A stretch of DNA of 64,000 nucleotides from an uncultured Chloroflexia bacterium (GCA_963713975.1 OY970218.1:1280001-1344000), one strand, 5' to 3'; counted from the stretch's first letter, positions 1 to 64,000 are shown. Numbers and translations are program-made. The notes: generated by a model from the sequence alone, not told the origin.

Positions 1-370
1 CCTTGCTGCCGACCTTCACCGCGTGCCGGGCTGGATCGGCCGCGACCTCGAGGAACCAGTCGAAGGCGGGCTTGCCGCGGTGGTGGTCGAGCTGGCCAGG
101 ATTGTCCAGGCGCAGGTAGGCGTAGCTCATCCATGCGAGCTCGCTCTTCTGCTCGGCCACGAAGGAGTGACCGTCGGGGTCGCGGAACAGGTGGTCGATG
201 GTGGCCCAGCCGGTGCCCTCGTAGAGCGTGGGGCGCCCGGCCCATGCGTAGGGCGCCTTCGGGTTCTGGCCCCAGATCGGCGGGATGTCCTCGCTGAACA
301 TGCCGAACAGCCGCGAGCGGAAGTTGTCCGCCCGCGTGTCGCCGGTCCGGAAGATCCCCTCGAACTGCAC
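1..370 (-). CDS. Putative PD-(D/E)xK nuclease-like protein, runs off the window edge (not in the ORF track)
   Basis: Manual translation from GTG at 370, with GAGGAGG RBS: MQFEGIFRTGDTRADNFRSRLFGMFSED...WATIDHLFRDPDGHSFVAEQKSELAW...; D...ExK spacing; no stop before the edge. Confidence 0.55.
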   Translation of the reverse strand, partial: MQFEGIFRTGDTRADNFRSRLFGMFSEDIPPIWGQNPKAPYAWAGRPTLYEGTGWATIDHLFRDPDGHSFVAEQKSELAWMSYAYLRLDNPGQLDHHRGKPAFDWFLEVAADPARHAVKVGSK

Positions 371-384
371 CGATCCTCCTCGCG

Positions 385-621
385 CTACCGACCTGCGTTC
401 TCCGCCGCCGTGCAGACCTGGTTCGCCTTCGCCTCGAGGCCCTTGCCCTGCTTCACGTAGCCCCTGGCGGTCTTGAGGCCGGCGCTGTAACGGCCCTGCG
501 CGGCCTTCCTCGCGTCCGAGGCCTTATCGAGGAGCGATGCGATCTCGCTGTCCGCGGTCGCCGAGTCCGAGCCAGCCGGGTAGGCCGCGACCGCCGACCT
601 GGTGGGCGCTCCTCCGCCTCG
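385..621 (-). pseudogene. 3' remnant of a gene whose 5' part is missing
   Basis: Open frame ...AVAAYPAGSDSATADSEIASLLDKASDARKAAQGRYSAGLKTARGYVKQGKGLEAKANQVCTAAENAGR* with coding-like codon bias; no upstream start codon; bounded by an in-frame TAG at 622-624. Confidence 0.45.
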
Positions 622-634
622 CTACGGTTGCGCC

Positions 635-662
635 TTGACAATCAGACTTCTGCCCGGATAAT
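635..662 (+). promoter_or_regulatory. sigma70-type promoter of the tal-tdh-gap-pgk operon
   Basis: TTGACA (635-640), 16 bp spacer, GATAAT (657-662). Confidence 0.65.
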
Positions 663-697
663 AGCAAAGGTTGTGAGCTTCTGGTCAGACTATGATC

Positions 698-735
698 ATG
701 GACGGTCATCACTGAAATGGACGTTCATCACTGAA
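698..735 (+). repeat. 19-bp tandem direct repeat in the operon leader
   Basis: ATGGACGGTCATCACTGAA / ATGGACGTTCATCACTGAA (1 mismatch). Confidence 0.8.
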
Positions 736-795
736 TTCGCCGGACGAGTCCTGATGGGTCGCTTGATCACTGACATGGATGATGCGGAGGTCCAC

Positions 796-1929
796 ATGGG
801 CGCAGGCGCGCTGACGAGAGCTCACGAGCTTGGTGTATCGGTCTCGCTCGACTACATCAGCCGCCGACTCCTTGCCGGGGGCGGCCTCCAGCGTCTGGTC
901 GACGAGGACCACGTGGTTGGCGTGACGTCCAATCCGATCATCTTCGGCAAGGCCATCAGCCAGGACCCGCTGTATGAGTCGCAACTTAGGCAGGTTGATC
1001 CCGATCTGGACGTGGAGCAGGTGGCGCTTGCGCTGATGATCCGCGACATCCAGGATGCCGCCGACATCCTGAGCCCTGTCTACAAAGCGACGGGTCACCG
1101 GGACGGATTTGTCAGTATCGAGGTGTCGCCCCACCTGGCGCACTCGTACGCGGGCACGGTCGCCGCGGCGAAGGCTCTCTGGGCTCGAGTAGATCGGCCT
1201 AATGTCCTCATCAAGATGCCGGCTACGGCCGAGGGGATCGCCGCCTTCGAGGATTGCGTCGCGGGCGGCATCGCCGTGAACATCACGGTCATCTTCTCCT
1301 CCGCGACGTACGAATCGGTTGTCAACGCCTACGTACGCGCCATGAACCTGCGCCACGAGGCCGGCCTCTCGCTCGATGTCGCAACCTACGCGTCCGTCTT
1401 CGTCGGCCGTCTCGATCCGCCGATCGACGCGCTCCTCGATGATCGGATCGCTGCCTCGACATCCCCGGACCAGCGCCGGAGACTCGAGTCCCTTCGCGGG
1501 CGGGGCGCCCTCGCCAACGCCGAGCTCGTGTACAAGCGGTCGGCGGAACTCCGGGCAGCCCTTGGGTCGGACCTCGCCGCGATTGGCGCTCGGTTCCAGC
1601 CGATCATCTGGGCGAGCGTCGGCGTCCGCGGCGACACGCCCCCCACCAAGTATGTGAATGGGCTCCTTGCGCTCGGCTCGACCCTCACGATGCCAGAGGC
1701 CACCTTGGATGCCTTCCGCGCCGATGGCGACACGAGCCGCCCGATGGGGACGAGCCTCGAGGAGTCGCGTGCGGTGTGGGCAGCCCTGACCGCAGAGGGA
1801 ATCAACCCTGATCGCATCACGCATGCCATGGAGGAGGAGATCCTGCGGCTCTTCTCCGAAGCGTATGACGGCATGTGTGCCGAGGTGGCATCGAAGCTCG
1901 CCCAGCTCCGCCCCGTCGCGGCGGGCTGA
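796..1929 (+). CDS. tal: Transaldolase family protein 1 (large actinobacterial type, divergent)
   Basis: GVTSNPIIF, VSIEVSP, Schiff-base Lys in NVLIKMPAT; GGAGG RBS before ATG 796. Confidence 0.85.
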   Translation: MGAGALTRAHELGVSVSLDYISRRLLAGGGLQRLVDEDHVVGVTSNPIIFGKAISQDPLYESQLRQVDPDLDVEQVALALMIRDIQDAADILSPVYKATGHRDGFVSIEVSPHLAHSYAGTVAAAKALWARVDRPNVLIKMPATAEGIAAFEDCVAGGIAVNITVIFSSATYESVVNAYVRAMNLRHEAGLSLDVATYASVFVGRLDPPIDALLDDRIAASTSPDQRRRLESLRGRGALANAELVYKRSAELRAALGSDLAAIGARFQPIIWASVGVRGDTPPTKYVNGLLALGSTLTMPEATLDAFRADGDTSRPMGTSLEESRAVWAALTAEGINPDRITHAMEEEILRLFSEAYDGMCAEVASKLAQLRPVAAG

Positions 1930-1983
1930 CACCACGCCGAGCAGGCGGCATCACGCAGCCGGATCACCCAGAAAGGGAACGTC

Positions 1984-3060
1984 GTGAGCACGTATCGCAT
2001 CGCCGTTATTCCCGGCGACGGAGTCGGTGTCGAGGTGATCCCCGAGGGCCTCAAGGTGCTGAGGCGGGTCGGCGAGGTCACGGGCAGCTTCAGCATCGAG
2101 ACGACCGAGTTCCTATGGTCGTGCGAGTACTACCTCGCCCACGGCGAGATGATGCCGAAGGACGGCGTGGACCAGCTCCGCGACTCGGACGCGATCTACC
2201 TCGGCGCCGTCGGATTTCCGGGCGTCGCTGACCACGTCTCGCTGTGGGGCCTGCTCCTGCCGATCCGCAAGGAGTTCGACCAGTACGTCAACCTCCGGCC
2301 CATCCAGATGTTCGAAGGCATTCCCGGTCCGCTCCGAGACAAGGGCCCCAAGGACATCGACATCCTATGCGTACGGGAGAACACCGAAGGCGAGTACGTC
2401 GGGATGGGAGGCCGCTTTAAGGAGGGCACGCCCGACGAGTCGGCCGTCCAGGTATCGCTTTTCACCCGCAAGGGCGTGGAGCGGATCGCCCGCTACGCGT
2501 TCGGACTCGCCCAGAATCGTCGGAGGATCCTCGCGAGCGCGACGAAGTCCAACGCCCTCAACTACACGGCCGTGATGTGGGACGAGATCGTCGCCGAGAT
2601 CGGGGCCCGCGAGTTCCCTGAGGTGGAGATCACGAGTTACCACGTCGATGCGCTGTCGGCGCGGTTCGTGACGGCACCGGAAACGCTTGACGTGGTGGTT
2701 GCCAGCAACCTGTTCGGCGACATCATCACGGATCTCGGCGGGGCTCTCCAGGGGTCCATGGGGCTGCCCGCCGGCGCGAACCTCAATCCTGAGCGCAAGT
2801 ATCCCTCCATGTTCGAGCCGATCCACGGCTCCGCGCCGCGCCGCGCCGGCCAGGGGATCGGCAACCCGATGGCGACCGTCTGGGCCGGAGCGATGATGCT
2901 GGAGCACCTTGGCGAGACCGAGGCCGCGGGCCTCGTGATGGATGCACTCCGCCATGTCGCCCTGCACGGGCCGCGCACCAAGGATCTCGGCGGGACTACG
3001 CGGACAACCGAGATGGGTGACGCGATCGCCGCCGCGCTCGGCACCGCCGCCCCTCACTGA
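1984..3060 (+). CDS. Tartrate/D-malate dehydrogenase (beta-decarboxylating dehydrogenase family)
   Basis: IAVIPGDGVGVEV, DHVSLWGLL, VRENTEGEY, ATKSN, NLFGDIITD, FEPIHGSAP. Confidence 0.85.
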   Translation: MSTYRIAVIPGDGVGVEVIPEGLKVLRRVGEVTGSFSIETTEFLWSCEYYLAHGEMMPKDGVDQLRDSDAIYLGAVGFPGVADHVSLWGLLLPIRKEFDQYVNLRPIQMFEGIPGPLRDKGPKDIDILCVRENTEGEYVGMGGRFKEGTPDESAVQVSLFTRKGVERIARYAFGLAQNRRRILASATKSNALNYTAVMWDEIVAEIGAREFPEVEITSYHVDALSARFVTAPETLDVVVASNLFGDIITDLGGALQGSMGLPAGANLNPERKYPSMFEPIHGSAPRRAGQGIGNPMATVWAGAMMLEHLGETEAAGLVMDALRHVALHGPRTKDLGGTTRTTEMGDAIAAALGTAAPH

Positions 3061-3132
3061 CAACGTTCCCATTGGCACCGCGGGGCACCTCCTCCGCCCC
3101 GCGGCGCCACTACTAATCCGAAGGAGCTGTTC

Positions 3133-4152
3133 ATGAGCAACCCGCGCGTTCTCGTTGTCGGCTACGGGGTCATTGGCCAGCGCCTCGCCGACGGTGTGGC
3201 CCGCCAGGCCGACATGGACCTCGTCGGCGTGGTCGACGTCGAGCCGACCCTGTCCACGCGCGCCCTCTTCGAGAGCGGCATGCCCTTCCGCCTGTTCGTC
3301 GCGGCATCCGAGCAGAAGGCGGCCTTCGACGCCATCGGGATACCGGTCGCCGGGACGCTCGATGAGGCGCTCGACGAGACGGACATCGTCCTTGACTCCA
3401 CGCCGGGCGGCGTCGGCCGCAAGAACAAGGAGATCTACCAGGCGCGTGGCGTCAAGGCGATCTTCCAGGGCGGCGAGAAGAGCGACATCGTCGACGTCTT
3501 CTTCCACGGCTACGCCAACTACGAGAAGGGCGTCGGCAAGGACTACCTCAAGCTCACGAGCTGCAACACGACGGGTCTCATCCGGGCGGTTGACTGCCTC
3601 GACCGGGCCGTCGGCGTGGAGCGGGTCATGGTGACGATCATCCGTCGGGTGGCCGATCCGGGCGACACCCATCGCGGGCTCGTGGACGTGGCCCAGGTGG
3701 AGCCGGTGCCGAACCACCAGGCCGTGGACCTCATGACGATCATGCCCCACGTGGAGGCTACCGGGCTACTGGTGCACGTCCCCACGACGCACGGCCACAT
3801 TGTGAACGTGATCGCAACGCTCAAGAACCCGCTCGACAAGGCGGGGGCGATCGAGCTGTTCAACGCCCATCCGCGGATCCGCGTCGTCAAGATCGTCGAC
3901 GGGTTCAACTCCAACACCGCCCTCTTCCGCTACGCGCGCGACTTGGGCCACAAGCGCGCCGACATGTACGAGATCGCGGTGTTCGACGAGACCGTGGCGG
4001 TGAGCGGGCGCGAACTGATGTTCGCGATCAACATCCCGCAGGAGGCCGTCGTCACGCCCGAGACGATGGACGCCATCCGTGCCGCGCTGGAGATGCAGAC
4101 CGACCGCCTCGAGGCCGTCGGTCTGACGAACCAGTACCTCGGCATGAAGTAG
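3133..4152 (+). CDS. Archaeal-type (class II) glyceraldehyde-3-phosphate dehydrogenase homologue
   Basis: GYGVIGQRLADGV..Q.DM, IFQGGEK, catalytic SCNTTGL, RRxADP, QEAVVTPETMDAIRA, all class II signatures. Confidence 0.88.
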   Translation: MSNPRVLVVGYGVIGQRLADGVARQADMDLVGVVDVEPTLSTRALFESGMPFRLFVAASEQKAAFDAIGIPVAGTLDEALDETDIVLDSTPGGVGRKNKEIYQARGVKAIFQGGEKSDIVDVFFHGYANYEKGVGKDYLKLTSCNTTGLIRAVDCLDRAVGVERVMVTIIRRVADPGDTHRGLVDVAQVEPVPNHQAVDLMTIMPHVEATGLLVHVPTTHGHIVNVIATLKNPLDKAGAIELFNAHPRIRVVKIVDGFNSNTALFRYARDLGHKRADMYEIAVFDETVAVSGRELMFAINIPQEAVVTPETMDAIRAALEMQTDRLEAVGLTNQYLGMK

Positions 4153-4165
4153 CGGAGCCGGCTTC

Positions 4166-5422
4166 GTGCGGTACGGCATCAGGACGCTCGACGACGTGGA
4201 GGTGCCCGGCAGGACCGTCCTGTGCCGGGTTGACATCAACTCGCCTCTCGACCCGACGACGGGCGGCCTGGCGGACACGACACGCATTCGTGCGTGCGTG
4301 CCCACCGTCCGCGAGTTGTCCGACGCCGGCGCGCGGGTCGTGCTCCTCGCTCACCAGGGCGGAGACCTCGAGTACGAGAACTACGCGTCCACCGAGCCAC
4401 ACGCGGCAATTCTATCGTCGCTCCTCGAGCGGCCGGTCGCGTTCGTCGACGACGTGTGCGGACCCGCAGCCCGCGCCGCGATCGCGGGGCTGGCGGACGG
4501 CGATGTCCTGCTGCTGGACAACGTCCGCTTCGTCGCCGAGGAGATGACGATCTTCGAGACGAAGCTCAACCTTACGCCCGCGCAACAAGCCAAGACGCTG
4601 GTTGTGCGCAAGCTCGCGCCGCTTGCTGACCTGTACGTGTGTGACGCCTTCGCGGCCGTCCATCGCTCCCAGCCATCGCTCGTGGGCTTCGAAGAGGTGC
4701 TGCCCTCGGCGATGGGCCGGCTCTTCGAACTCGAGTACGCATCCCTGAGTCACCTGCGCGAGGATCCGGCCCGCCCCTTCGTCTTCGTGCTGGGCGGGAC
4801 CAAGGTGGACGACGCCTTCCTGATGATGCGCTCGGTGCTCGACGACGGGATCGCCGACATGGTGCTCACCGGCGGGCTCGTGGGCCAGATCATGCTGATC
4901 GCCGCTGGCGTGGACCTGGGTCGGCCGTCCACGGACTTCATCCGGGCCCGCAAGCTCTGGGGCTGGGTCGAGGAGTCGCGCGGGCTGCTCGAGCGCCACG
5001 GCACGAAGATCCTGATGCCCGCGGACGTGGCGTCTGTCCCCAGCGGGGTTCGCCGCGAGGTCGATGTCGGCAACCTCCCGATCGACGAGGTGATCCTCGA
5101 CATCGGGCACAACACGGCCGCGACCTACGCCGAGGCGATCTCGCGCGCGGGGACCGTCTTCGTGAACGGCCCGGTCGGCGTCTTCGAGCAGCCCGAGACC
5201 GCGGCAGGGACGCGCGCGGTTTGGGAGGCCATGGCCGCCGCGCCAGGCCACACGGCTCTCGGGGGAGGGGACAGCATCGCAGCGATGAACCGGTTCGGGC
5301 TTTCCGACCGCTTCGACTACGTATGTACCGCGGGGGGCGGGATGGTGCGCTTCCTGAGTGGCGAGGAGCTCCCGGTGGTAGCAGCGCTCAAGGCCGCTGC
5401 CGGCAGGCCCGCAAGGTCGTGA
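4166..5422 (+). CDS. pgk: Archaeal-type phosphoglycerate kinase homologue
   Basis: RVDINSPLDP, DAFAAVHRSQPSLVGF, VLGGTKVDD, NGPVGVFE, GGGDS, TAGGG. Confidence 0.88.
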   Translation: MRYGIRTLDDVEVPGRTVLCRVDINSPLDPTTGGLADTTRIRACVPTVRELSDAGARVVLLAHQGGDLEYENYASTEPHAAILSSLLERPVAFVDDVCGPAARAAIAGLADGDVLLLDNVRFVAEEMTIFETKLNLTPAQQAKTLVVRKLAPLADLYVCDAFAAVHRSQPSLVGFEEVLPSAMGRLFELEYASLSHLREDPARPFVFVLGGTKVDDAFLMMRSVLDDGIADMVLTGGLVGQIMLIAAGVDLGRPSTDFIRARKLWGWVEESRGLLERHGTKILMPADVASVPSGVRREVDVGNLPIDEVILDIGHNTAATYAEAISRAGTVFVNGPVGVFEQPETAAGTRAVWEAMAAAPGHTALGGGDSIAAMNRFGLSDRFDYVCTAGGGMVRFLSGEELPVVAALKAAAGRPARS

Positions 5423-5467
5423 CGATGCGTCCGGGTTGCGAAGAGAATCCCGTCCCGATTGCGGGAA

Positions 5468-5530
5468 GATGTTTGACATCGGGCGAAAGATGTGCTATCG
5501 TCCACATTCAGGTGTTAGATTTGCACACAA
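5468..5530 (+). promoter_or_regulatory. sigma70 promoter with an overlapping palindromic operator
   Basis: TTGACA 5473-5478, 17 bp, extended -10 TGcTATCGT (5496-5501); GATGT-TTG-ACATC palindrome over the -35. Confidence 0.7.
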
Positions 5531-5671
5531 GTCGTATCTTGAGCGACGCCATGAGGCCTCGAACGAGCCGCTCCGACATCACCGGCCAGGGGGCGGCCCG
5601 GGAGACCGATTCAATGCCGGGTGGCAGGTCCAGCGCAACCTCGAATGTGGTCTCCTTCCTGGAGCCGTGAT

Positions 5672-6403
5672 GTGAGCCAACTCGAAACCCTCTCCGGCCT
5701 TGTCCGCGGCGCAACCGTCGTCGACCTGGCCCCGACGATCGAGAACGGGATGCCGCTGTGGCCGACGCATCCGCCCCTCGTGGTCCATGCGACGCGGACG
5801 CACGAGCGGGACGGCTACTTCTGCCAGACCGTGTTCATGGCCGAGCACACCGGCGCTCACATCGACGTGCCTTCGCACATCCACCCCTCGATGATGGACC
5901 ACACCGTGGACGTGATCCCGGTGGACACCCTCGTGGCCCCGGCCAGTGTCTTCGACCTCAAGCCGCTGGCGCTCCAGCCGGGCGATCTCGTTGATGCATC
6001 CGAACTCGCGCGGGTCGATGCCGCCAATCCAGCCCCGCTCGGTGGGGGCGACATCGCGCTGCTCGACTACGGCTGGCAGCCGCGCTTCAAGGTAGGAGCG
6101 GGCTGGCGGGAGTTCTCTGAGAACTCGCCCGGCCTGACCGAGGATGCGGTGCTCTGGCTCAAAGACCGCGGTGTCCGGGCCGTCGGCGCCGACACGGTCG
6201 CGTGCGACCAGCCGATCAAGGACGGGAAGGTCACGCAGAAGTCGTACGGCCACGACGACCACTGGCTCCCCAACGGGATCTTCATCCTGGAGAACCTGGT
6301 CAACCTCGACAAGCTCCCCGGTCGCGTCTACTTCATCGCACTGCCCCTCAAGATCAAGGGTGGCTCGGGTTCGCCCCTGCGACCGATCGCCCTGGTCCTG
6401 TGA
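5672..6403 (+). CDS. Cyclase family (kynurenine formamidase-like) metal-dependent hydrolase
   Basis: HTGAHIDVPSH motif, ILENL, LPLKIKGGSGSPLR; start reassigned to GTG 5672 behind GGAG. Confidence 0.85.
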   Translation: MSQLETLSGLVRGATVVDLAPTIENGMPLWPTHPPLVVHATRTHERDGYFCQTVFMAEHTGAHIDVPSHIHPSMMDHTVDVIPVDTLVAPASVFDLKPLALQPGDLVDASELARVDAANPAPLGGGDIALLDYGWQPRFKVGAGWREFSENSPGLTEDAVLWLKDRGVRAVGADTVACDQPIKDGKVTQKSYGHDDHWLPNGIFILENLVNLDKLPGRVYFIALPLKIKGGSGSPLRPIALVL

Positions 6404-6488
6404 GCAGGCCCGTGGGAAGCAGCCGAACCATCCCGCACGTCATGCTGGCCACGCTCGTGGTCTGTGCTGGGCAACAGCAGGTGAACCG

Positions 6489-7505
6489 GTGAAAGCACTC
6501 CGGTTCCACGGCCCAAACGACCTCCGCCTAGAGGAACTTCCGCTCCCGGTGCCGGGTCCCGGCGAGGTCCGGATCCGACCTGCGGCCGTCGGCATCTGCG
6601 GAACGGACGTGCACATCCTGGACGGCACGTTCGCGTCGCGCCCGCCGATGACCCTGGGCCACGAGGTTGCGGGCTTCGTCGACGCCGTTGGCGTAGGTGT
6701 CCGCAACACCCGTGAGGGCGACCTCATCACCGTCGAGCCGCACCGCTATTGCGGCGTCTGCCGCTACTGCCGGCTGGGTCGTGAGCACCTGTGCCTGAAC
6801 AAGGAAGCGTACGGCGTCCACCTCGACGGCGGCATGGCCGAATGCCAGGTGATCCCGGAGCGCATCGCCTATCGCCTGCCTGACGGCATGGATCCGAAAG
6901 TCGGCGCACTGGCCGAGCCCCTCTCGTGCGTCGTGCATGCGATGGATCGTCTCCATGCCACCTCGGGGACGTCTGTGGTCATCTTCGGGGCCGGACCGGC
7001 GGGGCTCATTCTCGTGACGCTCTGTCGCCTCGCTGGTCTCGTGCCGATCGTGGTCGTCGAGCCAGACGCGGCTCGGCGCGCCGCAGCCATCGCCTTCGGA
7101 GCACATGGCACGGTTGATCCGAGTACTGACAGCTGGGTGGAGGACGCCCAGAGCCTCGTTGGCGGGGCGGGCTTCGACTCAGTGATCGAGGCCGTTGGAT
7201 CACCGCGAGTCCTGGAGTCCGCGATCCCCCTCGCTGCGCGCGGCGGGACCGTCCTGGTCTTCGGCGTGGCGAACCCCGATGCCACCGCGGTGATCAAGCC
7301 ACAGGAGGTGTTCGCGAAGGAGCTGACCATTCTGGGGACCGTCATCAACCCGTACACCCATCACCGCGCCGTAGAGCTGCTTCCCGGGCTGGGGCTTGAC
7401 CGATTAGGGATCAGGTCGTTCCCGCTGGACGCGCACGCCGAGGCGTTCGAGGCGCATCACAAGCGAGTCGCCGGCAAGGTGCAGTTCGCGCCCCAGGGCT
7501 CGTAA
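6489..7505 (+). CDS. Zn-dependent alcohol/polyol dehydrogenase (MDR, sorbitol DH-like)
   Basis: GICGTD, GHE, CxxCxxCx7C, GAGPAG; start GTG 6489. Confidence 0.88.
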   Translation: MKALRFHGPNDLRLEELPLPVPGPGEVRIRPAAVGICGTDVHILDGTFASRPPMTLGHEVAGFVDAVGVGVRNTREGDLITVEPHRYCGVCRYCRLGREHLCLNKEAYGVHLDGGMAECQVIPERIAYRLPDGMDPKVGALAEPLSCVVHAMDRLHATSGTSVVIFGAGPAGLILVTLCRLAGLVPIVVVEPDAARRAAAIAFGAHGTVDPSTDSWVEDAQSLVGGAGFDSVIEAVGSPRVLESAIPLAARGGTVLVFGVANPDATAVIKPQEVFAKELTILGTVINPYTHHRAVELLPGLGLDRLGIRSFPLDAHAEAFEAHHKRVAGKVQFAPQGS

Positions 7506-7558
7506 GGCCGCGGGCTACCCCGCTGGACAACCCAAGTCTGCGAACAATGGAGGAGATC

Positions 7559-8560
7559 ATGACGTTCATCCAGAGCCGGACACGGGTCATCGGACTCGTG
7601 GCGGCCAGTGCCATTCTGCTGTCGGCCTGCGGCAGTGCCGCGTCCAGCCCGGCAGCCTCCGCCGCCCCGGCATCGGCGGCCGCGAAGGCCTTCAACGTCG
7701 GCATCGTCGCGTTCGACAGCACCTCGCCGATCGACGCGATCTTCGCGAACAGCACCAAGGCCAAGCTCGAGGCGCTTGGCAACACGACGCTGATGCAGGA
7801 TCCGAAGGGCGATCCGGGCCAGGCCAACACGATCTGCACCCAGTACGTCACCGCCAAGGTCGACGCGATCATCGTGACCGTCTTTGCGCAGGACCAGATG
7901 GCCCAGTGCAATGCCGGGGCCAAGGAAGCCGGTATCCCGGTGTTCTACCTCGGCACGCCGCTTCTCGACGGCATGGCGGGCGCCGTGTCGTTCGTGTCCG
8001 CAAAGCCGGTCAACGACGTCTTCATCAAGTACGTCGTCGACAATAAGGTCACCGACATCCTCGCCCTCGACTACTCGCCGGGCACTCCGTGCCGCCTCCG
8101 GGCGGAGTACCGCACCGAGCTCCTCGCTGCGCAGGCACCGGACGTCAAGGTCAGCAAGCACGAGTTCCCGATCCCGGGCCAGACCGTCGACGCGCAGAAC
8201 GCGACGGCGGCGTGGCTGGCCGCACACCCCGAAGGCGCTGGCAAGTACGCCATCTGGGCCTGCTTCGCCGACCCGACCGCAGGAGCCGGCGCGGCACTGA
8301 ATCAGGTCGGCCGGACAGACGTGCCGATCTTCACCTGGGACTTCAACAAGACGATCATGCCCGCCATCCAGTCGGGCCAGATCGCTGCTGACGCTTACCT
8401 CAACGCGACCGAGGTCGGTAACACGGGCGCCCAGATGGTCCAGGACTACCTGAACGGCGACAAGACCCCCAAGGGCGTGGACGCGCCGACCGTCATCCTC
8501 GACAAGACCAATGTCGACCAGTTCGTCAAGGATCATCCCGAGGCCCTCGGGACCGAGTAG
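7559..8560 (+). CDS. Sugar ABC transporter substrate-binding lipoprotein (RbsB-like)
   Basis: Lipobox LSAC, Ala-rich linker, periplasmic binding protein type 1 pattern. Confidence 0.85.
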   Translation: MTFIQSRTRVIGLVAASAILLSACGSAASSPAASAAPASAAAKAFNVGIVAFDSTSPIDAIFANSTKAKLEALGNTTLMQDPKGDPGQANTICTQYVTAKVDAIIVTVFAQDQMAQCNAGAKEAGIPVFYLGTPLLDGMAGAVSFVSAKPVNDVFIKYVVDNKVTDILALDYSPGTPCRLRAEYRTELLAAQAPDVKVSKHEFPIPGQTVDAQNATAAWLAAHPEGAGKYAIWACFADPTAGAGAALNQVGRTDVPIFTWDFNKTIMPAIQSGQIAADAYLNATEVGNTGAQMVQDYLNGDKTPKGVDAPTVILDKTNVDQFVKDHPEALGTE

Positions 8561-8675
8561 CCCGTTCACTCGCCTCTGGTGAGACACTCGGCCCGGTCGG
8601 CGTGAGCCGGCCGGGTCGAGCCCTCAGTCGACCCCCCACATCGTCGGCAGGTAGTGGCTGAAGCAGAGGACAACC

Positions 8676-10253
8676 GTGGATCTGACCGCAACCGCCACAG
8701 GACAGCCCGCCGCGTCATCAGTCGCTTCCGTCCCGACCCTGATCGAGGCGCGTGACATCTGTCGATCATTCGGCGCGCTGAAGGCGCTGACGGACGTCTC
8801 CTTGACCTTCGCGCGTGGGGAGGTTCATGGCCTCGTCGGTCCCAACGGGGCTGGCAAGTCGACCTTCCTCAACATCGTCGGTGGAATCATCGAGCCGACG
8901 AGTGGCACGATCCTCGTCGACGGCGCCGCAACGGAGATACGAGGCCCGGCAGCCGCGACCGCGCTCGGATTCTCCTTCATCCCTCAGGAACTGTCGCTCG
9001 TTCCTGCCTTCTCGGCGATCGACAACATCACGCTCGGCCTTCGGTCGGTCTCGAAGGCCGGCTTCGTCGACAGAGCGAGTCGTGACCGCATCGCCCGTCG
9101 TGCCGCTGAGCGCGTGGGGATCACCTTCGACCTCCGCAGGCCTGTCCGCGACTTGAGTCCCGCCGAGCGCGGCCTCGTTGCGATCGGGCACGCGCTTGCG
9201 CACGACATGCGCTTCATCTCGATGGACGAGCCCACAGCGTCCTTGTCCGACGTCGAATGCCAGCGGCTCTTCCAGGTTGTCCGGGAGCTTGCTCGCGACG
9301 GCGTGACGGTCGCCTATGTCAGTCATCGCCTCGCGGAAATCGAGGAACTGTGCGATCGCGTCACCGTGTTCCGCGATGGTCGCGTGGTCGGCCGCTTCGA
9401 CCGCGGTGCCTACACACGCGCCGATCTCCTGAAAGGCATCACGGGCAATGAGGCCGGACTGCAGCAGCTCGAGTCGTCGATGCCCGCCGTTGCGGCAACG
9501 AGCCAGGTGCTGTTCTCCGCCGACAAGCTCTCGGACGGCAAGCGCGTCAAGGACGTCTCCTTCGACTGCCGGGCAGGCGAGATCGTCGGGCTCGGCGGCC
9601 TTGTGGGGTCCGGGCGGACCGAAGTGCTCAAGCTCGTCTTCGGGGAAGTGAAGCTGGCGGCCGGGTCGATGACACTCGAGGGGCACGAGCACAGGCCCCA
9701 GAGTGTCGAGGCCGCCGTCGACGCAGGGATCGCTCTCGTTCCTGAGGAGCGCCGATCACAGGGGCTCCTCATGGAGGACTCCATTGCCAACAACATGACG
9801 CTCGGCAACTGGGGCTCGATGCGCTCGCGTCCGCCCTTGCCCATCATCTCGGAGGGTCGGCCGCGCAATGTCGCACGCCACATGATCGAGACGCTCAGCA
9901 TCAAGACCAAGGGAGTCGACGAGCCGGTGCGTCGGCTGTCGGGCGGCAACCAGCAGAAGGTGGTCTTCGGCCGCTGGCTCTCACGCAACTCCCGGCTCCT
10001 CCTCCTCGATGAGCCGACCCGTGGTGTCGATGTTGGGGCCAGACAGCAGATCTGGGCAACCGTCGAGAAGCTGGCGGCAGATGGCAAGGGCGTCGTGGTG
10101 GTGAGTTCTGAACTCAGCGAGCTCGCCCTCTGCCATCGCGTCTTCGTGATGGTTGAAGGCCGAACGGTGGCCGAACTCCAGGGCCCCGGCGTCACCGAGG
10201 AGCAGGTCCTCGCCGTGACCTATCGCAACCTGCAGCAGCAAGAGGCCGAGTAA
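8676..10253 (+). CDS. Sugar ABC transporter ATP-binding protein (RbsA-like, two NBDs)
   Basis: GPNGAGKST, DEPTASL, LSGGNQQKV, LDEPTRGVDVG. Confidence 0.92.
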   Translation: MDLTATATGQPAASSVASVPTLIEARDICRSFGALKALTDVSLTFARGEVHGLVGPNGAGKSTFLNIVGGIIEPTSGTILVDGAATEIRGPAAATALGFSFIPQELSLVPAFSAIDNITLGLRSVSKAGFVDRASRDRIARRAAERVGITFDLRRPVRDLSPAERGLVAIGHALAHDMRFISMDEPTASLSDVECQRLFQVVRELARDGVTVAYVSHRLAEIEELCDRVTVFRDGRVVGRFDRGAYTRADLLKGITGNEAGLQQLESSMPAVAATSQVLFSADKLSDGKRVKDVSFDCRAGEIVGLGGLVGSGRTEVLKLVFGEVKLAAGSMTLEGHEHRPQSVEAAVDAGIALVPEERRSQGLLMEDSIANNMTLGNWGSMRSRPPLPIISEGRPRNVARHMIETLSIKTKGVDEPVRRLSGGNQQKVVFGRWLSRNSRLLLLDEPTRGVDVGARQQIWATVEKLAADGKGVVVVSSELSELALCHRVFVMVEGRTVAELQGPGVTEEQVLAVTYRNLQQQEAE

Positions 10254-11260
10254 TGCAGTCCGCAGCGCCGAGCAACCCGGCCCGGGAGGAGTCCACGCCG
10301 AGGACGCTGACCCGAACCGTGACGGTCATCGTCGGCAAGTACGGCTCGTTGATCGTCCTCGGGCTCCTCTTCACATACTTCTCCCTCACGGCCAACTACT
10401 TCCTGACCTGGGGCAACTTCGTCCAGATCTTCAACCAGGCCGCCCTCACCGCCATCATCGCCTGCGGTCTCACGATGGTCCTTGCGGCCGGCCAATTCGA
10501 CCTGAGCATCGGCAACAACGCCAGCATGTGCGGGATCGTCGTGTCGGTCTTGATGATCAACGGCTTCCCGATCCCGGTGGCGATCGCGGTGGCGATCGTC
10601 GTGGGCATCGCGATTGGCCTGTGCAATGCGTTCCTCGTGACGAAGATCGGCGTGAACGCCCTCGTCGCGACGCTCGGCGTCGGGAGCGCCGTCGTCGGCA
10701 TCAACTACTTCATTTCCGGCGGCTCAGCACAGCCCTTCGGGTCCGTGGCCCCCGAGTACTCAATGATCTCGGTTGGCAACTGGCTCAGCGTGCCCCGCAA
10801 CGTGTACTACATGGCGGGCGTCGCGATCGTCCTTTGGATTGTCCTCAACCGCACGGTCCTCGGCCGGAACATCCAGGCGGTCGGCGGCAATGCCGAGGCG
10901 GCACGCCTCGCGGGTGTCAACGTCAACCGCGTCACCAGTGCGTCATTCGTTCTCGCTGGCATCTGTGCGTCGATCACCGGGATCCTGCTTGCCGCCGTTG
11001 TGGGAAGCGGTCAGCCGGTGGGGGGTGACGGGTTCACGCTGCAGGCGTTCGCTGCCGCCTTCCTCGGCACGGCCGTGATGAAGGAGGGACAGTTCCACAT
11101 CATCGGCACGATCGTCGGTGTCCTAACGGTGACGGTCGGGTTCAATGGCCTCGCCCTGACGGGCGTGCCCTCGTACTTCCAGTTCTTCTTCCAGGGCGTC
11201 CTTCTCATTGCCGCCGTCTCGTTCAGCACGCTTGCCCAGAAGCGCTCGAAGGCGAGCTGA
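10253..11260 (+). CDS. Sugar ABC transporter permease (RbsC-like)
   Basis: FDLSIG, GRNIQAVGGNAEAARLAG (EAA loop), many TM helices. Confidence 0.92.
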   Translation: MQSAAPSNPAREESTPRTLTRTVTVIVGKYGSLIVLGLLFTYFSLTANYFLTWGNFVQIFNQAALTAIIACGLTMVLAAGQFDLSIGNNASMCGIVVSVLMINGFPIPVAIAVAIVVGIAIGLCNAFLVTKIGVNALVATLGVGSAVVGINYFISGGSAQPFGSVAPEYSMISVGNWLSVPRNVYYMAGVAIVLWIVLNRTVLGRNIQAVGGNAEAARLAGVNVNRVTSASFVLAGICASITGILLAAVVGSGQPVGGDGFTLQAFAAAFLGTAVMKEGQFHIIGTIVGVLTVTVGFNGLALTGVPSYFQFFFQGVLLIAAVSFSTLAQKRSKAS

Positions 11261-11290
11261 GCACACGCCCCAGGAGAGGAAGTCATCGCC

Positions 11291-12265
11291 ATGACCGACG
11301 CGCCGCGCCCGACGACGATTGCCGAGCTGTTCGGACCGAATCCACCGTCGAACTGGGGGAAGTGGGGCCCTGACGATGAGGTCGGGAGTCTCAACTACCT
11401 GGATGCTGCCCAGGTCGTCCGGGGCGTCGGCGCCGTCCACACCGGCGAGGTCTTCACCCTCCAGGTGCAGATCGGGTCGGAGCGCTCCGCGACCGATCCT
11501 GTCTGGCCAAACCGCACATCGGCTGTGCGCACCCCGGTCATGGACGAGGGCTACTTCCAGCGGGGCGAGGTCCCTGAGCCGCGTGGTGGCCACCACTACG
11601 CAGACGACAGGATCGACATGTTCCTCCAGGGATCGACGCAGTACGACGCGCTCGGCCACCTCTGGTACGACGGCAAGATCTGGAACGGCTACGACGCCGC
11701 GACAACCATCGGAAGCCTCAAGAAGGCATCGGTGCTGCCGCTCGCGGAGCGCGGCATCGTCGGGCGCGGGATCCTGATCGACGTCGCCCGCCATCGCGGG
11801 AAGCGATGGCTGGATCGAGCCGAGCCGTTCACGCACCTGGACCTCCTTGACGCCGCCCGCGCCCAGGGCTGCGAGATCGAGAAGCGCGACATCCTCCTCG
11901 TGCGAACCGGCTGGATGGGACGGTTCTACGAGGTGTCGGCGAGCGAGTTCTACGAGGACTGGAACGAGCCGGGCCTCGCCTACAGCCGGGAGCTCGTGGA
12001 GTGGTTCCAGGCCATGGAGATCCCGAACCTCGTGACCGACACGGTCGCCAATGAGCAGAGCTTCGATCCCGAGACGGGCATCGAGATGCGTCTGCACTGC
12101 GCGTTGATGCGGAACCTCGGCATCGCGATGACCGAGGTCTGCTGGCTCGATGATCTCGCCGAAGCGTGTGCCCGGGACGGGCGGTGGACGTTCCTTTACA
12201 CCGCGGCGCCCCTCAAGGTCGTCGGGGCGAGCGGCTCGCCCGTGAACCCCGTCGTGATCCGGTGA
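11291..12265 (+). CDS. Cyclase family hydrolase, long type
   Basis: NWGKWGPDDEVGSLN, QGSTQYDALGH, APLKVVGASGSPVNP. Confidence 0.85.
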   Translation: MTDAPRPTTIAELFGPNPPSNWGKWGPDDEVGSLNYLDAAQVVRGVGAVHTGEVFTLQVQIGSERSATDPVWPNRTSAVRTPVMDEGYFQRGEVPEPRGGHHYADDRIDMFLQGSTQYDALGHLWYDGKIWNGYDAATTIGSLKKASVLPLAERGIVGRGILIDVARHRGKRWLDRAEPFTHLDLLDAARAQGCEIEKRDILLVRTGWMGRFYEVSASEFYEDWNEPGLAYSRELVEWFQAMEIPNLVTDTVANEQSFDPETGIEMRLHCALMRNLGIAMTEVCWLDDLAEACARDGRWTFLYTAAPLKVVGASGSPVNPVVIR

Positions 12266-12302
12266 CGGGTCCGTCAACACGCCGCGCCGGCGGCCCATCT
12301 CG

Positions 12303-13412
12303 ATGAGCGTCCCCCGGAGGCGAGTCCTGGTGCTCGGCGCGACCGGTGGTGTGGGCCAGGAGGCCACGGACCGGTTCCTCCGCGACGAGGCATTCGACGT
12401 CGTCGCCGTGTCGCGTCGGCGCCCCGAGGTGCAGGGGCGCGAGGGCTACGCGCACGCGAGCGTGGATCTCCGCGACGGCGACGCCGTCCGGACCGCGATC
12501 CGCGACGCCGGTCCCATCAGCCACGTCGTCTACGCCGCCCTGTTCGAGAAGGATGACCTCATCGCGGGCTGGGTTGATGAGGAGCAGATCGGCACCAACC
12601 GGCTGATGTTCGCCAACGTCCTCGACGCCCTCATCGCCTCTAGGCAACCGGTACGGCACTTCTCGATCCTGCAGGGCACGAAGGCATACGGCTACCACCT
12701 CGGACGGATGCGGATCCCCGGGAAGGAGTCGCAGCCGCGGGTCGACCACGGCAACTTCTACTGGGCGCAGGAGGACCTCCTGGTGGCGGCGGCGCGCTCG
12801 ATGGGCGCAGCCTTCACGATCTTCCGTCCCCAGTTCATATTCAGCGGTGCCCTCGGGGCGGCCATGAACCTGGTTCCCGCCATCGGCATCTACGGCGCCC
12901 TGTGCCGGGAGCTCGGGCGGCCGTTCTCGTTTACCGGCGGGGCGTCGTACGTCGCCGAGGCCGTCGACGCCCGGCTGCTCGCGAACGCGCTCCACTGGGC
13001 AGCCGACGCCACCGCCGCGGTCGATCAGACCTTCAATATCACCAACGGCGACGTGTTCGAGTGGCGCGACCTCTGGCCGTCGTTCGCCCGGGCCCTCGAC
13101 GTGGAGCCGGGTCCCGACCAGCCGATGTCGCTCGCGACCTGGCTGCCCCAACAGGATGCCGCTTGGGGTCGCATCGTCGATCGCCATGGACTCCGCCCGC
13201 TCGCCCTGATGCAGATCCTCGGGCTCGGGCACCACTATGCGGACGATGCCTTCGCCTTCACTGCAGACGGCTCGCCCCTCGAGAGTCGATCGCGTCCGGT
13301 CCTCCTGAGCACCGTCAAGCTACGCCAAGCCGGCTTCGGGGAATGCGTCGACACCGAGCAGATGTTCGCGAGCTGGTTCGCGCACTTCAAGACGGAGCGC
13401 GTCCTCCCCTGA
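12303..13412 (+). CDS. SDR of the PRISE (progesterone 5-beta-reductase/iridoid synthase-like) type
   Basis: GATGGVG, LQGTKAYG, NFYWAQED, FNITNGDVFEWRDLW. Confidence 0.75.
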   Translation: MSVPRRRVLVLGATGGVGQEATDRFLRDEAFDVVAVSRRRPEVQGREGYAHASVDLRDGDAVRTAIRDAGPISHVVYAALFEKDDLIAGWVDEEQIGTNRLMFANVLDALIASRQPVRHFSILQGTKAYGYHLGRMRIPGKESQPRVDHGNFYWAQEDLLVAAARSMGAAFTIFRPQFIFSGALGAAMNLVPAIGIYGALCRELGRPFSFTGGASYVAEAVDARLLANALHWAADATAAVDQTFNITNGDVFEWRDLWPSFARALDVEPGPDQPMSLATWLPQQDAAWGRIVDRHGLRPLALMQILGLGHHYADDAFAFTADGSPLESRSRPVLLSTVKLRQAGFGECVDTEQMFASWFAHFKTERVLP

Positions 13413-13501
13413 CCACCACCACGCAGCCGCGCCGGGTCGCCCGCGGCCTGCCCGATCGTTCACGAACCGACAGCGGCCGGTTGGCCGCGACAAGGAGCAC
13501 C

Positions 13502-14632
13502 ATGTCTGAGAGCCTGCTGCGAGACCTCGCGGCCCTCGGCGTCGCCGTCAGCTACGACAACATCGGCCGGGACCTGATTCTCTCGGGGCGGCTCGCGCGC
13601 CTGATCCGTGAGGACGGCATCGCGGGCGAGACTGCGAACCCGATCATCTACGAGAAGGCTGTCTCGACGACCAGCGCCTACGACGCCGAGATCGCCGAGC
13701 TCGCCCTCGCCGGGCTGACGCCCGAGCAGATCGTGATGGAGCTATGGGCGCACGACGTCCAGATGGCGTGCGACGTCTTCCGGCCGGTCTGGGAGTCGAC
13801 CGACCACATCGACGGATACGTCAGCCTGGAGCTCCCGCCGCACCTCGCGCATGACGCCCACGGGACCATCGAGGCGGCCCGCACGGTCCGCCGAAGGGTC
13901 GACCGCCCCAACCTGGCCCTCAAGATCCCGTCCACCCCGGAGTCGTTTGTCGCCATCGAGGAGTGCGTCGTCGAGGGCGTGAACGTGAACGCAACCGTGA
14001 TCTTCTCGCTCGAGACCTATGAGCAGGTGATCCAGGCGTACCGCCGCGGTCTGGAGCGCCGCCATGCCGCCGGTCTATCGCTCGATCTCCAGTCGTTCGC
14101 GTCGGTGTTCCTCAGCCGCTACGACGCCCCGGTGGACGCCCTGCTCGTCGAGCGCATTCGTGCGTCGTCCAATCCCGCCGAGATCGCTCAGCTCAAGAGC
14201 GTGATGGGCGAGGTCAGCCTCGCGAACGCATGGATGGTCGTGCGCCGGTTCCGGGCGTTCTTCGACGGCCCGGAGTTTGCGACTTTGCGGGTCGCGGGGG
14301 CGCGCGTCCAGCGACCCTTGTGGGCCGGCGTCGTCGCCCGCAACAGCCGCTATGGCGACGTGAAGTACATGGAGGGCGTCGCGATCCCCGGCACCGCCAT
14401 CACGGCGTCGGATGCGCCGGTCGATGGCGTCCGCATGCATGGTGTCCCGCTGGCGGCAGAGGACGACGGGTCGGCTGACGTCGTGTTCGCGACCTGCGAG
14501 GTGCTCGGCATCGATATCGCTCGAATCGCCCTCGACATGGAGCAGGCGGTCGTCACGGCCTTCGTCACGGCCTTCGACGAGCTCGTCGAAGGCGTTGCCC
14601 GCAAGGCCGCCCAGACGCCAGCCGGGGTGTAG
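13502..14632 (+). CDS. Transaldolase family protein 2 (more divergent)
   Basis: ETANPIIYEKA, GYVSLEL, NLALKIPST; AAGGAG RBS before ATG 13502. Confidence 0.8.
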   Translation: MSESLLRDLAALGVAVSYDNIGRDLILSGRLARLIREDGIAGETANPIIYEKAVSTTSAYDAEIAELALAGLTPEQIVMELWAHDVQMACDVFRPVWESTDHIDGYVSLELPPHLAHDAHGTIEAARTVRRRVDRPNLALKIPSTPESFVAIEECVVEGVNVNATVIFSLETYEQVIQAYRRGLERRHAAGLSLDLQSFASVFLSRYDAPVDALLVERIRASSNPAEIAQLKSVMGEVSLANAWMVVRRFRAFFDGPEFATLRVAGARVQRPLWAGVVARNSRYGDVKYMEGVAIPGTAITASDAPVDGVRMHGVPLAAEDDGSADVVFATCEVLGIDIARIALDMEQAVVTAFVTAFDELVEGVARKAAQTPAGV

Positions 14633-14694
14633 CGCTCAGGTCGCGCCTCGGTCGCTCCGGGTCGGCGCGGCGCATCGTCGGGACCGTCCGGGGG

Positions 14695-15522
14695 TCAGCC
14701 CACCACGTTGGAAGCATCCGCCAGCTCGTCCGGGTCGACCTGCGCGACCACAACGCGCACACCCTCGGCTTCCACGTCGGCCCGCTGCCGCTCGGTGATG
14801 CCGTCGTCCACGACAAGGATGTCGACGGCCGCGAGGGGCACGACGTTCGACATCGCGGTCGTCTCGAACTTCGACGAATTGGCGAGCAGGATGACCTCGT
14901 CCGCGATCCGGACGAGCTCGCGCTTGGTCTCTGCGTCCCAGGCGTTGCCGCACCACAGGGCACCGCGCCCGATGGCCGTTGCGGCGAGAAAGACCTGGTT
15001 GACACGCAAGTTGGACAGCGCGGTGAGCGTCGCGGGACCCGCGAATCCTTGGGACTCCGAGTGGAGGACGCCACCGAGGCCCACGACCTCCACCCCGGGC
15101 TTGTCGCGCAGAATGGCCATCACCGGCAGAGAGGGCGTGACGACCGACAGCCGCAGGGACGGGCCAAGCCGCGTCGCGAGCTCGACGCCCGTCGTGCCGT
15201 TGTCGATGGCGATGGAGGAATTGCTAGCGATGAGTGTCAGAGCGGCCCCGGCGATCGCCGCCTTGGCATCATGCCGCAGTGTGGAGCGGAGGCGGAAGTC
15301 CGTGCCGAAGGTGAGGCCGGCGTTGGGGGTCACCCCGCCGTGAACTGCCCGAACGAGCCCCTGATCCGCCAGCAGCCGGATGTCCCGGCGAATGGTCATC
15401 TCCGAGACGCCGAGCGATTCAGCCAGCTCGCTCGCGCCAAGGAAGCTCGATCCGCCCACCATGTCGACGATGCGGCGCCGACGGGCGGGTGCTGATCCAT
15501 ATCGGAGGCTATCGACGTCCAT
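14695..15522 (-). CDS. DeoR/GlpR family transcriptional regulator
   Basis: LAESLGVSEMTIRRDI HTH, IDNGTT, NSSKF. Confidence 0.92.
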   Translation of the reverse strand: MDVDSLRYGSAPARRRRIVDMVGGSSFLGASELAESLGVSEMTIRRDIRLLADQGLVRAVHGGVTPNAGLTFGTDFRLRSTLRHDAKAAIAGAALTLIASNSSIAIDNGTTGVELATRLGPSLRLSVVTPSLPVMAILRDKPGVEVVGLGGVLHSESQGFAGPATLTALSNLRVNQVFLAATAIGRGALWCGNAWDAETKRELVRIADEVILLANSSKFETTAMSNVVPLAAVDILVVDDGITERQRADVEAEGVRVVVAQVDPDELADASNVVG

Positions 15523-15647
15523 CGGGTCCTCGAGACGGGTTGGCTATGGCATGCTGAGCCGGAGTCCCGTCGGCGTCACGCACGAGGTTGTTGTGCGTCC
15601 CGCCGAACGACACATCCAAAGAACAACATTCACACAAGAAACGATAG

Positions 15648-17564
15648 ATGTCAAACACTTCTCCCTTGGTGACGTGTATCGGAACGGCTACTCTCGACGC
15701 CGTCCTGGTCGCGGACGGGCCACTGCACGCGGACTCGCGGATCGCCGCCAAAGGAGGCCTGATCGCCGGCGGCGGGCCGGCCGCAACGGCCGCTGTCGCG
15801 GTCGCGCGCCAGGGTGTCAGTGCCGCTTTCATCGGGCAGGTCGGCGATGACGAGGCCGGCGCCACGATCAAGGAGGGCTTGGAGCGCGAAGGGATCGAGA
15901 CGAGCCTCCTGCAGGTCGTGCCGGGCGGCCGCACGGCCCTGAGCGCGGTCATCGTCGACTCGCGGGATGCCGGGCGCCTGATCGTGACCCACCCCGGCGC
16001 GCTGACGCCTATCACCCCCGACGGCGAGGCCCTCGCGCTGTGCGAGCGCTCACGCTGGGTCCACGTCGATCAGGCGGGCTGGCCGGCGGTCGCGGAGCTC
16101 CGCGACTGCGGCATGATGACGCCGATCTCGGTCGACGGGGGCAACCCAATCGAGGGTCTCGACGTATCGATCACGACGATCTACGCGCCATCCGAGGGCG
16201 GGCTCCTCGCCGCGTCGGGCAAGGCTGACCTGATCTCCGCCATGTGCTGGGCCCTGGATGCTGGGGCCCGACTCGTGGTCGTCACGCGCGGGGCTGCGGG
16301 CGCGATCGCGATGGGCGACTTCGACCTCGACGCGGGCGACGCCGATGCGACCTTGCGCGGCTCGCCGGTCACGCCCGCTCCGCGGATGACCGTCAGCGAG
16401 CCTGCACCGAGCGTCCCTGTCATAAGCACCCTCGGGGCGGGCGACGTCTTCCACGGGCTCCTGCTCGCGGCGCTGTGTCACGGCGCCTCGGTGAGGGACG
16501 CGATGAAGTCGGCGAACGTCGGCGCCGCAATGGCCTGCGCCGGTCTTGACGGCCGCTCGGCCATCCCCGACCGGGCGACTCTCGAGGTCGCGATCGCGAG
16601 AGGCTCGGCGCTGAGACCTCGAACGGCGACCGCGCGGGAGGGCCATCCGCACGCCGGAGCCGAGGACGTCGCCCGCGCGTTCGGAGCGATCACCCGCCCG
16701 TCGGGTGCGTTCGCCATGGTGGCCATCGACCAGCGCGAGTCGCTGCGGGCCATGCTCTCCCCGTCGAACCCCGCCGATGTCCCCGACGCCGAGCTGGTCG
16801 AGTTCAAGCACGAGGTCACGCTCGCCCTGTCGGGCTACGCATCGGCCATCCTCTTCGACCGGGGCTACGGCCTACCCGCGATCGAGGCGATCGGTACGCT
16901 GTCCCCGTCCTGCGGGCTCATCCTGGCGGCCGATGTGTTCGAACAGACGGCGGGTGGTCCGATCCGGTCCGTGTCGGTCGATCGGCAGGCAGGATCTGTC
17001 GCCCGTGCAGTCCGGGCGAGTGCCATGAAGCTGCTCGTCCCGTGGCGGACAGACCAGAGCCCGGCGAAGCGAGCGGATCTCGTGGACGAGTTCGTGGACC
17101 TGTGTCGAGAGTTCGGGATGCTCTCGCTGGTCGAGGCGGTTGTGCAGGATGACGGACGGCGGAAGCCAGACTGGTACGGCACGGACGGAATCCTCTGCGC
17201 GGCCGAGGAGATGGCCAGCCACGCATTCGACCTCTACAAAGCGCAGGTCCCGACTTTCGGGGCCGGTACCCCGGACGAGATCACCTCGATCAGCCGGCGA
17301 CTCACTGAGGCGATCGGCCGCCCGTGGGTCGTGCTGTCCAGCGGCGTCCCCCCGGAGCGGTTTGGTGCCGCTATGGAGGCTGCTTGCCGCGGCGGCGCAT
17401 CGGGCTTTCTTGCGGGCCGTGCGATCTGGACCTCGGCGCTCGCGGCCGACGATCGTGCGGCGCACCTCGTAGACGTCAGTGTTCCGCGGCTCAAGCGCCT
17501 GCTGAGCGTGGTAGACACCGTAGCCAGGCCCTGGCACTCGTCGTTGACCGGGGTTGTCTCCTGA
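15648..17564 (+). CDS. Fused PfkB sugar kinase (YihV-like) and class I LacD-family aldolase (YihT-like)
   Basis: N-half GGGPAATAAVAVAR...STLGAGDVFHG; C-half ITRPSGAFAMVAIDQRE...DLYK...PWVVLSSGV...GASGFLAGRAIW; single ORF with no internal RBS/start in the linker. Confidence 0.85.
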   Translation: MSNTSPLVTCIGTATLDAVLVADGPLHADSRIAAKGGLIAGGGPAATAAVAVARQGVSAAFIGQVGDDEAGATIKEGLEREGIETSLLQVVPGGRTALSAVIVDSRDAGRLIVTHPGALTPITPDGEALALCERSRWVHVDQAGWPAVAELRDCGMMTPISVDGGNPIEGLDVSITTIYAPSEGGLLAASGKADLISAMCWALDAGARLVVVTRGAAGAIAMGDFDLDAGDADATLRGSPVTPAPRMTVSEPAPSVPVISTLGAGDVFHGLLLAALCHGASVRDAMKSANVGAAMACAGLDGRSAIPDRATLEVAIARGSALRPRTATAREGHPHAGAEDVARAFGAITRPSGAFAMVAIDQRESLRAMLSPSNPADVPDAELVEFKHEVTLALSGYASAILFDRGYGLPAIEAIGTLSPSCGLILAADVFEQTAGGPIRSVSVDRQAGSVARAVRASAMKLLVPWRTDQSPAKRADLVDEFVDLCREFGMLSLVEAVVQDDGRRKPDWYGTDGILCAAEEMASHAFDLYKAQVPTFGAGTPDEITSISRRLTEAIGRPWVVLSSGVPPERFGAAMEAACRGGASGFLAGRAIWTSALAADDRAAHLVDVSVPRLKRLLSVVDTVARPWHSSLTGVVS

Positions 17565-17772
17565 GACTGGTGCCGACAGGCGCGCCGGGCATCGCTTGAC
17601 CCGCACCCGGTCGGCCTGCGCCACCCGCCCGACCGACGGCGCAGGCGTATCCTCGATTCAGTAGCGACCGCCGCACCGGCACCTGTGCTCCGTGACCGCG
17701 GATGCCGTACCACCGGCGGTGCCTTCCATCGGGGATTGCTGCTCCCTGAGGCTGATTTGGAGGCAACCTCGC

Positions 17773-18825
17773 ATGGCCAGGGTGACGATCATCGGTGCCG
17801 GCATGATGGGCACCGCGATGTGCTGGCCGTCCGCCGACCGTGACCATGAGGTTCGCCTTGTCGGGACCCCGCTCGACGAGGACGCGATCCGCAGCATCCG
17901 CGAGACCCGCGTCCATCCCAATCTCGAACGCGAGGTCCCGGCGGGTGTGCGGGTCTATCCCGTCGCTCAGCTCGCCTCTGCCATCGACGGCGCCGACCTC
18001 ATCATCAACGGTGTCAGCAGCTTCGGGGTCGACTGGTTCGCCGAGGCGGTCGGACCGTACCTGCGACCGGACGTGCCCGTCCTCTCGGTGACGAAGGGCC
18101 TCGAGGGCGACGAGGACGGTACTCTCGTCACGCTTCCGGTGGCCCTCGATCGCAAGCTGCCGCCCGAGCAGCGCGGCTCCATCCGGTTCAACGCCATCGG
18201 CGGCCCCTGCATCGCGCACGAGCTGGCTGCTCGACGCCACACAGCCGTCGTCTTCACGGGCTCCGATGAGGCGACGCTTGCGACGCTTCGCGACATGCTC
18301 TCGACCTCCTACTACCACGTGTGGGTCTCGACCGATGTAACCGGCATCGAGGTGTGCGCCGCGATGAAGAACGCCTATGCGCTCGGGGTGGCCCTCGCCG
18401 TCGGACAGATGGAGGCGATGGGCCCGGACGGGCTCGCGAACGGGTACAACCCGCAAGCGGCGTTGGTGGCGCAGAGCTGCTTCGAGATGCGCCGACTGAT
18501 CGAGGTGCTTGGCGGCGACCCCGGCCAGGTGAGCTGGCTGCCGGGTGCCGGCGACCTGTACGTCACGGTCTTCGGCGGTCGCACGGTCCGCCTTGGCAAG
18601 ATGCTCGGCAAGGGGATGCCGTTCGCCAAGGCCCGCGAGGTGCTAGCCGGCGTCACGCTCGAGAGCGTGGAGATCACGACGCGTGTCGTGCGGGCATTGC
18701 CCAAGCTCGAGGAGCGTGGCACGGTGAAGGCGTCCGACTTCCCGTTGCTCCTCCATCTCGACCGGGTCCTGAACCACGCGGACCCCGTCGATATCCCCTG
18801 GGACGCCTTCTTTCCGTCGCGCTAA
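17773..18825 (+). CDS. NAD(P)H-dependent glycerol-3-phosphate dehydrogenase-like protein (divergent GpsA family)
   Basis: GAGMMG, VTKG, GGPCIAHE, AMKNAYAL, GDLYVTVFGGRT; GGAGG RBS. Confidence 0.75.
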   Translation: MARVTIIGAGMMGTAMCWPSADRDHEVRLVGTPLDEDAIRSIRETRVHPNLEREVPAGVRVYPVAQLASAIDGADLIINGVSSFGVDWFAEAVGPYLRPDVPVLSVTKGLEGDEDGTLVTLPVALDRKLPPEQRGSIRFNAIGGPCIAHELAARRHTAVVFTGSDEATLATLRDMLSTSYYHVWVSTDVTGIEVCAAMKNAYALGVALAVGQMEAMGPDGLANGYNPQAALVAQSCFEMRRLIEVLGGDPGQVSWLPGAGDLYVTVFGGRTVRLGKMLGKGMPFAKAREVLAGVTLESVEITTRVVRALPKLEERGTVKASDFPLLLHLDRVLNHADPVDIPWDAFFPSR

Positions 18826-18866
18826 CTCGGCGGCTCCCAAACACGTGTTGCACCTGCATCCGCTAG

Positions 18867-20396
18867 ATGGGTGAATTGATGAACGCGTACCTCTCGATCG
18901 ACGTCGGCACCTCGTCGACCAAGGTGTCCGCCTACGACGCGCAGGGCGCACTGCTTGTCGCCCACAGCGCTGGCTACGCGATCGAGGTACCGCAGGCGGG
19001 CTGGGCCGAGCAGGATCCCGACGAGTGGTGGCGGGCCGTGTGCAGCCTGACGCCGGAGGTCATGGCCGCGTTGGGAGCGCATCACGTGGCCACGATCTCG
19101 GTGAGCGGGCAAGCTCCCCTCTGCGTGCCCGTCGATGCCGACGGGAATCCGCTGCGCAAGGCCATCCTGTGGCTCGACCGGCGTGCGACGCCGCAGGTCG
19201 ACTGGCTGGTCGAGCACGTGGGTGAGGAGCGCTGCCTGCGGGTCGGGGCCAACCGCCTCGACAGCTACTTCGGCGGCATCAAATGGCTTTGGTATCGCCA
19301 GGTGGAGCCCGACCTCTTCGCCCGGACCTGGAAGATCATGCAGGCCAACGGGTTCGTTAGCTGGAAGCTGACGGGCGCCTCGGCGATCGATCCGACGCAG
19401 GCCGGCCTGTGCTCGCCGTGCTTCGACATCACCACCGGGCAGTGGGATGCGGCCATCTGCGAGGCCATGGGCCTGCCGATCGGGATGCTCCCGGAGATCA
19501 AGCCCTCGCAGGCGGTGATCGGGACCGTCCACGCCGACGCCGCCCGGGAGAGCGGGCTCCCCGTCGGGACGCCCGTGGTTTGCGGCGCCGGTGACTACGC
19601 CTGTGCCTGTCTCGGGGCCGGCGTCACCGGTCGCGGCACTGGTGCGCTGATGCTCGGCACGGCCGGCAACCTGCTCACGCCCGGGGCCGCCAACCCGGAT
19701 CCGCGCCTGCTGCACACCCACGACGTCGAGGGCAAGCCGCTGACGTTCGGGGGCGTCATGGCCGGAGGCAACCTCACCTGGTTCGCGGGGCTCTTCGAGG
19801 ACCTGTCGGGGCGCACGCCGTCTGACTTCTTCGAGGGTGCCGACCAGGAGGCCTCCCGCATTCCCGCGGGCAGCGAGGGCCTGCTCTACCTGCCCTACCT
19901 CATGGGGGAGCGGACCCCGATCTGGGACCCTGAGGCGCGTGGCGCCTTTGTGGGGCTGACAAGCCGCCACACTCGCGCCCACCTCTACCGTGCCGTGCTT
20001 GAGGGTGTCGCCTTCGCCTTCCGGCAGATCGTCGAGATCTCGGGGAGCGCGGGCCTCGAGTCGATCGTTGCCATTGACGGCGGCGCGCGGAGCATGTTGT
20101 GGCGCTCGATCTTCGCCTCGGTGCTGGGGCTCCCGATCCGATCAGGTGGCGTGGGTGCCGGAACCGGGCTCGGATCCGCCTTCCTTGCCGCGCTCGGGGC
20201 TGGCGAGTTCGCCGAGTTCGAAAGCATCTCGCGCTGGGTCCAAGCGGGCGACGAGATCCTGCCGGATCCCGCGGACCGTCGCCGCTACGACGAGCTGTAC
20301 CCGGTCTATGCCGGGCTGTACGAGAAGCTCCAGCCCGACTTCCGGGCCCTGGGGGATAGGGCGTCGTCGGTTGGACAGTGCTGCTCGGGGCGCTGA
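18867..20396 (+). CDS. FGGY family carbohydrate kinase (xylulokinase-like)
   Basis: IDVGTSSTK, EQDP, ILWLDRR, LPYLMGERTP, RAVLEGVAF. Confidence 0.88.
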   Translation: MGELMNAYLSIDVGTSSTKVSAYDAQGALLVAHSAGYAIEVPQAGWAEQDPDEWWRAVCSLTPEVMAALGAHHVATISVSGQAPLCVPVDADGNPLRKAILWLDRRATPQVDWLVEHVGEERCLRVGANRLDSYFGGIKWLWYRQVEPDLFARTWKIMQANGFVSWKLTGASAIDPTQAGLCSPCFDITTGQWDAAICEAMGLPIGMLPEIKPSQAVIGTVHADAARESGLPVGTPVVCGAGDYACACLGAGVTGRGTGALMLGTAGNLLTPGAANPDPRLLHTHDVEGKPLTFGGVMAGGNLTWFAGLFEDLSGRTPSDFFEGADQEASRIPAGSEGLLYLPYLMGERTPIWDPEARGAFVGLTSRHTRAHLYRAVLEGVAFAFRQIVEISGSAGLESIVAIDGGARSMLWRSIFASVLGLPIRSGGVGAGTGLGSAFLAALGAGEFAEFESISRWVQAGDEILPDPADRRRYDELYPVYAGLYEKLQPDFRALGDRASSVGQCCSGR

Positions 20397-20575
20397 TCTC
20401 CAACCACGACGCCACTCGCCAAGCGTCCGCCCGCTGGCTTCGTCGAGCCTGATTTCCGGCTGCCCACCAGGTGCCGGTCAGGCAGTCGCGCCGTCGATCC
20501 ACCGCTCCGCCCCCGTCAGCGCGATCTCCAGCGGCAGTCGGACCGGGACATAAAGGTCGGTCGTGGAGGTTTGTC

Positions 20576-20592
20576 TCCTCTCGCCCCGACCA
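20576..20592 (+). mobile_element. att scar = tRNA-Pro 3' end (copy 1), right boundary of the catabolic island
   Basis: TCCTCTCGCCCCGACCA = T-arm 3' strand, acceptor CGCCCCG, then A-CCA; flanked by inverted repeat AAGGTCGGTC (20553-62) / GATCGACCTT (20593-602). Confidence 0.7.
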
Positions 20593-20885
20593 GATCGACC
20601 TTCGTTCGTGCTCAGAAATGCCCGTTTCGAGGCACGTGCCGGCCGGGCTCGGGGATTTGCCCCAACCAGCTTGACGCTCGAGCCGCAGGACGCCAGAGCC
20701 GAACGAGGCGTCCGCCCCGCGCCTTCGCGTGAGCCGTCAGTGTGGACGTGTAGTCAATCACCCCCAGGACGTCGATCCGCTCGAACAGGTGTGGGGTCAG
20801 GAACCTCGATTCGCGCTCGGATCGACATCGCGCAAACGATCGGCCGCCCGTTGCCCTGCCTGGTCGGCTGCTCTATGCTTGACTC

Positions 20886-21134
20886 ATGGCAGCAAGAGTC
20901 AAGCATCGTCGACGCGGCTATACCCGGGTCAGCGCGAAACACCAGGTGACGCTCCCGATGGAGGCCCTGGAGCGTGCCGGCATCCGGACCGGCGACACCC
21001 TGCGGGCCGAGGTCCGCGGCCCGGGCGAGGTCCTCCTGGTCCGCGAGGTGGATCCCGTGACCCAGTTCGCCGGTGCCCTCACCGGGGTCTACCTGCCTGG
21101 CGGGCTCGACAACCTGCGCGACGAATGGGACTGA
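20886..21134 (+). CDS. vapB: AbrB/MazE/SpoVT-type antitoxin (VapB)
   Basis: TRVSAKHQVTLP...GIRTGD swapped-hairpin pattern; overlaps the PIN gene. Confidence 0.85.
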   Translation: MAARVKHRRRGYTRVSAKHQVTLPMEALERAGIRTGDTLRAEVRGPGEVLLVREVDPVTQFAGALTGVYLPGGLDNLRDEWD

Positions 21135-21538
21135 CCGTCCTCGACGCGGGCGTCGTGATCGCGGTTCTCGACGCCGGCGATGTGCACCACGCGGTCGCCG
21201 CGATTGCGCTGACGGAAGCGCGCGATCGGGGCGACGAACTCGTCATCCCGGTGTCTGCCTACGCCGAGTGCCTCGTCTCCCCGAGCCGGGTTGGGCAAGC
21301 GGCCATCGCCACGGTGGACCGGTTCCTCGACGGCCTTCCCGCGCGCGTCGAGCCTGCAACCCGCGTCATCGGCGCCGCCGCCGCCTCCCTTCGGGGTGCG
21401 CACGGACCTTCGTTGCGCCTGCCGGACGCCCTGGTCGTCGCCACTGCCATCGTGCTCGACGCGGATCGAATCATCACGACGGACGCCCGCTGGCCGGCAC
21501 TCGCCGTCAGGGTCGAATTGCTCAGGAAGGACACCTAG
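21125..21538 (+). CDS. vapC: PIN-domain toxin VapC
   Basis: VLDAGVVIA, YAECL, LPDALVVATA, ITTD. Confidence 0.88.
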   Translation: MGLTVLDAGVVIAVLDAGDVHHAVAAIALTEARDRGDELVIPVSAYAECLVSPSRVGQAAIATVDRFLDGLPARVEPATRVIGAAAASLRGAHGPSLRLPDALVVATAIVLDADRIITTDARWPALAVRVELLRKDT

Positions 21539-21656
21539 AGCCCGGGCATCGATGAGGTCGGTGCTGCAGGGACGATTGGTCTTCTCGTCCGAACGGGCGG
21601 GATCTCACCAGGCGTCAGGAGCGCCGGGGTTCCATGATCGAAATCGTCGTCGCGAC

Positions 21657-21673
21657 TCCTCTCGCCCCGCCCA
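21657..21673 (+). mobile_element. att scar = tRNA-Pro 3' end (copy 2)
   Basis: TCCTCTCGCCCCGCCCA, 16/17 identical to 20576-20592. Confidence 0.6.
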
Positions 21674-21847
21674 ATGCACCTCCTCGTCCCTGCGGGTTGT
21701 AGACGCCCGTACACGCTCTGCAACACGCCAAGGAGCCCAGGACACCGGGCCCTCCTCCACTCTGCCTCGAGGATGCCGGCAACACCGACGTCCCAGCTGT
21801 ACACGAACCAGTACACATAGGCATGGACCCAGGAGAGTCCGGCAAGC

Positions 21848-23068
21848 ATGCTGTTGAGGCATGGCCAAGCGCTGGCCGTCTCCGGTGCCCGGCACGTGAG
21901 CTTGTTACAGGACTTGAAACAATTGTCACAAACGCGATCGACGAACCCATTCCGACCCGGCAGCGGGATCCTCCCGCCGCTCCTGGCCGGGCGCGACCGC
22001 GAGACGGCCATCCTCGACGCGCGCGTCGCGCGGACCCGCCAGGGTCAGCCGCAACACACCGCGCTGCTCGGCGAATGGGCGATCGGCAAGACGACGTTGC
22101 TGATGCACTGGCGTCGACTTCGGCAACAGGCCGGCGACGTCGTCGTCCTCTCGATGGCCTACCCGCAGCCCGCCGAGGACTTCCTCGCCGGCCTGGTCAC
22201 GACGATCGAAGCTGAGCTGTCGACGGATTGGGGTCGGCGCGTGGAGGTGGAGATCGGGCTCGACATCGGTATCGCCGATGCTCGTGTCCGGCGGCCGTCA
22301 CGTGATCCGGAGCGCGACCTTCGCGCGGCCCTCCGACGCCTCGTCGAGCGTCGGGCAGGCGAGGAGCGGTCTGTCGTCGTCCTCCTCGACGATGTCGACC
22401 TGCTTCCCGACACCGGGGATGCGCTCCTGCGCCTGCGAGCATGTGCCCTCGAGCTGTACGCCGCCGACCTGCCTCTGGCATTCGTCATCGCCGCGTCGCC
22501 AGGTCTGTTCACGGAGGTTCGATCGGCTCATGAGCCGCTGGTTCGGTTCTTCGAGCCGCTGTCCGTCGGTCCGCTCGACGACACGGACACAGCTCGAGCC
22601 CTGACCGAGCCCCTCGGTGAGACGACCGTCCGTTTCGACGCTGATGTGGTCGCCGAGATCGTGGACCTTGCCGGCGGCCGACCGTACTACGTGCAGAAGC
22701 TCGGCTACTACGCGTTCGACGCCGCGGCCAATGGTCGGGTCACACGGGCAGAGTTCGCGGTCGCCTTCGAGCGCGCGTTCGCTTCGGTGAGCCAGGAGAT
22801 CTTCGCTGGGCGCTGGGCGAGGATGTCGCCGATCGACCGCCAGGTCGTGGCCGTCGTCGCCCGAAGCACCGAGCCGCGCTCCTCGGGCGACATCGAAGCC
22901 GAGGCGGCACGACGCGGAGTGAGGCCGGGAGCGGCCCGACAATCGCTGCGGCGTCTTGCCTCGAAGGGCCAGATCGACCGGCTCACCAACGGGCATCGAG
23001 GTCGTTACGCGGTTCGGGATCGGCTCTTCCGGCGGTACCTGGAACTGCAGGCTGGGACGACGTCTTGA
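21848..23068 (+). CDS. AAA-family P-loop ATPase with probable C-terminal winged helix (start may be GTG 21896)
   Basis: NPFRPGSG..PPLLAGRDRE, Walker A GEWAIGKTT, Walker B VLLDD, GGRPYYVQ. Confidence 0.8.
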   Translation: MLLRHGQALAVSGARHVSLLQDLKQLSQTRSTNPFRPGSGILPPLLAGRDRETAILDARVARTRQGQPQHTALLGEWAIGKTTLLMHWRRLRQQAGDVVVLSMAYPQPAEDFLAGLVTTIEAELSTDWGRRVEVEIGLDIGIADARVRRPSRDPERDLRAALRRLVERRAGEERSVVVLLDDVDLLPDTGDALLRLRACALELYAADLPLAFVIAASPGLFTEVRSAHEPLVRFFEPLSVGPLDDTDTARALTEPLGETTVRFDADVVAEIVDLAGGRPYYVQKLGYYAFDAAANGRVTRAEFAVAFERAFASVSQEIFAGRWARMSPIDRQVVAVVARSTEPRSSGDIEAEAARRGVRPGAARQSLRRLASKGQIDRLTNGHRGRYAVRDRLFRRYLELQAGTTS

Positions 23069-23430
23069 CCACGAGCCAGCGCGTGGCCAACCGTCGCGCT
23101 CGCCCCGTGCCGCCGGATCAAGCCTCGGATGAGCGCACGTGGTCGAGGTCGCGTCGCCAGATCCGAGTGGTTCCATCGGCTGGGCACGCGGTGGCGAGCG
23201 GACGCAGCCGAGACCCGGTCAGGCGCGGAACCCGGAGCGCTCAGGGCCAACGGCTGCCTCGTGAACAGAACATCGTCGTCCTTGCGCTAGCACGCCTCGT
23301 TCGCGAAGCGATCGAAGCCGACGAGAGCGTCGACATGGGCGAGCCAGGGCCAGGGCGTAGAATCCCGGGTCCGGCCCACGATAACCGGGTCGCGCAGAGG
23401 CTCTTCGATGCGACTGACACGGCCCCGTAG
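23065..23430 (+). CDS. Small hypothetical protein overlapping the recombinase start (possible directionality factor)
   Basis: Overlaps both neighbours; helical core IVVLALARLVREAIEAD; true start uncertain. Confidence 0.3.
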   Translation: MTTSQRVANRRARPVPPDQASDERTWSRSRRQIRVVPSAGHAVASGRSRDPVRRGTRSAQGQRLPREQNIVVLALARLVREAIEADESVDMGEPGPGRRIPGPAHDNRVAQRLFDATDTAP

Positions 23431-24943
23431 GCTCCCTTCCTCCCTGGATGACCTCCGCGGTCTTCGGGCCGCCCGATGGGTGCGCGAGTCGACAGAGGGT
23501 CAGTACGACCGCTACGGGCCGGAATCGCAGCACGAGCAGATGGATCGGTTCGTCGAGCGCTACGGCCTCGTGGACACGAAGATCGCGTACTCGGTCGCGC
23601 AGAGCGGTCGCACCGTCTGGCGTTCCAGCACCATGGCGGACATGCTGGCCGCGGCAACGGCCGGGTCGTTCGACGTCCTCCTGACCGGCTACTTCGATCG
23701 GTGGCAGCGCAACCTGCGACGCACCCTCGAGCTCGTCGAGGACCGCCTCCATCCGTCTGGTGTTGCCTGGGTCATGTGCGATCGACGGCTGATGAGCTCG
23801 GATCCACGAGACTGGGACCAGATGGTGACCGAGGCGCACGAAGCCGAGCGGTACAGCCGGCGCCTCGGGGAGCGGATCACGGACGGGTACGCCGCGAAGT
23901 TCCGGCGTCTCGCCGATCCGGGCGGCCGCGCCCCCCTCGGATTTGTGCGGGTCCCCCCGGCATTCGTGCTGGCCATCGACCCGGACGCCATTGATGCGGC
24001 CGTGCGGATCTTCGAGCGGTATGCAGTCGGCACCCTATCGATCGAGGAGGTTTCCAGCGAGTTTGGCCTGAACGATCGGCGCGTCACCGAGATGCTGAAG
24101 AACCCGATCTACAACGGCTGGGTCGGGCGAAAGGGCGAGCGGACGCCAGCGCCTTGGCGAGCCACGCCACCGGTGTCGGACGAGTTGTGGGAGCGGGTCG
24201 CGACGCTGCGAGCCAGCCGGGCTCGTCACGGCGGCAGTCGTCCCCCGGTCCGGATCGACCTGCTGCGCGGTCTCCTCTACTGCGTCTGCGGTCAGCGGAT
24301 CCGCACCGACGGGACGATGGGGACTCCACCCCGGCAGCGGAAGCTCCATCCCAGGCACGATCAGTGCCCAGAGTGGGGTCCGAAGGCGAGCCACTCGTCC
24401 GGCGTCTATGAGCCGTGGGTCATCGGCCAGGTGACCGGGATCCGGGTCGACGAGTCGACTCTCGAACGAATCGTCCGGGTCCTGTCGACGCCGCAGACGC
24501 GACCCATCGACGTCAACCGGGCCCGTCTCGAACGGATGAAGCGCGACCTCGCGCTTGACCATGCCGCAGGCCGACTCGACGACAAGACCTACCTGGCGCA
24601 GATCGCCGTGCTGCGCGATGAAGCAACGGCGATCGACTCCGGCAAGCGTCAGGGCACGGGCATCGCGCCGGACCAGGTGGTCGCCAGGTTGCGGGCGCTA
24701 CCCGGGACCTGGGCCAGGGCGACTCCGGAGGGCAGGGCCGAGCTGCTGCACTCGATCTATGAACGGATCGTCGTTCGCGGCACGGAGTTCGTCGGCGCTC
24801 GACTCACGCCCGAGGCGTACTCGCTGGGCCTCGCGCTCGCGCTGCCCGAGCGCGTTCAGCCGGCGCAGGAGTGGGTACTGGCGCGCCCGACAGGATTCGA
24901 ACCTGCGACCTTCGGCTCCGGAGGCCGACGCTCTATCCACTGA
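23408..24943 (+). CDS. Large serine recombinase (integrase)
   Basis: WVRESTEGQ catalytic Ser, DRWQRN, recombinase domain LKNPIYNG, Zn ribbon LLRGLLYCVCG, coiled coil; 3' end overlaps tRNA-Arg. Confidence 0.9.
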   Translation: MRLTRPRRLPSSLDDLRGLRAARWVRESTEGQYDRYGPESQHEQMDRFVERYGLVDTKIAYSVAQSGRTVWRSSTMADMLAAATAGSFDVLLTGYFDRWQRNLRRTLELVEDRLHPSGVAWVMCDRRLMSSDPRDWDQMVTEAHEAERYSRRLGERITDGYAAKFRRLADPGGRAPLGFVRVPPAFVLAIDPDAIDAAVRIFERYAVGTLSIEEVSSEFGLNDRRVTEMLKNPIYNGWVGRKGERTPAPWRATPPVSDELWERVATLRASRARHGGSRPPVRIDLLRGLLYCVCGQRIRTDGTMGTPPRQRKLHPRHDQCPEWGPKASHSSGVYEPWVIGQVTGIRVDESTLERIVRVLSTPQTRPIDVNRARLERMKRDLALDHAAGRLDDKTYLAQIAVLRDEATAIDSGKRQGTGIAPDQVVARLRALPGTWARATPEGRAELLHSIYERIVVRGTEFVGARLTPEAYSLGLALALPERVQPAQEWVLARPTGFEPATFGSGGRRSIH

Positions 24944-24954
24944 GCTACAGGCGC
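24879..24954 (-). tRNA. tRNA-Arg(CCG)
   Basis: GCGCCTGTAGCTCAGTGGATAGAGCGTCGGCCTCCGGAGCCGAAGGTCGCAGGTTCGAATCCTGTCGGGCGCGCCA; full cloverleaf, encoded CCA. Confidence 0.97.
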
Positions 24955-25051
24955 GCGTGGCGACGATGATAGCGGTCGGGCGTCGACAGGGCTTCGGCTC
25001 TTGGTTCGAGGGTCGATCCGCCAGGTATCGCCAGCACGGCCTGTCTGGCCA

Positions 25052-25162
25052 CAGCACGCCGCCCTGGCGATCGCGGAGGGATCGACGTGGGTCACCCGTG
25101 ACGCCGACTTCGCCCGATTCGAGGAGCATGGCCTCCGCTGGCAGAACCTGGCACTCGAATAG
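25052..25162 (+). pseudogene. C-terminal remnant of a PIN/VapC toxin
   Basis: QHAALAIAEGSTWVTRDADFARFEEHGLRWQNLALE* matches the VapC C-terminal pattern; no N-terminal PIN motif in frame. Confidence 0.6.
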
Positions 25163-25247
25163 ATCGGCCCGATCGGCGCTGCGCCGAACCGGGAGCGAAC
25201 AACCCGCCCCGGTTGACCATGCGACACACATGCGACATGCTTCGCAC

Positions 25248-25484
25248 ATGTCGATGATCCAGGTACGGAACGTACCCGAGCGCCTGCACCGAGAGTTGGC
25301 AAAGCGAGCCAGGCGACGGGGCGTGACGCTGACGAGGTACATCCAGGACATCCTTGAGCGGGAGGTGGCGAGGCCGCCGGCTGACGAGGTGTTCGATCGC
25401 ATCGAGGCGAGCGGCCGCGTCACGCTGGGTCGACCGGCCGCCGATCTCGTCCGTGAGGAGCGCGCCGGCAGGGAGAGTCCCTGA
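25248..25484 (+). CDS. vapB: Ribbon-helix-helix antitoxin (FitA-like VapB)
   Basis: MSMIQVRNVPERLHRELAKRARRRGVTL; CATGCGAC direct repeats upstream (25218-25240). Confidence 0.85.
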   Translation: MSMIQVRNVPERLHRELAKRARRRGVTLTRYIQDILEREVARPPADEVFDRIEASGRVTLGRPAADLVREERAGRESP

Positions 25485-25489
25485 GGACC

Positions 25490-25882
25490 GTGGTCGCCGA
25501 TGCGTCGGCGCTGCTCGAGTACCTGCTGCAGACCGATCGATCGGCCCCCATCCGCGATGTCCTACGGCAGGCCGACCTGGATCTCAGGGTGCCCGCGTTG
25601 TGCGACATCGAGGTGACGGCAGGTCTCCGGCGGGCATTGCTCGGCGACCTCCTTCCGCACGAACGAGCCGCCCGGGCTCTCGAGCACTACCTGCTCATGC
25701 CGATCACCAGGCATGGTCACCAGGCGCTGCTGTCGCGCGTGCTGGCCCTTCGCTCGAACTTCAGCGCCTATGACGCCTGCTACGTCGCGCTCGCCGAGGC
25801 CCTGGGCGCCGATCTTCTGACGGCAGACGAGCGGCTATCCCGGGCGGTCCGAACCCACACCGCCGTCAACGTGCTGCCCTGA
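25490..25882 (+). CDS. vapC: PIN-domain toxin VapC
   Basis: VADASALLE, SAYDACYVALAEAL, LLTADERL. Confidence 0.9.
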   Translation: MVADASALLEYLLQTDRSAPIRDVLRQADLDLRVPALCDIEVTAGLRRALLGDLLPHERAARALEHYLLMPITRHGHQALLSRVLALRSNFSAYDACYVALAEALGADLLTADERLSRAVRTHTAVNVLP

Positions 25883-26001
25883 CGGACGGTCGCCAGGCTT
25901 CGTAGCGCTGCGTCAACGTGGCGCTGGAGCCGATCGAGCAAACCATCGACAATCCGACGATACCTCTGGATTCTGCCACTCAGAAGCCATATTGTCTGGG
26001 T

Positions 26002-26436
26002 ATGAAGGATTCGGAGACGCCGCGGGATGCACTCCTCCGGGTGGGTCAGGCGGCCGAGATGCTGCAGGTCTCGGTGGACACGCTCCGCCGTTGGGAGGCC
26101 GAGGGCCGCCTGCGCACGGAGCGGTCGGCCGGTGGCCAGCGGATGGTGCCCGTGGCCGAGGTGACGCGGCTCTTTGCGGAACGGCGCGCCAGCGCTCCCG
26201 ATCGGCCGACGGTTGGCGGCTCCGCCCGCAACCGGCTGCCCGGGATCGTCACCCGGATCGAGAAGGACCGGGTCGCCGCCGTCGTCGAGGTCATGGCCGG
26301 GCCGCACCGCATCGTGAGCCTGATGACCGCAGAGGCCGTCGATGACATGGGCATCCGGGTCGGGGACGAGGCGGTCTGCGTCGTGAAGGCCACCAACGTG
26401 ATCGTGGAGATCCCCGCGCGCAGGGAAGCACGCTGA
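26002..26436 (+). CDS. MerR-like HTH + TOBE molybdate-responsive regulator
   Basis: AAEMLQVSVDTLRRWE, SARNRLPG, VKATNV. Confidence 0.85.
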   Translation: MKDSETPRDALLRVGQAAEMLQVSVDTLRRWEAEGRLRTERSAGGQRMVPVAEVTRLFAERRASAPDRPTVGGSARNRLPGIVTRIEKDRVAAVVEVMAGPHRIVSLMTAEAVDDMGIRVGDEAVCVVKATNVIVEIPARREAR

Positions 26437-26438
26437 CC

Positions 26439-27248
26439 ATGCGCCGACTGTCTCCAGCGCTGCCGATCGTGGCCGCCCTGACCACGGCCGCCCTGCTGGC
26501 GGGCTGCGGAGGGTCCGCTGCGACGCCCAATGCGGACCCGGTCGAGCTGGTGGTGTTCGGGGCGGCATCGCTCAAGGGCGTCCTTGACCAGGCGAAGACG
26601 ACCTACGAGACGGCGCACCCAGACGTCGCCCTCACCATCTCCACGGACTCGTCCGCCGCGCTCGCGACGCAGATCGAGCAGGGTGCGCCCGCGGACGTGT
26701 TCCTGTCCGCGGACGCGAACAACCCGCAGCGGCTGGTGGACGGCGGGTTCGTCGCGGGAGGCCCCGTCGCCTTTGCCGCCAACGAGCTCGCGGTGATCGT
26801 GCCGGCCGACAACCCGGCCGGGCTGGTGTCGCCCGCAGACCTCGCGCGCTCCGGGATCAAGGTCATCGCCGCGGGCGACGCGGTGCCGATCACCCGCTAT
26901 GCCACCCAGTTGGTCGCCAACCTCGCGAGCCAGCCCGGCTACCCGGCGGGCTTCGAGGCCGCCTATGCCGCGAACGTGGTGTCGCGCGAGGACAACGTGA
27001 AGGCGGTCGTCGCCAAGATCGAGCTGGGTGAGGGCGACGCCGGGATCGTGTACGCGACCGACGTGGGTGGGTCGGGGGACGTCGAGTCGTTGGCCGTGCC
27101 CGCCGGTGCCAACGTCGCTGCAACGTACGCCGGCGCCGTGATCGCCGCGTCCCCTCATCGCGAGGCGGCAACGGCGTTCCTCGACTGGCTTGCCGGGCCT
27201 GATGGCGAGGCCATCCTGCGGGCTGCCGGCTTCCAGCCCGCGCCATGA
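26439..27248 (+). CDS. modA: Molybdate ABC transporter substrate-binding lipoprotein
   Basis: LAGC lipobox, GAASL, QIEQGAPADVFLSA, GEGDAGIVYATD. Confidence 0.92.
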   Translation: MRRLSPALPIVAALTTAALLAGCGGSAATPNADPVELVVFGAASLKGVLDQAKTTYETAHPDVALTISTDSSAALATQIEQGAPADVFLSADANNPQRLVDGGFVAGGPVAFAANELAVIVPADNPAGLVSPADLARSGIKVIAAGDAVPITRYATQLVANLASQPGYPAGFEAAYAANVVSREDNVKAVVAKIELGEGDAGIVYATDVGGSGDVESLAVPAGANVAATYAGAVIAASPHREAATAFLDWLAGPDGEAILRAAGFQPAP

Positions 27249-28105
27249 CCGCTGTCGCGTCCTCCCGGCCCGCGGCCGCCGGCACCGGGGGCTGGGGAGA
27301 CCGCGCGCTCCTGACCCTGGCCGGCCTGTTCGTGCTGTTCCTGGGCCTGCCGGTGCTGGCGATCCTCGCGCGGGCGCTCCTGGGCGGGCTGCTGCGGGAC
27401 GTCGCCGGCTCCGAGACCGTGCTGGTCGCACTTGCCCTGAGTCTGGTCTCGACATCGATCAGCCTGGTGATCACGGTCGTGTTCGGTCTGCCACTGGCCA
27501 TCGTGCTCGCCCGCCGCACCTTCCGGGGCAAGTGGCTGGTGGAGGCGGTGACCGACCTGCCGATCGTGCTGCCGCCCGCCGTGGCCGGCCTGGCGCTGCT
27601 CCTGGTGTTCGGGCGACGCGGGCTGCTCGGCGGCCCGCTGGAGACCGCCGGCCTGGACGTCGCGTTCACGACCCTGGCGGTGATCCTGGCCCAGGTCTTC
27701 GTCTCGGCCCCGTTCTTCGTCCGCTCGGCACGGGCCGGGATCGCGGCCGTGGACCGCGACCTCGAGGACGCCGCCCGGGTGGACGGGGCCTCGGAGCGCC
27801 AGCTGTTCCGGAGCGTCACGGTGCCGCTCGCGGGGAGCGCGCTCGCGGCCGGTCTCGTCATGAGCTGGGCACGCTCTCTCGGCGAGTTCGGCGCCACGAT
27901 CATGTTCGCGGGGAACGTGCAGGGCAACACGCAGACGCTGCCGCTCGTCGTCTACGGGGAGTTCCAGGGTGGGGACCTGGACGCGTCCATCGCCGCGGCG
28001 GCAATCCTCGTCATGGCGGCGCTCGGGGTGCTGGTCGCGGTCCGCGTCCTGCACTGGGGCCGTGGGCTGGATGCGCGAGGGCTGGACGCGCGCGGCCTGG
28101 GCTGA
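27245..28105 (+). CDS. modB: Molybdate ABC transporter permease
   Basis: LPIVLPPAVAG, WARSLGEFGATIMFAGN. Confidence 0.92.
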   Translation: MTAVASSRPAAAGTGGWGDRALLTLAGLFVLFLGLPVLAILARALLGGLLRDVAGSETVLVALALSLVSTSISLVITVVFGLPLAIVLARRTFRGKWLVEAVTDLPIVLPPAVAGLALLLVFGRRGLLGGPLETAGLDVAFTTLAVILAQVFVSAPFFVRSARAGIAAVDRDLEDAARVDGASERQLFRSVTVPLAGSALAAGLVMSWARSLGEFGATIMFAGNVQGNTQTLPLVVYGEFQGGDLDASIAAAAILVMAALGVLVAVRVLHWGRGLDARGLDARGLG

Positions 28106-28130
28106 CCTCGAGGACCCGGGCTTAACGTTC

Positions 28131-28306
28131 GAGACGGCTCCCGGAGGAGCCGCCTCGATGCTGTCCCGGTGAAGGTGCCCACCCTTGCGGGGGGCACTTC
28201 TGCCATCGCCTCAGGATCATCTATCGCGTCGGCTGAACCGACTACCCTAACCCAACCTACCCATGATCCTGATGCTGGGGCAGCCCTGGCTGACTGGCAG
28301 CATCGA
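28131..28306 (-). ncRNA. Candidate structured small RNA in a convergent intergenic region
   Basis: Several nested helices; minus-strand promoter TTCCCT-17-TAGGAT; terminal GC hairpin at 28131-28156; strand uncertain. Confidence 0.5.
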
Positions 28307-28426
28307 TATCCTAGCGAGAAGGTGTGGATTAGGGAAGGGGTTTTTCCAGTCCTTGGGTGAAAATCTCTTAACAGTTCCCGATTTCGGCTAACGGTCGCCG
28401 TTGTCGGCGGGCCGGGGGACGGTGCC

Positions 28427-28915
28427 TTACGCCTCGTCGACGATGGTGACGCTGGTCATCGCGACCGGGGCGTCCGGCAGGTCGCGCGAGTTGCGCGCCG
28501 CGCCGGCAATGGCATCCACCACGTCGAGCCCCTTGGTCACGATGCCGAAGATCGTGTAGTTCTTGGGCAGGGCGTAGTCGGCGTGCATGATGAAGAACTG
28601 CGAGCCGTTGGTGTTGGGACCCGCGTTGGCCATCGCGAGCGTGCCCCGCGAGTAGCTGCCGGTGAAGGGCTCGTCGTCGAACTTGTAGCCGGGACCGCCG
28701 GTGCCGACGCGCCCGCCGTTGAGCGACGACTTCTTGCCGAACTGCCCGTCGCCGCCCTGGATCATGAAGCCCGGGATGACGCGGTGGAAGATGACGTCGT
28801 CGTAGAAGCCCTCCTTGGCGAGCTTCACAAAGTTGGCGGCGGCCTTGGGCGCGCCCTGGGTGAACAGGTCGGCCTCGATGGTGCCGGCTTCGGTGACGAT
28901 GATGGCGCGGGTCAT
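28427..28915 (-). CDS. ppiA: Cyclophilin-type peptidyl-prolyl cis-trans isomerase
   Basis: FHRVIPGFMIQGGD, LAMANAGPNTNGSQFFI. Confidence 0.93.
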   Translation of the reverse strand: MTRAIIVTEAGTIEADLFTQGAPKAAANFVKLAKEGFYDDVIFHRVIPGFMIQGGDGQFGKKSSLNGGRVGTGGPGYKFDDEPFTGSYSRGTLAMANAGPNTNGSQFFIMHADYALPKNYTIFGIVTKGLDVVDAIAGAARNSRDLPDAPVAMTSVTIVDEA

Positions 28916-28947
28916 GGGCAGTCTCCTCGTGCGGGGTCCGGGACAGG

Positions 28948-29673
28948 TTACGGGGTGGTGACGGTGACGCTGGTCATGGGCAGCGGGTCCAGGGCGGCGT
29001 TGTTGGGCTCCCCCGAGTTGGGCATCGCGACGATCGCGTCCACGACGTCCATGCCTGCGGTGACCTCGCCGATGATCTGGTAGGTGTTGGCCTTCGCGAG
29101 CGCAGCCTGCGCCGCGTCGTCCGTGACGATGAAGAACTGCGAGCCGACCGAGTCCGGGTCCGTCGTGCGGGCCATCGCGACGGTTCCCCGGTGGTACGTG
29201 GTCGTGACCGGCTCGTCCTTGATGGTGTAGGACGGACCGCCGCTGCCGACGAGCTCCGGGATCACGTCGGGGCTGCGGCCGAACTGCCCGTCACCGCCCT
29301 GGATGACGAAGCCCGGGACCAGGCGGTGGAAGACCACGTTGTCGTAGTATCCGCACTCGGCGAGCGTGACGAAGTTGCCGGCCGCGATCGGGGACAGGTC
29401 CGCCGAGATCTGGATGGCGATGTCTCCCTTGTCCGTACCCAGCGTGACCGTGCGGGTCTCGCCGGCGCCCAAGGCCGCGGGCTGCGCCGTGGGGCAGTCG
29501 GGCGGGTAGGTGGGACCGGGATGGGCCGGATCCGTTGGCACGACGGACGGCGCGATGGTCGGGGGTGGAACGGTCGGCAGGTCCTGTGCGCCACCGCTGC
29601 TGCACGCGGCCAGCAGGATCGGCACGGACAGGATGGCGCCGGCCAGGAGCCGGTTGATGGGTCGCTTGGTCAT
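28948..29673 (-). CDS. Cyclophilin-type PPIase, lipoprotein
   Basis: LAAC lipobox, FHRLVPGFVIQGGD, GSQFFI. Confidence 0.9.
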   Translation of the reverse strand: MTKRPINRLLAGAILSVPILLAACSSGGAQDLPTVPPPTIAPSVVPTDPAHPGPTYPPDCPTAQPAALGAGETRTVTLGTDKGDIAIQISADLSPIAAGNFVTLAECGYYDNVVFHRLVPGFVIQGGDGQFGRSPDVIPELVGSGGPSYTIKDEPVTTTYHRGTVAMARTTDPDSVGSQFFIVTDDAAQAALAKANTYQIIGEVTAGMDVVDAIVAMPNSGEPNNAALDPLPMTSVTVTTP

Positions 29674-30371
29674 GCGGCTGTCTCCAGGGCGCGTGGGAAG
29701 TCCAGGGTCCCGGAGAGGAGCGCCTCCCCGAGGATGAGGCCGGCCACCCCGGCGTCGCGCAGGCGTCGGATGGCATCGATGTCCGAGACGCCGCCCGCGA
29801 CCAGCAGGTCGACATCGTGGCGGCGCCCGAGGGCGGTCAGGAACGTGGTGTCCGGCGACGCACCGCCGTGGCTCAGCACGAGGCGGCGGACGCCCGCGGC
29901 GACCAGCTCCTCCACCAGCGTATCGAGGGTCGGCGGTTTCGTGCGTTGCCAGGGAAAGGCGGCCAGGCGTTCCGGGCGCGGGTCCAGGCCGACCGCGAGC
30001 CAGTCGCCGGCCACCGCGAGACAGTCGCGCAGGGCTTCCCGCCGTTCGGCGATCGCGAGCGACAGCACCACGCGCGTGGCCCCGGCCGCGAAGGCGAGGC
30101 GTACGTGATCGGCCTCCTCCAGGCCGCCCGCGAGCTGGAGCGGGACCCCGACCCTCGCGGCGACCGCGCCCACCGCCTCGAGATTGACGGGCCGTGCCTG
30201 CTGGGCTCCCTCGACGTCCACGAGGTGGATGATCCGCGCCCCCTGGGCCACGAACTGCTCCGCGATCCGCTCCGGGCGGTCGGTTGGCGTGCCGGTACCC
30301 GCCGCGGCCCCGGGCCAGTACACGACCCTCGACCGGCCCCCGCGGACATCGATGGCCGGGATGATGTCCAC
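29670..30371 (-). CDS. Degenerate HisA/HisF-related TIM barrel protein
   Basis: IIPAIDV, IHLVDVEGA, AGG, GATRVV; loop 6 is missing. Confidence 0.75.
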   Translation of the reverse strand: MDIIPAIDVRGGRSRVVYWPGAAAGTGTPTDRPERIAEQFVAQGARIIHLVDVEGAQQARPVNLEAVGAVAARVGVPLQLAGGLEEADHVRLAFAAGATRVVLSLAIAERREALRDCLAVAGDWLAVGLDPRPERLAAFPWQRTKPPTLDTLVEELVAAGVRRLVLSHGGASPDTTFLTALGRRHDVDLLVAGGVSDIDAIRRLRDAGVAGLILGEALLSGTLDFPRALETAA

Positions 30372-30377
30372 GCCGCC

Positions 30378-32057
30378 TCAGCCCTCGCCCAGGAACACGC
30401 GGCGGTGGAAGCTGATCGGCAGCGAGCCGTTGCGCAGCAGCGTGTCGTGGAAGGCTTTGAGCGAGAACCCGGAGCCGCGGCGGCGCCTCTCGTCCTCGCG
30501 CAGGCCAAGGATCAGGACCTTGCCCAGCAGGTAGCTCAGCTGGTAGCCAGGGGTGTAGGTGTAGCGGCGGACCTCGGCGCGGGCATTGGCCGTCTCGAAG
30601 GAGGTGTGCTCCACGAGGAAGTCCGTCGCCTCGTCGGGCGTCAGCTCGCCACGGTGCATCCGCACGTCGAGGATGATCCGGCAGGCCCGCCAGACGGCGT
30701 CGGTGTACATGGCCGTGCGGAACGACGGGCCGGCGTCGAAGCCCTCCTCGCGCATCATCTGCTCCGAGTACATGCCCCAGCCCTCGACGAACTCGGGGGC
30801 CTCGGCGAGCATCCGGGTCAGGCTGGGGTGCTTGGACGCGACCGCCAGCTGGAGGTGGTGGCCCGGGTACGCCTCGTGGATGCTGGTGTTGGAGATCGAG
30901 GCGTAGTAGTGCTCCAGCATCGCGTTGGGGTCGTCGTCCACGGCCGGCGTGACCACGTAGATTCCCCGCTGGTCGGCATCGAAGCGCGCCGGCGAGAAGT
31001 AGGCCGCGAACGGCATCACGCTGCGCAGGTACTCCGGCGTGGCGATGACCTCGATGACCTCGTCGTCCGGGATGGACACCAGGTCGTGCTCGAGCAGGTA
31101 GGCGCGGGCCCGGCGCATCGCGTCCTTGTAGCCGGTGAGCGCCTCGTCGAAGGTGGCCGGGTGATCCGCCTTGAGGCGCTCGATGACCGACGGCAGGTCG
31201 GCGTCCGGGTCGAGCTCGCGCGCGGCGGCCCGGCGGCCCTCGGTGTTCGTGCGCAACTGGTCCCAGCCGATCTCGAGGATCGCGTCGGCGTCCAGGTCGC
31301 CGAAGCCACGGAGGCGGACGAGCTCGTCGTACTGCTCGCGGCCCAGCGGCCAGTCGTCAGTCGCCGTGGCAAGCGTCGTGTCCAGCCACGCCACGTGGGA
31401 CTCGAGGGCACGGTCGGCGCCCACGATCGCACGGTCCAGGCGGGCGAGCTCGCCCAGCGGCAGCACGGGCTCCGCCGCCACGCGGACCTCGGCGAACAGG
31501 CCCGGGAGGTCCGTCGCGTAGCGGCGCTCCACGCCCTGCCACAGCGCCACCTGCGGGCCCGCCGCGCGACTGCGTGCCTCGGCCAGGTAGGCGGGCGCGG
31601 CCTCGAGCCGGTCGGCGATGCGTGCCAGGCGCTCGCCGAGCGGCGCCGCGCCGCGGGCGAACAGCGCGAAGACCGCGTCGCCGATGTCGCTGGCTGCCTG
31701 CGACCGGCGCTCCCAGCGGCGGACGTCGTCCGCCTCGAACAGCGAGAGTCGGAGGTTGTGGAGCTCCAGGTCCCGCTCGAAGCGCGCCGCCGGTGACAGG
31801 CCGGATGGATCGAGCGCCTCGACGGCGGCCAGGTGCGCCCTGTCGGCGGAGATCTCCCCGAGGACGGCGTCGCGCCCGGCGTCGCCCAGGCGATGGTCCT
31901 CGCTGTGGATCCCGAAGTAGGTCGCGGCGATCGGGTTGTCGGTGAACAGGCGGCGGACGCGGCTCTCGACCAGGTCGTAGAACCCGGTGTCGAGGGGCCC
32001 GTCATCGGGGGCGGACGTGGGCCGAGGAAGGTCCAGGCCGCCGAGCAGGTTGGTCAT
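30378..32057 (-). CDS. DUF885 family protein (zincin-like)
   Basis: HEAYPGHHLQ, EGWGMYSE, RACRIILDV, PGYQLSY. Confidence 0.88.
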   Translation of the reverse strand: MTNLLGGLDLPRPTSAPDDGPLDTGFYDLVESRVRRLFTDNPIAATYFGIHSEDHRLGDAGRDAVLGEISADRAHLAAVEALDPSGLSPAARFERDLELHNLRLSLFEADDVRRWERRSQAASDIGDAVFALFARGAAPLGERLARIADRLEAAPAYLAEARSRAAGPQVALWQGVERRYATDLPGLFAEVRVAAEPVLPLGELARLDRAIVGADRALESHVAWLDTTLATATDDWPLGREQYDELVRLRGFGDLDADAILEIGWDQLRTNTEGRRAAARELDPDADLPSVIERLKADHPATFDEALTGYKDAMRRARAYLLEHDLVSIPDDEVIEVIATPEYLRSVMPFAAYFSPARFDADQRGIYVVTPAVDDDPNAMLEHYYASISNTSIHEAYPGHHLQLAVASKHPSLTRMLAEAPEFVEGWGMYSEQMMREEGFDAGPSFRTAMYTDAVWRACRIILDVRMHRGELTPDEATDFLVEHTSFETANARAEVRRYTYTPGYQLSYLLGKVLILGLREDERRRRGSGFSLKAFHDTLLRNGSLPISFHRRVFLGEG

Positions 32058-32112
32058 CGTTCCTCCGCGCCGCCGTCAGGAGCTGGCGCTGTGGTTGCCG
32101 GATCGGGATCCG

Positions 32113-33240
32113 TCAGGCCGCGCCTGCCGCCCGCACCCGGGTTGGGGTCGGGTCCGTCTCGCGCAGGGCGTCGGAGACGGCCCCGATGACCCGGTCGATG
32201 TCGTCTGCCGTCACCCCGAGGTGCGTGACGGCGCGGACCTGGCCGTGCGCGTAGGGGACCATCAGCACGCCACGTGCCTCGAGGGCGGCAAGGAAGGCCG
32301 CCCGGTCGCGGTCCACGCGGTACAGGACGAAGTTGGTCACGGTACGGCCGGGGTCCAGCGGACCGTCCTCGTCCGACTGGGCGATGCCGCCGGGAGAGCG
32401 GACGCCGGTGAGCTCGGCCAGCCCCTCCGCGAGCCGGCGGGCGTTCGCGTGATCCTCGGCAAGACGGCGGATGGTGCCGTCCGGACCCTCATCGAGGGCG
32501 ACGAGGCCGGCCGCCGCGAGCACGCCAACCTGGCGCATGCCGCCGCCGAGGAGCTTGCGGGCGCGCCTCGCGCGGGCGATGAACGCCTCCGGACCCACGA
32601 CCACGGAGCCGATGGGCGTCGAGAGGCCCTTGGACAGGCAGAAGGTGACCGTGTCGGCCGGCGCCGCGAGCGCCGCGGGCGCCATCCCGAGGGCGACGGC
32701 GGCATTGAAGAACCGTGCCCCGTCCATGTGCAGCGGGACGCCGCGCTCGTGGGCGATCGCGGCCGCGGTCTCGATGTAGTCCATCGGCAGCGGCCGGCCC
32801 CCGGTGTGCGCGTGCGTGTTCTCCAGGACGATGAGCCCGGTGATGGGCTCGTGCAGGTCCGTGGGATCCCGGAACGCCTCGATGATCTCGGCCGGGTCCA
32901 TGGTGCCGTCGGACCGCTCCCGGAGGGCGCGGATCGTCGCTCCCACCACGACCGCGTGCCCGCCGGCCTCGTCCATCACCGTGTGGGTGGTCTCGCCGGC
33001 GATGGCCTCGTGGCCGCGAGGCAGGTGGGCCATCAGCGACACGAGGTTGCCCATGGTGCCGCTCGCGACGAACAGCCCTGCCTCCTTGCCCAGCATCGCC
33101 GCGGCGCGTGCCTCGAGCGCGTTGACGGTGGGGTCGTCGCCGAACACGTCATCGCCGAGGGGGGCCTCGACCATCGCGCGGCGCATGGCGTCGGTGGGGT
33201 GGGTGACGGTGTCGGAGCGAAGGTCGATCACGGGCGGCAT
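32113..33240 (-). CDS. ltaE: Low-specificity L-threonine aldolase
   Basis: IDLRSDTVT, SGTMGNL, LHMDGAR, CLSKGL; start ATG 33240. Confidence 0.92.
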   Translation of the reverse strand: MPPVIDLRSDTVTHPTDAMRRAMVEAPLGDDVFGDDPTVNALEARAAAMLGKEAGLFVASGTMGNLVSLMAHLPRGHEAIAGETTHTVMDEAGGHAVVVGATIRALRERSDGTMDPAEIIEAFRDPTDLHEPITGLIVLENTHAHTGGRPLPMDYIETAAAIAHERGVPLHMDGARFFNAAVALGMAPAALAAPADTVTFCLSKGLSTPIGSVVVGPEAFIARARRARKLLGGGMRQVGVLAAAGLVALDEGPDGTIRRLAEDHANARRLAEGLAELTGVRSPGGIAQSDEDGPLDPGRTVTNFVLYRVDRDRAAFLAALEARGVLMVPYAHGQVRAVTHLGVTADDIDRVIGAVSDALRETDPTPTRVRAAGAA

Positions 33241-33376
33241 GGCCTCGCGAGCATAGCGCGGGTCATGCGGGCGGGCGCGCGAGTGGGCGCGCGGCACGCC
33301 CGCACGGCTGCACCGGTCGTATGATCGTGCCGCGTGGTGCCCAACCGTGCGGCCGCCGTGCACAAGGAGGAGAGGA

Positions 33377-34015
33377 ATGCAGATCCTGATCGCACTCGTG
33401 GCCGCCGTGATCGGCCTTGCCATCGCCTTTGGCGGCTGGCGCTTCTTCCTGCTGCTGCTGCCGTTCTGGGGGCTGCTCGTGGGCTTCAACGTCGGGACCG
33501 AGGCGGTGTCGGCGCTGTTCGGTGACGGGACGTTCGCCACCCTCACGAGCTGGGCCGTGGGCATCGTGTTCGCCCTGGTCTTCGCCGTGCTGGCCTACCT
33601 CTACTACTACGCCGCGATCGCGCTGATCGGCGGTTCGGTCGGGTTCATCATCGGCGGCAGCCTGTGGGGCCTGATCGGCAACGCCGACGGCGTCATCGCG
33701 TTCGCGCTCAGCCTGGTGGTCGCGGTCGTGTTCGTGATCGGGATCCTGGCCCTCAACGTGCCGCGGCTGCTCGTGATCGTGTTGACCGGCCTCGGTGGCG
33801 CGGCCGCGATCGTGGCCGGCTGGTTCATCCTCACCGGGCAGATCCCCACCGACAACATCCAGTGGATGCAGGTCGGGGCGCTGATCCGGGACAGCTGGTT
33901 CTGGCTGATCGTCTGGGCCGTGATCGCCGCCGCCGGGATCATCGTGCAGATGGTGACGCCGACATTCGGTCCCGACAGCTACGAGCTGGATCGGGAGTCG
34001 TACCGCTACAGCTGA
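33377..34015 (+). CDS. DUF4203-like multi-pass membrane protein
   Basis: About 7 hydrophobic segments; AAGGAGAGAGG RBS. Confidence 0.65.
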   Translation: MQILIALVAAVIGLAIAFGGWRFFLLLLPFWGLLVGFNVGTEAVSALFGDGTFATLTSWAVGIVFALVFAVLAYLYYYAAIALIGGSVGFIIGGSLWGLIGNADGVIAFALSLVVAVVFVIGILALNVPRLLVIVLTGLGGAAAIVAGWFILTGQIPTDNIQWMQVGALIRDSWFWLIVWAVIAAAGIIVQMVTPTFGPDSYELDRESYRYS

Positions 34016-34160
34016 GCCACGGGGCCCGAGGCCCCATCCCAAGTGCCCAACGCGGAGCCCCGGAGGTTCAGGCCTTCGGGGCTCCGTCGTTCCCGCCCTC
34101 GGGGGCCGCGGCGATGCTGGCGGCTTCGGGGGGTCCCTGCTATGATCCGCCACCGATCGC

Positions 34161-34237
34161 GGACCCGTGGTGTAGCGGCCCAACATGCCAGCCTGTCACG
34201 CTGGAGATCGCCGGTTCGAATCCGGTCGGGTCCGCCA
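34161..34237 (+). tRNA. tRNA-Asp(GTC)
   Basis: Cloverleaf GGACCCG...CCAGC-CTGTCAC-GCTGG...TTCGAAT...CGGGTCCGCCA; extended -10 TGcTATGAT upstream. Confidence 0.97.
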
Positions 34238-34256
34238 TCTTCTCTCAATTCCTCGC

Positions 34257-34297
34257 ACGCCCCGTCCGCCCGCCCGGACGGGGCGTTCCTTCGTTTC
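34257..34297 (+). terminator. Intrinsic terminator after tRNA-Asp
   Basis: ACGCCCCGTCCG-loop-CGGACGGGGCGT, then TCCTTCGTTT. Confidence 0.7.
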
Positions 34298-34313
34298 AGG
34301 TACCCTGCCCGCC

Positions 34314-36089
34314 GTGAGCGCGCGCGATCCCGGGTACGACCCACGACAGCGGCACCCGCGAAGCGGGGCACATCCCTCGGCGGCACGAGTCCCGCAGCGC
34401 AGGGATGGCTCACGTTCCGTGCCGCTGGCGGCGCTGGCCGCCCTCGGGCTCGTGCTGGTCGTCGGCCTCGGGTTCGGCGGCGGGCTCCTCGCCGGCGGTT
34501 CCACGGGGTCCACGCCGGCAGCCGGCACCGCCGCGATCATCGGTTCCGGCGCCCCTGCCCAGGGTGGATCGTCGGGCGCGGCGGTCATCACGGACGCCTC
34601 GGACGGCCCTGGAGCCCCCGCCGTCGATCCCGCCGTCGACGCATCGCCCGAGGTCGTCCCGACCGCCGCGGCTCCGCAGGTCGAGACCGAGGTCGCCATC
34701 GTCCCGGTCACGGACTTCCGCTCCGCGCGAACCTCGGTCAAGGCCGCCGATGTCCGCGCCATCGCAGGCGGCTCCTCGCCCTACAAGGCGCTGGTGCTGG
34801 TCGACGCCGACGCCGACCGGATCCTCGAATCGCTGGGCGTGTCGCGTTCGGACCTCGGCAAGCGGCTGGTGACCGTGAAGTCCGCGACGGCCCTCGCGAC
34901 AAACCTGGCGGCCAACTCGAACCGGCTCGCCTTCCTCCGCGCCGACGAGGTGGACCCGTCGGTCCGCGCGATCGACTGGGGGGGCAAGAGCCTGTACGGC
35001 GTGGACCGCGTGAAGAGCCTCGGCAACTGGCCACTGACCGCCCGGCTGATCGGCCCCGAGACGCCCGCCTACGACCCGAAGGCCGCGTGGACGCTGTTCG
35101 CCGGGGGTGACATCCTGCTCGACCGGGGCGTCAAGCAGGCGATCGACGCGAACGGTATCGACTACCCGTACGACGGCGGCACCGTCAAGGTCACCGGCAT
35201 GTGCCGCGACTGCTCGCCCATGGGCTGGGACCTGCCGTACACGAAGCGGACCGGCAACGCGGGGGCCGTCCGGAGCCTGATCTCGGGTGCGGACCTCGCC
35301 ATCGCCAACTTCGAGAACCCGGCGCCGAACAAGTGGCGCTGGCATGGCAGCGGGACCGTGTTCAACGCGAACCCGGCCCTGATCGCCGGCCTGCGCGATG
35401 CCGGCATCGACTGGGTCTCGCTCGCCAACAACCACATCGGCGACGCCGGGCGCACCGGCATGCTCCAGACGATGAAGAACCTGGACAAGTACGACATCGC
35501 GCACGGTGGCCTGGGCAGGAACACCGCGGCCGCCCACAAGGCAACCCTGCTCGAGGCGGGCGAGGTCACGGTCGGGATCCTGGGCTACGACATGATCGCG
35601 CCCGGCTACCACGCGGGCACGGACCTCGCCGGCAGCGCGCGCATGACCAGGAAGGCGCTCAAGGCGGACATCAAGGCGGCCCGGGTGGCCGGCGCCGACG
35701 TCGTGATCGTGTTCCCGCACTGGGGCATCGAGTACCGCGCGCAACCCTCCGCGACCCAGCAGAAGATGGCCCACGCGGCGATCGACGCCGGTGCGGACGT
35801 CGTGATCGGCAACCACCCCCACTGGGCCGAGGCGATGGAGGTCTACAAGGGCAAGCCGGTGTGGTACGCGCTCGGCAACTTCGTGTTCGACCAGACGTGG
35901 TCCGACTACACGATGGAGGGCCTCACCCTCGAGCTCACGTTCGACGGCACCCGGCTGGCCCAGATCCGGATGCGGCCGCACCTGATTCTGGGCAAGGCGC
36001 AGGCGAACTTCATGGACCCGGCGGGGCTGGGCGGCAAGTTCGTGATGGACCAGGTCTGGAAGGCCTCGGCCGGCCTGCTGGACTGGTAG
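34314..36089 (+). CDS. CapA (PGA_cap) family metallophosphoesterase, membrane anchored
   Basis: GGDILL, ANFE, LANNHIGD, PHWG, GNHPH, YALGNFVFDQ; start GTG 34314. Confidence 0.85.
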   Translation: MSARDPGYDPRQRHPRSGAHPSAARVPQRRDGSRSVPLAALAALGLVLVVGLGFGGGLLAGGSTGSTPAAGTAAIIGSGAPAQGGSSGAAVITDASDGPGAPAVDPAVDASPEVVPTAAAPQVETEVAIVPVTDFRSARTSVKAADVRAIAGGSSPYKALVLVDADADRILESLGVSRSDLGKRLVTVKSATALATNLAANSNRLAFLRADEVDPSVRAIDWGGKSLYGVDRVKSLGNWPLTARLIGPETPAYDPKAAWTLFAGGDILLDRGVKQAIDANGIDYPYDGGTVKVTGMCRDCSPMGWDLPYTKRTGNAGAVRSLISGADLAIANFENPAPNKWRWHGSGTVFNANPALIAGLRDAGIDWVSLANNHIGDAGRTGMLQTMKNLDKYDIAHGGLGRNTAAAHKATLLEAGEVTVGILGYDMIAPGYHAGTDLAGSARMTRKALKADIKAARVAGADVVIVFPHWGIEYRAQPSATQQKMAHAAIDAGADVVIGNHPHWAEAMEVYKGKPVWYALGNFVFDQTWSDYTMEGLTLELTFDGTRLAQIRMRPHLILGKAQANFMDPAGLGGKFVMDQVWKASAGLLDW

Positions 36090-36125
36090 GGGCCGTCGTC
36101 CCGTAGTGGCCCCCGCCGGTCCGGC

Positions 36126-37121
36126 CTAGCCGTTCCAGCCGTAGGGGCCCGGGACGGCTGTGTCCAGGCCCGCGAACAGGTCTTCCTCGTGCTCCGGCGC
36201 CGGGACCCTGCTCTTGCGGCGCACGTATGCCTCCCTGGGCCAGTACTCCGCCCAGGCATCCGGCCCGAACCGGACGAAGGGGTTCTCGTCGCTGATCTGG
36301 GTCACGTGCAGGCGCATGGCGTTCCAGCGCCGGTCGAGGACCGCGGAGATGTCCACCCAGGTGGTGATCGACTCGTCGGGGACGAGCATCCTGGAGGCGA
36401 ACATCTCGAACTCGGCGAGCTGCTCCGGCGTCGCGTCCTCGGGCGGCGACCAGAAGGAGCGTTCGCCGACCGCCTCCATCCGTTCCTGGATGGCGTTCCG
36501 GATCGACGCCGGGATCGCCTGCTCGTACAGCTTGGCCGGGGTCCACGGGGCCAGGCCGCCGTCCGCCGGTGGGACGCCCGTGCCGCCGTGCTCGGGCGCC
36601 AGTTGCTCCGGGTACCACGCCGCGTCACCGGCCCGGGCGAAGGCGCCGACCGCCACCAGGTGGGTCCGGATGTGGTCAGGGTGTCCGTACCCGCCGAAGT
36701 CGTTGTACGTGGTCATCACGTCCGGCCGGTAGGTCCGGACGAGGAACACCAGCCGGCCGATCGCCTCGTCGAGGTCCGCCTGCCAGAAGCAGCGGGCATC
36801 ACGGTTCCCGGCGCGGCCCATCATGTCCGAGTCGCGATAGCCCAGGTTCTCCCACTCGGTGACGCCGAGGGCGGCCATCGCCTGCTCGAGCTCGCCCGCG
36901 CGGATCTCGCCCAGGCGCCGGTGGTTCTCCGGGGTGTCCATCTCGGGGACCACGATCTCGCCCATCTCCCCGCGGGTGCAGGTCACGAGGACCACGCGCC
37001 GTCCCTCGAGCACGGCCTTGGCCATCGTGCCGCCGGTCCCGATAACCTCGTCGTCGGGATGGGCGTGGACGGTCATGAGGGTGGGGACGTGGGGGACGGG
37101 CTGGGACGTCGAGGTGGTCAT
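36126..37121 (-). CDS. PIG-L family deacetylase (Mca/MshB-like)
   Basis: VHAHPDDE, TCTRGEMGE, GGYGHPDHI. Confidence 0.88.
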   Translation of the reverse strand: MTTSTSQPVPHVPTLMTVHAHPDDEVIGTGGTMAKAVLEGRRVVLVTCTRGEMGEIVVPEMDTPENHRRLGEIRAGELEQAMAALGVTEWENLGYRDSDMMGRAGNRDARCFWQADLDEAIGRLVFLVRTYRPDVMTTYNDFGGYGHPDHIRTHLVAVGAFARAGDAAWYPEQLAPEHGGTGVPPADGGLAPWTPAKLYEQAIPASIRNAIQERMEAVGERSFWSPPEDATPEQLAEFEMFASRMLVPDESITTWVDISAVLDRRWNAMRLHVTQISDENPFVRFGPDAWAEYWPREAYVRRKSRVPAPEHEEDLFAGLDTAVPGPYGWNG

Positions 37122-37238
37122 GGTGCCCATCCTATCGCCGGTCGTCCTCCGGTCCCTGCGCGGGCGACCGTCACGATCGCGTCATCGACGGGCGGCAGAT
37201 TGGGCGTCGAACCACGAGATCAACAAGGGGACACCTAC

Positions 37239-37934
37239 GTGAGCAAAGCAACCATCCCGATGCGCTGGGGCGCTCTGGCGCTGGTCGGGGCGATGGCCCT
37301 CGCGGCATGCGGTGGCTCGACGGGAGCCACTTCCGCCCCGGCGGCCAGCGACCACGATGCGGCCTCGATGGCCCCGGAGCCGGCTGAGACGCCCGCGTCC
37401 GCGACGGCCTCGCCCGCTTCGAGCGCCCAGGCCACGCCGGACGCCCCCGCCACCGCCGAGCCCGCCATGAGCCCCGCCATGAACGCTGCCGCCGCGGCGC
37501 TCGCCGGCAAGGACTGGGCGACGGCCACGCTCACCGACGTCGACACCGGCGAGGAGTTCACGATCGCGGACCTGGCCGGCAAGCCGGTGTTCGTGGAGAC
37601 CATGGCGATCTGGTGCTCCAACTGCCGCGCGCAGCAGGGCCGGTTCACGGAGGCGCTGGGACGCCTGCCCGCCGGCGCGGCCGAGTACGTCGTCCTGACC
37701 ATCGACCCGTCCGAGACCGCGGAGGACCTCGCCCGCTACAAGGCGGATCGCGGGTTCGCCGGGCGCTACGTCGTCGCGGGCAAGGCGATGTCGAAGGCCC
37801 TCCAGGCGGAGTTCGGGACCAACGCCCTGAACCCGCCCAGCGTGCCGCTCGTGTTCATCTCGCCCTCGGGTGAGGTGACGTTCTCGACCGGCTCCGAGTC
37901 GGTCGACGAGATCGTGGCCAAGGCCGGCGCCTGA
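37239..37934 (+). CDS. TlpA-like thioredoxin lipoprotein
   Basis: LAAC lipobox, WCSNC. Confidence 0.8.
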   Translation: MSKATIPMRWGALALVGAMALAACGGSTGATSAPAASDHDAASMAPEPAETPASATASPASSAQATPDAPATAEPAMSPAMNAAAAALAGKDWATATLTDVDTGEEFTIADLAGKPVFVETMAIWCSNCRAQQGRFTEALGRLPAGAAEYVVLTIDPSETAEDLARYKADRGFAGRYVVAGKAMSKALQAEFGTNALNPPSVPLVFISPSGEVTFSTGSESVDEIVAKAGA

Positions 37935-38608
37935 TGGGCGAGCTCGTCGCAGTGTTCGCGGCAGGTCTGGCGAGCGCCGCCAGCCCCTGCCTGCTGCCGC
38001 TGTACCCGAGCTTCCTCGCCTACCTGTCCGCGAACGCCGGTTCGCTCTCCGGGCGCAAGGGCACCGGGTTCCTGGGGCTCCTGGTCCTGATGGGGCTGCT
38101 CACGACGATGGTCCTGATCGGCGTCGTCCTGGTCGCGGTGTCCGCCCCGATCGGGCAGGTGGCGTCCTATCTCGTGCCGCTCGTGGACGGGTTCCTGATC
38201 GTGCTGGGCGTGATGCTCCTGGCGGGCCGCAACCCGTTCAACCGGCTGCCAGGCATGCGTGTGCCGGTGGTGAGCAATCCCTTCGGCCAGGCGTACGTCT
38301 ACGGGATGATGCTGGGGCCGATTGCGCTCCCCTGTGCCGGGCCGTTCCTGGCGGCGCTGCTCGCCGTCTCGGTGGGCTTCGGCGATGCGGTGCTGGGACT
38401 GGTGACCTTCATCGTCTTCGGGCTAGGTTTCGGGCTGCCGCTGGTGCTGCTGTCGCTGCTGGCCGGCGCCCGGCAGAGGTCGATCGTGGGGTACGTGACC
38501 GCGCACCATCGCGGGATCGAGATCGGGTCCGGACTGGTGCTGATCGCGGTCGCCCTGTGGGACCTGCGCGAGAACTGGGAGGGGATCCTGTTCACCTTCG
38601 GGGCCTGA
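37934..38608 (+). CDS. ccdA: CcdA/DsbD-type transmembrane electron transporter
   Basis: SPCLLPLYP and LPCAGP motifs, 6 TM. Confidence 0.85.
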   Translation: MGELVAVFAAGLASAASPCLLPLYPSFLAYLSANAGSLSGRKGTGFLGLLVLMGLLTTMVLIGVVLVAVSAPIGQVASYLVPLVDGFLIVLGVMLLAGRNPFNRLPGMRVPVVSNPFGQAYVYGMMLGPIALPCAGPFLAALLAVSVGFGDAVLGLVTFIVFGLGFGLPLVLLSLLAGARQRSIVGYVTAHHRGIEIGSGLVLIAVALWDLRENWEGILFTFGA

Positions 38609-38669
38609 GGACCACGCGGTCGGCGGAGGCCCGCCCGCCTCCTGGGCTTGTCCGCGGTACCGTGCGCCG

Positions 38670-39200
38670 ATGAGCGACCAGCCCGGCACCCCGGCCATCG
38701 CAGCCCTCGAGGCCGCCGGCGTCCCGTTCCGCGTCGTCCGGACCGCGATCGCCCGCAGCGCGGAGGAGAGCGCCACCCTCCAGGGGATCCCGGTGGCCAA
38801 CCTGCTGCGCTCGATCCTCGTCCGCCGCGCCGCCGACGACTACCTCTTCGTCCTGGTCCCGGGTGGCCGCCGCTTCAACTGGCCGGCCCTCCGCGCGCTG
38901 CTCGGCACGAACCGCCTCACGCTCCCCACCGAAGAGGAGGCGAAGGCGGAGACGGGCTATGTCCGCGGCGCGATCACGCCCTTCGGCGCCCGGCGCCAGT
39001 GGCCGGTGATCGCGGACGCCTCGATCCAGGGCCTGGAATCCGTCGCGATCGGCGGGGGCGCGCGGGGCGTCAACGTCCACCTCGCGCCGGCGGACCTGGT
39101 CGCGGCGACCAACGCGCAAGTCGCGGACATCACCGTCCCCGAGCCGGCGCCCGAACGCCGGGATGGCCCGGACCCCGGGGCGGCGGCCGCGGAGGCCTGA
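38670..39200 (+). CDS. YbaK/EbsC family aminoacyl-tRNA deacylase
   Basis: TGYVRGAITPFG, IGGGARG. Confidence 0.88.
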   Translation: MSDQPGTPAIAALEAAGVPFRVVRTAIARSAEESATLQGIPVANLLRSILVRRAADDYLFVLVPGGRRFNWPALRALLGTNRLTLPTEEEAKAETGYVRGAITPFGARRQWPVIADASIQGLESVAIGGGARGVNVHLAPADLVAATNAQVADITVPEPAPERRDGPDPGAAAAEA

Positions 39201-39221
39201 CCGGCCGTTACCATCAGGGCG

Positions 39222-40508
39222 ATGGCCGAACCCGCGCCCGTTCCTGCCTCCGCCCCCGTGCCGGCACCCGGTCCGCTCGCCGGGATCCGCGTCGCCGACT
39301 GCTCCACGGTCCTCGCCGGGCCGTACTGCACGATGCTGCTCGCGGACCTTGGCGCGGACGTGGTCAAGGTGGAGCCGCCCGATGGCGACGCGACCCGCGG
39401 CTGGGGTCCGCCGTGGGTCGGTGACGAGGCGGCCGGTACCCGCACCGCGGCCTACTACCTGTCTGTGAACCGCAACAAGCGGTCGATCCGCCTGGATCTC
39501 AGGCAGGAACCCGGGCGCGAGGTCCTGCGCCGTCTCCTCCGCGCATCCGACGTCTTCGTCGAGAACTTCCGCGTCGGCGGGCTTGCGCGCCTGGGCTTTG
39601 GTGACGACGCGCTTCGGGACCTGAACCCCGCGCTGATCCACCTCGCCATCTCCGGCTTCGGGCCGGACGGGCCGGATGCGCAGAAGCCGGGCTACGACTT
39701 CGTAGTCCAGGCCGTGGGAGGCCTGATGTCGATCACGGGCGACCCTGACGAGGATGGCGGCCGGCCCACGAAGGTGGGTGTCGCGATCAGCGACGTCGTG
39801 ACCGGGCTGTTCGGGGCGGTGTCGGTGCTCGCGGGCCTGGTCGGCCGAGGTCGCGCGGCCGGCGGCGATGCGGCGGCCGGCGCCGGTTCGCCCGGAGGCC
39901 AGCGCATCGACGTCTCGCTGCTCGAGTCCACCCTTGCGGTCCTCGTCAACCAGGCCCAGAACGCGTTCACATCCGGCGCGGCCCCGGGCCGCCTTGGCAA
40001 CGCCCATCCCAACCTCGTCCCGTACGAGACGTTCCGGACGGCCGACGGCGAGGTCGCGGTCGCGGTGGGCAGCGAGCGCCAGTGGCCCCGCCTGTGCGAG
40101 GCGATGCGCCTCCCGGGGCTTGCCGCCGATCCCCGGTTCACCACGAATGGGGACCGCGTGGACCGTCGCGCCGAGCTCCGCCCGCTGCTGGCCGCCCGGT
40201 TCCTCGAGCGCCCGACCGCTGACTGGATCGCGGAGCTCCACGCGGCCGAGGTCCCCTGCAGCCCGATCAACGACATCCCGGCGGCATTCGGGTCGGCGCA
40301 GGCGCGGGCTCGGGCGATGACCGTGGACGTGGAGCACCCGGTGCTGGGCGCCGTCCGCCAGGTCGGCCTGCCGTTCACGCTGTCGACGACGCCCGCCTCC
40401 ATCCGGACCGCGCCCCCGCTCCTGGGCGAGCACACGCAGGAGATCCTTGCGGAGCTCGGCTACGACCGGGCGGCGATCGCCGCGCTCGAGGAGGGGGGCG
40501 TCACGTGA
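39222..40508 (+). CDS. Family III CoA transferase (CaiB/BaiF)
   Basis: LAGPYCTMLLADLGADVVKVE, NRNKRS, ENFR, SD catalytic Asp. Confidence 0.92.
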   Translation: MAEPAPVPASAPVPAPGPLAGIRVADCSTVLAGPYCTMLLADLGADVVKVEPPDGDATRGWGPPWVGDEAAGTRTAAYYLSVNRNKRSIRLDLRQEPGREVLRRLLRASDVFVENFRVGGLARLGFGDDALRDLNPALIHLAISGFGPDGPDAQKPGYDFVVQAVGGLMSITGDPDEDGGRPTKVGVAISDVVTGLFGAVSVLAGLVGRGRAAGGDAAAGAGSPGGQRIDVSLLESTLAVLVNQAQNAFTSGAAPGRLGNAHPNLVPYETFRTADGEVAVAVGSERQWPRLCEAMRLPGLAADPRFTTNGDRVDRRAELRPLLAARFLERPTADWIAELHAAEVPCSPINDIPAAFGSAQARARAMTVDVEHPVLGAVRQVGLPFTLSTTPASIRTAPPLLGEHTQEILAELGYDRAAIAALEEGGVT

Positions 40509-40945
40509 GCCGCCGGATGATCACCTACCCCACGAACCAGCTCCTGGGCGTCATCGACCGTCCGGACGATGCCGGCCGTGCCACCGATGCGCTGGTCGAG
40601 GCCGGGTTCGACCCGGCCCGCATCGTCGTCCTGGTCGGGGAGGAGGGCACGGATCGGCTCGGCCGGCTCGGCGCCCATCCCAACGTCCTGTCGCCGCTCG
40701 TGCGCGTGTTCCAGTTCCTGCTGATGGACCAGACGCCGGACTTCCTCGTCTACGAGCGGGCGATGGAGGTCGGCCGGACGGTCGTCGCCGTGCACGTCGC
40801 GGACCGCAGGGAGATGCTCGCGGCGCGGGAGATCGTGGAGCGCCACGGCGGCCACTTCCTCAACTACTTCGGGCGCATGTCCACCGAGGAGGTCTCGATG
40901 TGGCGGGGCGAGGAGCCCGAGATTCCCGACGCGCTGCGCCGGTAG
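40505..40945 (+). CDS. Hypothetical protein
   Basis: GTGA overlap with the upstream gene; protein-like alpha/beta pattern. Confidence 0.65.
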   Translation: MSRRMITYPTNQLLGVIDRPDDAGRATDALVEAGFDPARIVVLVGEEGTDRLGRLGAHPNVLSPLVRVFQFLLMDQTPDFLVYERAMEVGRTVVAVHVADRREMLAAREIVERHGGHFLNYFGRMSTEEVSMWRGEEPEIPDALRR

Positions 40946-41071
40946 GCGGGACTTGCCGGTCGGGGATGAGCCGGCGGGGTAAATGGCTAGCAGATTGGTA
41001 GCAGTTTGTGTAGCATGCCCCCACCCTCTCCTGGGCCACATCGATTGTGGAACTCTCATCATGAGGAACTG

Positions 41072-42670
41072 ATGCGCGCCCCCATCAACCATCTGCTCCC
41101 CCTTGCGGTCCTCCTGATCGCCGGGTCGCTCCTCGCGGGCTGCGCCTCGGCCACCGGACCGGTCTGGACGTTCGGGCCGCCAGCATCCGGTGGAGCCGCT
41201 GCATCGCCCACGACCCCCGCGACATCGCCCACCACCCCCGAGGCGTCTCCATCGGCACCGGCGACCGCGGCGACCGTGAGCGTCCTCCCGACGCTGACCC
41301 CGAAGGCGGACCTCAAGCCCGTGCCCGACACCGAGGTCAATGTCGCCATCGCGCCGAACGTGCCCCCCGCTTCGGGGCGCACCGAGCAGGCGATCGTCGA
41401 CGTCCACTTCGACGTCGTCGAGGGCATCAAGACCATTGATGCGAACCGGGGCCTCCAGTACATGACCTGGGGCTACCGGATCAACGGCGACTCGGCGGTG
41501 ACCGGGACCCCCGGTCCGATCGTCCGTGCCCGCGTGGGGGACATCCTGCGCTTCACGATCACGAACCTCGCCGGCAACAGCATGCCCCACAACGTTGACT
41601 TCCATGCGGTGACCGGCCAGGGCGGCGGGGCTGCCGATACGACGGTCGCTCCGGGCGAGACGGCGGTCATCGAGGCTCGCATGCTGTATCCCGGCATGTT
41701 CATGTACCACTGCGCGTCGGGCGACGTGCCGACCCACATCGCCCAGGGCATGTACGGCGGCATCCTGGTGGATCCCGAGGTTCCCCTGCCAACCGTTGCA
41801 CACGAGCTGTACATGGTCCAGTCCGAGTACTACACGACCGATCCGGTCGCCGGCCCGCTGACCACCGACCGGGTCGCGATGACGAACGAGGACCCCCAGT
41901 TCGTGGTGTTCAATGGTGCCGTCGGCTCCCTGACGGGCGACAACTCACCGCACATGCAGGTCGGCGAGACGATGCGGATCTACTTCGTCAATGCCGGGCT
42001 GAACCTGGACTCGAACTTCCACCCGATCGGCTCGCACTGGGACGCGGTGTACTCCGAGGCCGCCCTGCTGAACCCGCCCCTTCGCGGGTCGCAGACGACC
42101 CTGGTCCCCGCGGGTGGCGGCGTGGTGGTCGAGCTCATCGGCCAGGTGCCGATGACCGTCGTCCTCGTGGATCACGCGCTGACGCGCGCCTTCGACAAGG
42201 GGGCGATCGGCACGATCGTGATCGACGGCGAACCGAACCCGGAGATCTTCGAGGCCCTGGGCCTGCAGGACGTGCCCGGCGCATCGGGAGGGCCGGCGAC
42301 TCCGCCGCCGTCCAGTGCCCCCGCACCGGCGACGCCCGCCCCGAGTGCCGCCAGCGGCAACGTCGACATGTCGATCGTCGCGGGCAGCTCCATCTTCCAG
42401 GACGCCAACGCGCCCGACGAGTTCGCCGAGACCGAGAGCATCCCCGACTACAGCGTCAATGTCCTGACGGTCAAGCCCGGCACGACCGTCACCTGGACCA
42501 ATGACGACCCCGGCATGGTGCACACGGTGACCGCCGTGGATGGATCGTTCGACTCGGGCTTCCTCCAGGCCGGCCAGACATACTCGTACACGTTCCAGAC
42601 CCCCGGCGAGTTCGAGTACACCTGCACGCCCCACCCGTGGATGCGGGCGAAGGTCATCGTCGAGGGCTAG
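41072..42670 (+). CDS. nirK: Copper-containing nitrite reductase, lipoprotein, with C-terminal cupredoxin domain
   Basis: HNVDFH, YHC..(x)HIAQGM, SNFHPIG, VDHA; C-terminal HTVT...CTPHPWM type-1 Cu site. Confidence 0.88.
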   Translation: MRAPINHLLPLAVLLIAGSLLAGCASATGPVWTFGPPASGGAAASPTTPATSPTTPEASPSAPATAATVSVLPTLTPKADLKPVPDTEVNVAIAPNVPPASGRTEQAIVDVHFDVVEGIKTIDANRGLQYMTWGYRINGDSAVTGTPGPIVRARVGDILRFTITNLAGNSMPHNVDFHAVTGQGGGAADTTVAPGETAVIEARMLYPGMFMYHCASGDVPTHIAQGMYGGILVDPEVPLPTVAHELYMVQSEYYTTDPVAGPLTTDRVAMTNEDPQFVVFNGAVGSLTGDNSPHMQVGETMRIYFVNAGLNLDSNFHPIGSHWDAVYSEAALLNPPLRGSQTTLVPAGGGVVVELIGQVPMTVVLVDHALTRAFDKGAIGTIVIDGEPNPEIFEALGLQDVPGASGGPATPPPSSAPAPATPAPSAASGNVDMSIVAGSSIFQDANAPDEFAETESIPDYSVNVLTVKPGTTVTWTNDDPGMVHTVTAVDGSFDSGFLQAGQTYSYTFQTPGEFEYTCTPHPWMRAKVIVEG

Positions 42671-42739
42671 GCCTCCAGGGTCGGGCACCACCGCGCGGGG
42701 CGACCCTGCCGGTCTGCCCCGCGACCTTGCCGGTCGCCC

Positions 42740-44425
42740 TCAGGGTTCCTGGGCGATCATCGCCAGGATGGTCTCGACATCCGCGGTGCCGACGACGCCC
42801 TGGTACTTGGCCCGGACGATCCCGTGACCGTCCACGACATACAGCCAGGGCATCGACGCGATGCCCCATGCCGACCCCCCGACCCCCCACGCCTTCGCGG
42901 CACTGGTCAGCTTCGGGTCGGCCAGCGTCCCATCGAGCACCGGCTCCGACGCCACGACCGTGTACCGGAACGGCTCGTGGTGGATGAAGTCGACACCCGC
43001 CCACCGGTCGAGCAGACCGCGGGACATGAACAGCGCCGTGCCGCACCCCCGGCTCACCTTGAAGCGATAGGAGTCGATGATCAGGACGAATGGTCGGCCC
43101 GCGGTGAGCGAATCTGCGGTCGAGGTGTTCGAGAGCCGTGGATCCGGTACCGGGTCCGTGGTTACCCATGAGGCGTCACCGCCGTAATCGGCGGCAACCG
43201 GCGTCCGCATCGCGGGAGCCGCATCACCGAGTGCGGGTGTCTCACCCTGGTCCCTGACCATCATCCCCATCCTGCCTGCCCACCGGGTGCCGGCGCGGTC
43301 CACGCCCGTGATGACCGCGGTCCACTGGCCCGGTGTCGGGATGTCCATCGTCGCGATGTAGTACACCGAGCCCCTGCCGTCCTGTTGGACCGTCATGGCC
43401 GGTACGGCACGGCCAACCGGGGTGGTGTTGTCCGCCAGCAGCTGGATGGCCACCGCAAGCCCGGGATCGTCGATGCGGCCGTCCAGCCTCTCCAGCTTGA
43501 GGATCACCGGGCTGTGGCCACCAGACCAGACGGCGCTGGACACCAGCACCGGCCAGAACGTCGATGCGGCGGGGGGCATGCTGGGGCTGGCGGCCGTGGC
43601 CGTCGGAACGGCGGCCGTGGTGGGTGTGGGCGTCGCCGTCGGGATCGGCGTGGCGTCGGGGATCGGCGTGGGCGCAACCGTCGGGATGGGCGTGGCGGCT
43701 GCGACTCGACGCAGGACCTCGGCCATGGTTGGGCTATCGGTGCCGAAGGGCAGCCGTCCTCGCAGGCGGCCGGTGCCGTCGATCACGAAGACATCGGCCG
43801 TGTGGGCCATCGAATACTCGGCCGGGTCGGCCTCCTCCACGCGTGCATAGCGAACGCCCCACGCATCGGCCGTCTCCCGGATCTGGGCGGCCGTCCCGGT
43901 AGCTGCCGTGGTCCCGGCCGGCATGTAGCGCACGTACTTGGACAGGAATGCGACCGTGTCCCGTTCCGGATCGACGCTGACGAAGACCGCCCTGGCTCCG
44001 ATGTCGGCTGCTGCGATCGCCTCGCCGACAACGCCGATGGTGGTCGGGCAGATATCGGGACAGTGGGTGTAGCCGAAGAAGACCAGGACGGGCCCGCCAC
44101 GCATCCCGGCGAGCGACAGCGGTGCCCCGTCCGCCCCGGTCAACTCGAGCGCAGACGCCGGGACGGGGGCTGGATCGAGATACCCTTCCACGTCGATCCC
44201 GTCGGGCGGGCTGGCGGACGCTGACGGCTCGGAGCTCGAGCCGATGGTCGTGCCCCATGCGCCGGCGCCCTGGCCGCCCGGATCCGACTCGGTCAACCCG
44301 GCCACGCCCTTGGCCGCGATGGCGATCAGGAATACCGCGATCAGCAGGACGGTGAGGCGGAAGGCACCATCCGAGACCCCACGCGAGCCACCGGTCGAGG
44401 CCGGCGCCTCCGGTCGTCCCGTCAT
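42740..44425 (-). CDS. SCO/SenC copper chaperone fused via a Pro/Thr linker to an additional domain
   Basis: FFGYTHCPDICP, VSVDPERD, YSMAH; start uncertain. Confidence 0.8.
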   Translation of the reverse strand: MTGRPEAPASTGGSRGVSDGAFRLTVLLIAVFLIAIAAKGVAGLTESDPGGQGAGAWGTTIGSSSEPSASASPPDGIDVEGYLDPAPVPASALELTGADGAPLSLAGMRGGPVLVFFGYTHCPDICPTTIGVVGEAIAAADIGARAVFVSVDPERDTVAFLSKYVRYMPAGTTAATGTAAQIRETADAWGVRYARVEEADPAEYSMAHTADVFVIDGTGRLRGRLPFGTDSPTMAEVLRRVAAATPIPTVAPTPIPDATPIPTATPTPTTAAVPTATAASPSMPPAASTFWPVLVSSAVWSGGHSPVILKLERLDGRIDDPGLAVAIQLLADNTTPVGRAVPAMTVQQDGRGSVYYIATMDIPTPGQWTAVITGVDRAGTRWAGRMGMMVRDQGETPALGDAAPAMRTPVAADYGGDASWVTTDPVPDPRLSNTSTADSLTAGRPFVLIIDSYRFKVSRGCGTALFMSRGLLDRWAGVDFIHHEPFRYTVVASEPVLDGTLADPKLTSAAKAWGVGGSAWGIASMPWLYVVDGHGIVRAKYQGVVGTADVETILAMIAQEP

Positions 44426-44510
44426 GGCAGCCAGACCGGATCCAGCCAGAACCGGCTCCCCGGAGACGGGCTGGCGTAATCTACCAGCAACTGAGTACAC
44501 ATTGCGGAAC

Positions 44511-45932
44511 ATGATAGGCGACCCACTGAACCAGGTCGGCCCGGATCCATCCGACGACCCGCACACTCCCAGCGATGCGGTGATCGCCGGTACCACCGAC
44601 ACGCGGAGGGCGATTCCGCCCCGGACCCCGCCCACCAGGGCGCCACTCCCTATTCCGCTCTCGACCGCACCGCGGCCCGTACCGGGCGGCCCCCTCCGTC
44701 CGGGGCCCCGGCGTGCCGACGATCGACGCGTGGCGATGGCCTCCCTGGTCGTCGCCGGGGGCTTCCTCGCGGCCGCGATCCTGGTGCTGATTGCCGAGTC
44801 CCTGGGGGCCGGTGTCATCTCGCCCTGGCTGCCGCTCCACCTCGCACTCGCCGGGGGCGCCTCGACGGCGATCGCGGGTGTGATGCCGTTCTTCGTGGCA
44901 GCGCTGGCCGCCAGCCCGCCTGCCGGCGTGCGACTCCGGGGCGGGGCCGTTGCGCTGGTTGCCGTCGGTGCCGCCCTGGTGGCCGTGCGTGGCGTGATCC
45001 CGGCCATGACCATGCTGCCGATCATCGGGGGGCTGCTCTACCTCGCCGGGATCGGTGCGGTGGCCGCCGCCATCCGTGCGTCGGACCGGGCCGGCCTGAT
45101 GATGCGGCGCCCGATCGTGACCACGGGCTACACGCTGGCCCTGGTCAACGTGGCGATCGGCGCCACCCTGGGGACGCTGGCGGTCGCGGGCTGGATCCCG
45201 ATCCTCGAGCGCTGGGTGCAGCTGCGGCCCGCCCACGCCTGGACGAACATGCTGGGGTTCGTGTCCCTGGTCATCGTGTCCACGCTCCTCCACTTCCTGC
45301 CGACCGTGCTCGGGACACGGATCGTGTCGCGTCGGACGGCGGCCATCGCCGTGCTCGGGCCCGCGATGGGATCGCCGCTGGTCGTTGGCGGCCTGCTGCT
45401 CGGCTGGGGTGCCGTTGCCGGTGGCGGAGCGGTGCTGACGGCGATCGGCGCCGCGGCAATGGGCCTGGAGGCCATCCATGTCACGCGCGACCGGGGGCAC
45501 TGGACGTCGGACCCGGGCTGGCATCGGTTCGCCTCGCTGGGCCTCCTGGCGGGCGTCGCCTGGTTCCTGGTCGGCGTCATCCTGGCCGCCCTGCAGGTCA
45601 TCATCCACGCGCCGGCAGCCGACACGTGGTCGAGCCAGGTGGTGGGGGTGCCGCTCGCGCTGGGCTGGATCGTGGGCGTGCTGCTGGCGTCGTGGACGCA
45701 CCTGCTGCCGTCGATCGGGCCGGGCGGACCGGTGGCCCACGCACGCCAGCGGGTGGTGCTCGGCCGGCTGTCGACCCCACGCCTGGTGGCCTTCAATGTG
45801 GGCGTGGCGCTGCTCGCGCTTGGGTGGCCGCTGGGCATCCCGGTGCTGGTCGCCCTCGGGTCGATCCTGGCGGGCGCGTCCATGGCCGGGACGTTGTCGC
45901 TTGCCGTCGTCGCCCTGCGGGCGGGTCGCTGA
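44511..45932 (+). CDS. Polytopic membrane protein with repeated His-containing TM motifs (NnrS/heme-copper-like, nirK-associated)
   Basis: WLPLHLALAGG, HAWTNMLGFV, LLHFLPTVL, THLLP; about 12 TM; start uncertain. Confidence 0.6.
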   Translation: MIGDPLNQVGPDPSDDPHTPSDAVIAGTTDTRRAIPPRTPPTRAPLPIPLSTAPRPVPGGPLRPGPRRADDRRVAMASLVVAGGFLAAAILVLIAESLGAGVISPWLPLHLALAGGASTAIAGVMPFFVAALAASPPAGVRLRGGAVALVAVGAALVAVRGVIPAMTMLPIIGGLLYLAGIGAVAAAIRASDRAGLMMRRPIVTTGYTLALVNVAIGATLGTLAVAGWIPILERWVQLRPAHAWTNMLGFVSLVIVSTLLHFLPTVLGTRIVSRRTAAIAVLGPAMGSPLVVGGLLLGWGAVAGGGAVLTAIGAAAMGLEAIHVTRDRGHWTSDPGWHRFASLGLLAGVAWFLVGVILAALQVIIHAPAADTWSSQVVGVPLALGWIVGVLLASWTHLLPSIGPGGPVAHARQRVVLGRLSTPRLVAFNVGVALLALGWPLGIPVLVALGSILAGASMAGTLSLAVVALRAGR

Positions 45933-45958
45933 CGATCCGAACGCCGCCTGGGTGGCCC

Positions 45959-46402
45959 TCAGCCGGTCGAGGCCTCCATCGCTGATGCGGCGCTGCGTCG
46001 GGCGGCCAGATCGGCCAGCGAGGAGCCGGCGAAGTGGCTGCGCAGCGCCTCCTGCCCGTCGAAGAAGACGTCGTGCACGTCGCACGTCCCGTCCAGTCCG
46101 CACGGCCCGCCGCGGAGCACGCACGACTGGCGACGACTGTCACCCTCGACGGCCTCGATCACGTCCAGGAGGCTGATGGCCGCCGCCTCCCTCGACAGCC
46201 GGTAGCCGCCCGCCCGCCCGGGGGCGGCCTCGACCAGTCCGCCGCGCTGGAGGTCGGCGAGCACCTGGGGCAGGAACCGGACGGGGATGCCCATGGCGTC
46301 GGAGATCCGGCGCGCGGAGAGCAACCCATTGCCCGACCCGCGAGTCAGGGCGAGCATCGCGCGCACGGCGTAGTCGCCGCGCTTGGTCAGTTCTAGGCGC
46401 AT
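45959..46402 (-). CDS. Rrf2 family Fe-S transcriptional regulator (NsrR/IscR-like)
   Basis: DYAVRAM, GRAGGYRL, ISLLDVIEAVEG, Cx6Cx5C. Confidence 0.9.
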   Translation of the reverse strand: MRLELTKRGDYAVRAMLALTRGSGNGLLSARRISDAMGIPVRFLPQVLADLQRGGLVEAAPGRAGGYRLSREAAAISLLDVIEAVEGDSRRQSCVLRGGPCGLDGTCDVHDVFFDGQEALRSHFAGSSLADLAARRSAASAMEASTG

Positions 46403-46523
46403 CGGCGGAGTATGCGTCCGAACGGCCGATGACGCCCCGAGCTCCTGCCCGTCTGCCCCCGCCTCGCGCCTCAGCGAGCCGTCGCCGACCGGGTGCCCGA
46501 CCCTCAACCGGTAGACTGCGCGG

Positions 46524-47564
46524 ATGCCCCGCTTCAACTACGGCGGTCAGGCGCTGATCGAAGGCGTCATGATGCGCGGTCGCGACGCCATCGCGGTCGC
46601 CCTGCGCCATCCCGACGGCCGCATCGTCTGGACCCAGGAACGCCTGGATGAAGGCGCCGTCCACGGTCACCGGGCCGCCAAGTGGCCGTTCGTGCGTGGA
46701 CTCGTCGTCCTCTACGAGACGCTCGTCGTCGGGACCCGCTGGCTCATCCGCTCGGCGGGCCTGCAGGCCGAGGACGAGGGCGTGGAGATCGGCAAGGGCT
46801 CCGTGGCCCTCATGCTGGGCATCACCGCGATCCTGGGCATCGGCCTGTTCTTCATCCTGCCCCTGGTGGTCGCGACATTCACGGCCGGCAACATCGAGAA
46901 CGACCTCGTCCAGCACCTCGTCGAGGGCCTGACCCGCATCGTCATCTTCCTCGGCTACCTCGTGGTCATCAGCCGGACGCCGGATATCCACCGCGTCTTC
47001 CAGTACCACGGCGCCGAGCACATGACCATCCACGCGCTCGAGGCCGGCGACCCGCTCCGCCCGGAGAACGTGCGCAAGTACCCCACTGCTCACCCGCGCT
47101 GCGGCACGGAGTTCCTGGTGGTCGTGATCCTGCTCTCGATCCTGGCCTTCAGTCTCGTGGGCCGTCAGCCCCCGCTGGTGATGATCGCGAGCCGCATCCT
47201 GCTGATCCCGGTGATCGCCTCCGTGGGCTACGAGCTGCTCCGGTTCGGGGCCCGTCACCGCTCCAACCCCGTCGTCAGGGTGATCATGTGGCCCGGGATC
47301 CTGGTCCAGAAGATCACGACCAAGCAGCCGACCGACGACATGATCGAGGTCGCGATCGTGTCGATCGAGCAGGCGATCCTGGCCGACGGCGACGAGATCC
47401 CCGAGGGCGGTCTGGAGCTCGCCCGTGACCCGATGCCGCTCCCCGGCGAGACCGCCGCGGGCGTCCGTGCCGTGCAGGAGCAGGCGGAAGCGGAGATGGC
47501 CGCGAACGCCGCCGAGGGCGACTCGCCGACGAAGGCGGTCACCGACCCGCCGATCTCCGGCTGA
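46524..47564 (+). CDS. DUF1385 membrane protein
   Basis: YGGQALIEGVMMRG, FQYHGAEH, HPRCGT. Confidence 0.88.
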   Translation: MPRFNYGGQALIEGVMMRGRDAIAVALRHPDGRIVWTQERLDEGAVHGHRAAKWPFVRGLVVLYETLVVGTRWLIRSAGLQAEDEGVEIGKGSVALMLGITAILGIGLFFILPLVVATFTAGNIENDLVQHLVEGLTRIVIFLGYLVVISRTPDIHRVFQYHGAEHMTIHALEAGDPLRPENVRKYPTAHPRCGTEFLVVVILLSILAFSLVGRQPPLVMIASRILLIPVIASVGYELLRFGARHRSNPVVRVIMWPGILVQKITTKQPTDDMIEVAIVSIEQAILADGDEIPEGGLELARDPMPLPGETAAGVRAVQEQAEAEMAANAAEGDSPTKAVTDPPISG

Positions 47565-47586
47565 TCGCGGCCGGACCGGACGTCCC

Positions 47587-48718
47587 GTGGCGGACACGAC
47601 CAGCCTCGATGTGAAGCTCGCCGGGCTTGCCCGGCAGTACGACGACGTCGGCCGCCAGCTGGGCACGCCCGAGGTCCTCTCGGACCCGGACCAGCTCCGC
47701 CGGCTCGGCCGTGAGCTCGCCCGCCTCGAACCGGTCGTGGCCGCGTACCGCGAGCTGGGTGACGTCCGAGCGCAGCTCGATGGCGCGCGCCAGCTCCTCC
47801 ACGCCGAGTCCGACGAGGAGATGCGTGCGATGGCCCGCGAGGAGGTCGTGGCGCTCGAGGCCCGGGAGACGACGCTGATCGAGGATCTGAAGGTCGCGCT
47901 CATCCCGCGTGACCCCAACGACGATCGCAACGTCATCGTGGAGATCCGGGCCGGCGCCGGGGGCGAGGAGGCCGCGCTGTTCGCGGGCGAGCTCCTGCGG
48001 ATGTACTCGCGCTACGCGCAGGAGCACCGGTTCCGGACCGACCTGATGAGCCTCAACGAGACCGGCATCGGCGGCATCAAGGAGGCGATCCTCGAGGTGG
48101 CCGGCGACGGTGCCTACAGCCGGCTCAAGTTCGAGGGCGGCGTCCATCGCGTGCAGCGCGTGCCGTCCACGGAGTCCAGCGGGCGGATCCACACCAGCAC
48201 CGCGACCGTCATCGTCCTGCCCGAGGTGGACGAGGTCGAGGTGGCGATCGACGAGACACGGGACCTCCGGATCGACGTCAAGCGCGCCTCGGGCCCGGGC
48301 GGCCAGTCGGTCAACACCACCGATTTCGGCCGTGCGGATCACCCACCTGCCCACGGGCCTCGTGGTCGAGATCCAGGACGAGAAGAGCCAGCACAAGAAC
48401 AAGGCCAAGGCGCTGTCGGTCCTCCGCTCGCGCCTGTACGACCTGGAGCTGGCGAAGCAGCGCGAGGCGCAGAGCGTCGAGCGGCGGACGATGGTCCAGG
48501 CAGGGGACCGGTCCGAGAAGATCCGGACCTACAACTTCCCCGACAACCGGGTGACGGACCACCGGATCGGCACGACGATCCACAACGTCCCCGGCGTCCT
48601 CGAGGGCCAGCTGGATCCGCTCATCGATGCCCTCGTAATGGCGGACCAGGCGGACCGTCTGCGCAACCTCACGGAGTCCGACGATGGCACGGATGCCGGC
48701 GCTGCCGCCCGATCCTGA
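47587..48718 (+). CDS. prfA: Peptide chain release factor 1 (+1 frameshift at 48324-48326)
   Basis: [12 protein letters not shown] (PxT), [11 protein letters not shown], then [11 protein letters not shown]...[10 protein letters not shown] continues in the next frame. Confidence 0.93.
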
Positions 48719-48745
48719 GCGGCCCGCCGTCCGGTCGTGGACGGC

Positions 48746-49675
48746 ATGAGCGGCACGGCCCTCACCGTCTCCGAGCTGGTCCGCCGCGGGGCCGAGCGCC
48801 TGGCCGCCGCCGGCATCGAATCCGCGCGCCTGGACGCCGAGCTGCTGATGGGGTTCGCCCTGGGGATCAGCCGGGCCGGGGTCCTGGCCCACCCGGATGG
48901 GCCGGCACCGGGAGCCGCGGCCCTGGCGTTCGAGGGCTACATCGACCGCCGGGAACTCGGCGAACCCGTGGCGTACATCCGCGGCTTCCGCGAGTTCCAC
49001 GGCCAGGCGATCTTCACGGACCGTCGGGCGCTCATCCCGCGACCCGAGACGGAGCTCCTCGTGGACGAGGCGCTGGCCGCGGTGGTCGGCCGCCTGACGG
49101 CCGCACCACGCCCCGCGGGCTCACCGCCCCTGCGCGTCGCCGATGTCGGGACGGGGAGCGGGGCGATCGCCGTGGCGCTCATCGCGGCGCTGCGGAGGCG
49201 GCGCATGGATGAGCACGTGATCATCGTCGCGGTGGACATCAGCGGCGACGCCCTGGACCTGGCGCGCGAGAATGCCGCGGGTCACGGCGTCGCGGACCGG
49301 ATGCGCTTCCGTGAGGGGGACCTGCTCCCCGTCGGTGACGAGCCCTACGCCGTGATCTGCGCCAACCTCCCGTACGTGGCGACAGCGGCGTTGGACGGGC
49401 TCGAGAAGGACCTCTCGTTCGAGCCGCGCCTCGCCCTGGACGGCGGGCCCGACGGGCTGGACGAGATCCGACGGCTGATGGAGCGGCTGCCGAAGGTCAT
49501 CAAGGACGACGGCATCGCCCTGTTCGAGATCGGCTTCGACCAGGCGGATGCCATCCTCGTGGCGGTCGGGGAGCTGCTGCCGGGCTGGCGCTGTGCCGTC
49601 CAGGCCGACCTGGCCGGTCTGCCCCGCCTCGCGCGCATCGAGCCACCGCCCCTCGCGGGAACGCCCCGCGCGTGA
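48746..49675 (+). CDS. prmC: Release factor glutamine methyltransferase
   Basis: LIPRPETE, DVGTGSGAI, NLPY. Confidence 0.93.
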   Translation: MSGTALTVSELVRRGAERLAAAGIESARLDAELLMGFALGISRAGVLAHPDGPAPGAAALAFEGYIDRRELGEPVAYIRGFREFHGQAIFTDRRALIPRPETELLVDEALAAVVGRLTAAPRPAGSPPLRVADVGTGSGAIAVALIAALRRRRMDEHVIIVAVDISGDALDLARENAAGHGVADRMRFREGDLLPVGDEPYAVICANLPYVATAALDGLEKDLSFEPRLALDGGPDGLDEIRRLMERLPKVIKDDGIALFEIGFDQADAILVAVGELLPGWRCAVQADLAGLPRLARIEPPPLAGTPRA

Positions 49676-50643
49676 GGGACCACCGACCGCGCGTTCCGCC
49701 GGAGCCGGCATTCCCGGTGCGCATGATCGCACTCGATATCGACGGCACCCTGGTCGGATCGGACATGCAGCTCTCGGAGCGGACGGTCGATGCCATCGGC
49801 GAGGCGGTCCGGCGCGGCGTCAAGGTCAGCCTGGCGACCGGACGGATGCCCTCATCCGCGGTCGTGTTCGCCAACCGCCTGGGCCTCGTCGAGCCGATCG
49901 TGGGCCACCAGGGAGCGGTGGTTCGCGCCATGCCGGGCGAGGAAGCCCGTGGCGACCTGGGGCTGCCGCCGTCCCGCGGCCGCATCGGGCGGATCCTGTC
50001 GCACCAGCCGCTGGCACCGGACGTGATGGCGGACGCGGTGCGCTGGTGCTTTGCCAACGGCCTCAACCCGCATCTCAACCACCTGGAGCGGATGATCGTC
50101 CAGGAGGGCGATCCGAACGTCGCCGACTACTCCGTGTACCTGGGCCGCGATGCCGAGACGGTGCCGGACCTCATCCGGGACATCCGGACGCCCGTGTCCA
50201 AGCTCATCTCGGTGGGGGAGCCAGGGCGGCCGATGGCGCTGATCGAGGAAGCCCGCCGGCTGTTCGCGGGCCGGGCGAGCCCCACGGTCTCGCACCCGCG
50301 GTTCCTGGAGTTCGTGGCGCCGGGCGTGTCCAAGGGGCGGGCCGTGGCCTGGCTCGCGCACCGCGCCGGCGTCCCCATGGGGCAGGTGCTGGCGATGGGC
50401 GATGCGCTCAACGACGTGGAGATGATCGAGGACGCCGGCCACGGGGCGGCCATGGCGACGGCACCCGCGGAGGTCCGCCTCGCGGCCCGTTACATCGCGG
50501 CCCCGGTAGCCTCCGACGGGGCGGCCGAGATGATCGAGTCGCTGGTCCTGGCCCCGCCCGCGGAGGCAGCCCGCAACGCGGAACGCCTGGCCGAGGAGGC
50601 GCGGGACCACCAGGCGGCGCTCCGCGAAGGGGCTGCCAGATGA
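49672..50643 (+). CDS. Cof-type HAD-IIB hydrolase
   Basis: DIDGTL, ATGR, SKG, GDALNDVEM. Confidence 0.9.
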   Translation: MRDHRPRVPPEPAFPVRMIALDIDGTLVGSDMQLSERTVDAIGEAVRRGVKVSLATGRMPSSAVVFANRLGLVEPIVGHQGAVVRAMPGEEARGDLGLPPSRGRIGRILSHQPLAPDVMADAVRWCFANGLNPHLNHLERMIVQEGDPNVADYSVYLGRDAETVPDLIRDIRTPVSKLISVGEPGRPMALIEEARRLFAGRASPTVSHPRFLEFVAPGVSKGRAVAWLAHRAGVPMGQVLAMGDALNDVEMIEDAGHGAAMATAPAEVRLAARYIAAPVASDGAAEMIESLVLAPPAEAARNAERLAEEARDHQAALREGAAR

Positions 50644-51293
50644 GCAACGCCCCGATCGTGGCCGACGGCGACGCGGTGCGAGCCGAGGCCGTGGAGCTCC
50701 TGCGCGCCGGCCGGATCGTCGCCCTGCCCACGGACACGGTGTATGGCATCGCGGCGGACCTCGCGCTGCCGGATGCCATCGAGCGGCTGTTCGCCGCCAA
50801 GCATCGGCCGCCCGAGAAGGCGGTCGCGGTGCTGCTGGCGGACCTGGAGCAGGCGTGGACGCTGGGCGAGATGACGCCGCACGCGAAGGTGCTGGGCGAG
50901 CGCTTCTGGCCGGGCGGCCTGACCCTCGTCCTGCGCGTGCTGCCGACTGCCGTCCTGCCGCGGGTCCTGGCCTCTGGCCTGCCGACCATCGGCGCCCGGG
51001 TGCCCGATCATCCCGCACCACGTGCGCTTGCCCGCGCGCTCGGCCCCCTGCCGACCACGTCGGCGAACCTCACCGGAGAGCCGGACGCCCGAGATGCCGC
51101 GGAGGTGGCCGTACGCCTGGGTGACGCCGTCGCCCTGGTGATCGACGGCGGTCCGATTTCCGGTGGGCCCGCGTCGACCGTCGTCGACTGCACGCTCGAC
51201 CTCCCGGTGATCCTGCGGCAGGGCGCGATCCCGGCAGGGCGGATCGCCGAGGCGCTGCAGGAGGCCGGGCTCCACCACGCGATCGAGTCCTAG
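50640..51293 (+). CDS. tsaC: L-threonylcarbamoyladenylate synthase (TsaC/Sua5)
   Basis: PTDTVYG, KHR, WPGGLT, TTSAN, STVVD. Confidence 0.92.
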   Translation: MSNAPIVADGDAVRAEAVELLRAGRIVALPTDTVYGIAADLALPDAIERLFAAKHRPPEKAVAVLLADLEQAWTLGEMTPHAKVLGERFWPGGLTLVLRVLPTAVLPRVLASGLPTIGARVPDHPAPRALARALGPLPTTSANLTGEPDARDAAEVAVRLGDAVALVIDGGPISGGPASTVVDCTLDLPVILRQGAIPAGRIAEALQEAGLHHAIES

Positions 51294-51416
51294 CTCCGCG
51301 GCTCGCCGCCAACCCTCCCCCCTTAGCGGTAGCGGCGCAGGCCCCGGAGCCCCGCCACCGCGAGGCGTGGGAGAATAGGCTCCCGAATCCGTTCGTCCAC
51401 GCCAGGAGGTCCCGCC

Positions 51417-52754
51417 GTGTCCCAGGCCGCCGTGCCGTCCGCCGCTTGGGCGTCCATCGCCGAGGTGGACCCGGAAGTGTGGGCCGCGATGGAGGCGGAG
51501 CGGCATCGCCAGGCCGACAAGATCGAGCTGATCGCCAGCGAGAACTACGTGTACTCCGCGGTCGAGGAGGCGCAGGGCTCGTGGCTCACGAACAAGTACG
51601 CGGAGGGCCTCCCCGGCAGGCGCTACTACGGCGGCTGCGAGCACGTGGACGTCGCGGAGAACCTGGCCCGGGACCGTGCGCTCGCCCTGTTCCCGGGCAG
51701 CGAGCACGTCAACGTCCAGCCCCACTCGGGCGCGCAGGCCAACATGGCCGCCTACTTCTCGGTCCTGCGGCCCGGTGACCGGATCCTGGGCATGAGCCTC
51801 GCGCACGGGGGCCACCTCACGCACGGGTCGCCGGTCAACTTCTCCGGACGGCTCTACGAGGTTCACGCGTACGGTGTCGACCGCGACACCGAGCGGATCG
51901 ACTACGACGTCCTCGAGGCCCAGGCGCAAGAGGTCCGGCCGAAGCTGGTCGTTGCCGGTGCGTCCGCCTATCCGCGCACCTGGGACTTCGAGCGGCTCGC
52001 CGCCATCGCCCATAGTGTCGGAGCCATGCTGCTCGTGGACATGGCTCACTTCGCGGGGCTCGTGGCAGCCGGCCTCCATCCGAGCCCCTTTCCACATGCC
52101 GACCTGGTGACGACGACCACCCACAAGACCCTGCGCGGACCGCGCGGCGGCCTGGTGTTCGCCCGGTCGAACCTGCCCGAGGGCGTGGACCCGGCAGACT
52201 TCCCGGCGCTGGGCCGGAACACGCTGGCCCAGGCGATCGACAAGAGCGTCTTCCCGGGCGTACAGGGTGGGCCCCTCATGCACGTCGTGGCCGCCAAGGC
52301 CGTCGCGCTCCGCCTCGCTGCGACCGAGGACTTCCGCCGCGACCAGGCACGCACCATCGAGAATGCCCAGGTCCTGGCCGAGACGATGGCGGCGGCGGGC
52401 GCGCGACTCGTGAGCGGCGGCACGGACAATCATCTCGCCCTCGTGGACGTGACGCCGCTGGGCGTCACCGGGCGCGAGGCGGAGGCGCTCCTCGACGACG
52501 TGGCGATCACGGTCAACAAGAACGCCATCCCGTTCGACGTCAACAAGCCGAACATCGCCTCGGGGATCCGGATTGGCACGCCCGCCACCACCACGCGGGG
52601 CATGGGTCCCGACGAGATGCGGAAGATCGGCGGCTGGGTCGTGGAGGCGCTGCGGGACCGCGATGAGGCCGGGGTTCACGACCGGATCCGCGCCGGCGTC
52701 CGGGAGCTCGTGAGCAGGTTCCCCGTTCCCGGCCTCCCGCGCGACCGCGCCTAG
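51417..52754 (+). CDS. glyA: Serine hydroxymethyltransferase
   Basis: [32 protein letters not shown]. Confidence 0.97.
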
Positions 52755-52767
52755 GAGCGGACAGGCC

Positions 52768-53889
52768 ATGCGGCTGATCCCGATGTTCGGCGAGATCCTG
52801 CCGTCCCTCCTCGCCGCGTTCATCGTCGCAGCCCTGCTGTCCCTCGTCCTCACCCCGCTCGTCCGCCGGGTCGCCGTCAGGCTCGGCAACATCGACCAGC
52901 CGGACGCCCGCCGGGTCAACAAGGCGCCGATCCCGAGGGGTGGAGGTGTCGCCGTCGCCGTCTCGTTCCTGGTCGTGGTGGTCGCCGGGATCGCGATCAA
53001 CAGCCAGACGGGTGACGTGCCCGCGCCGCGGATCCTCAATCCCTACGAGCTCGCGGCGCTCATCGCCGGCGGGGCGGTGGCGACCGTGCTCGGTGTCCTC
53101 GACGACACGTTCCAGCTGCGGGCCCGGTGGCAGCTCCTGGGGCAGCTCCTGCTCGCGGTGATCGCCGTGAGCGCGGGCATCCTCGTGACCTACATCAACA
53201 ACCCGTTCGGACCCGGGTCCATCAGCCTGACGGGGCCGTATGCGATCGGCTTCACGATGCTGTGGATCGTGGGGATGATCAACAGCATCAACTTCATCGA
53301 TGGCCTGGACGGGCTCTCGACCGGCATCTCCCTGATCGCTTCCGCGACGCTCGGCCTGATCTCGCTGACCACCGCCGTCGCGCAGCCATTCATCGCGGTC
53401 CTGTGCTTCGCCCTCGCCGGGTCTCTGCTCGGGTTCCTGCGCTGGAACTTCCACCCAGCGACGATCTTCATCGGCACCAGCGGGGTGATGTTCGTGGGCT
53501 ACACGCTGGCCGTGCTGTCGATCCTGGGTACGGCCAAGGTCGCCGTTGCGCTGCTGGTCCTGGGCGTGCCCATCATCGACACGTTCTGGATCATCGTCCG
53601 CCGCACCGCCACCGGCCGCTCGCCGTTCACGCCTGACCGGGGCCACATCCACCACCGGCTGCTGGACCTGGGGCTGTCGCACAGCCAGACCGTGCTGGTC
53701 ATCTACGGCCTGTGCATCGCGCTGGCGGTGATGTCCCTGGTGCTGTCCGGGACCGGCCAGCTGTACGCGTTCATGGGCCTGGCCCTCGTGTTCGGCCTGG
53801 TGCTGTTCGTGGTCACGCGTGGCGAGACCGGTGACGCTCTCGAGGCCGAGACCTACGACGAGGTGCCTCCGTCGAGGCCGGCGCCGTGA
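52768..53889 (+). CDS. WecA/TagO-like polyprenyl-phosphate GlcNAc-1-phosphate transferase
   Basis: GVLDD, NFIDGLDGL, PDRGHIHHRL. Confidence 0.9.
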   Translation: MRLIPMFGEILPSLLAAFIVAALLSLVLTPLVRRVAVRLGNIDQPDARRVNKAPIPRGGGVAVAVSFLVVVVAGIAINSQTGDVPAPRILNPYELAALIAGGAVATVLGVLDDTFQLRARWQLLGQLLLAVIAVSAGILVTYINNPFGPGSISLTGPYAIGFTMLWIVGMINSINFIDGLDGLSTGISLIASATLGLISLTTAVAQPFIAVLCFALAGSLLGFLRWNFHPATIFIGTSGVMFVGYTLAVLSILGTAKVAVALLVLGVPIIDTFWIIVRRTATGRSPFTPDRGHIHHRLLDLGLSHSQTVLVIYGLCIALAVMSLVLSGTGQLYAFMGLALVFGLVLFVVTRGETGDALEAETYDEVPPSRPAP

Positions 53890-53980
53890 TCCCGCGCGGT
53901 CCGCGAGTGGGCCGGGTTTGCGGGTCATCCGGTGCTAGCATCCATGCGCCGGGCCGCGCTCGACGGCGGCGTGAGGGGCA

Positions 53981-54985
53981 ATGTCGCTGATCCAGGCGCT
54001 CATCATCGTCATCGCTGCGCTGCTGGTGGTCGCAGTGCTAGCGGTGCTGCTCCGCAGGCGTCGGCGGCGCCAGGAAGTGGAGGCCGCGGCCGCGGCCGCC
54101 TCGGCCTTCCCGATGCTGACCGAGGCCGACATCTCGTATCGGATCGGGTTGGCCGAACGACCGCCCGGAGCCGAAGCCGGCGAGGGCTCCGCTGCGATCG
54201 ACGAGGAGGACACGCGGGCCGCGGCCGCGTTCGCTGCTGCTGCCGCAACCGCCAAGGCCCGGGCGGCCGCCTCGATGGCCGGCCCGAGTCCGGCGAGCGT
54301 ACTGCCAATCACGCCGCCGGCCGTCACCGCACCGGTCAGTGCAGGCGCGGTGAGGGCCGTGGCTCCGGCGCCCGAGCCACCGCCGGTCTCGACTCGATAC
54401 CGGCTCTGGCGCGATTCGGCGGCCGTCCTGCTTGTGGCGTGCGTGGCGGTGCTCGCCGTCACCACCTTCGTGCCGGCCCTCTCGGCCAAGCCCGGCCCGA
54501 CCGCCGGCCCATCGGCGATCGCCGTGCTCGAGGCGCCATCGCCCAGCCCCACGCCGACCGCGGCACCGACGCCTACCGTGACGCCCAGCCCGTCGCCGTC
54601 CCCCAGCCCCTCGCCCACGCCCACCGCGACGGCATCCCCGACCCCCAAGCCGACCCCCAAGCCGACCCCCAAGCCGACCCCCAAGCCGACCCCCAAGCCG
54701 ACCCCCAAGCCAACCCGCAAGCCCACGCCCAAGCCCACCCCCAAGCCGGCGGTGGCCAGGATCACGAGCAAGGTCTGCACGGGCACGGCCAAGTGGACCC
54801 TGAGTGCGAAGGCCTCCAGTGGCTGGACGTACTCGTGGAACTTCGACGGGATCATCAAGCGCGGCCAGACGGTCTCGAATGCCGCATGGTCGGGTCCGGG
54901 AGATCACACCGTGATCCTCACTGTGACCAGTACGCACGGCCCGGTGGCGCACGCATACACGGACGTCACGACCCCCTGCCCCTAG
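53981..54985 (+). CDS. Membrane-anchored Pro/Thr-rich protein with C-terminal PKD-like beta domain
   Basis: Two TM segments, (PTPK)n stalk, YSWNFDG...[10 protein letters not shown]. Confidence 0.65.
54638..54745 (+). repeat. 12-bp coding minisatellite (CCGACCCCCAAG)x6 plus 3 degenerate units
   Basis: Read directly from the sequence; encodes PTPK. Confidence 0.9.
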
Positions 54986-55066
54986 CCTTGGAACCGAACC
55001 CGGATCGCTCCGTTTCGGACCCCCTGTACCCTCTGGTATAGTCACTCGCGCGGTGAACGATCGCCC

Positions 55067-55279
55067 ATGAACGCTGGTTTCGGATACCTCGCGCTGTTCT
55101 CCGAGATCGGCTTGGTCCTTCTTGTGACGACCCTCGCCGGCGTGGCGGCGGGCTACTGGCTGGACCAGCGGCTCGGAACGCAACCGCTATTCGTTCTCGT
55201 CGGCTTTCTCGCCGGCGCAGGGCTCGGAGCGGTCGCGATCCACCGCCTGGTAACGCGGTTCCTGAAGCGGTTGGATTGA
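55067..55279 (+). CDS. AtpZ/AtpI family protein
   Basis: GYWLDQRLGTQPLF; first gene of the atp operon. Confidence 0.8.
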   Translation: MNAGFGYLALFSEIGLVLLVTTLAGVAAGYWLDQRLGTQPLFVLVGFLAGAGLGAVAIHRLVTRFLKRLD

Positions 55280-55376
55280 CCGGCCACGGAACGGGCACGG
55301 ATGATGCGTGGCCGATGGCCGCGCCGCTGCTTGGAGGAATTGTGACGCGCGAAAGCTGGGTGGAGGAAGCGGGCCG

Positions 55377-56342
55377 ATGAGCCGTCGCAACCGCATCCTG
55401 TTGATGCTCGCGGCCGTCATCGTCATCGACGTCATCGCGTTCCTCGTCGTACCCCCGTACGACCCGCTGGCCGCGGAGGGCGCCGCGGCCGAGTGCGTCT
55501 ACCCGATCTGCTTCATCAACGGCAACCTCGAGCTGCCGGCGCCCCACGCCGTGATCCCGCCGGGCCACCACACGCCGCCGGGCCTCGTGGTCTTCGACGT
55601 GAGCATCTCCTCCACGCTGCTGACGCTTTGGATCGTGGCCGTCGTCGTGATCCTCTCGTTCTGGCTGATGACCCGGGGCGCGAAGATGGTCCCCACCGGC
55701 CGCCAGAACGTTGCCGAGTGGATCTTCGAGAGCCTGGAGAACTTCGCCATGTCGCTGGGCGGCCCGGGGGCGAAGCCCTACATCCCGCTGTTCGCGGCCT
55801 TCTTCCTCCTGATCCTGTTCAGCAACTGGTCCGGTCTCATCCCAGGCGTCGGACGGGTGATCTGGTTCCGCGCCCCCACCAGCGACGTGAACGTCACGAT
55901 CGGCCTCGCCCTGGTTGCGTTCTCCTTCTTCCAGTACCAGGGCTTCAAGCACCTGGGCGTGGGCTACCTCGGCAAGTTCTTCCCCGTGTACGAGTTCAAG
56001 AAGGGGATCGGGGCGGGACTCATCGCCATGTTCGTGGGCCTCGTGGAGCTGCTCCTTGAGTTCGTCAAGCCCGTCACGCTGTCGATGCGACTCTTCGGCA
56101 ACATCTACGGTGGCGAGGTCGCCCTCGGCGTCCTCACTGCTCTGACGGTGGCGCTTATCCCCCTCGCCATGTACGCCCTCGAGGTCATGCTGAACCTCGT
56201 CCAGGCGCTCATCTTCAGCACGCTCACACTCATGTTCACCTTGGCGGCGATCGAGCATCACGGCGACGAGCACGATGAGAAGCACGAGCCGCACCCCATT
56301 TCCGCGGATCCCGAGCTGGCGACAGCCGGGACCCACGGATAA
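55377..56342 (+). CDS. atpB: ATP synthase F0 subunit a
   Basis: PTSDVN, KPVTLSMRLFGNI, VQALIF. Confidence 0.95.
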   Translation: MSRRNRILLMLAAVIVIDVIAFLVVPPYDPLAAEGAAAECVYPICFINGNLELPAPHAVIPPGHHTPPGLVVFDVSISSTLLTLWIVAVVVILSFWLMTRGAKMVPTGRQNVAEWIFESLENFAMSLGGPGAKPYIPLFAAFFLLILFSNWSGLIPGVGRVIWFRAPTSDVNVTIGLALVAFSFFQYQGFKHLGVGYLGKFFPVYEFKKGIGAGLIAMFVGLVELLLEFVKPVTLSMRLFGNIYGGEVALGVLTALTVALIPLAMYALEVMLNLVQALIFSTLTLMFTLAAIEHHGDEHDEKHEPHPISADPELATAGTHG

Positions 56343-56393
56343 CCCAGGCACCTGAACCCGGCCAACCCCGGGTCGAATGGAGGGTCTCACTCG

Positions 56394-56606
56394 ATGGAAG
56401 CGATTGGCGCCGGCATCGCCGCTCTCGGCGTCCTTGGCCCCGGCATCGGCATCGGCATCCTCGCCGGCATGTCGAGCAGCGCAATTGGCCGCAACCCGGA
56501 TGCCGCAGGTCAGATCCGCGGTCTCGCCATCATCCTGGCGGCCTTCGCCGAGGGCCTTGGCGTGCTCGCGATCGTCGTCGGCCTCCTCGCGATCTTCGCC
56601 GCGTAG
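56394..56606 (+). CDS. atpE: ATP synthase F0 subunit c (H+ type)
   Basis: GxGxG, RNP loop, conserved Glu in FAEGL without the Na+ ligands. Confidence 0.95.
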   Translation: MEAIGAGIAALGVLGPGIGIGILAGMSSSAIGRNPDAAGQIRGLAIILAAFAEGLGVLAIVVGLLAIFAA

Positions 56607-56615
56607 TCGCCGGCC

Positions 56616-57191
56616 GTGAATATCCTCGCCCTCGTCCGTGATGGCGCCCGCCAGGTCGCTGCACTGTCCGCTGAGGGCGGTGGGGGGGCCTCGGAGCCGT
56701 TCCAGATCAACCTGTTCTGGATCATCGTCGCGGCGAGCACGTTCGTGCTGTTCTTCTTCCTGATCCGTGAGTTCGCGCTCGCGGGGCTACAGAAGACCCT
56801 GAACGAGCGCCGCGAGCGCATCGAGCAGGGGCTCAAGGACGCGGAACAGGCCCGCAGGGATCGTGAGTCGGCGGAGCAGGAGCGGCTGGCCGCCGTCCAG
56901 GAGGCCCGCCGCGAGGCGAACGAGATCATCAACCGCGCCCAGAAGGTGGCGTCGGAGACGCGCGAACAGGACATCGCGGCCACCCGCGAGGAGCTGACGC
57001 GCATGAAGGAGCGTGCCGCCGCCGAGATCGACGCCGAGAAGCAGCGCGCCATCGCCGAGCTGCGCGGTGAGGTCACGGACCTCGCGCTCGCGGCCGCCGG
57101 GCGCGTCGTCGGCGATGCGATGACGTCCGATCGCCAGCGCAAGCTGGTCGCGGACTTCCTCGCCGAGCCCACCGGCGGTTCCAACAACTGA
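56616..57191 (+). CDS. atpF: ATP synthase F0 subunit b
   Basis: TM followed by LNERRERI coiled coil. Confidence 0.93.
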   Translation: MNILALVRDGARQVAALSAEGGGGASEPFQINLFWIIVAASTFVLFFFLIREFALAGLQKTLNERRERIEQGLKDAEQARRDRESAEQERLAAVQEARREANEIINRAQKVASETREQDIAATREELTRMKERAAAEIDAEKQRAIAELRGEVTDLALAAAGRVVGDAMTSDRQRKLVADFLAEPTGGSNN

Positions 57192-57742
57192 TGAGCCGCA
57201 CCGTCGCTGCAGCGCGCCGCTACGCGGAGGCCGCCTTCCAAGTGGCCCTCGCCGAAGGCCGCCTCGACGGCTGGCAGTCGGACCTCGCCACCGCGGTGGC
57301 GCTGCTGGGTCGGCCCGATGTCGAGCCGATCGTGCACAGCCCCGCCATCCCGCTCACGGAGCGGGTGGGGGTCGTGCGCGAGCTCCTGGAGCCACGGATC
57401 GCCCGTGGCCCACTGCGCCTGGTCACGCTCGTCGTGGAGCGAGGCAAGGTGCATGCCCTGCCACGCATCAGCGAGGAGTACACGCGCCTGCTCAACGCCC
57501 ACAACGGTGTGGTCACGGCGACGGTCACCAGCGCCGTGCCGCTCACCCCAGACGAGACCGCCGCGATCCGGAGCCGGGTCGAGGCGATGGCCGGTTCCCG
57601 GATCGACCTCCGTGAGGAGATCGATCCCGCCCTCATCGGCGGGCTCACGATCCAGGTCCGCGACCGGCTCCTCGACGCCTCGATTCGCGGCCGCCTCGAG
57701 CGGCTGCGCGACCAGCTTCACGCGGGGGGACGCCTCCGCTAG
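57191..57742 (+). CDS. atpH: ATP synthase F1 subunit delta
   Basis: ARRYAEA, DPALIGG, DASIRGRL. Confidence 0.95.
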   Translation: MSRTVAAARRYAEAAFQVALAEGRLDGWQSDLATAVALLGRPDVEPIVHSPAIPLTERVGVVRELLEPRIARGPLRLVTLVVERGKVHALPRISEEYTRLLNAHNGVVTATVTSAVPLTPDETAAIRSRVEAMAGSRIDLREEIDPALIGGLTIQVRDRLLDASIRGRLERLRDQLHAGGRLR

Positions 57743-57811
57743 CCCCCCGCCCGCGTCGCCGGTCACGAGCCGGCGCGAACGGGAGCCTGCGAACGCCCAC
57801 ACGGAGACGCC

Positions 57812-59344
57812 ATGGCCATCCGGTCAGACGAGATCATCAGCATCATCAAGAGCCAGATCGCCGACTTCGACGGTTCGACGGAGACCCGCAGCGTCGGAAC
57901 CGTCGTCGAGGTCGGTGACGGCATCGCCCAGGTCTATGGGCTCGACGCCGCCCTCATGTCCGAGCTGCTCGAGTTCCCCGGCGGGGTGATGGGCATGGCC
58001 CTCAACCTCGAAGAGGAGACGGTTGGCGCGGTCATCCTGGGCAACGCCAACTCCATCAAGGAGGGCGACCGCGTCCGCACGACAGGCCGCGTCGTCGAGG
58101 TCCCGGTGGGCGAGGCGCTCCTGGGGCGCGTCGTGGACCCGCTGGGACGTCCGCTGGACGGCAAGGGCGAGATCGCGGCCACGAGGACCCGCCCGGTTGA
58201 GCGCATCGCCCCGGGCGTCATCACCCGCAAGTCGGTGGACACCCCGGTCCAGACCGGGATCAAGGCCGTGGACGCGCTGATCCCGATCGGCCGCGGCCAG
58301 CGTGAGCTGATCATCGGCGACCGCCAGACCGGCAAGACCGCCATCGCCATCGATACGATCATCAACCAGAAGGGCGGCGACCTCGTCTGCATCTACGTCG
58401 CGATCGGACAGAAGCTGTCCACCGTGGCCCAGACTGTCGCGACGCTCGAGAAGTACGGCGCGATGGAGCACACGATCGTCGTCGTCGCCGGCGCCGAGGA
58501 CCCCGCACCGCTCCAGTACCTCGCCCCGTACAGCGGCGTGGCGATGGGCGAGGAGGTCATGGAGGCCGGTGTCGAGATCGGCGGGCGGCTGGTCAAGGAC
58601 GCGCTGTGCGTCTACGACGACCTGTCCAAGCACGCCTGGGCCTATCGCGAGATGGCCCTGCTCCTCCGCCGGCCGCCCGGTCGCGAGGCATACCCCGGCG
58701 ACGTGTTCTACCTCCACAGCCGACTCCTCGAGCGTGCAGCGCGCATGAACGACGAGAACGGCGGCGGCTCCCTGACGGCCCTGCCGATCATCGAGACCCA
58801 GGCGAATGACGTCTCCGCCTACATCCCGACCAACGTGATCTCGATCACGGACGGCCAGATCTTCCTCGAGACAGACCTCTTCAACGCCGGCCAGCGACCG
58901 GCCATGAACATCGGCATCTCGGTCAGCCGCGTCGGATCGGCGGCCCAGACCAAGGCGATGAAGAAGGTGGCCGGTCCGCTCAAGCTGGATCTCGCGCAGT
59001 ACCGCGCCCTCGCGGCCTTCGCGCAGTTCGCAGGAGACCTCGACAAGGCCACCCGAGACCAGCTGAACCGGGGCGAGAAGCTGTCCGAGATCGTCAAGCA
59101 GCCGCAGTACCAGCCGCTCCCGGTCGAGAAGCAGGTCGCGATCCTCGTGGCCGCGACCACCGGCAAGCTGGACGACGTCCCGACCCCCAGGGTCAAGGAG
59201 TTCGAGGCGCAGCTGTACCGCTTCCTGGAGACGGAGCGCCCTCAGATCCTCGAGGACCTCGCGAAGGGGAAGGCCCTGACCGACGAGATCTCGGCGGCTC
59301 TCGACGAGGCGATCGACGCCTTCCGCCAGGGCTTCCTGGCGTAG
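57812..59344 (+). CDS. atpA: ATP synthase F1 subunit alpha
   Basis: [32 protein letters not shown]. Confidence 0.98.
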
Positions 59345-59360
59345 GGCGGGGTAGACGGAC

Positions 59361-60222
59361 ATGCCCAGCCAGCGTGGAGATTCGCCGACGCATCGGGTCG
59401 GCGAAGAACATCAAGCAGATCACCCGGGCGATGCAGTTCGTCGCGGCCTCCAAGCTGCGTCGGGCACAGGAATCCACGCTGGCCGCCCGGCCCTACCGGC
59501 AGACGCTCGACGAGGTCATCGCCGACCTGTCCGCCGTCCTCGGCACGGACGACCACCCGCTCCTGGGCGGCCGCGACCTGCGCGCCGACCACAACCGGCT
59601 GATCGTCATCATGACCTCGGACCGGGGCCTCGCCGGCGCGCTCAACACCAACACGGTCCGCTTCGTGGCCCGTGAGATCACCGAGCATCCGGGCGACCTC
59701 CGGGTCGTCCCGGTGGGCCGCAAGGGCCGCGATGCGATGCGCCGGGCCCGCGTGCCGATCGCCGCCTTCTTCGAGGGCTTCGGCGAGCGCCCGTCATTCG
59801 CCGACGTCCTGCCGATCGCGCGGCTCGTCTCCGACGACTTCGTGGCCGGCGTCTACGACCGCGTGGACGTCATCTATCCCCGGTTCGTGTCCACCCTGGT
59901 CCAGCGACCGGTGCTGGAGCAGCTGCTCCCGATCATCCCCACCGAGGACACGTCAGGCATCCCCGGCAACCAGTTCCTGTTCGAGCCCGACCCGGGCGCG
60001 TTCCTCGACGCGCTCCTGCCGCGCTACGTGGCCACGCGTCTCTACGCATCCGTCCTCGAGATGACGGCGAGCTTCTTCTCCAGCCAGATGGTCGCGATGA
60101 AGAACGCCACCGAAAACGCCGAGGAGCTCATCGACGATCTCACCCTGTCCTACAACAAGGTCCGTCAGGCCAACATCACTCGCGAGATGGTCGAAATCGC
60201 GAGCGGCGCCCAGGCTCGCTAG
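59361..60222 (+). CDS. atpG: ATP synthase F1 subunit gamma (+1 frameshift at 59376-59377)
   Basis: MPSQR / EIRRRIGSAKNIKQITRAM, SDRGLAG, RQANITRE. Confidence 0.95.
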
Positions 60223-61975
<1,753 letters not shown>

Positions 61976-61976
<1 letters not shown>

Positions 61977-62404
61977 TGACCCTCCACCTCGAGATCGTCA
62001 CGCCCGAGCGGCTGGCGTACTCGGACGAGGTCGACATGGTCCTCGTGCCGGGCATCGCCGGCGAGCTGGGGATCCTGCCGCACCACACCCCGCTCGTCGG
62101 CCTCCTGGGCATGGGTGAGCTCAAGATCCGCAAGGGCGGTGACGAGGAGACCTTCGCCATCGTGGGCGGGTTCCTCCAGGTGCGGCCCGACAAGGTCGTG
62201 GTGATGGCCGAGACCGCGGACCTCGCCACGGACATCGATCTCGAGAAGGCGCAGGAGGCCCGTCGTGAGGCGGAGCGCGCGCTGGAGTCCGGGTACCACG
62301 AGGGCGCGGACCTGGCGGCTGCCCGGGCCCAGCTCCAGCAGGCCCTGCTCCGCGTCCGCGTCGCCGAACGCCGCCACCGGGAGGGCCCGCGCTCGCGCGG
62401 ATGA
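61976..62404 (+). CDS. atpC: ATP synthase F1 subunit epsilon
   Basis: LEIVTPER, GELGILPHH, GGFLQV. Confidence 0.95.
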
Positions 62405-62407
62405 TCG

Positions 62408-64000
<1,593 letters not shown>

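Follow-up and report, generated by a model that had tools for sequence, protein, structure and literature searches.

The window analysed here is a 64,000-nucleotide stretch from the genome of an uncultured Chloroflexia bacterium (GCA_963713975.1, OY970218.1:1280001-1344000), and near its beginning lies a gene cluster in which two genes, designated GAP2 and PGK2, occupy positions 3133-5422. The features of this cluster are as follows.

635-662, plus strand: promoter-like match TTGACA-16-GATAAT, sigma-70-like (11/12), ahead of the TAL1-TTC-GAP2-PGK2 unit; a consensus match only
796-1929, plus strand: TAL1, a divergent transaldolase (PF00923, 197 bits)
1984-3060, plus strand: TTC, a TTC/DmlA-type beta-decarboxylating D-malate/tartrate dehydrogenase (TIGR02089), directly upstream of GAP2
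3133-4152, plus strand: GAP2, a phosphorylating aldehyde dehydrogenase of archaeal type (type II) that belongs to the bacterial GAP2 clade and has Cys144, His222, Arg171/Arg172, Asp35 and Gln196
4166-5422, plus strand: PGK2, a PGK-family acyl-phosphate kinase without the basic-patch Arg65 (HQGGD)
5473-5501, plus strand: another promoter-like site, TTGACA-17-TATCGT with TG, within the 199 bp between PGK2 and the next genes; a consensus match only
5621-6403, plus strand: cyclase-family (PF04199) metal hydrolase 1 (99 bits)
6489-7505, plus strand: Zn-dependent alcohol/polyol dehydrogenase, likely GTG start at 6489; all NCBIfam matches below their cut-offs
7547-11260, plus strand: CUT2-type sugar ABC importer (binding protein 7547-8560, ATPase 8676-10253, permease 10253-11260)
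11291-12265, plus strand: cyclase-family hydrolase 2
12303-13412, plus strand: extended SDR of the progesterone-5-beta-reductase/iridoid-synthase (enone reductase) type (2v6f, 106.8 bits)
13502-14632, plus strand: TAL2, another divergent transaldolase (41% identity with TAL1)
14695-15522, minus strand: DeoR/GlpR-family regulator, at the end of the cluster

Scanning 16 kb gave three promoter-like sites, where shuffled sequence would lead one to expect 1.2. The longest TAL1 ORF opens at 628, and the likely start is the ATG at 796, which follows a GGAGG and agrees with the alignment to a housekeeping TAL; as the promoter-like match at 635-662 falls inside the longest ORF, the later start is favoured. 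TAL1 aligns to the C. glutamicum TAL (3r5e) and scores 336.5 bits against NF002881, below the cut-off of 367. A sample of 400 other genomes of the phylum held no TAL1 ortholog at E<=1e-90; genomes of the same genus hold only TALs about 37% identical to it, and a metagenome scan returned one partial match at 49%. The TTC gene product exceeds the cut-off of the TIGR02089 equivalog profile (516.3 and 514.8 bits; cut-off 470.4), as happens in only one of 14 control genomes. A search for an island border found no repeat of the tRNA-Arg region of at least 14 bp to the left of the cluster, and when flank synteny was compared across 30 same-genus genomes, the left flank proved largely multi-copy sequence and the flanks matched different contigs.

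GAP2 is an open frame of 339 amino acids with an ATG start and GAAGGAG 7 nt upstream. It scores 390.4 bits against the NF003251 type II GAPDH profile (cut-off 185) and 309.3 bits against TIGR01546 (cut-off 232.9), and carries SCNTTGL at residue 143 (nt 3559-3579) and FQGGEK at residue 111. Full-length identity with the archaeal type II GAPDHs of M. fervidus (1CF2), P. horikoshii (2CZC), M. jannaschii (2YYY) and S. solfataricus (1B7G) is 35-39%, with the fold, the S-C-N-T-T motif, the catalytic His and the Arg-Arg pair in common. The AlphaFold model of GAP2 (pLDDT 94.9) superposes on these four structures with TM 0.94-0.96 and rmsd 1.3-1.7 Å, and on class I GAPDHs with TM of at most 0.70, so that structure comparison, open frames and profile scores alike uphold the initial annotation, which had recognized an archaeal-type GAPDH-PGK pair here and whose quoted motifs are all in place.

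In the M. fervidus enzyme, Cys140 of S-C-N-T-T is the nucleophile and His219 the catalytic base, according to a review (PMC12041015). The GAP2 counterparts, S143-C144-N145 and His222, are invariant in the 67 clade members compared, as are Arg171 and Arg172, which correspond to M. fervidus Arg167 and Arg168, the Ps arginines that bind the GAP phosphate. At the second anion site (M. fervidus His193-His194), H195 is retained and the second His is replaced by Gln196 in 67/67; the segment reads NHQAVD (nt 3712-3729) where P. horikoshii and M. fervidus align with PSHHGPDV. The substrate site, previously described as remodelled, is thus, as judged from sequence, altered only mildly: one His has become Gln, while Cys, catalytic His and both Ps arginines stand, and since both arginines are retained, GAP itself stays sequence-compatible as a substrate. 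The cofactor loop reads VDVEP (residues 34-38), against TKTKP in P. horikoshii and SKTRP in M. fervidus, with Asp35 in place of the Lys of the NADP-type loop in 67/67 clade members; as already proposed, this fits NAD over NADP, the pattern of a catabolic dehydrogenase. Neither substitution is unique to the clade. Among 65 other type II representatives with the catalytic Cys, the second-His position holds His in 58 and Gln in 5, and 12 have Asp in the cofactor loop. The clade signature D35, Q196 and H220 is complete in GAP2 of the window, and at 36 positions the clade has a residue with at least 90% conservation that is rare outside it, including F123, H125, G126, Y127, T142, H215, H246, N261, P302 and Y335.

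PGK2 follows on the same strand after a 14-bp spacer, as an open frame of 418 amino acids with a GTG start and GGAG upstream. It covers positions 1-379 of 379 of PF00162 at 357.4 bits (cut-off 27), with DINSP at residue 23 and HRSQPSLVGF at residue 166, and its closest solved structures are the PGKs of P. horikoshii (2CUN, 288 bits) and Bacillus (1PHP, 227 bits), with which it shares the nucleotide-domain motifs and six of the tracked residues. As set out in a review (PMC7729029), the 3-PG site includes Asp23 and Asn25 (ligands of the 2-hydroxyl), His62, Arg122 and Arg170, and the basic-patch residue Arg65 contacts the 3-phosphate and takes part in a closure salt bridge. With numbering transferred by alignment to the genome's own PGK and to 1php, the equivalents of Asp23, Asn25, Arg38, His62, Arg122 and Arg170 are each retained in all 66 PGK2-clade sequences. 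PGK2 differs in the missing basic residue 65: its patch reads HQGGD (HQGG at nt 4352-4363), against HLGRP in Bacillus PGK and HQGKP in P. horikoshii PGK, the only archaeal PGK surveyed at this position, which has Lys there. The loss of the patch Arg, noted before in this one gene, extends to the entire clade, in which one residue is deleted, position 65 is a gap and the stretch reads H-Q-G-[G/D/S]-[D/T] (66/66), with no Arg or Lys within five residues after His62; Asp stands just after the Gly in 34/66. The six retained residues imply that a 2-hydroxy acyl phosphate with a distal anion would still be bound, and the missing basic residue, together with the Asp in 34/66, fits a smaller, singly charged group at the distal end.

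Elsewhere the genome has ordinary copies as well, a gap of class I (C1:522560-522862) and a canonical pgk (C1:520670-521809, 517.7 bits), which make the GAP2-PGK2 pair accessory, in keeping with the earlier remark that bacteria normally use class I GAPDH. At least 566 GAP2 relatives occur among genome contigs from many phyla at 62-96% identity, after which there is a gap to at most 41%; among full-length representatives, those with 62-67% identity reach 498 and 463 bits, and the next best match 256 bits at no more than 41% identity. Cultured carriers of the pair include Moorella and Clostridium magnum. The GAP2 clade has SH-aLRT support of 99 and a stem of 0.82 in a quick tree with SH-aLRT support only and a midpoint root, which does not settle the sister group; the nearest relative (L009) is 85% identical, and bacteria occur in other type II lineages too. 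In 72 of 80 loci GAP2 is followed directly by PGK2, and the remaining eight end less than 600 bp past GAP2. On the sequence evidence, then, the pair is a member of a tight, widespread bacterial clade and no private archaeal import, and its proximate donor was most likely a bacterium. Of the inter-domain transfer proposed initially, the archaeal type of the enzymes stands, and the size of the bacterial clade and the bacteria in other type II lineages speak against the remainder.

The neighbours of the pair across the 80 loci bear on its function. A LarA homologue is present in 35/80, and 29 of the 31 scanned match the Ni-dependent malate racemase family NF052593 at E<=1e-100 (best E 1.5e-180); malic enzyme occurs in 9/80; and a TTC homologue adjoins GAP2 in 10/80, all 11 sequences matching TIGR02089 at E<=1e-130. 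At least one of these three is found at 47/80 loci; of the 55 loci with a length of 12 kb or more, 39 have one. Possible sources of an aldehyde are also recurrent, namely a split transketolase (18/80), a class III aminotransferase (19/80), an MttB-family methyltransferase (13/80), and IolB and IolD clusters accompanied by IolE-like and IolG-type genes (6/80); genes of these Iol types make 5-dehydro-2-deoxygluconate, whose cleavage by transketolase would leave malic semialdehyde, and transamination of 4-amino-3-hydroxybutyrate would yield malic semialdehyde too. Neither a malate-handling nor an aldehyde-making neighbour was seen at 22/80 loci, including 9 of the 55 long ones. Taken together, the conserved neighbours point to a C4 dicarboxylate, malate, as the product, and not to sulfolactaldehyde chemistry.

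We therefore propose that GAP2 and PGK2 together serve as an accessory catabolic module in which substrate-level phosphorylation conserves energy, rather than as glycolytic isoenzymes. From the gene identities, the conservation of catalytic residues, the loss of Arg65 in PGK2, the adjacency of the genes and the identity of their neighbours, all observed, we infer the substrate, product and direction, and put the probability of the following route at about one half. GAP2 would oxidize a 2-hydroxy aldehyde with a distal carboxylate, using NAD+ and phosphate; its likeliest substrate is (R)-malic semialdehyde (3-hydroxy-4-oxobutanoate), which differs from GAP in having CH2-COO- for CH2-OPO3 and would pass through a Cys144 thioester to an acyl phosphate, D-malyl phosphate. 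PGK2 would transfer the phosphate to ADP, giving D-malate and ATP, and the TTC/DmlA-type enzyme encoded upstream (1984-3060) would turn D-malate into pyruvate and CO2 with formation of NADH. That a GAP analogue is oxidized with gain of ATP had been suggested at the outset and gives the best fit to the conserved neighbours; the analogues then named, sulfolactaldehyde, glyceraldehyde and erythrose-4-phosphate, find no support among them. Erythrose-4-phosphate oxidation followed by a PdxA-like step of TTC was considered and rejected, as it leaves the malate-racemase contexts unexplained and TTC-type enzymes require an alpha-carboxylate.

Known systems offer parallels to this scheme. Aspartate kinase with ASD, ProB with ProA and ArgB with ArgC each couple a carboxylate kinase to a Cys-dependent phosphorylating semialdehyde dehydrogenase of the GAPDH superfamily, and follow the same kinase-dehydrogenase logic as GAP2-PGK2; they differ in being reductive, biosynthetic and built on the amino acid kinase fold, whereas the present pair has a PGK fold and is proposed to be oxidative. 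In the aerobic L-carnitine pathway of A. baumannii, which comprises CntAB, a malic semialdehyde dehydrogenase and a DmlA-type D-malate dehydrogenase, malic semialdehyde is converted to D-malate and, by the DmlA-type enzyme, to pyruvate (PMC11353897). That account provides a precedent for the chemistry and stereochemistry of the proposed route, with the same intermediates and the same kind of final beta-decarboxylating dehydrogenase. It differs in the source of the aldehyde and in its oxidation by a non-phosphorylating ALDH-superfamily enzyme that yields no ATP, in place of the ATP-conserving pair suggested here. Searches of the full-text literature, subscription journals and supplements excepted, turned up neither a bacterial pair of type II GAPDH and PGK that works on malic semialdehyde nor a transketolase route from 5-dehydro-2-deoxygluconate, nor, within that reach, any assayed enzyme of the GAP2-PGK2 clade.

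The residues common to GAP2, PGK2 and their parent families also accommodate a more conservative view, in which the pair are ordinary NAD-linked GAPDH and PGK isoenzymes that raise lower-glycolytic flux in catabolic operons with a GAP-releasing transketolase or transaldolase. GAP2 exceeds curated type II GAPDH cut-offs and keeps Cys, His and both phosphate-binding arginines, six of seven tracked residues persist in PGK2, the P. horikoshii PGK likewise has no Arg65 (but Lys), and TK or TAL genes often adjoin the pair. We nonetheless consider this view unlikely, given that canonical enzymes are already present in every genome checked and that it explains neither the aminotransferase and MttB contexts, nor the malate racemase, malic enzyme and TTC neighbours, nor a position 65 without a basic residue throughout the clade and often followed by Asp. 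Even at five other genomes whose GAP2 loci have no malate-related neighbour at all, a second, canonical PGK was found in 5/5 and a class I GAPDH in 4/5. Against malate as the end product it counts that transketolase and transaldolase neighbours themselves make or consume GAP, and that Gln196 and Asp35 each recur in a minority of other type II GAPDHs.

The family to which TTC belongs raises the question of tartrate. Transketolase is described as cleaving 5-keto-gluconate to tartaric semialdehyde (2,3-dihydroxy-4-oxobutanoate), which the pair could oxidize to tartrate with gain of ATP, the adjacent TTC then being a true tartrate dehydrogenase/decarboxylase. TTC does exceed the cut-off of a family named tartrate dehydrogenase by NCBI, neighbours in this window are of a sugar-acid type, and DmlA-type enzymes accept tartrate, as the carnitine study indicates (PMC11353897). 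Yet the racemase neighbours match malate racemase families (29/31), the IolE/IolD/IolB contexts would yield a 2-deoxy keto acid and from it malic, not tartaric, semialdehyde, and with a transaldolase a C7 precursor would be needed here too; tartrate is accordingly a rather improbable product.

Because two transaldolases share the operon, sulfoglycolysis must also be weighed. The sulfo-TAL pathway frees sulfolactaldehyde, and a transaldolase acting here would likewise free a non-phosphorylated C3/C4 acid aldehyde resembling GAP; in the known pathway this aldehyde is oxidized or reduced and is not known to pass through an acyl phosphate, and sulfoquinovosidase, sulfoquinovose isomerase and genes handling sulfolactaldehyde, sulfolactate or sulfite lie beside the transaldolase. 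The anion sites retained in GAP2 and PGK2 would suit such a substrate. A Pfam search of 20 ORFs (window 1-25.5 kb) detected no sulfoquinovosidase, sulfoquinovose isomerase, sulfolactate lyase/dehydrogenase or sulfite exporter, and no such genes appear among the annotated neighbour clusters of the 80 loci. Other GAP analogues that lack a carboxylate (glyceraldehyde, lactaldehyde, erythrose-4-phosphate) can be treated alongside, the uncharged ones fitting poorly with Arg122/Arg170 of PGK2 and Arg171/Arg172 of GAP2. As no substrate of this kind explains the malate racemase, malic enzyme and TTC neighbours, we regard the whole group as very unlikely.

The direction of the pathway may be argued on similar grounds. 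GAPDH and PGK reactions are reversible in the parent families, and PGK2 might activate D-malate with ATP for GAP2 to reduce the acyl phosphate to malic semialdehyde, which the neighbouring aminotransferases could aminate in a biosynthetic route; aspartate kinase and aspartate-semialdehyde dehydrogenase treat aspartate in this way. The importers and catabolic dehydrogenases nearby, the NAD-type cofactor loop of GAP2, and the link that TTC, malic enzyme and racemase forge from malate to pyruvate all speak for catabolic flow, and render a reductive role highly improbable.

If the oxidation of malic semialdehyde to D-malate is borne out, two textbook glycolytic families would have a widespread and unannotated sister function, and hundreds of genomes would carry mistaken 'type II GAPDH' and 'PGK' labels. 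It would constitute a new substrate-level phosphorylation step, drawing ATP from a C4 acid aldehyde, and would alter estimates of how much energy anaerobic and soil bacteria gain from inositols, carnitine-type amines and sugar acids. Candidate determinants of specificity would then be Gln196 and the new histidines of GAP2 and, in PGK2, the loss of Arg65; synthetic pathways via malyl phosphate could also profit from a malate kinase with a PGK fold.

We further infer the entire upstream part of the pathway, in which the aldehyde would, in this genome, presumably derive from an imported and oxidized sugar or sugar acid. Candidates for its uptake and release are the ABC importer, the Zn-ADH, the enone-reductase-type SDR, the two cyclase-type hydrolases and one of the two transaldolases. 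Transaldolase frees a ketose from C4 onwards, so malic semialdehyde would have to come from a seven-carbon 2-deoxy keto acid, for which we can name no candidate; from a six-carbon keto-uronate, tartronate semialdehyde would be released instead. The formation of malate does not account for the two transaldolases of the operon. One broader possibility, which we offer tentatively and with well under even confidence, is that the pair forms the core of a 'carboxylate-for-phosphate' shadow of lower glycolysis, with a transaldolase-dependent version in this genome. Here, 5-dehydro-2-deoxygluconate would mimic xylulose-5-phosphate, malic semialdehyde GAP, D-malyl phosphate 1,3-bisphosphoglycerate, and D-malate 3-phosphoglycerate, and bacteria of many phyla might gain one extra ATP from inositol-type and carnitine-type substrates. 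TAL1 or TAL2 would take a carboxylate sugar acid instead of a sugar phosphate and free the acid aldehyde, which would call for a transaldolase of new specificity and a keto-acid intermediate not yet known. The G131 ortholog of cyclase-family hydrolase 2 (46% identical) adjoins a sugar ABC system, an enolase-superfamily dehydratase and a GFO/IDH/MocA dehydrogenase, and its contexts in G131 and G068 suggest sugar-acid metabolism in general, naming no substrate.

Finally, with its place in bacterial catabolic operons as an accessory copy, GAP2 differs from the archaeal type II GAPDHs in setting as well as in residues.

The window opens with 14.6 kb that hold twelve co-directional plus-strand genes, among them those for the type II GAPDH (GAP2) and its PGK-family neighbor (PGK2):

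796-1929, plus strand, transaldolase TAL1 (likely start 796)
1984-3060, plus strand, DmlA-type beta-decarboxylating dehydrogenase (TTC), directly upstream of GAP2
3133-4152, plus strand, GAP2, type II GAPDH
4166-5422, plus strand, PGK2, PGK
5621-6403, plus strand, cyclase-family hydrolase 1
6489-7505, plus strand, Zn-dependent dehydrogenase
7547-11260, plus strand, CUT2 sugar ABC importer
11291-12265, plus strand, cyclase-family hydrolase 2
12303-13412, plus strand, enone-reductase-type SDR
13502-14632, plus strand, transaldolase TAL2
14695-15522, minus strand, divergent DeoR regulator, after the operon

GAP2 is preceded by the Shine-Dalgarno sequence GAAGGAG, and its stop lies 14 bp from the PGK2 start. 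Promoter-like sites at 635-662 and 5473-5501, both consensus matches only, suggest two putative transcription units. The longest TAL1 ORF opens at TTG 628; the transaldolase alignment, an upstream GGAGG and the promoter-like site at 635-662 together indicate a probable shorter protein from ATG 796.

The initial annotation described an archaeal-type GAPDH-PGK pair in a bacterium, and this description is borne out by family scores (390 bits for GAP2 against the type II GAPDH model, cut-off 185; 357 bits for PGK2 against PF00162), by the predicted fold, and by a 3.62-Mb bacterial host genome (GC 70.8%) which has its own class I gap and canonical pgk, approximately 760 kb from the pair. The AlphaFold model of GAP2 (pLDDT 94.9) fits archaeal GAPDH structures at TM 0.94-0.96, whereas class I GAPDHs reach at most 0.70. 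All of the motifs quoted initially are found at their positions; in alignment with solved archaeal enzymes, the cofactor loop reads VDVEP in GAP2 versus TKTKP or SKTRP, and the substrate motif PNHQAVDL versus PSHHGPDV. The core of the original proposal, namely an accessory, NAD-type, ATP-yielding module for an analogue of GAP, also stands.

For M. fervidus GAPDH, a 2025 review (PMC12041015) names Cys140 as nucleophile and His219 as base, places Ser139, Asn141, Arg167, His193 and His194 in one anion site, and has Arg167 and Arg168 holding the phosphate of GAP. GAP2 keeps S143, C144, N145, R171, R172, H195 and H222 at the equivalent positions, the sole change being that of the second His to Gln196. 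The substrate site was initially thought to be remodeled; that substitution is real but conservative, with the Cys, the base His and both Arg retained, and the site is not rebuilt. We set 67 members of the bacterial GAP2 clade against 65 type II representatives from outside it, all carrying the Cys; five full-length representatives were left out because they belong to the clade or are Cys-less offshoots, and others because they lack the Cys motif. Asp35, Gln196 and His220 each occur in 67/67 clade members, and in 12, 5 and 10 of the 65 others, respectively; these substitutions are thus not unique one by one, but their combination is fixed in the clade. Clade-specific positions number 36, including several new histidines. 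For PGK, a further review (PMC7729029) has the 3-phosphate bound by Arg65, Arg122 and Arg170, the 2-hydroxyl touched by Asp23 and Asn25, and the bridging oxygen touched by His62. Equivalents of Asp23, Asn25, Arg38, His62, Arg122 and Arg170 are present in all 66 PGK2-clade sequences (the window copy and the 65 cluster members, out of 72, that reach 380 aa or more). Position 65 is empty in all 66, which share the motif H-Q-G-[G/D/S]-[D/T] and have neither Arg nor Lys within five residues; PGK2 itself reads HQGGD, versus HQGKP in Pyrococcus and HLGRP in Bacillus. Judging from the catalytic and ligand residues kept, both enzymes look catalytically competent and look able still to bind 2-hydroxy compounds that carry a distal anion, and the anion site of PGK2 is less basic.

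A word-indexed search gave at least 120 matches at 68-100% identity to GAP2; their sources are Bacillota (Moorella, Pelotomaculum, Desulfitobacteriaceae), Chloroflexota and a large number of metagenomes. When the 50%-identity representatives were searched exhaustively, two full-length ones, at 67% (498 bits) and 62% (463 bits), were followed, after a clear break, by others at no more than 41% and 256 bits. At least 566 relatives were confirmed in the genome_contigs scan, the nearest of those listed being Thermoleophilia and Actinomycetota MAGs. The best 80 of these loci, our neighborhood sample, span Thermoleophilia, Actinomycetes, Acidimicrobiia, Bacillota, Chloroflexota, Atribacterota, Aminicenantes, Planctomycetota, Spirochaetota and Kiritimatiellia, and include a gammaproteobacterial and a Saprospiraceae MAG. 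A quick tree recovers the clade (SH-aLRT 99, stem 0.82) without resolving its sister group, and other type II lineages mix archaea (Hodarchaeota, Aenigmarchaeota) with bacteria (Caldinitratiruptor, Dehalococcoidia). On this evidence 'archaeal-type' is a fair family label, and direct inter-domain transfer into the host, as initially inferred, is not supported; the pair belongs to a large bacterial clade and is not a private archaeal import. Three of the 50%-identity representatives (P0129, P0134, P0146) that fall with the clade in the quick tree have lost the catalytic S-C-N-T-T, one reading PQPSLVGM at that site; they may form an offshoot that is non-catalytic or has taken on another role. A 566-aa metagenomic protein (P0050), 83% identical to GAP2 and carrying both PF02800 and PF00162, represents a fusion of GAP2 with PGK2 or else two genes merged in gene calling.

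The pair is rare within its genus: GAP2 was not found in the 24 same-genus or 16 same-order genomes searched. Over the 15 kb that contain the operon the GC content is 66.7-67.5%, compared with a mean of 70.8% for the genome (SD 1.6, 5-kb windows), and a serine recombinase gene abuts a tRNA-Arg at 24.9 kb, consistent with acquisition of the operon as part of an island. The low-GC stretch carries on its right-hand end a small mobile or defense-like block (20729-25484), which suggests that the catabolic genes came on an integrated island:

20729-21538, PIN-domain protein
21848-23068, AAA/STAND-type ATPase
23408-24943, serine recombinase, abutting tRNA-Arg(CCG)
24879-24954, minus strand, tRNA-Arg(CCG)
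24555-25484, ORF with a FitA-like RHH domain

Just outside the window, on its left flank, two segments of ~446 and ~120 bp (G000:C1:1276000-1276614, in host contig coordinates) recur, at 70-92% identity, in many copies in each genome throughout the genus, and are a multi-copy element or gene family.

PGK2 follows GAP2 in 72 of the 80 loci, the other eight ending less than 600 bp from GAP2. When all ORFs of the 80 loci were clustered and recurrent clusters annotated, two themes appeared, malate handling and aldehyde makers. LarA homologues occur in 35 loci; of the 31 scanned (two over-long and two truncated ORFs were left out), 29 match the Ni-dependent malate racemase model NF052593 at E<=1e-100, and 11 that for lactate racemase. 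Malic enzyme occurs in nine loci and TTC in ten; the TTC sequences of these ten loci and of the window all match TIGR02089 at E<=1e-130. Of the 80 loci, 47 carry a LarA homologue, malic enzyme or TTC. To the aldehyde makers belong split transketolase (18 loci), class III aminotransferase (19 loci), frequently accompanied by an MttB-family methyltransferase (13 loci), and IolB and IolD clusters with IolE-like and IolG-type genes (six loci). An acetoin-dehydrogenase-like E1alpha/E1beta/E2/E3 complex (nine loci) and a tungsten-type aldehyde:ferredoxin oxidoreductase (five) lie beside the pair and would be alternative ways of making or removing the aldehyde (loci listed for one or other: L024, L027, L030, L043, L055, L065, L069; also L048, L068, L077). 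Counting against a malate role, neither theme was found in 22/80 loci, including 9 of the 55 of at least 12 kb, and in Stercoripulliclostridium-type loci the pair sits amid unrelated genes. In five genomes without a malate-related neighbor (four Stercoripulliclostridium-type and Christensenella hongkongensis), canonical PGK is present in all and class I GAPDH in four, which makes the pair accessory in these genomes as well.

Sulfolactaldehyde was among the substrates first put forward; the malate-handling neighbors instead best support a carboxylate, malic semialdehyde, to which we assign a probability of roughly one half. No published characterization of the module was found in the literature searched. 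The Iol enzymes produce 5-dehydro-2-deoxygluconate, and removal of a C2 ketol unit from it would leave OHC-CHOH-CH2-COO-, malic semialdehyde, which transamination of 4-amino-3-hydroxybutyrate should also yield. By CIP rules a GAP-like (R) aldehyde gives (R)-malate, or D-malate, on which both DmlA/TTC enzymes and malate racemase act. In the window, the aldehyde would be converted to D-malyl phosphate, this to D-malate with formation of ATP, and D-malate to pyruvate and CO2 by TTC. Malate racemase is absent from the window, and none was found in the genome (best match 19.9 bits). An experimental study in A. baumannii (PMC11353897) reports conversion of malic semialdehyde via D-malate to pyruvate; the aldehyde step there uses a non-phosphorylating ALDH, whereas the proposed GAP2-PGK2 route would pass through D-malyl phosphate and yield ATP.

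As to the source of the aldehyde in the window, TAL1 and TAL2 are 41% identical, each ~37% identical to the housekeeping transaldolase, and share a 9-residue insertion, with catalytic Lys and phosphate-site Arg kept. No close ortholog of TAL1 was found in 400 other sampled genomes of the phylum (E<=1e-90) or in a metagenome scan. Since transaldolase frees C4 onwards of a ketose, a C7 keto acid would be required for malic or tartaric semialdehyde to be made in this way; from a C6 keto-uronate the product would be tartronate semialdehyde. The importer, Zn-dependent dehydrogenase, SDR and two hydrolases suggest that an imported sugar is oxidized, delactonized or hydrolyzed, and partly deoxygenated; an ortholog of one cyclase-type hydrolase adjoins sugar-acid genes. 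After the DeoR gene, a second sugar operon (15648-20396) encodes a fused PfkB kinase/tagatose-bisphosphate-aldolase-like protein (638 aa), a GpsA-like NAD(P) dehydrogenase and a XylB-like FGGY kinase, its proteins all scoring below curated cut-offs. Elsewhere on the host contig are two IolD inositol loci distant from the window (G000:C1:774142-776686 and C1:3481956-3492792) with short FSA/TalC-like transaldolase-family matches nearby (776168-776686 and 3491198-3491743), an IolB gene (3492031-3492792) and a split transketolase (C1:193522-195284).
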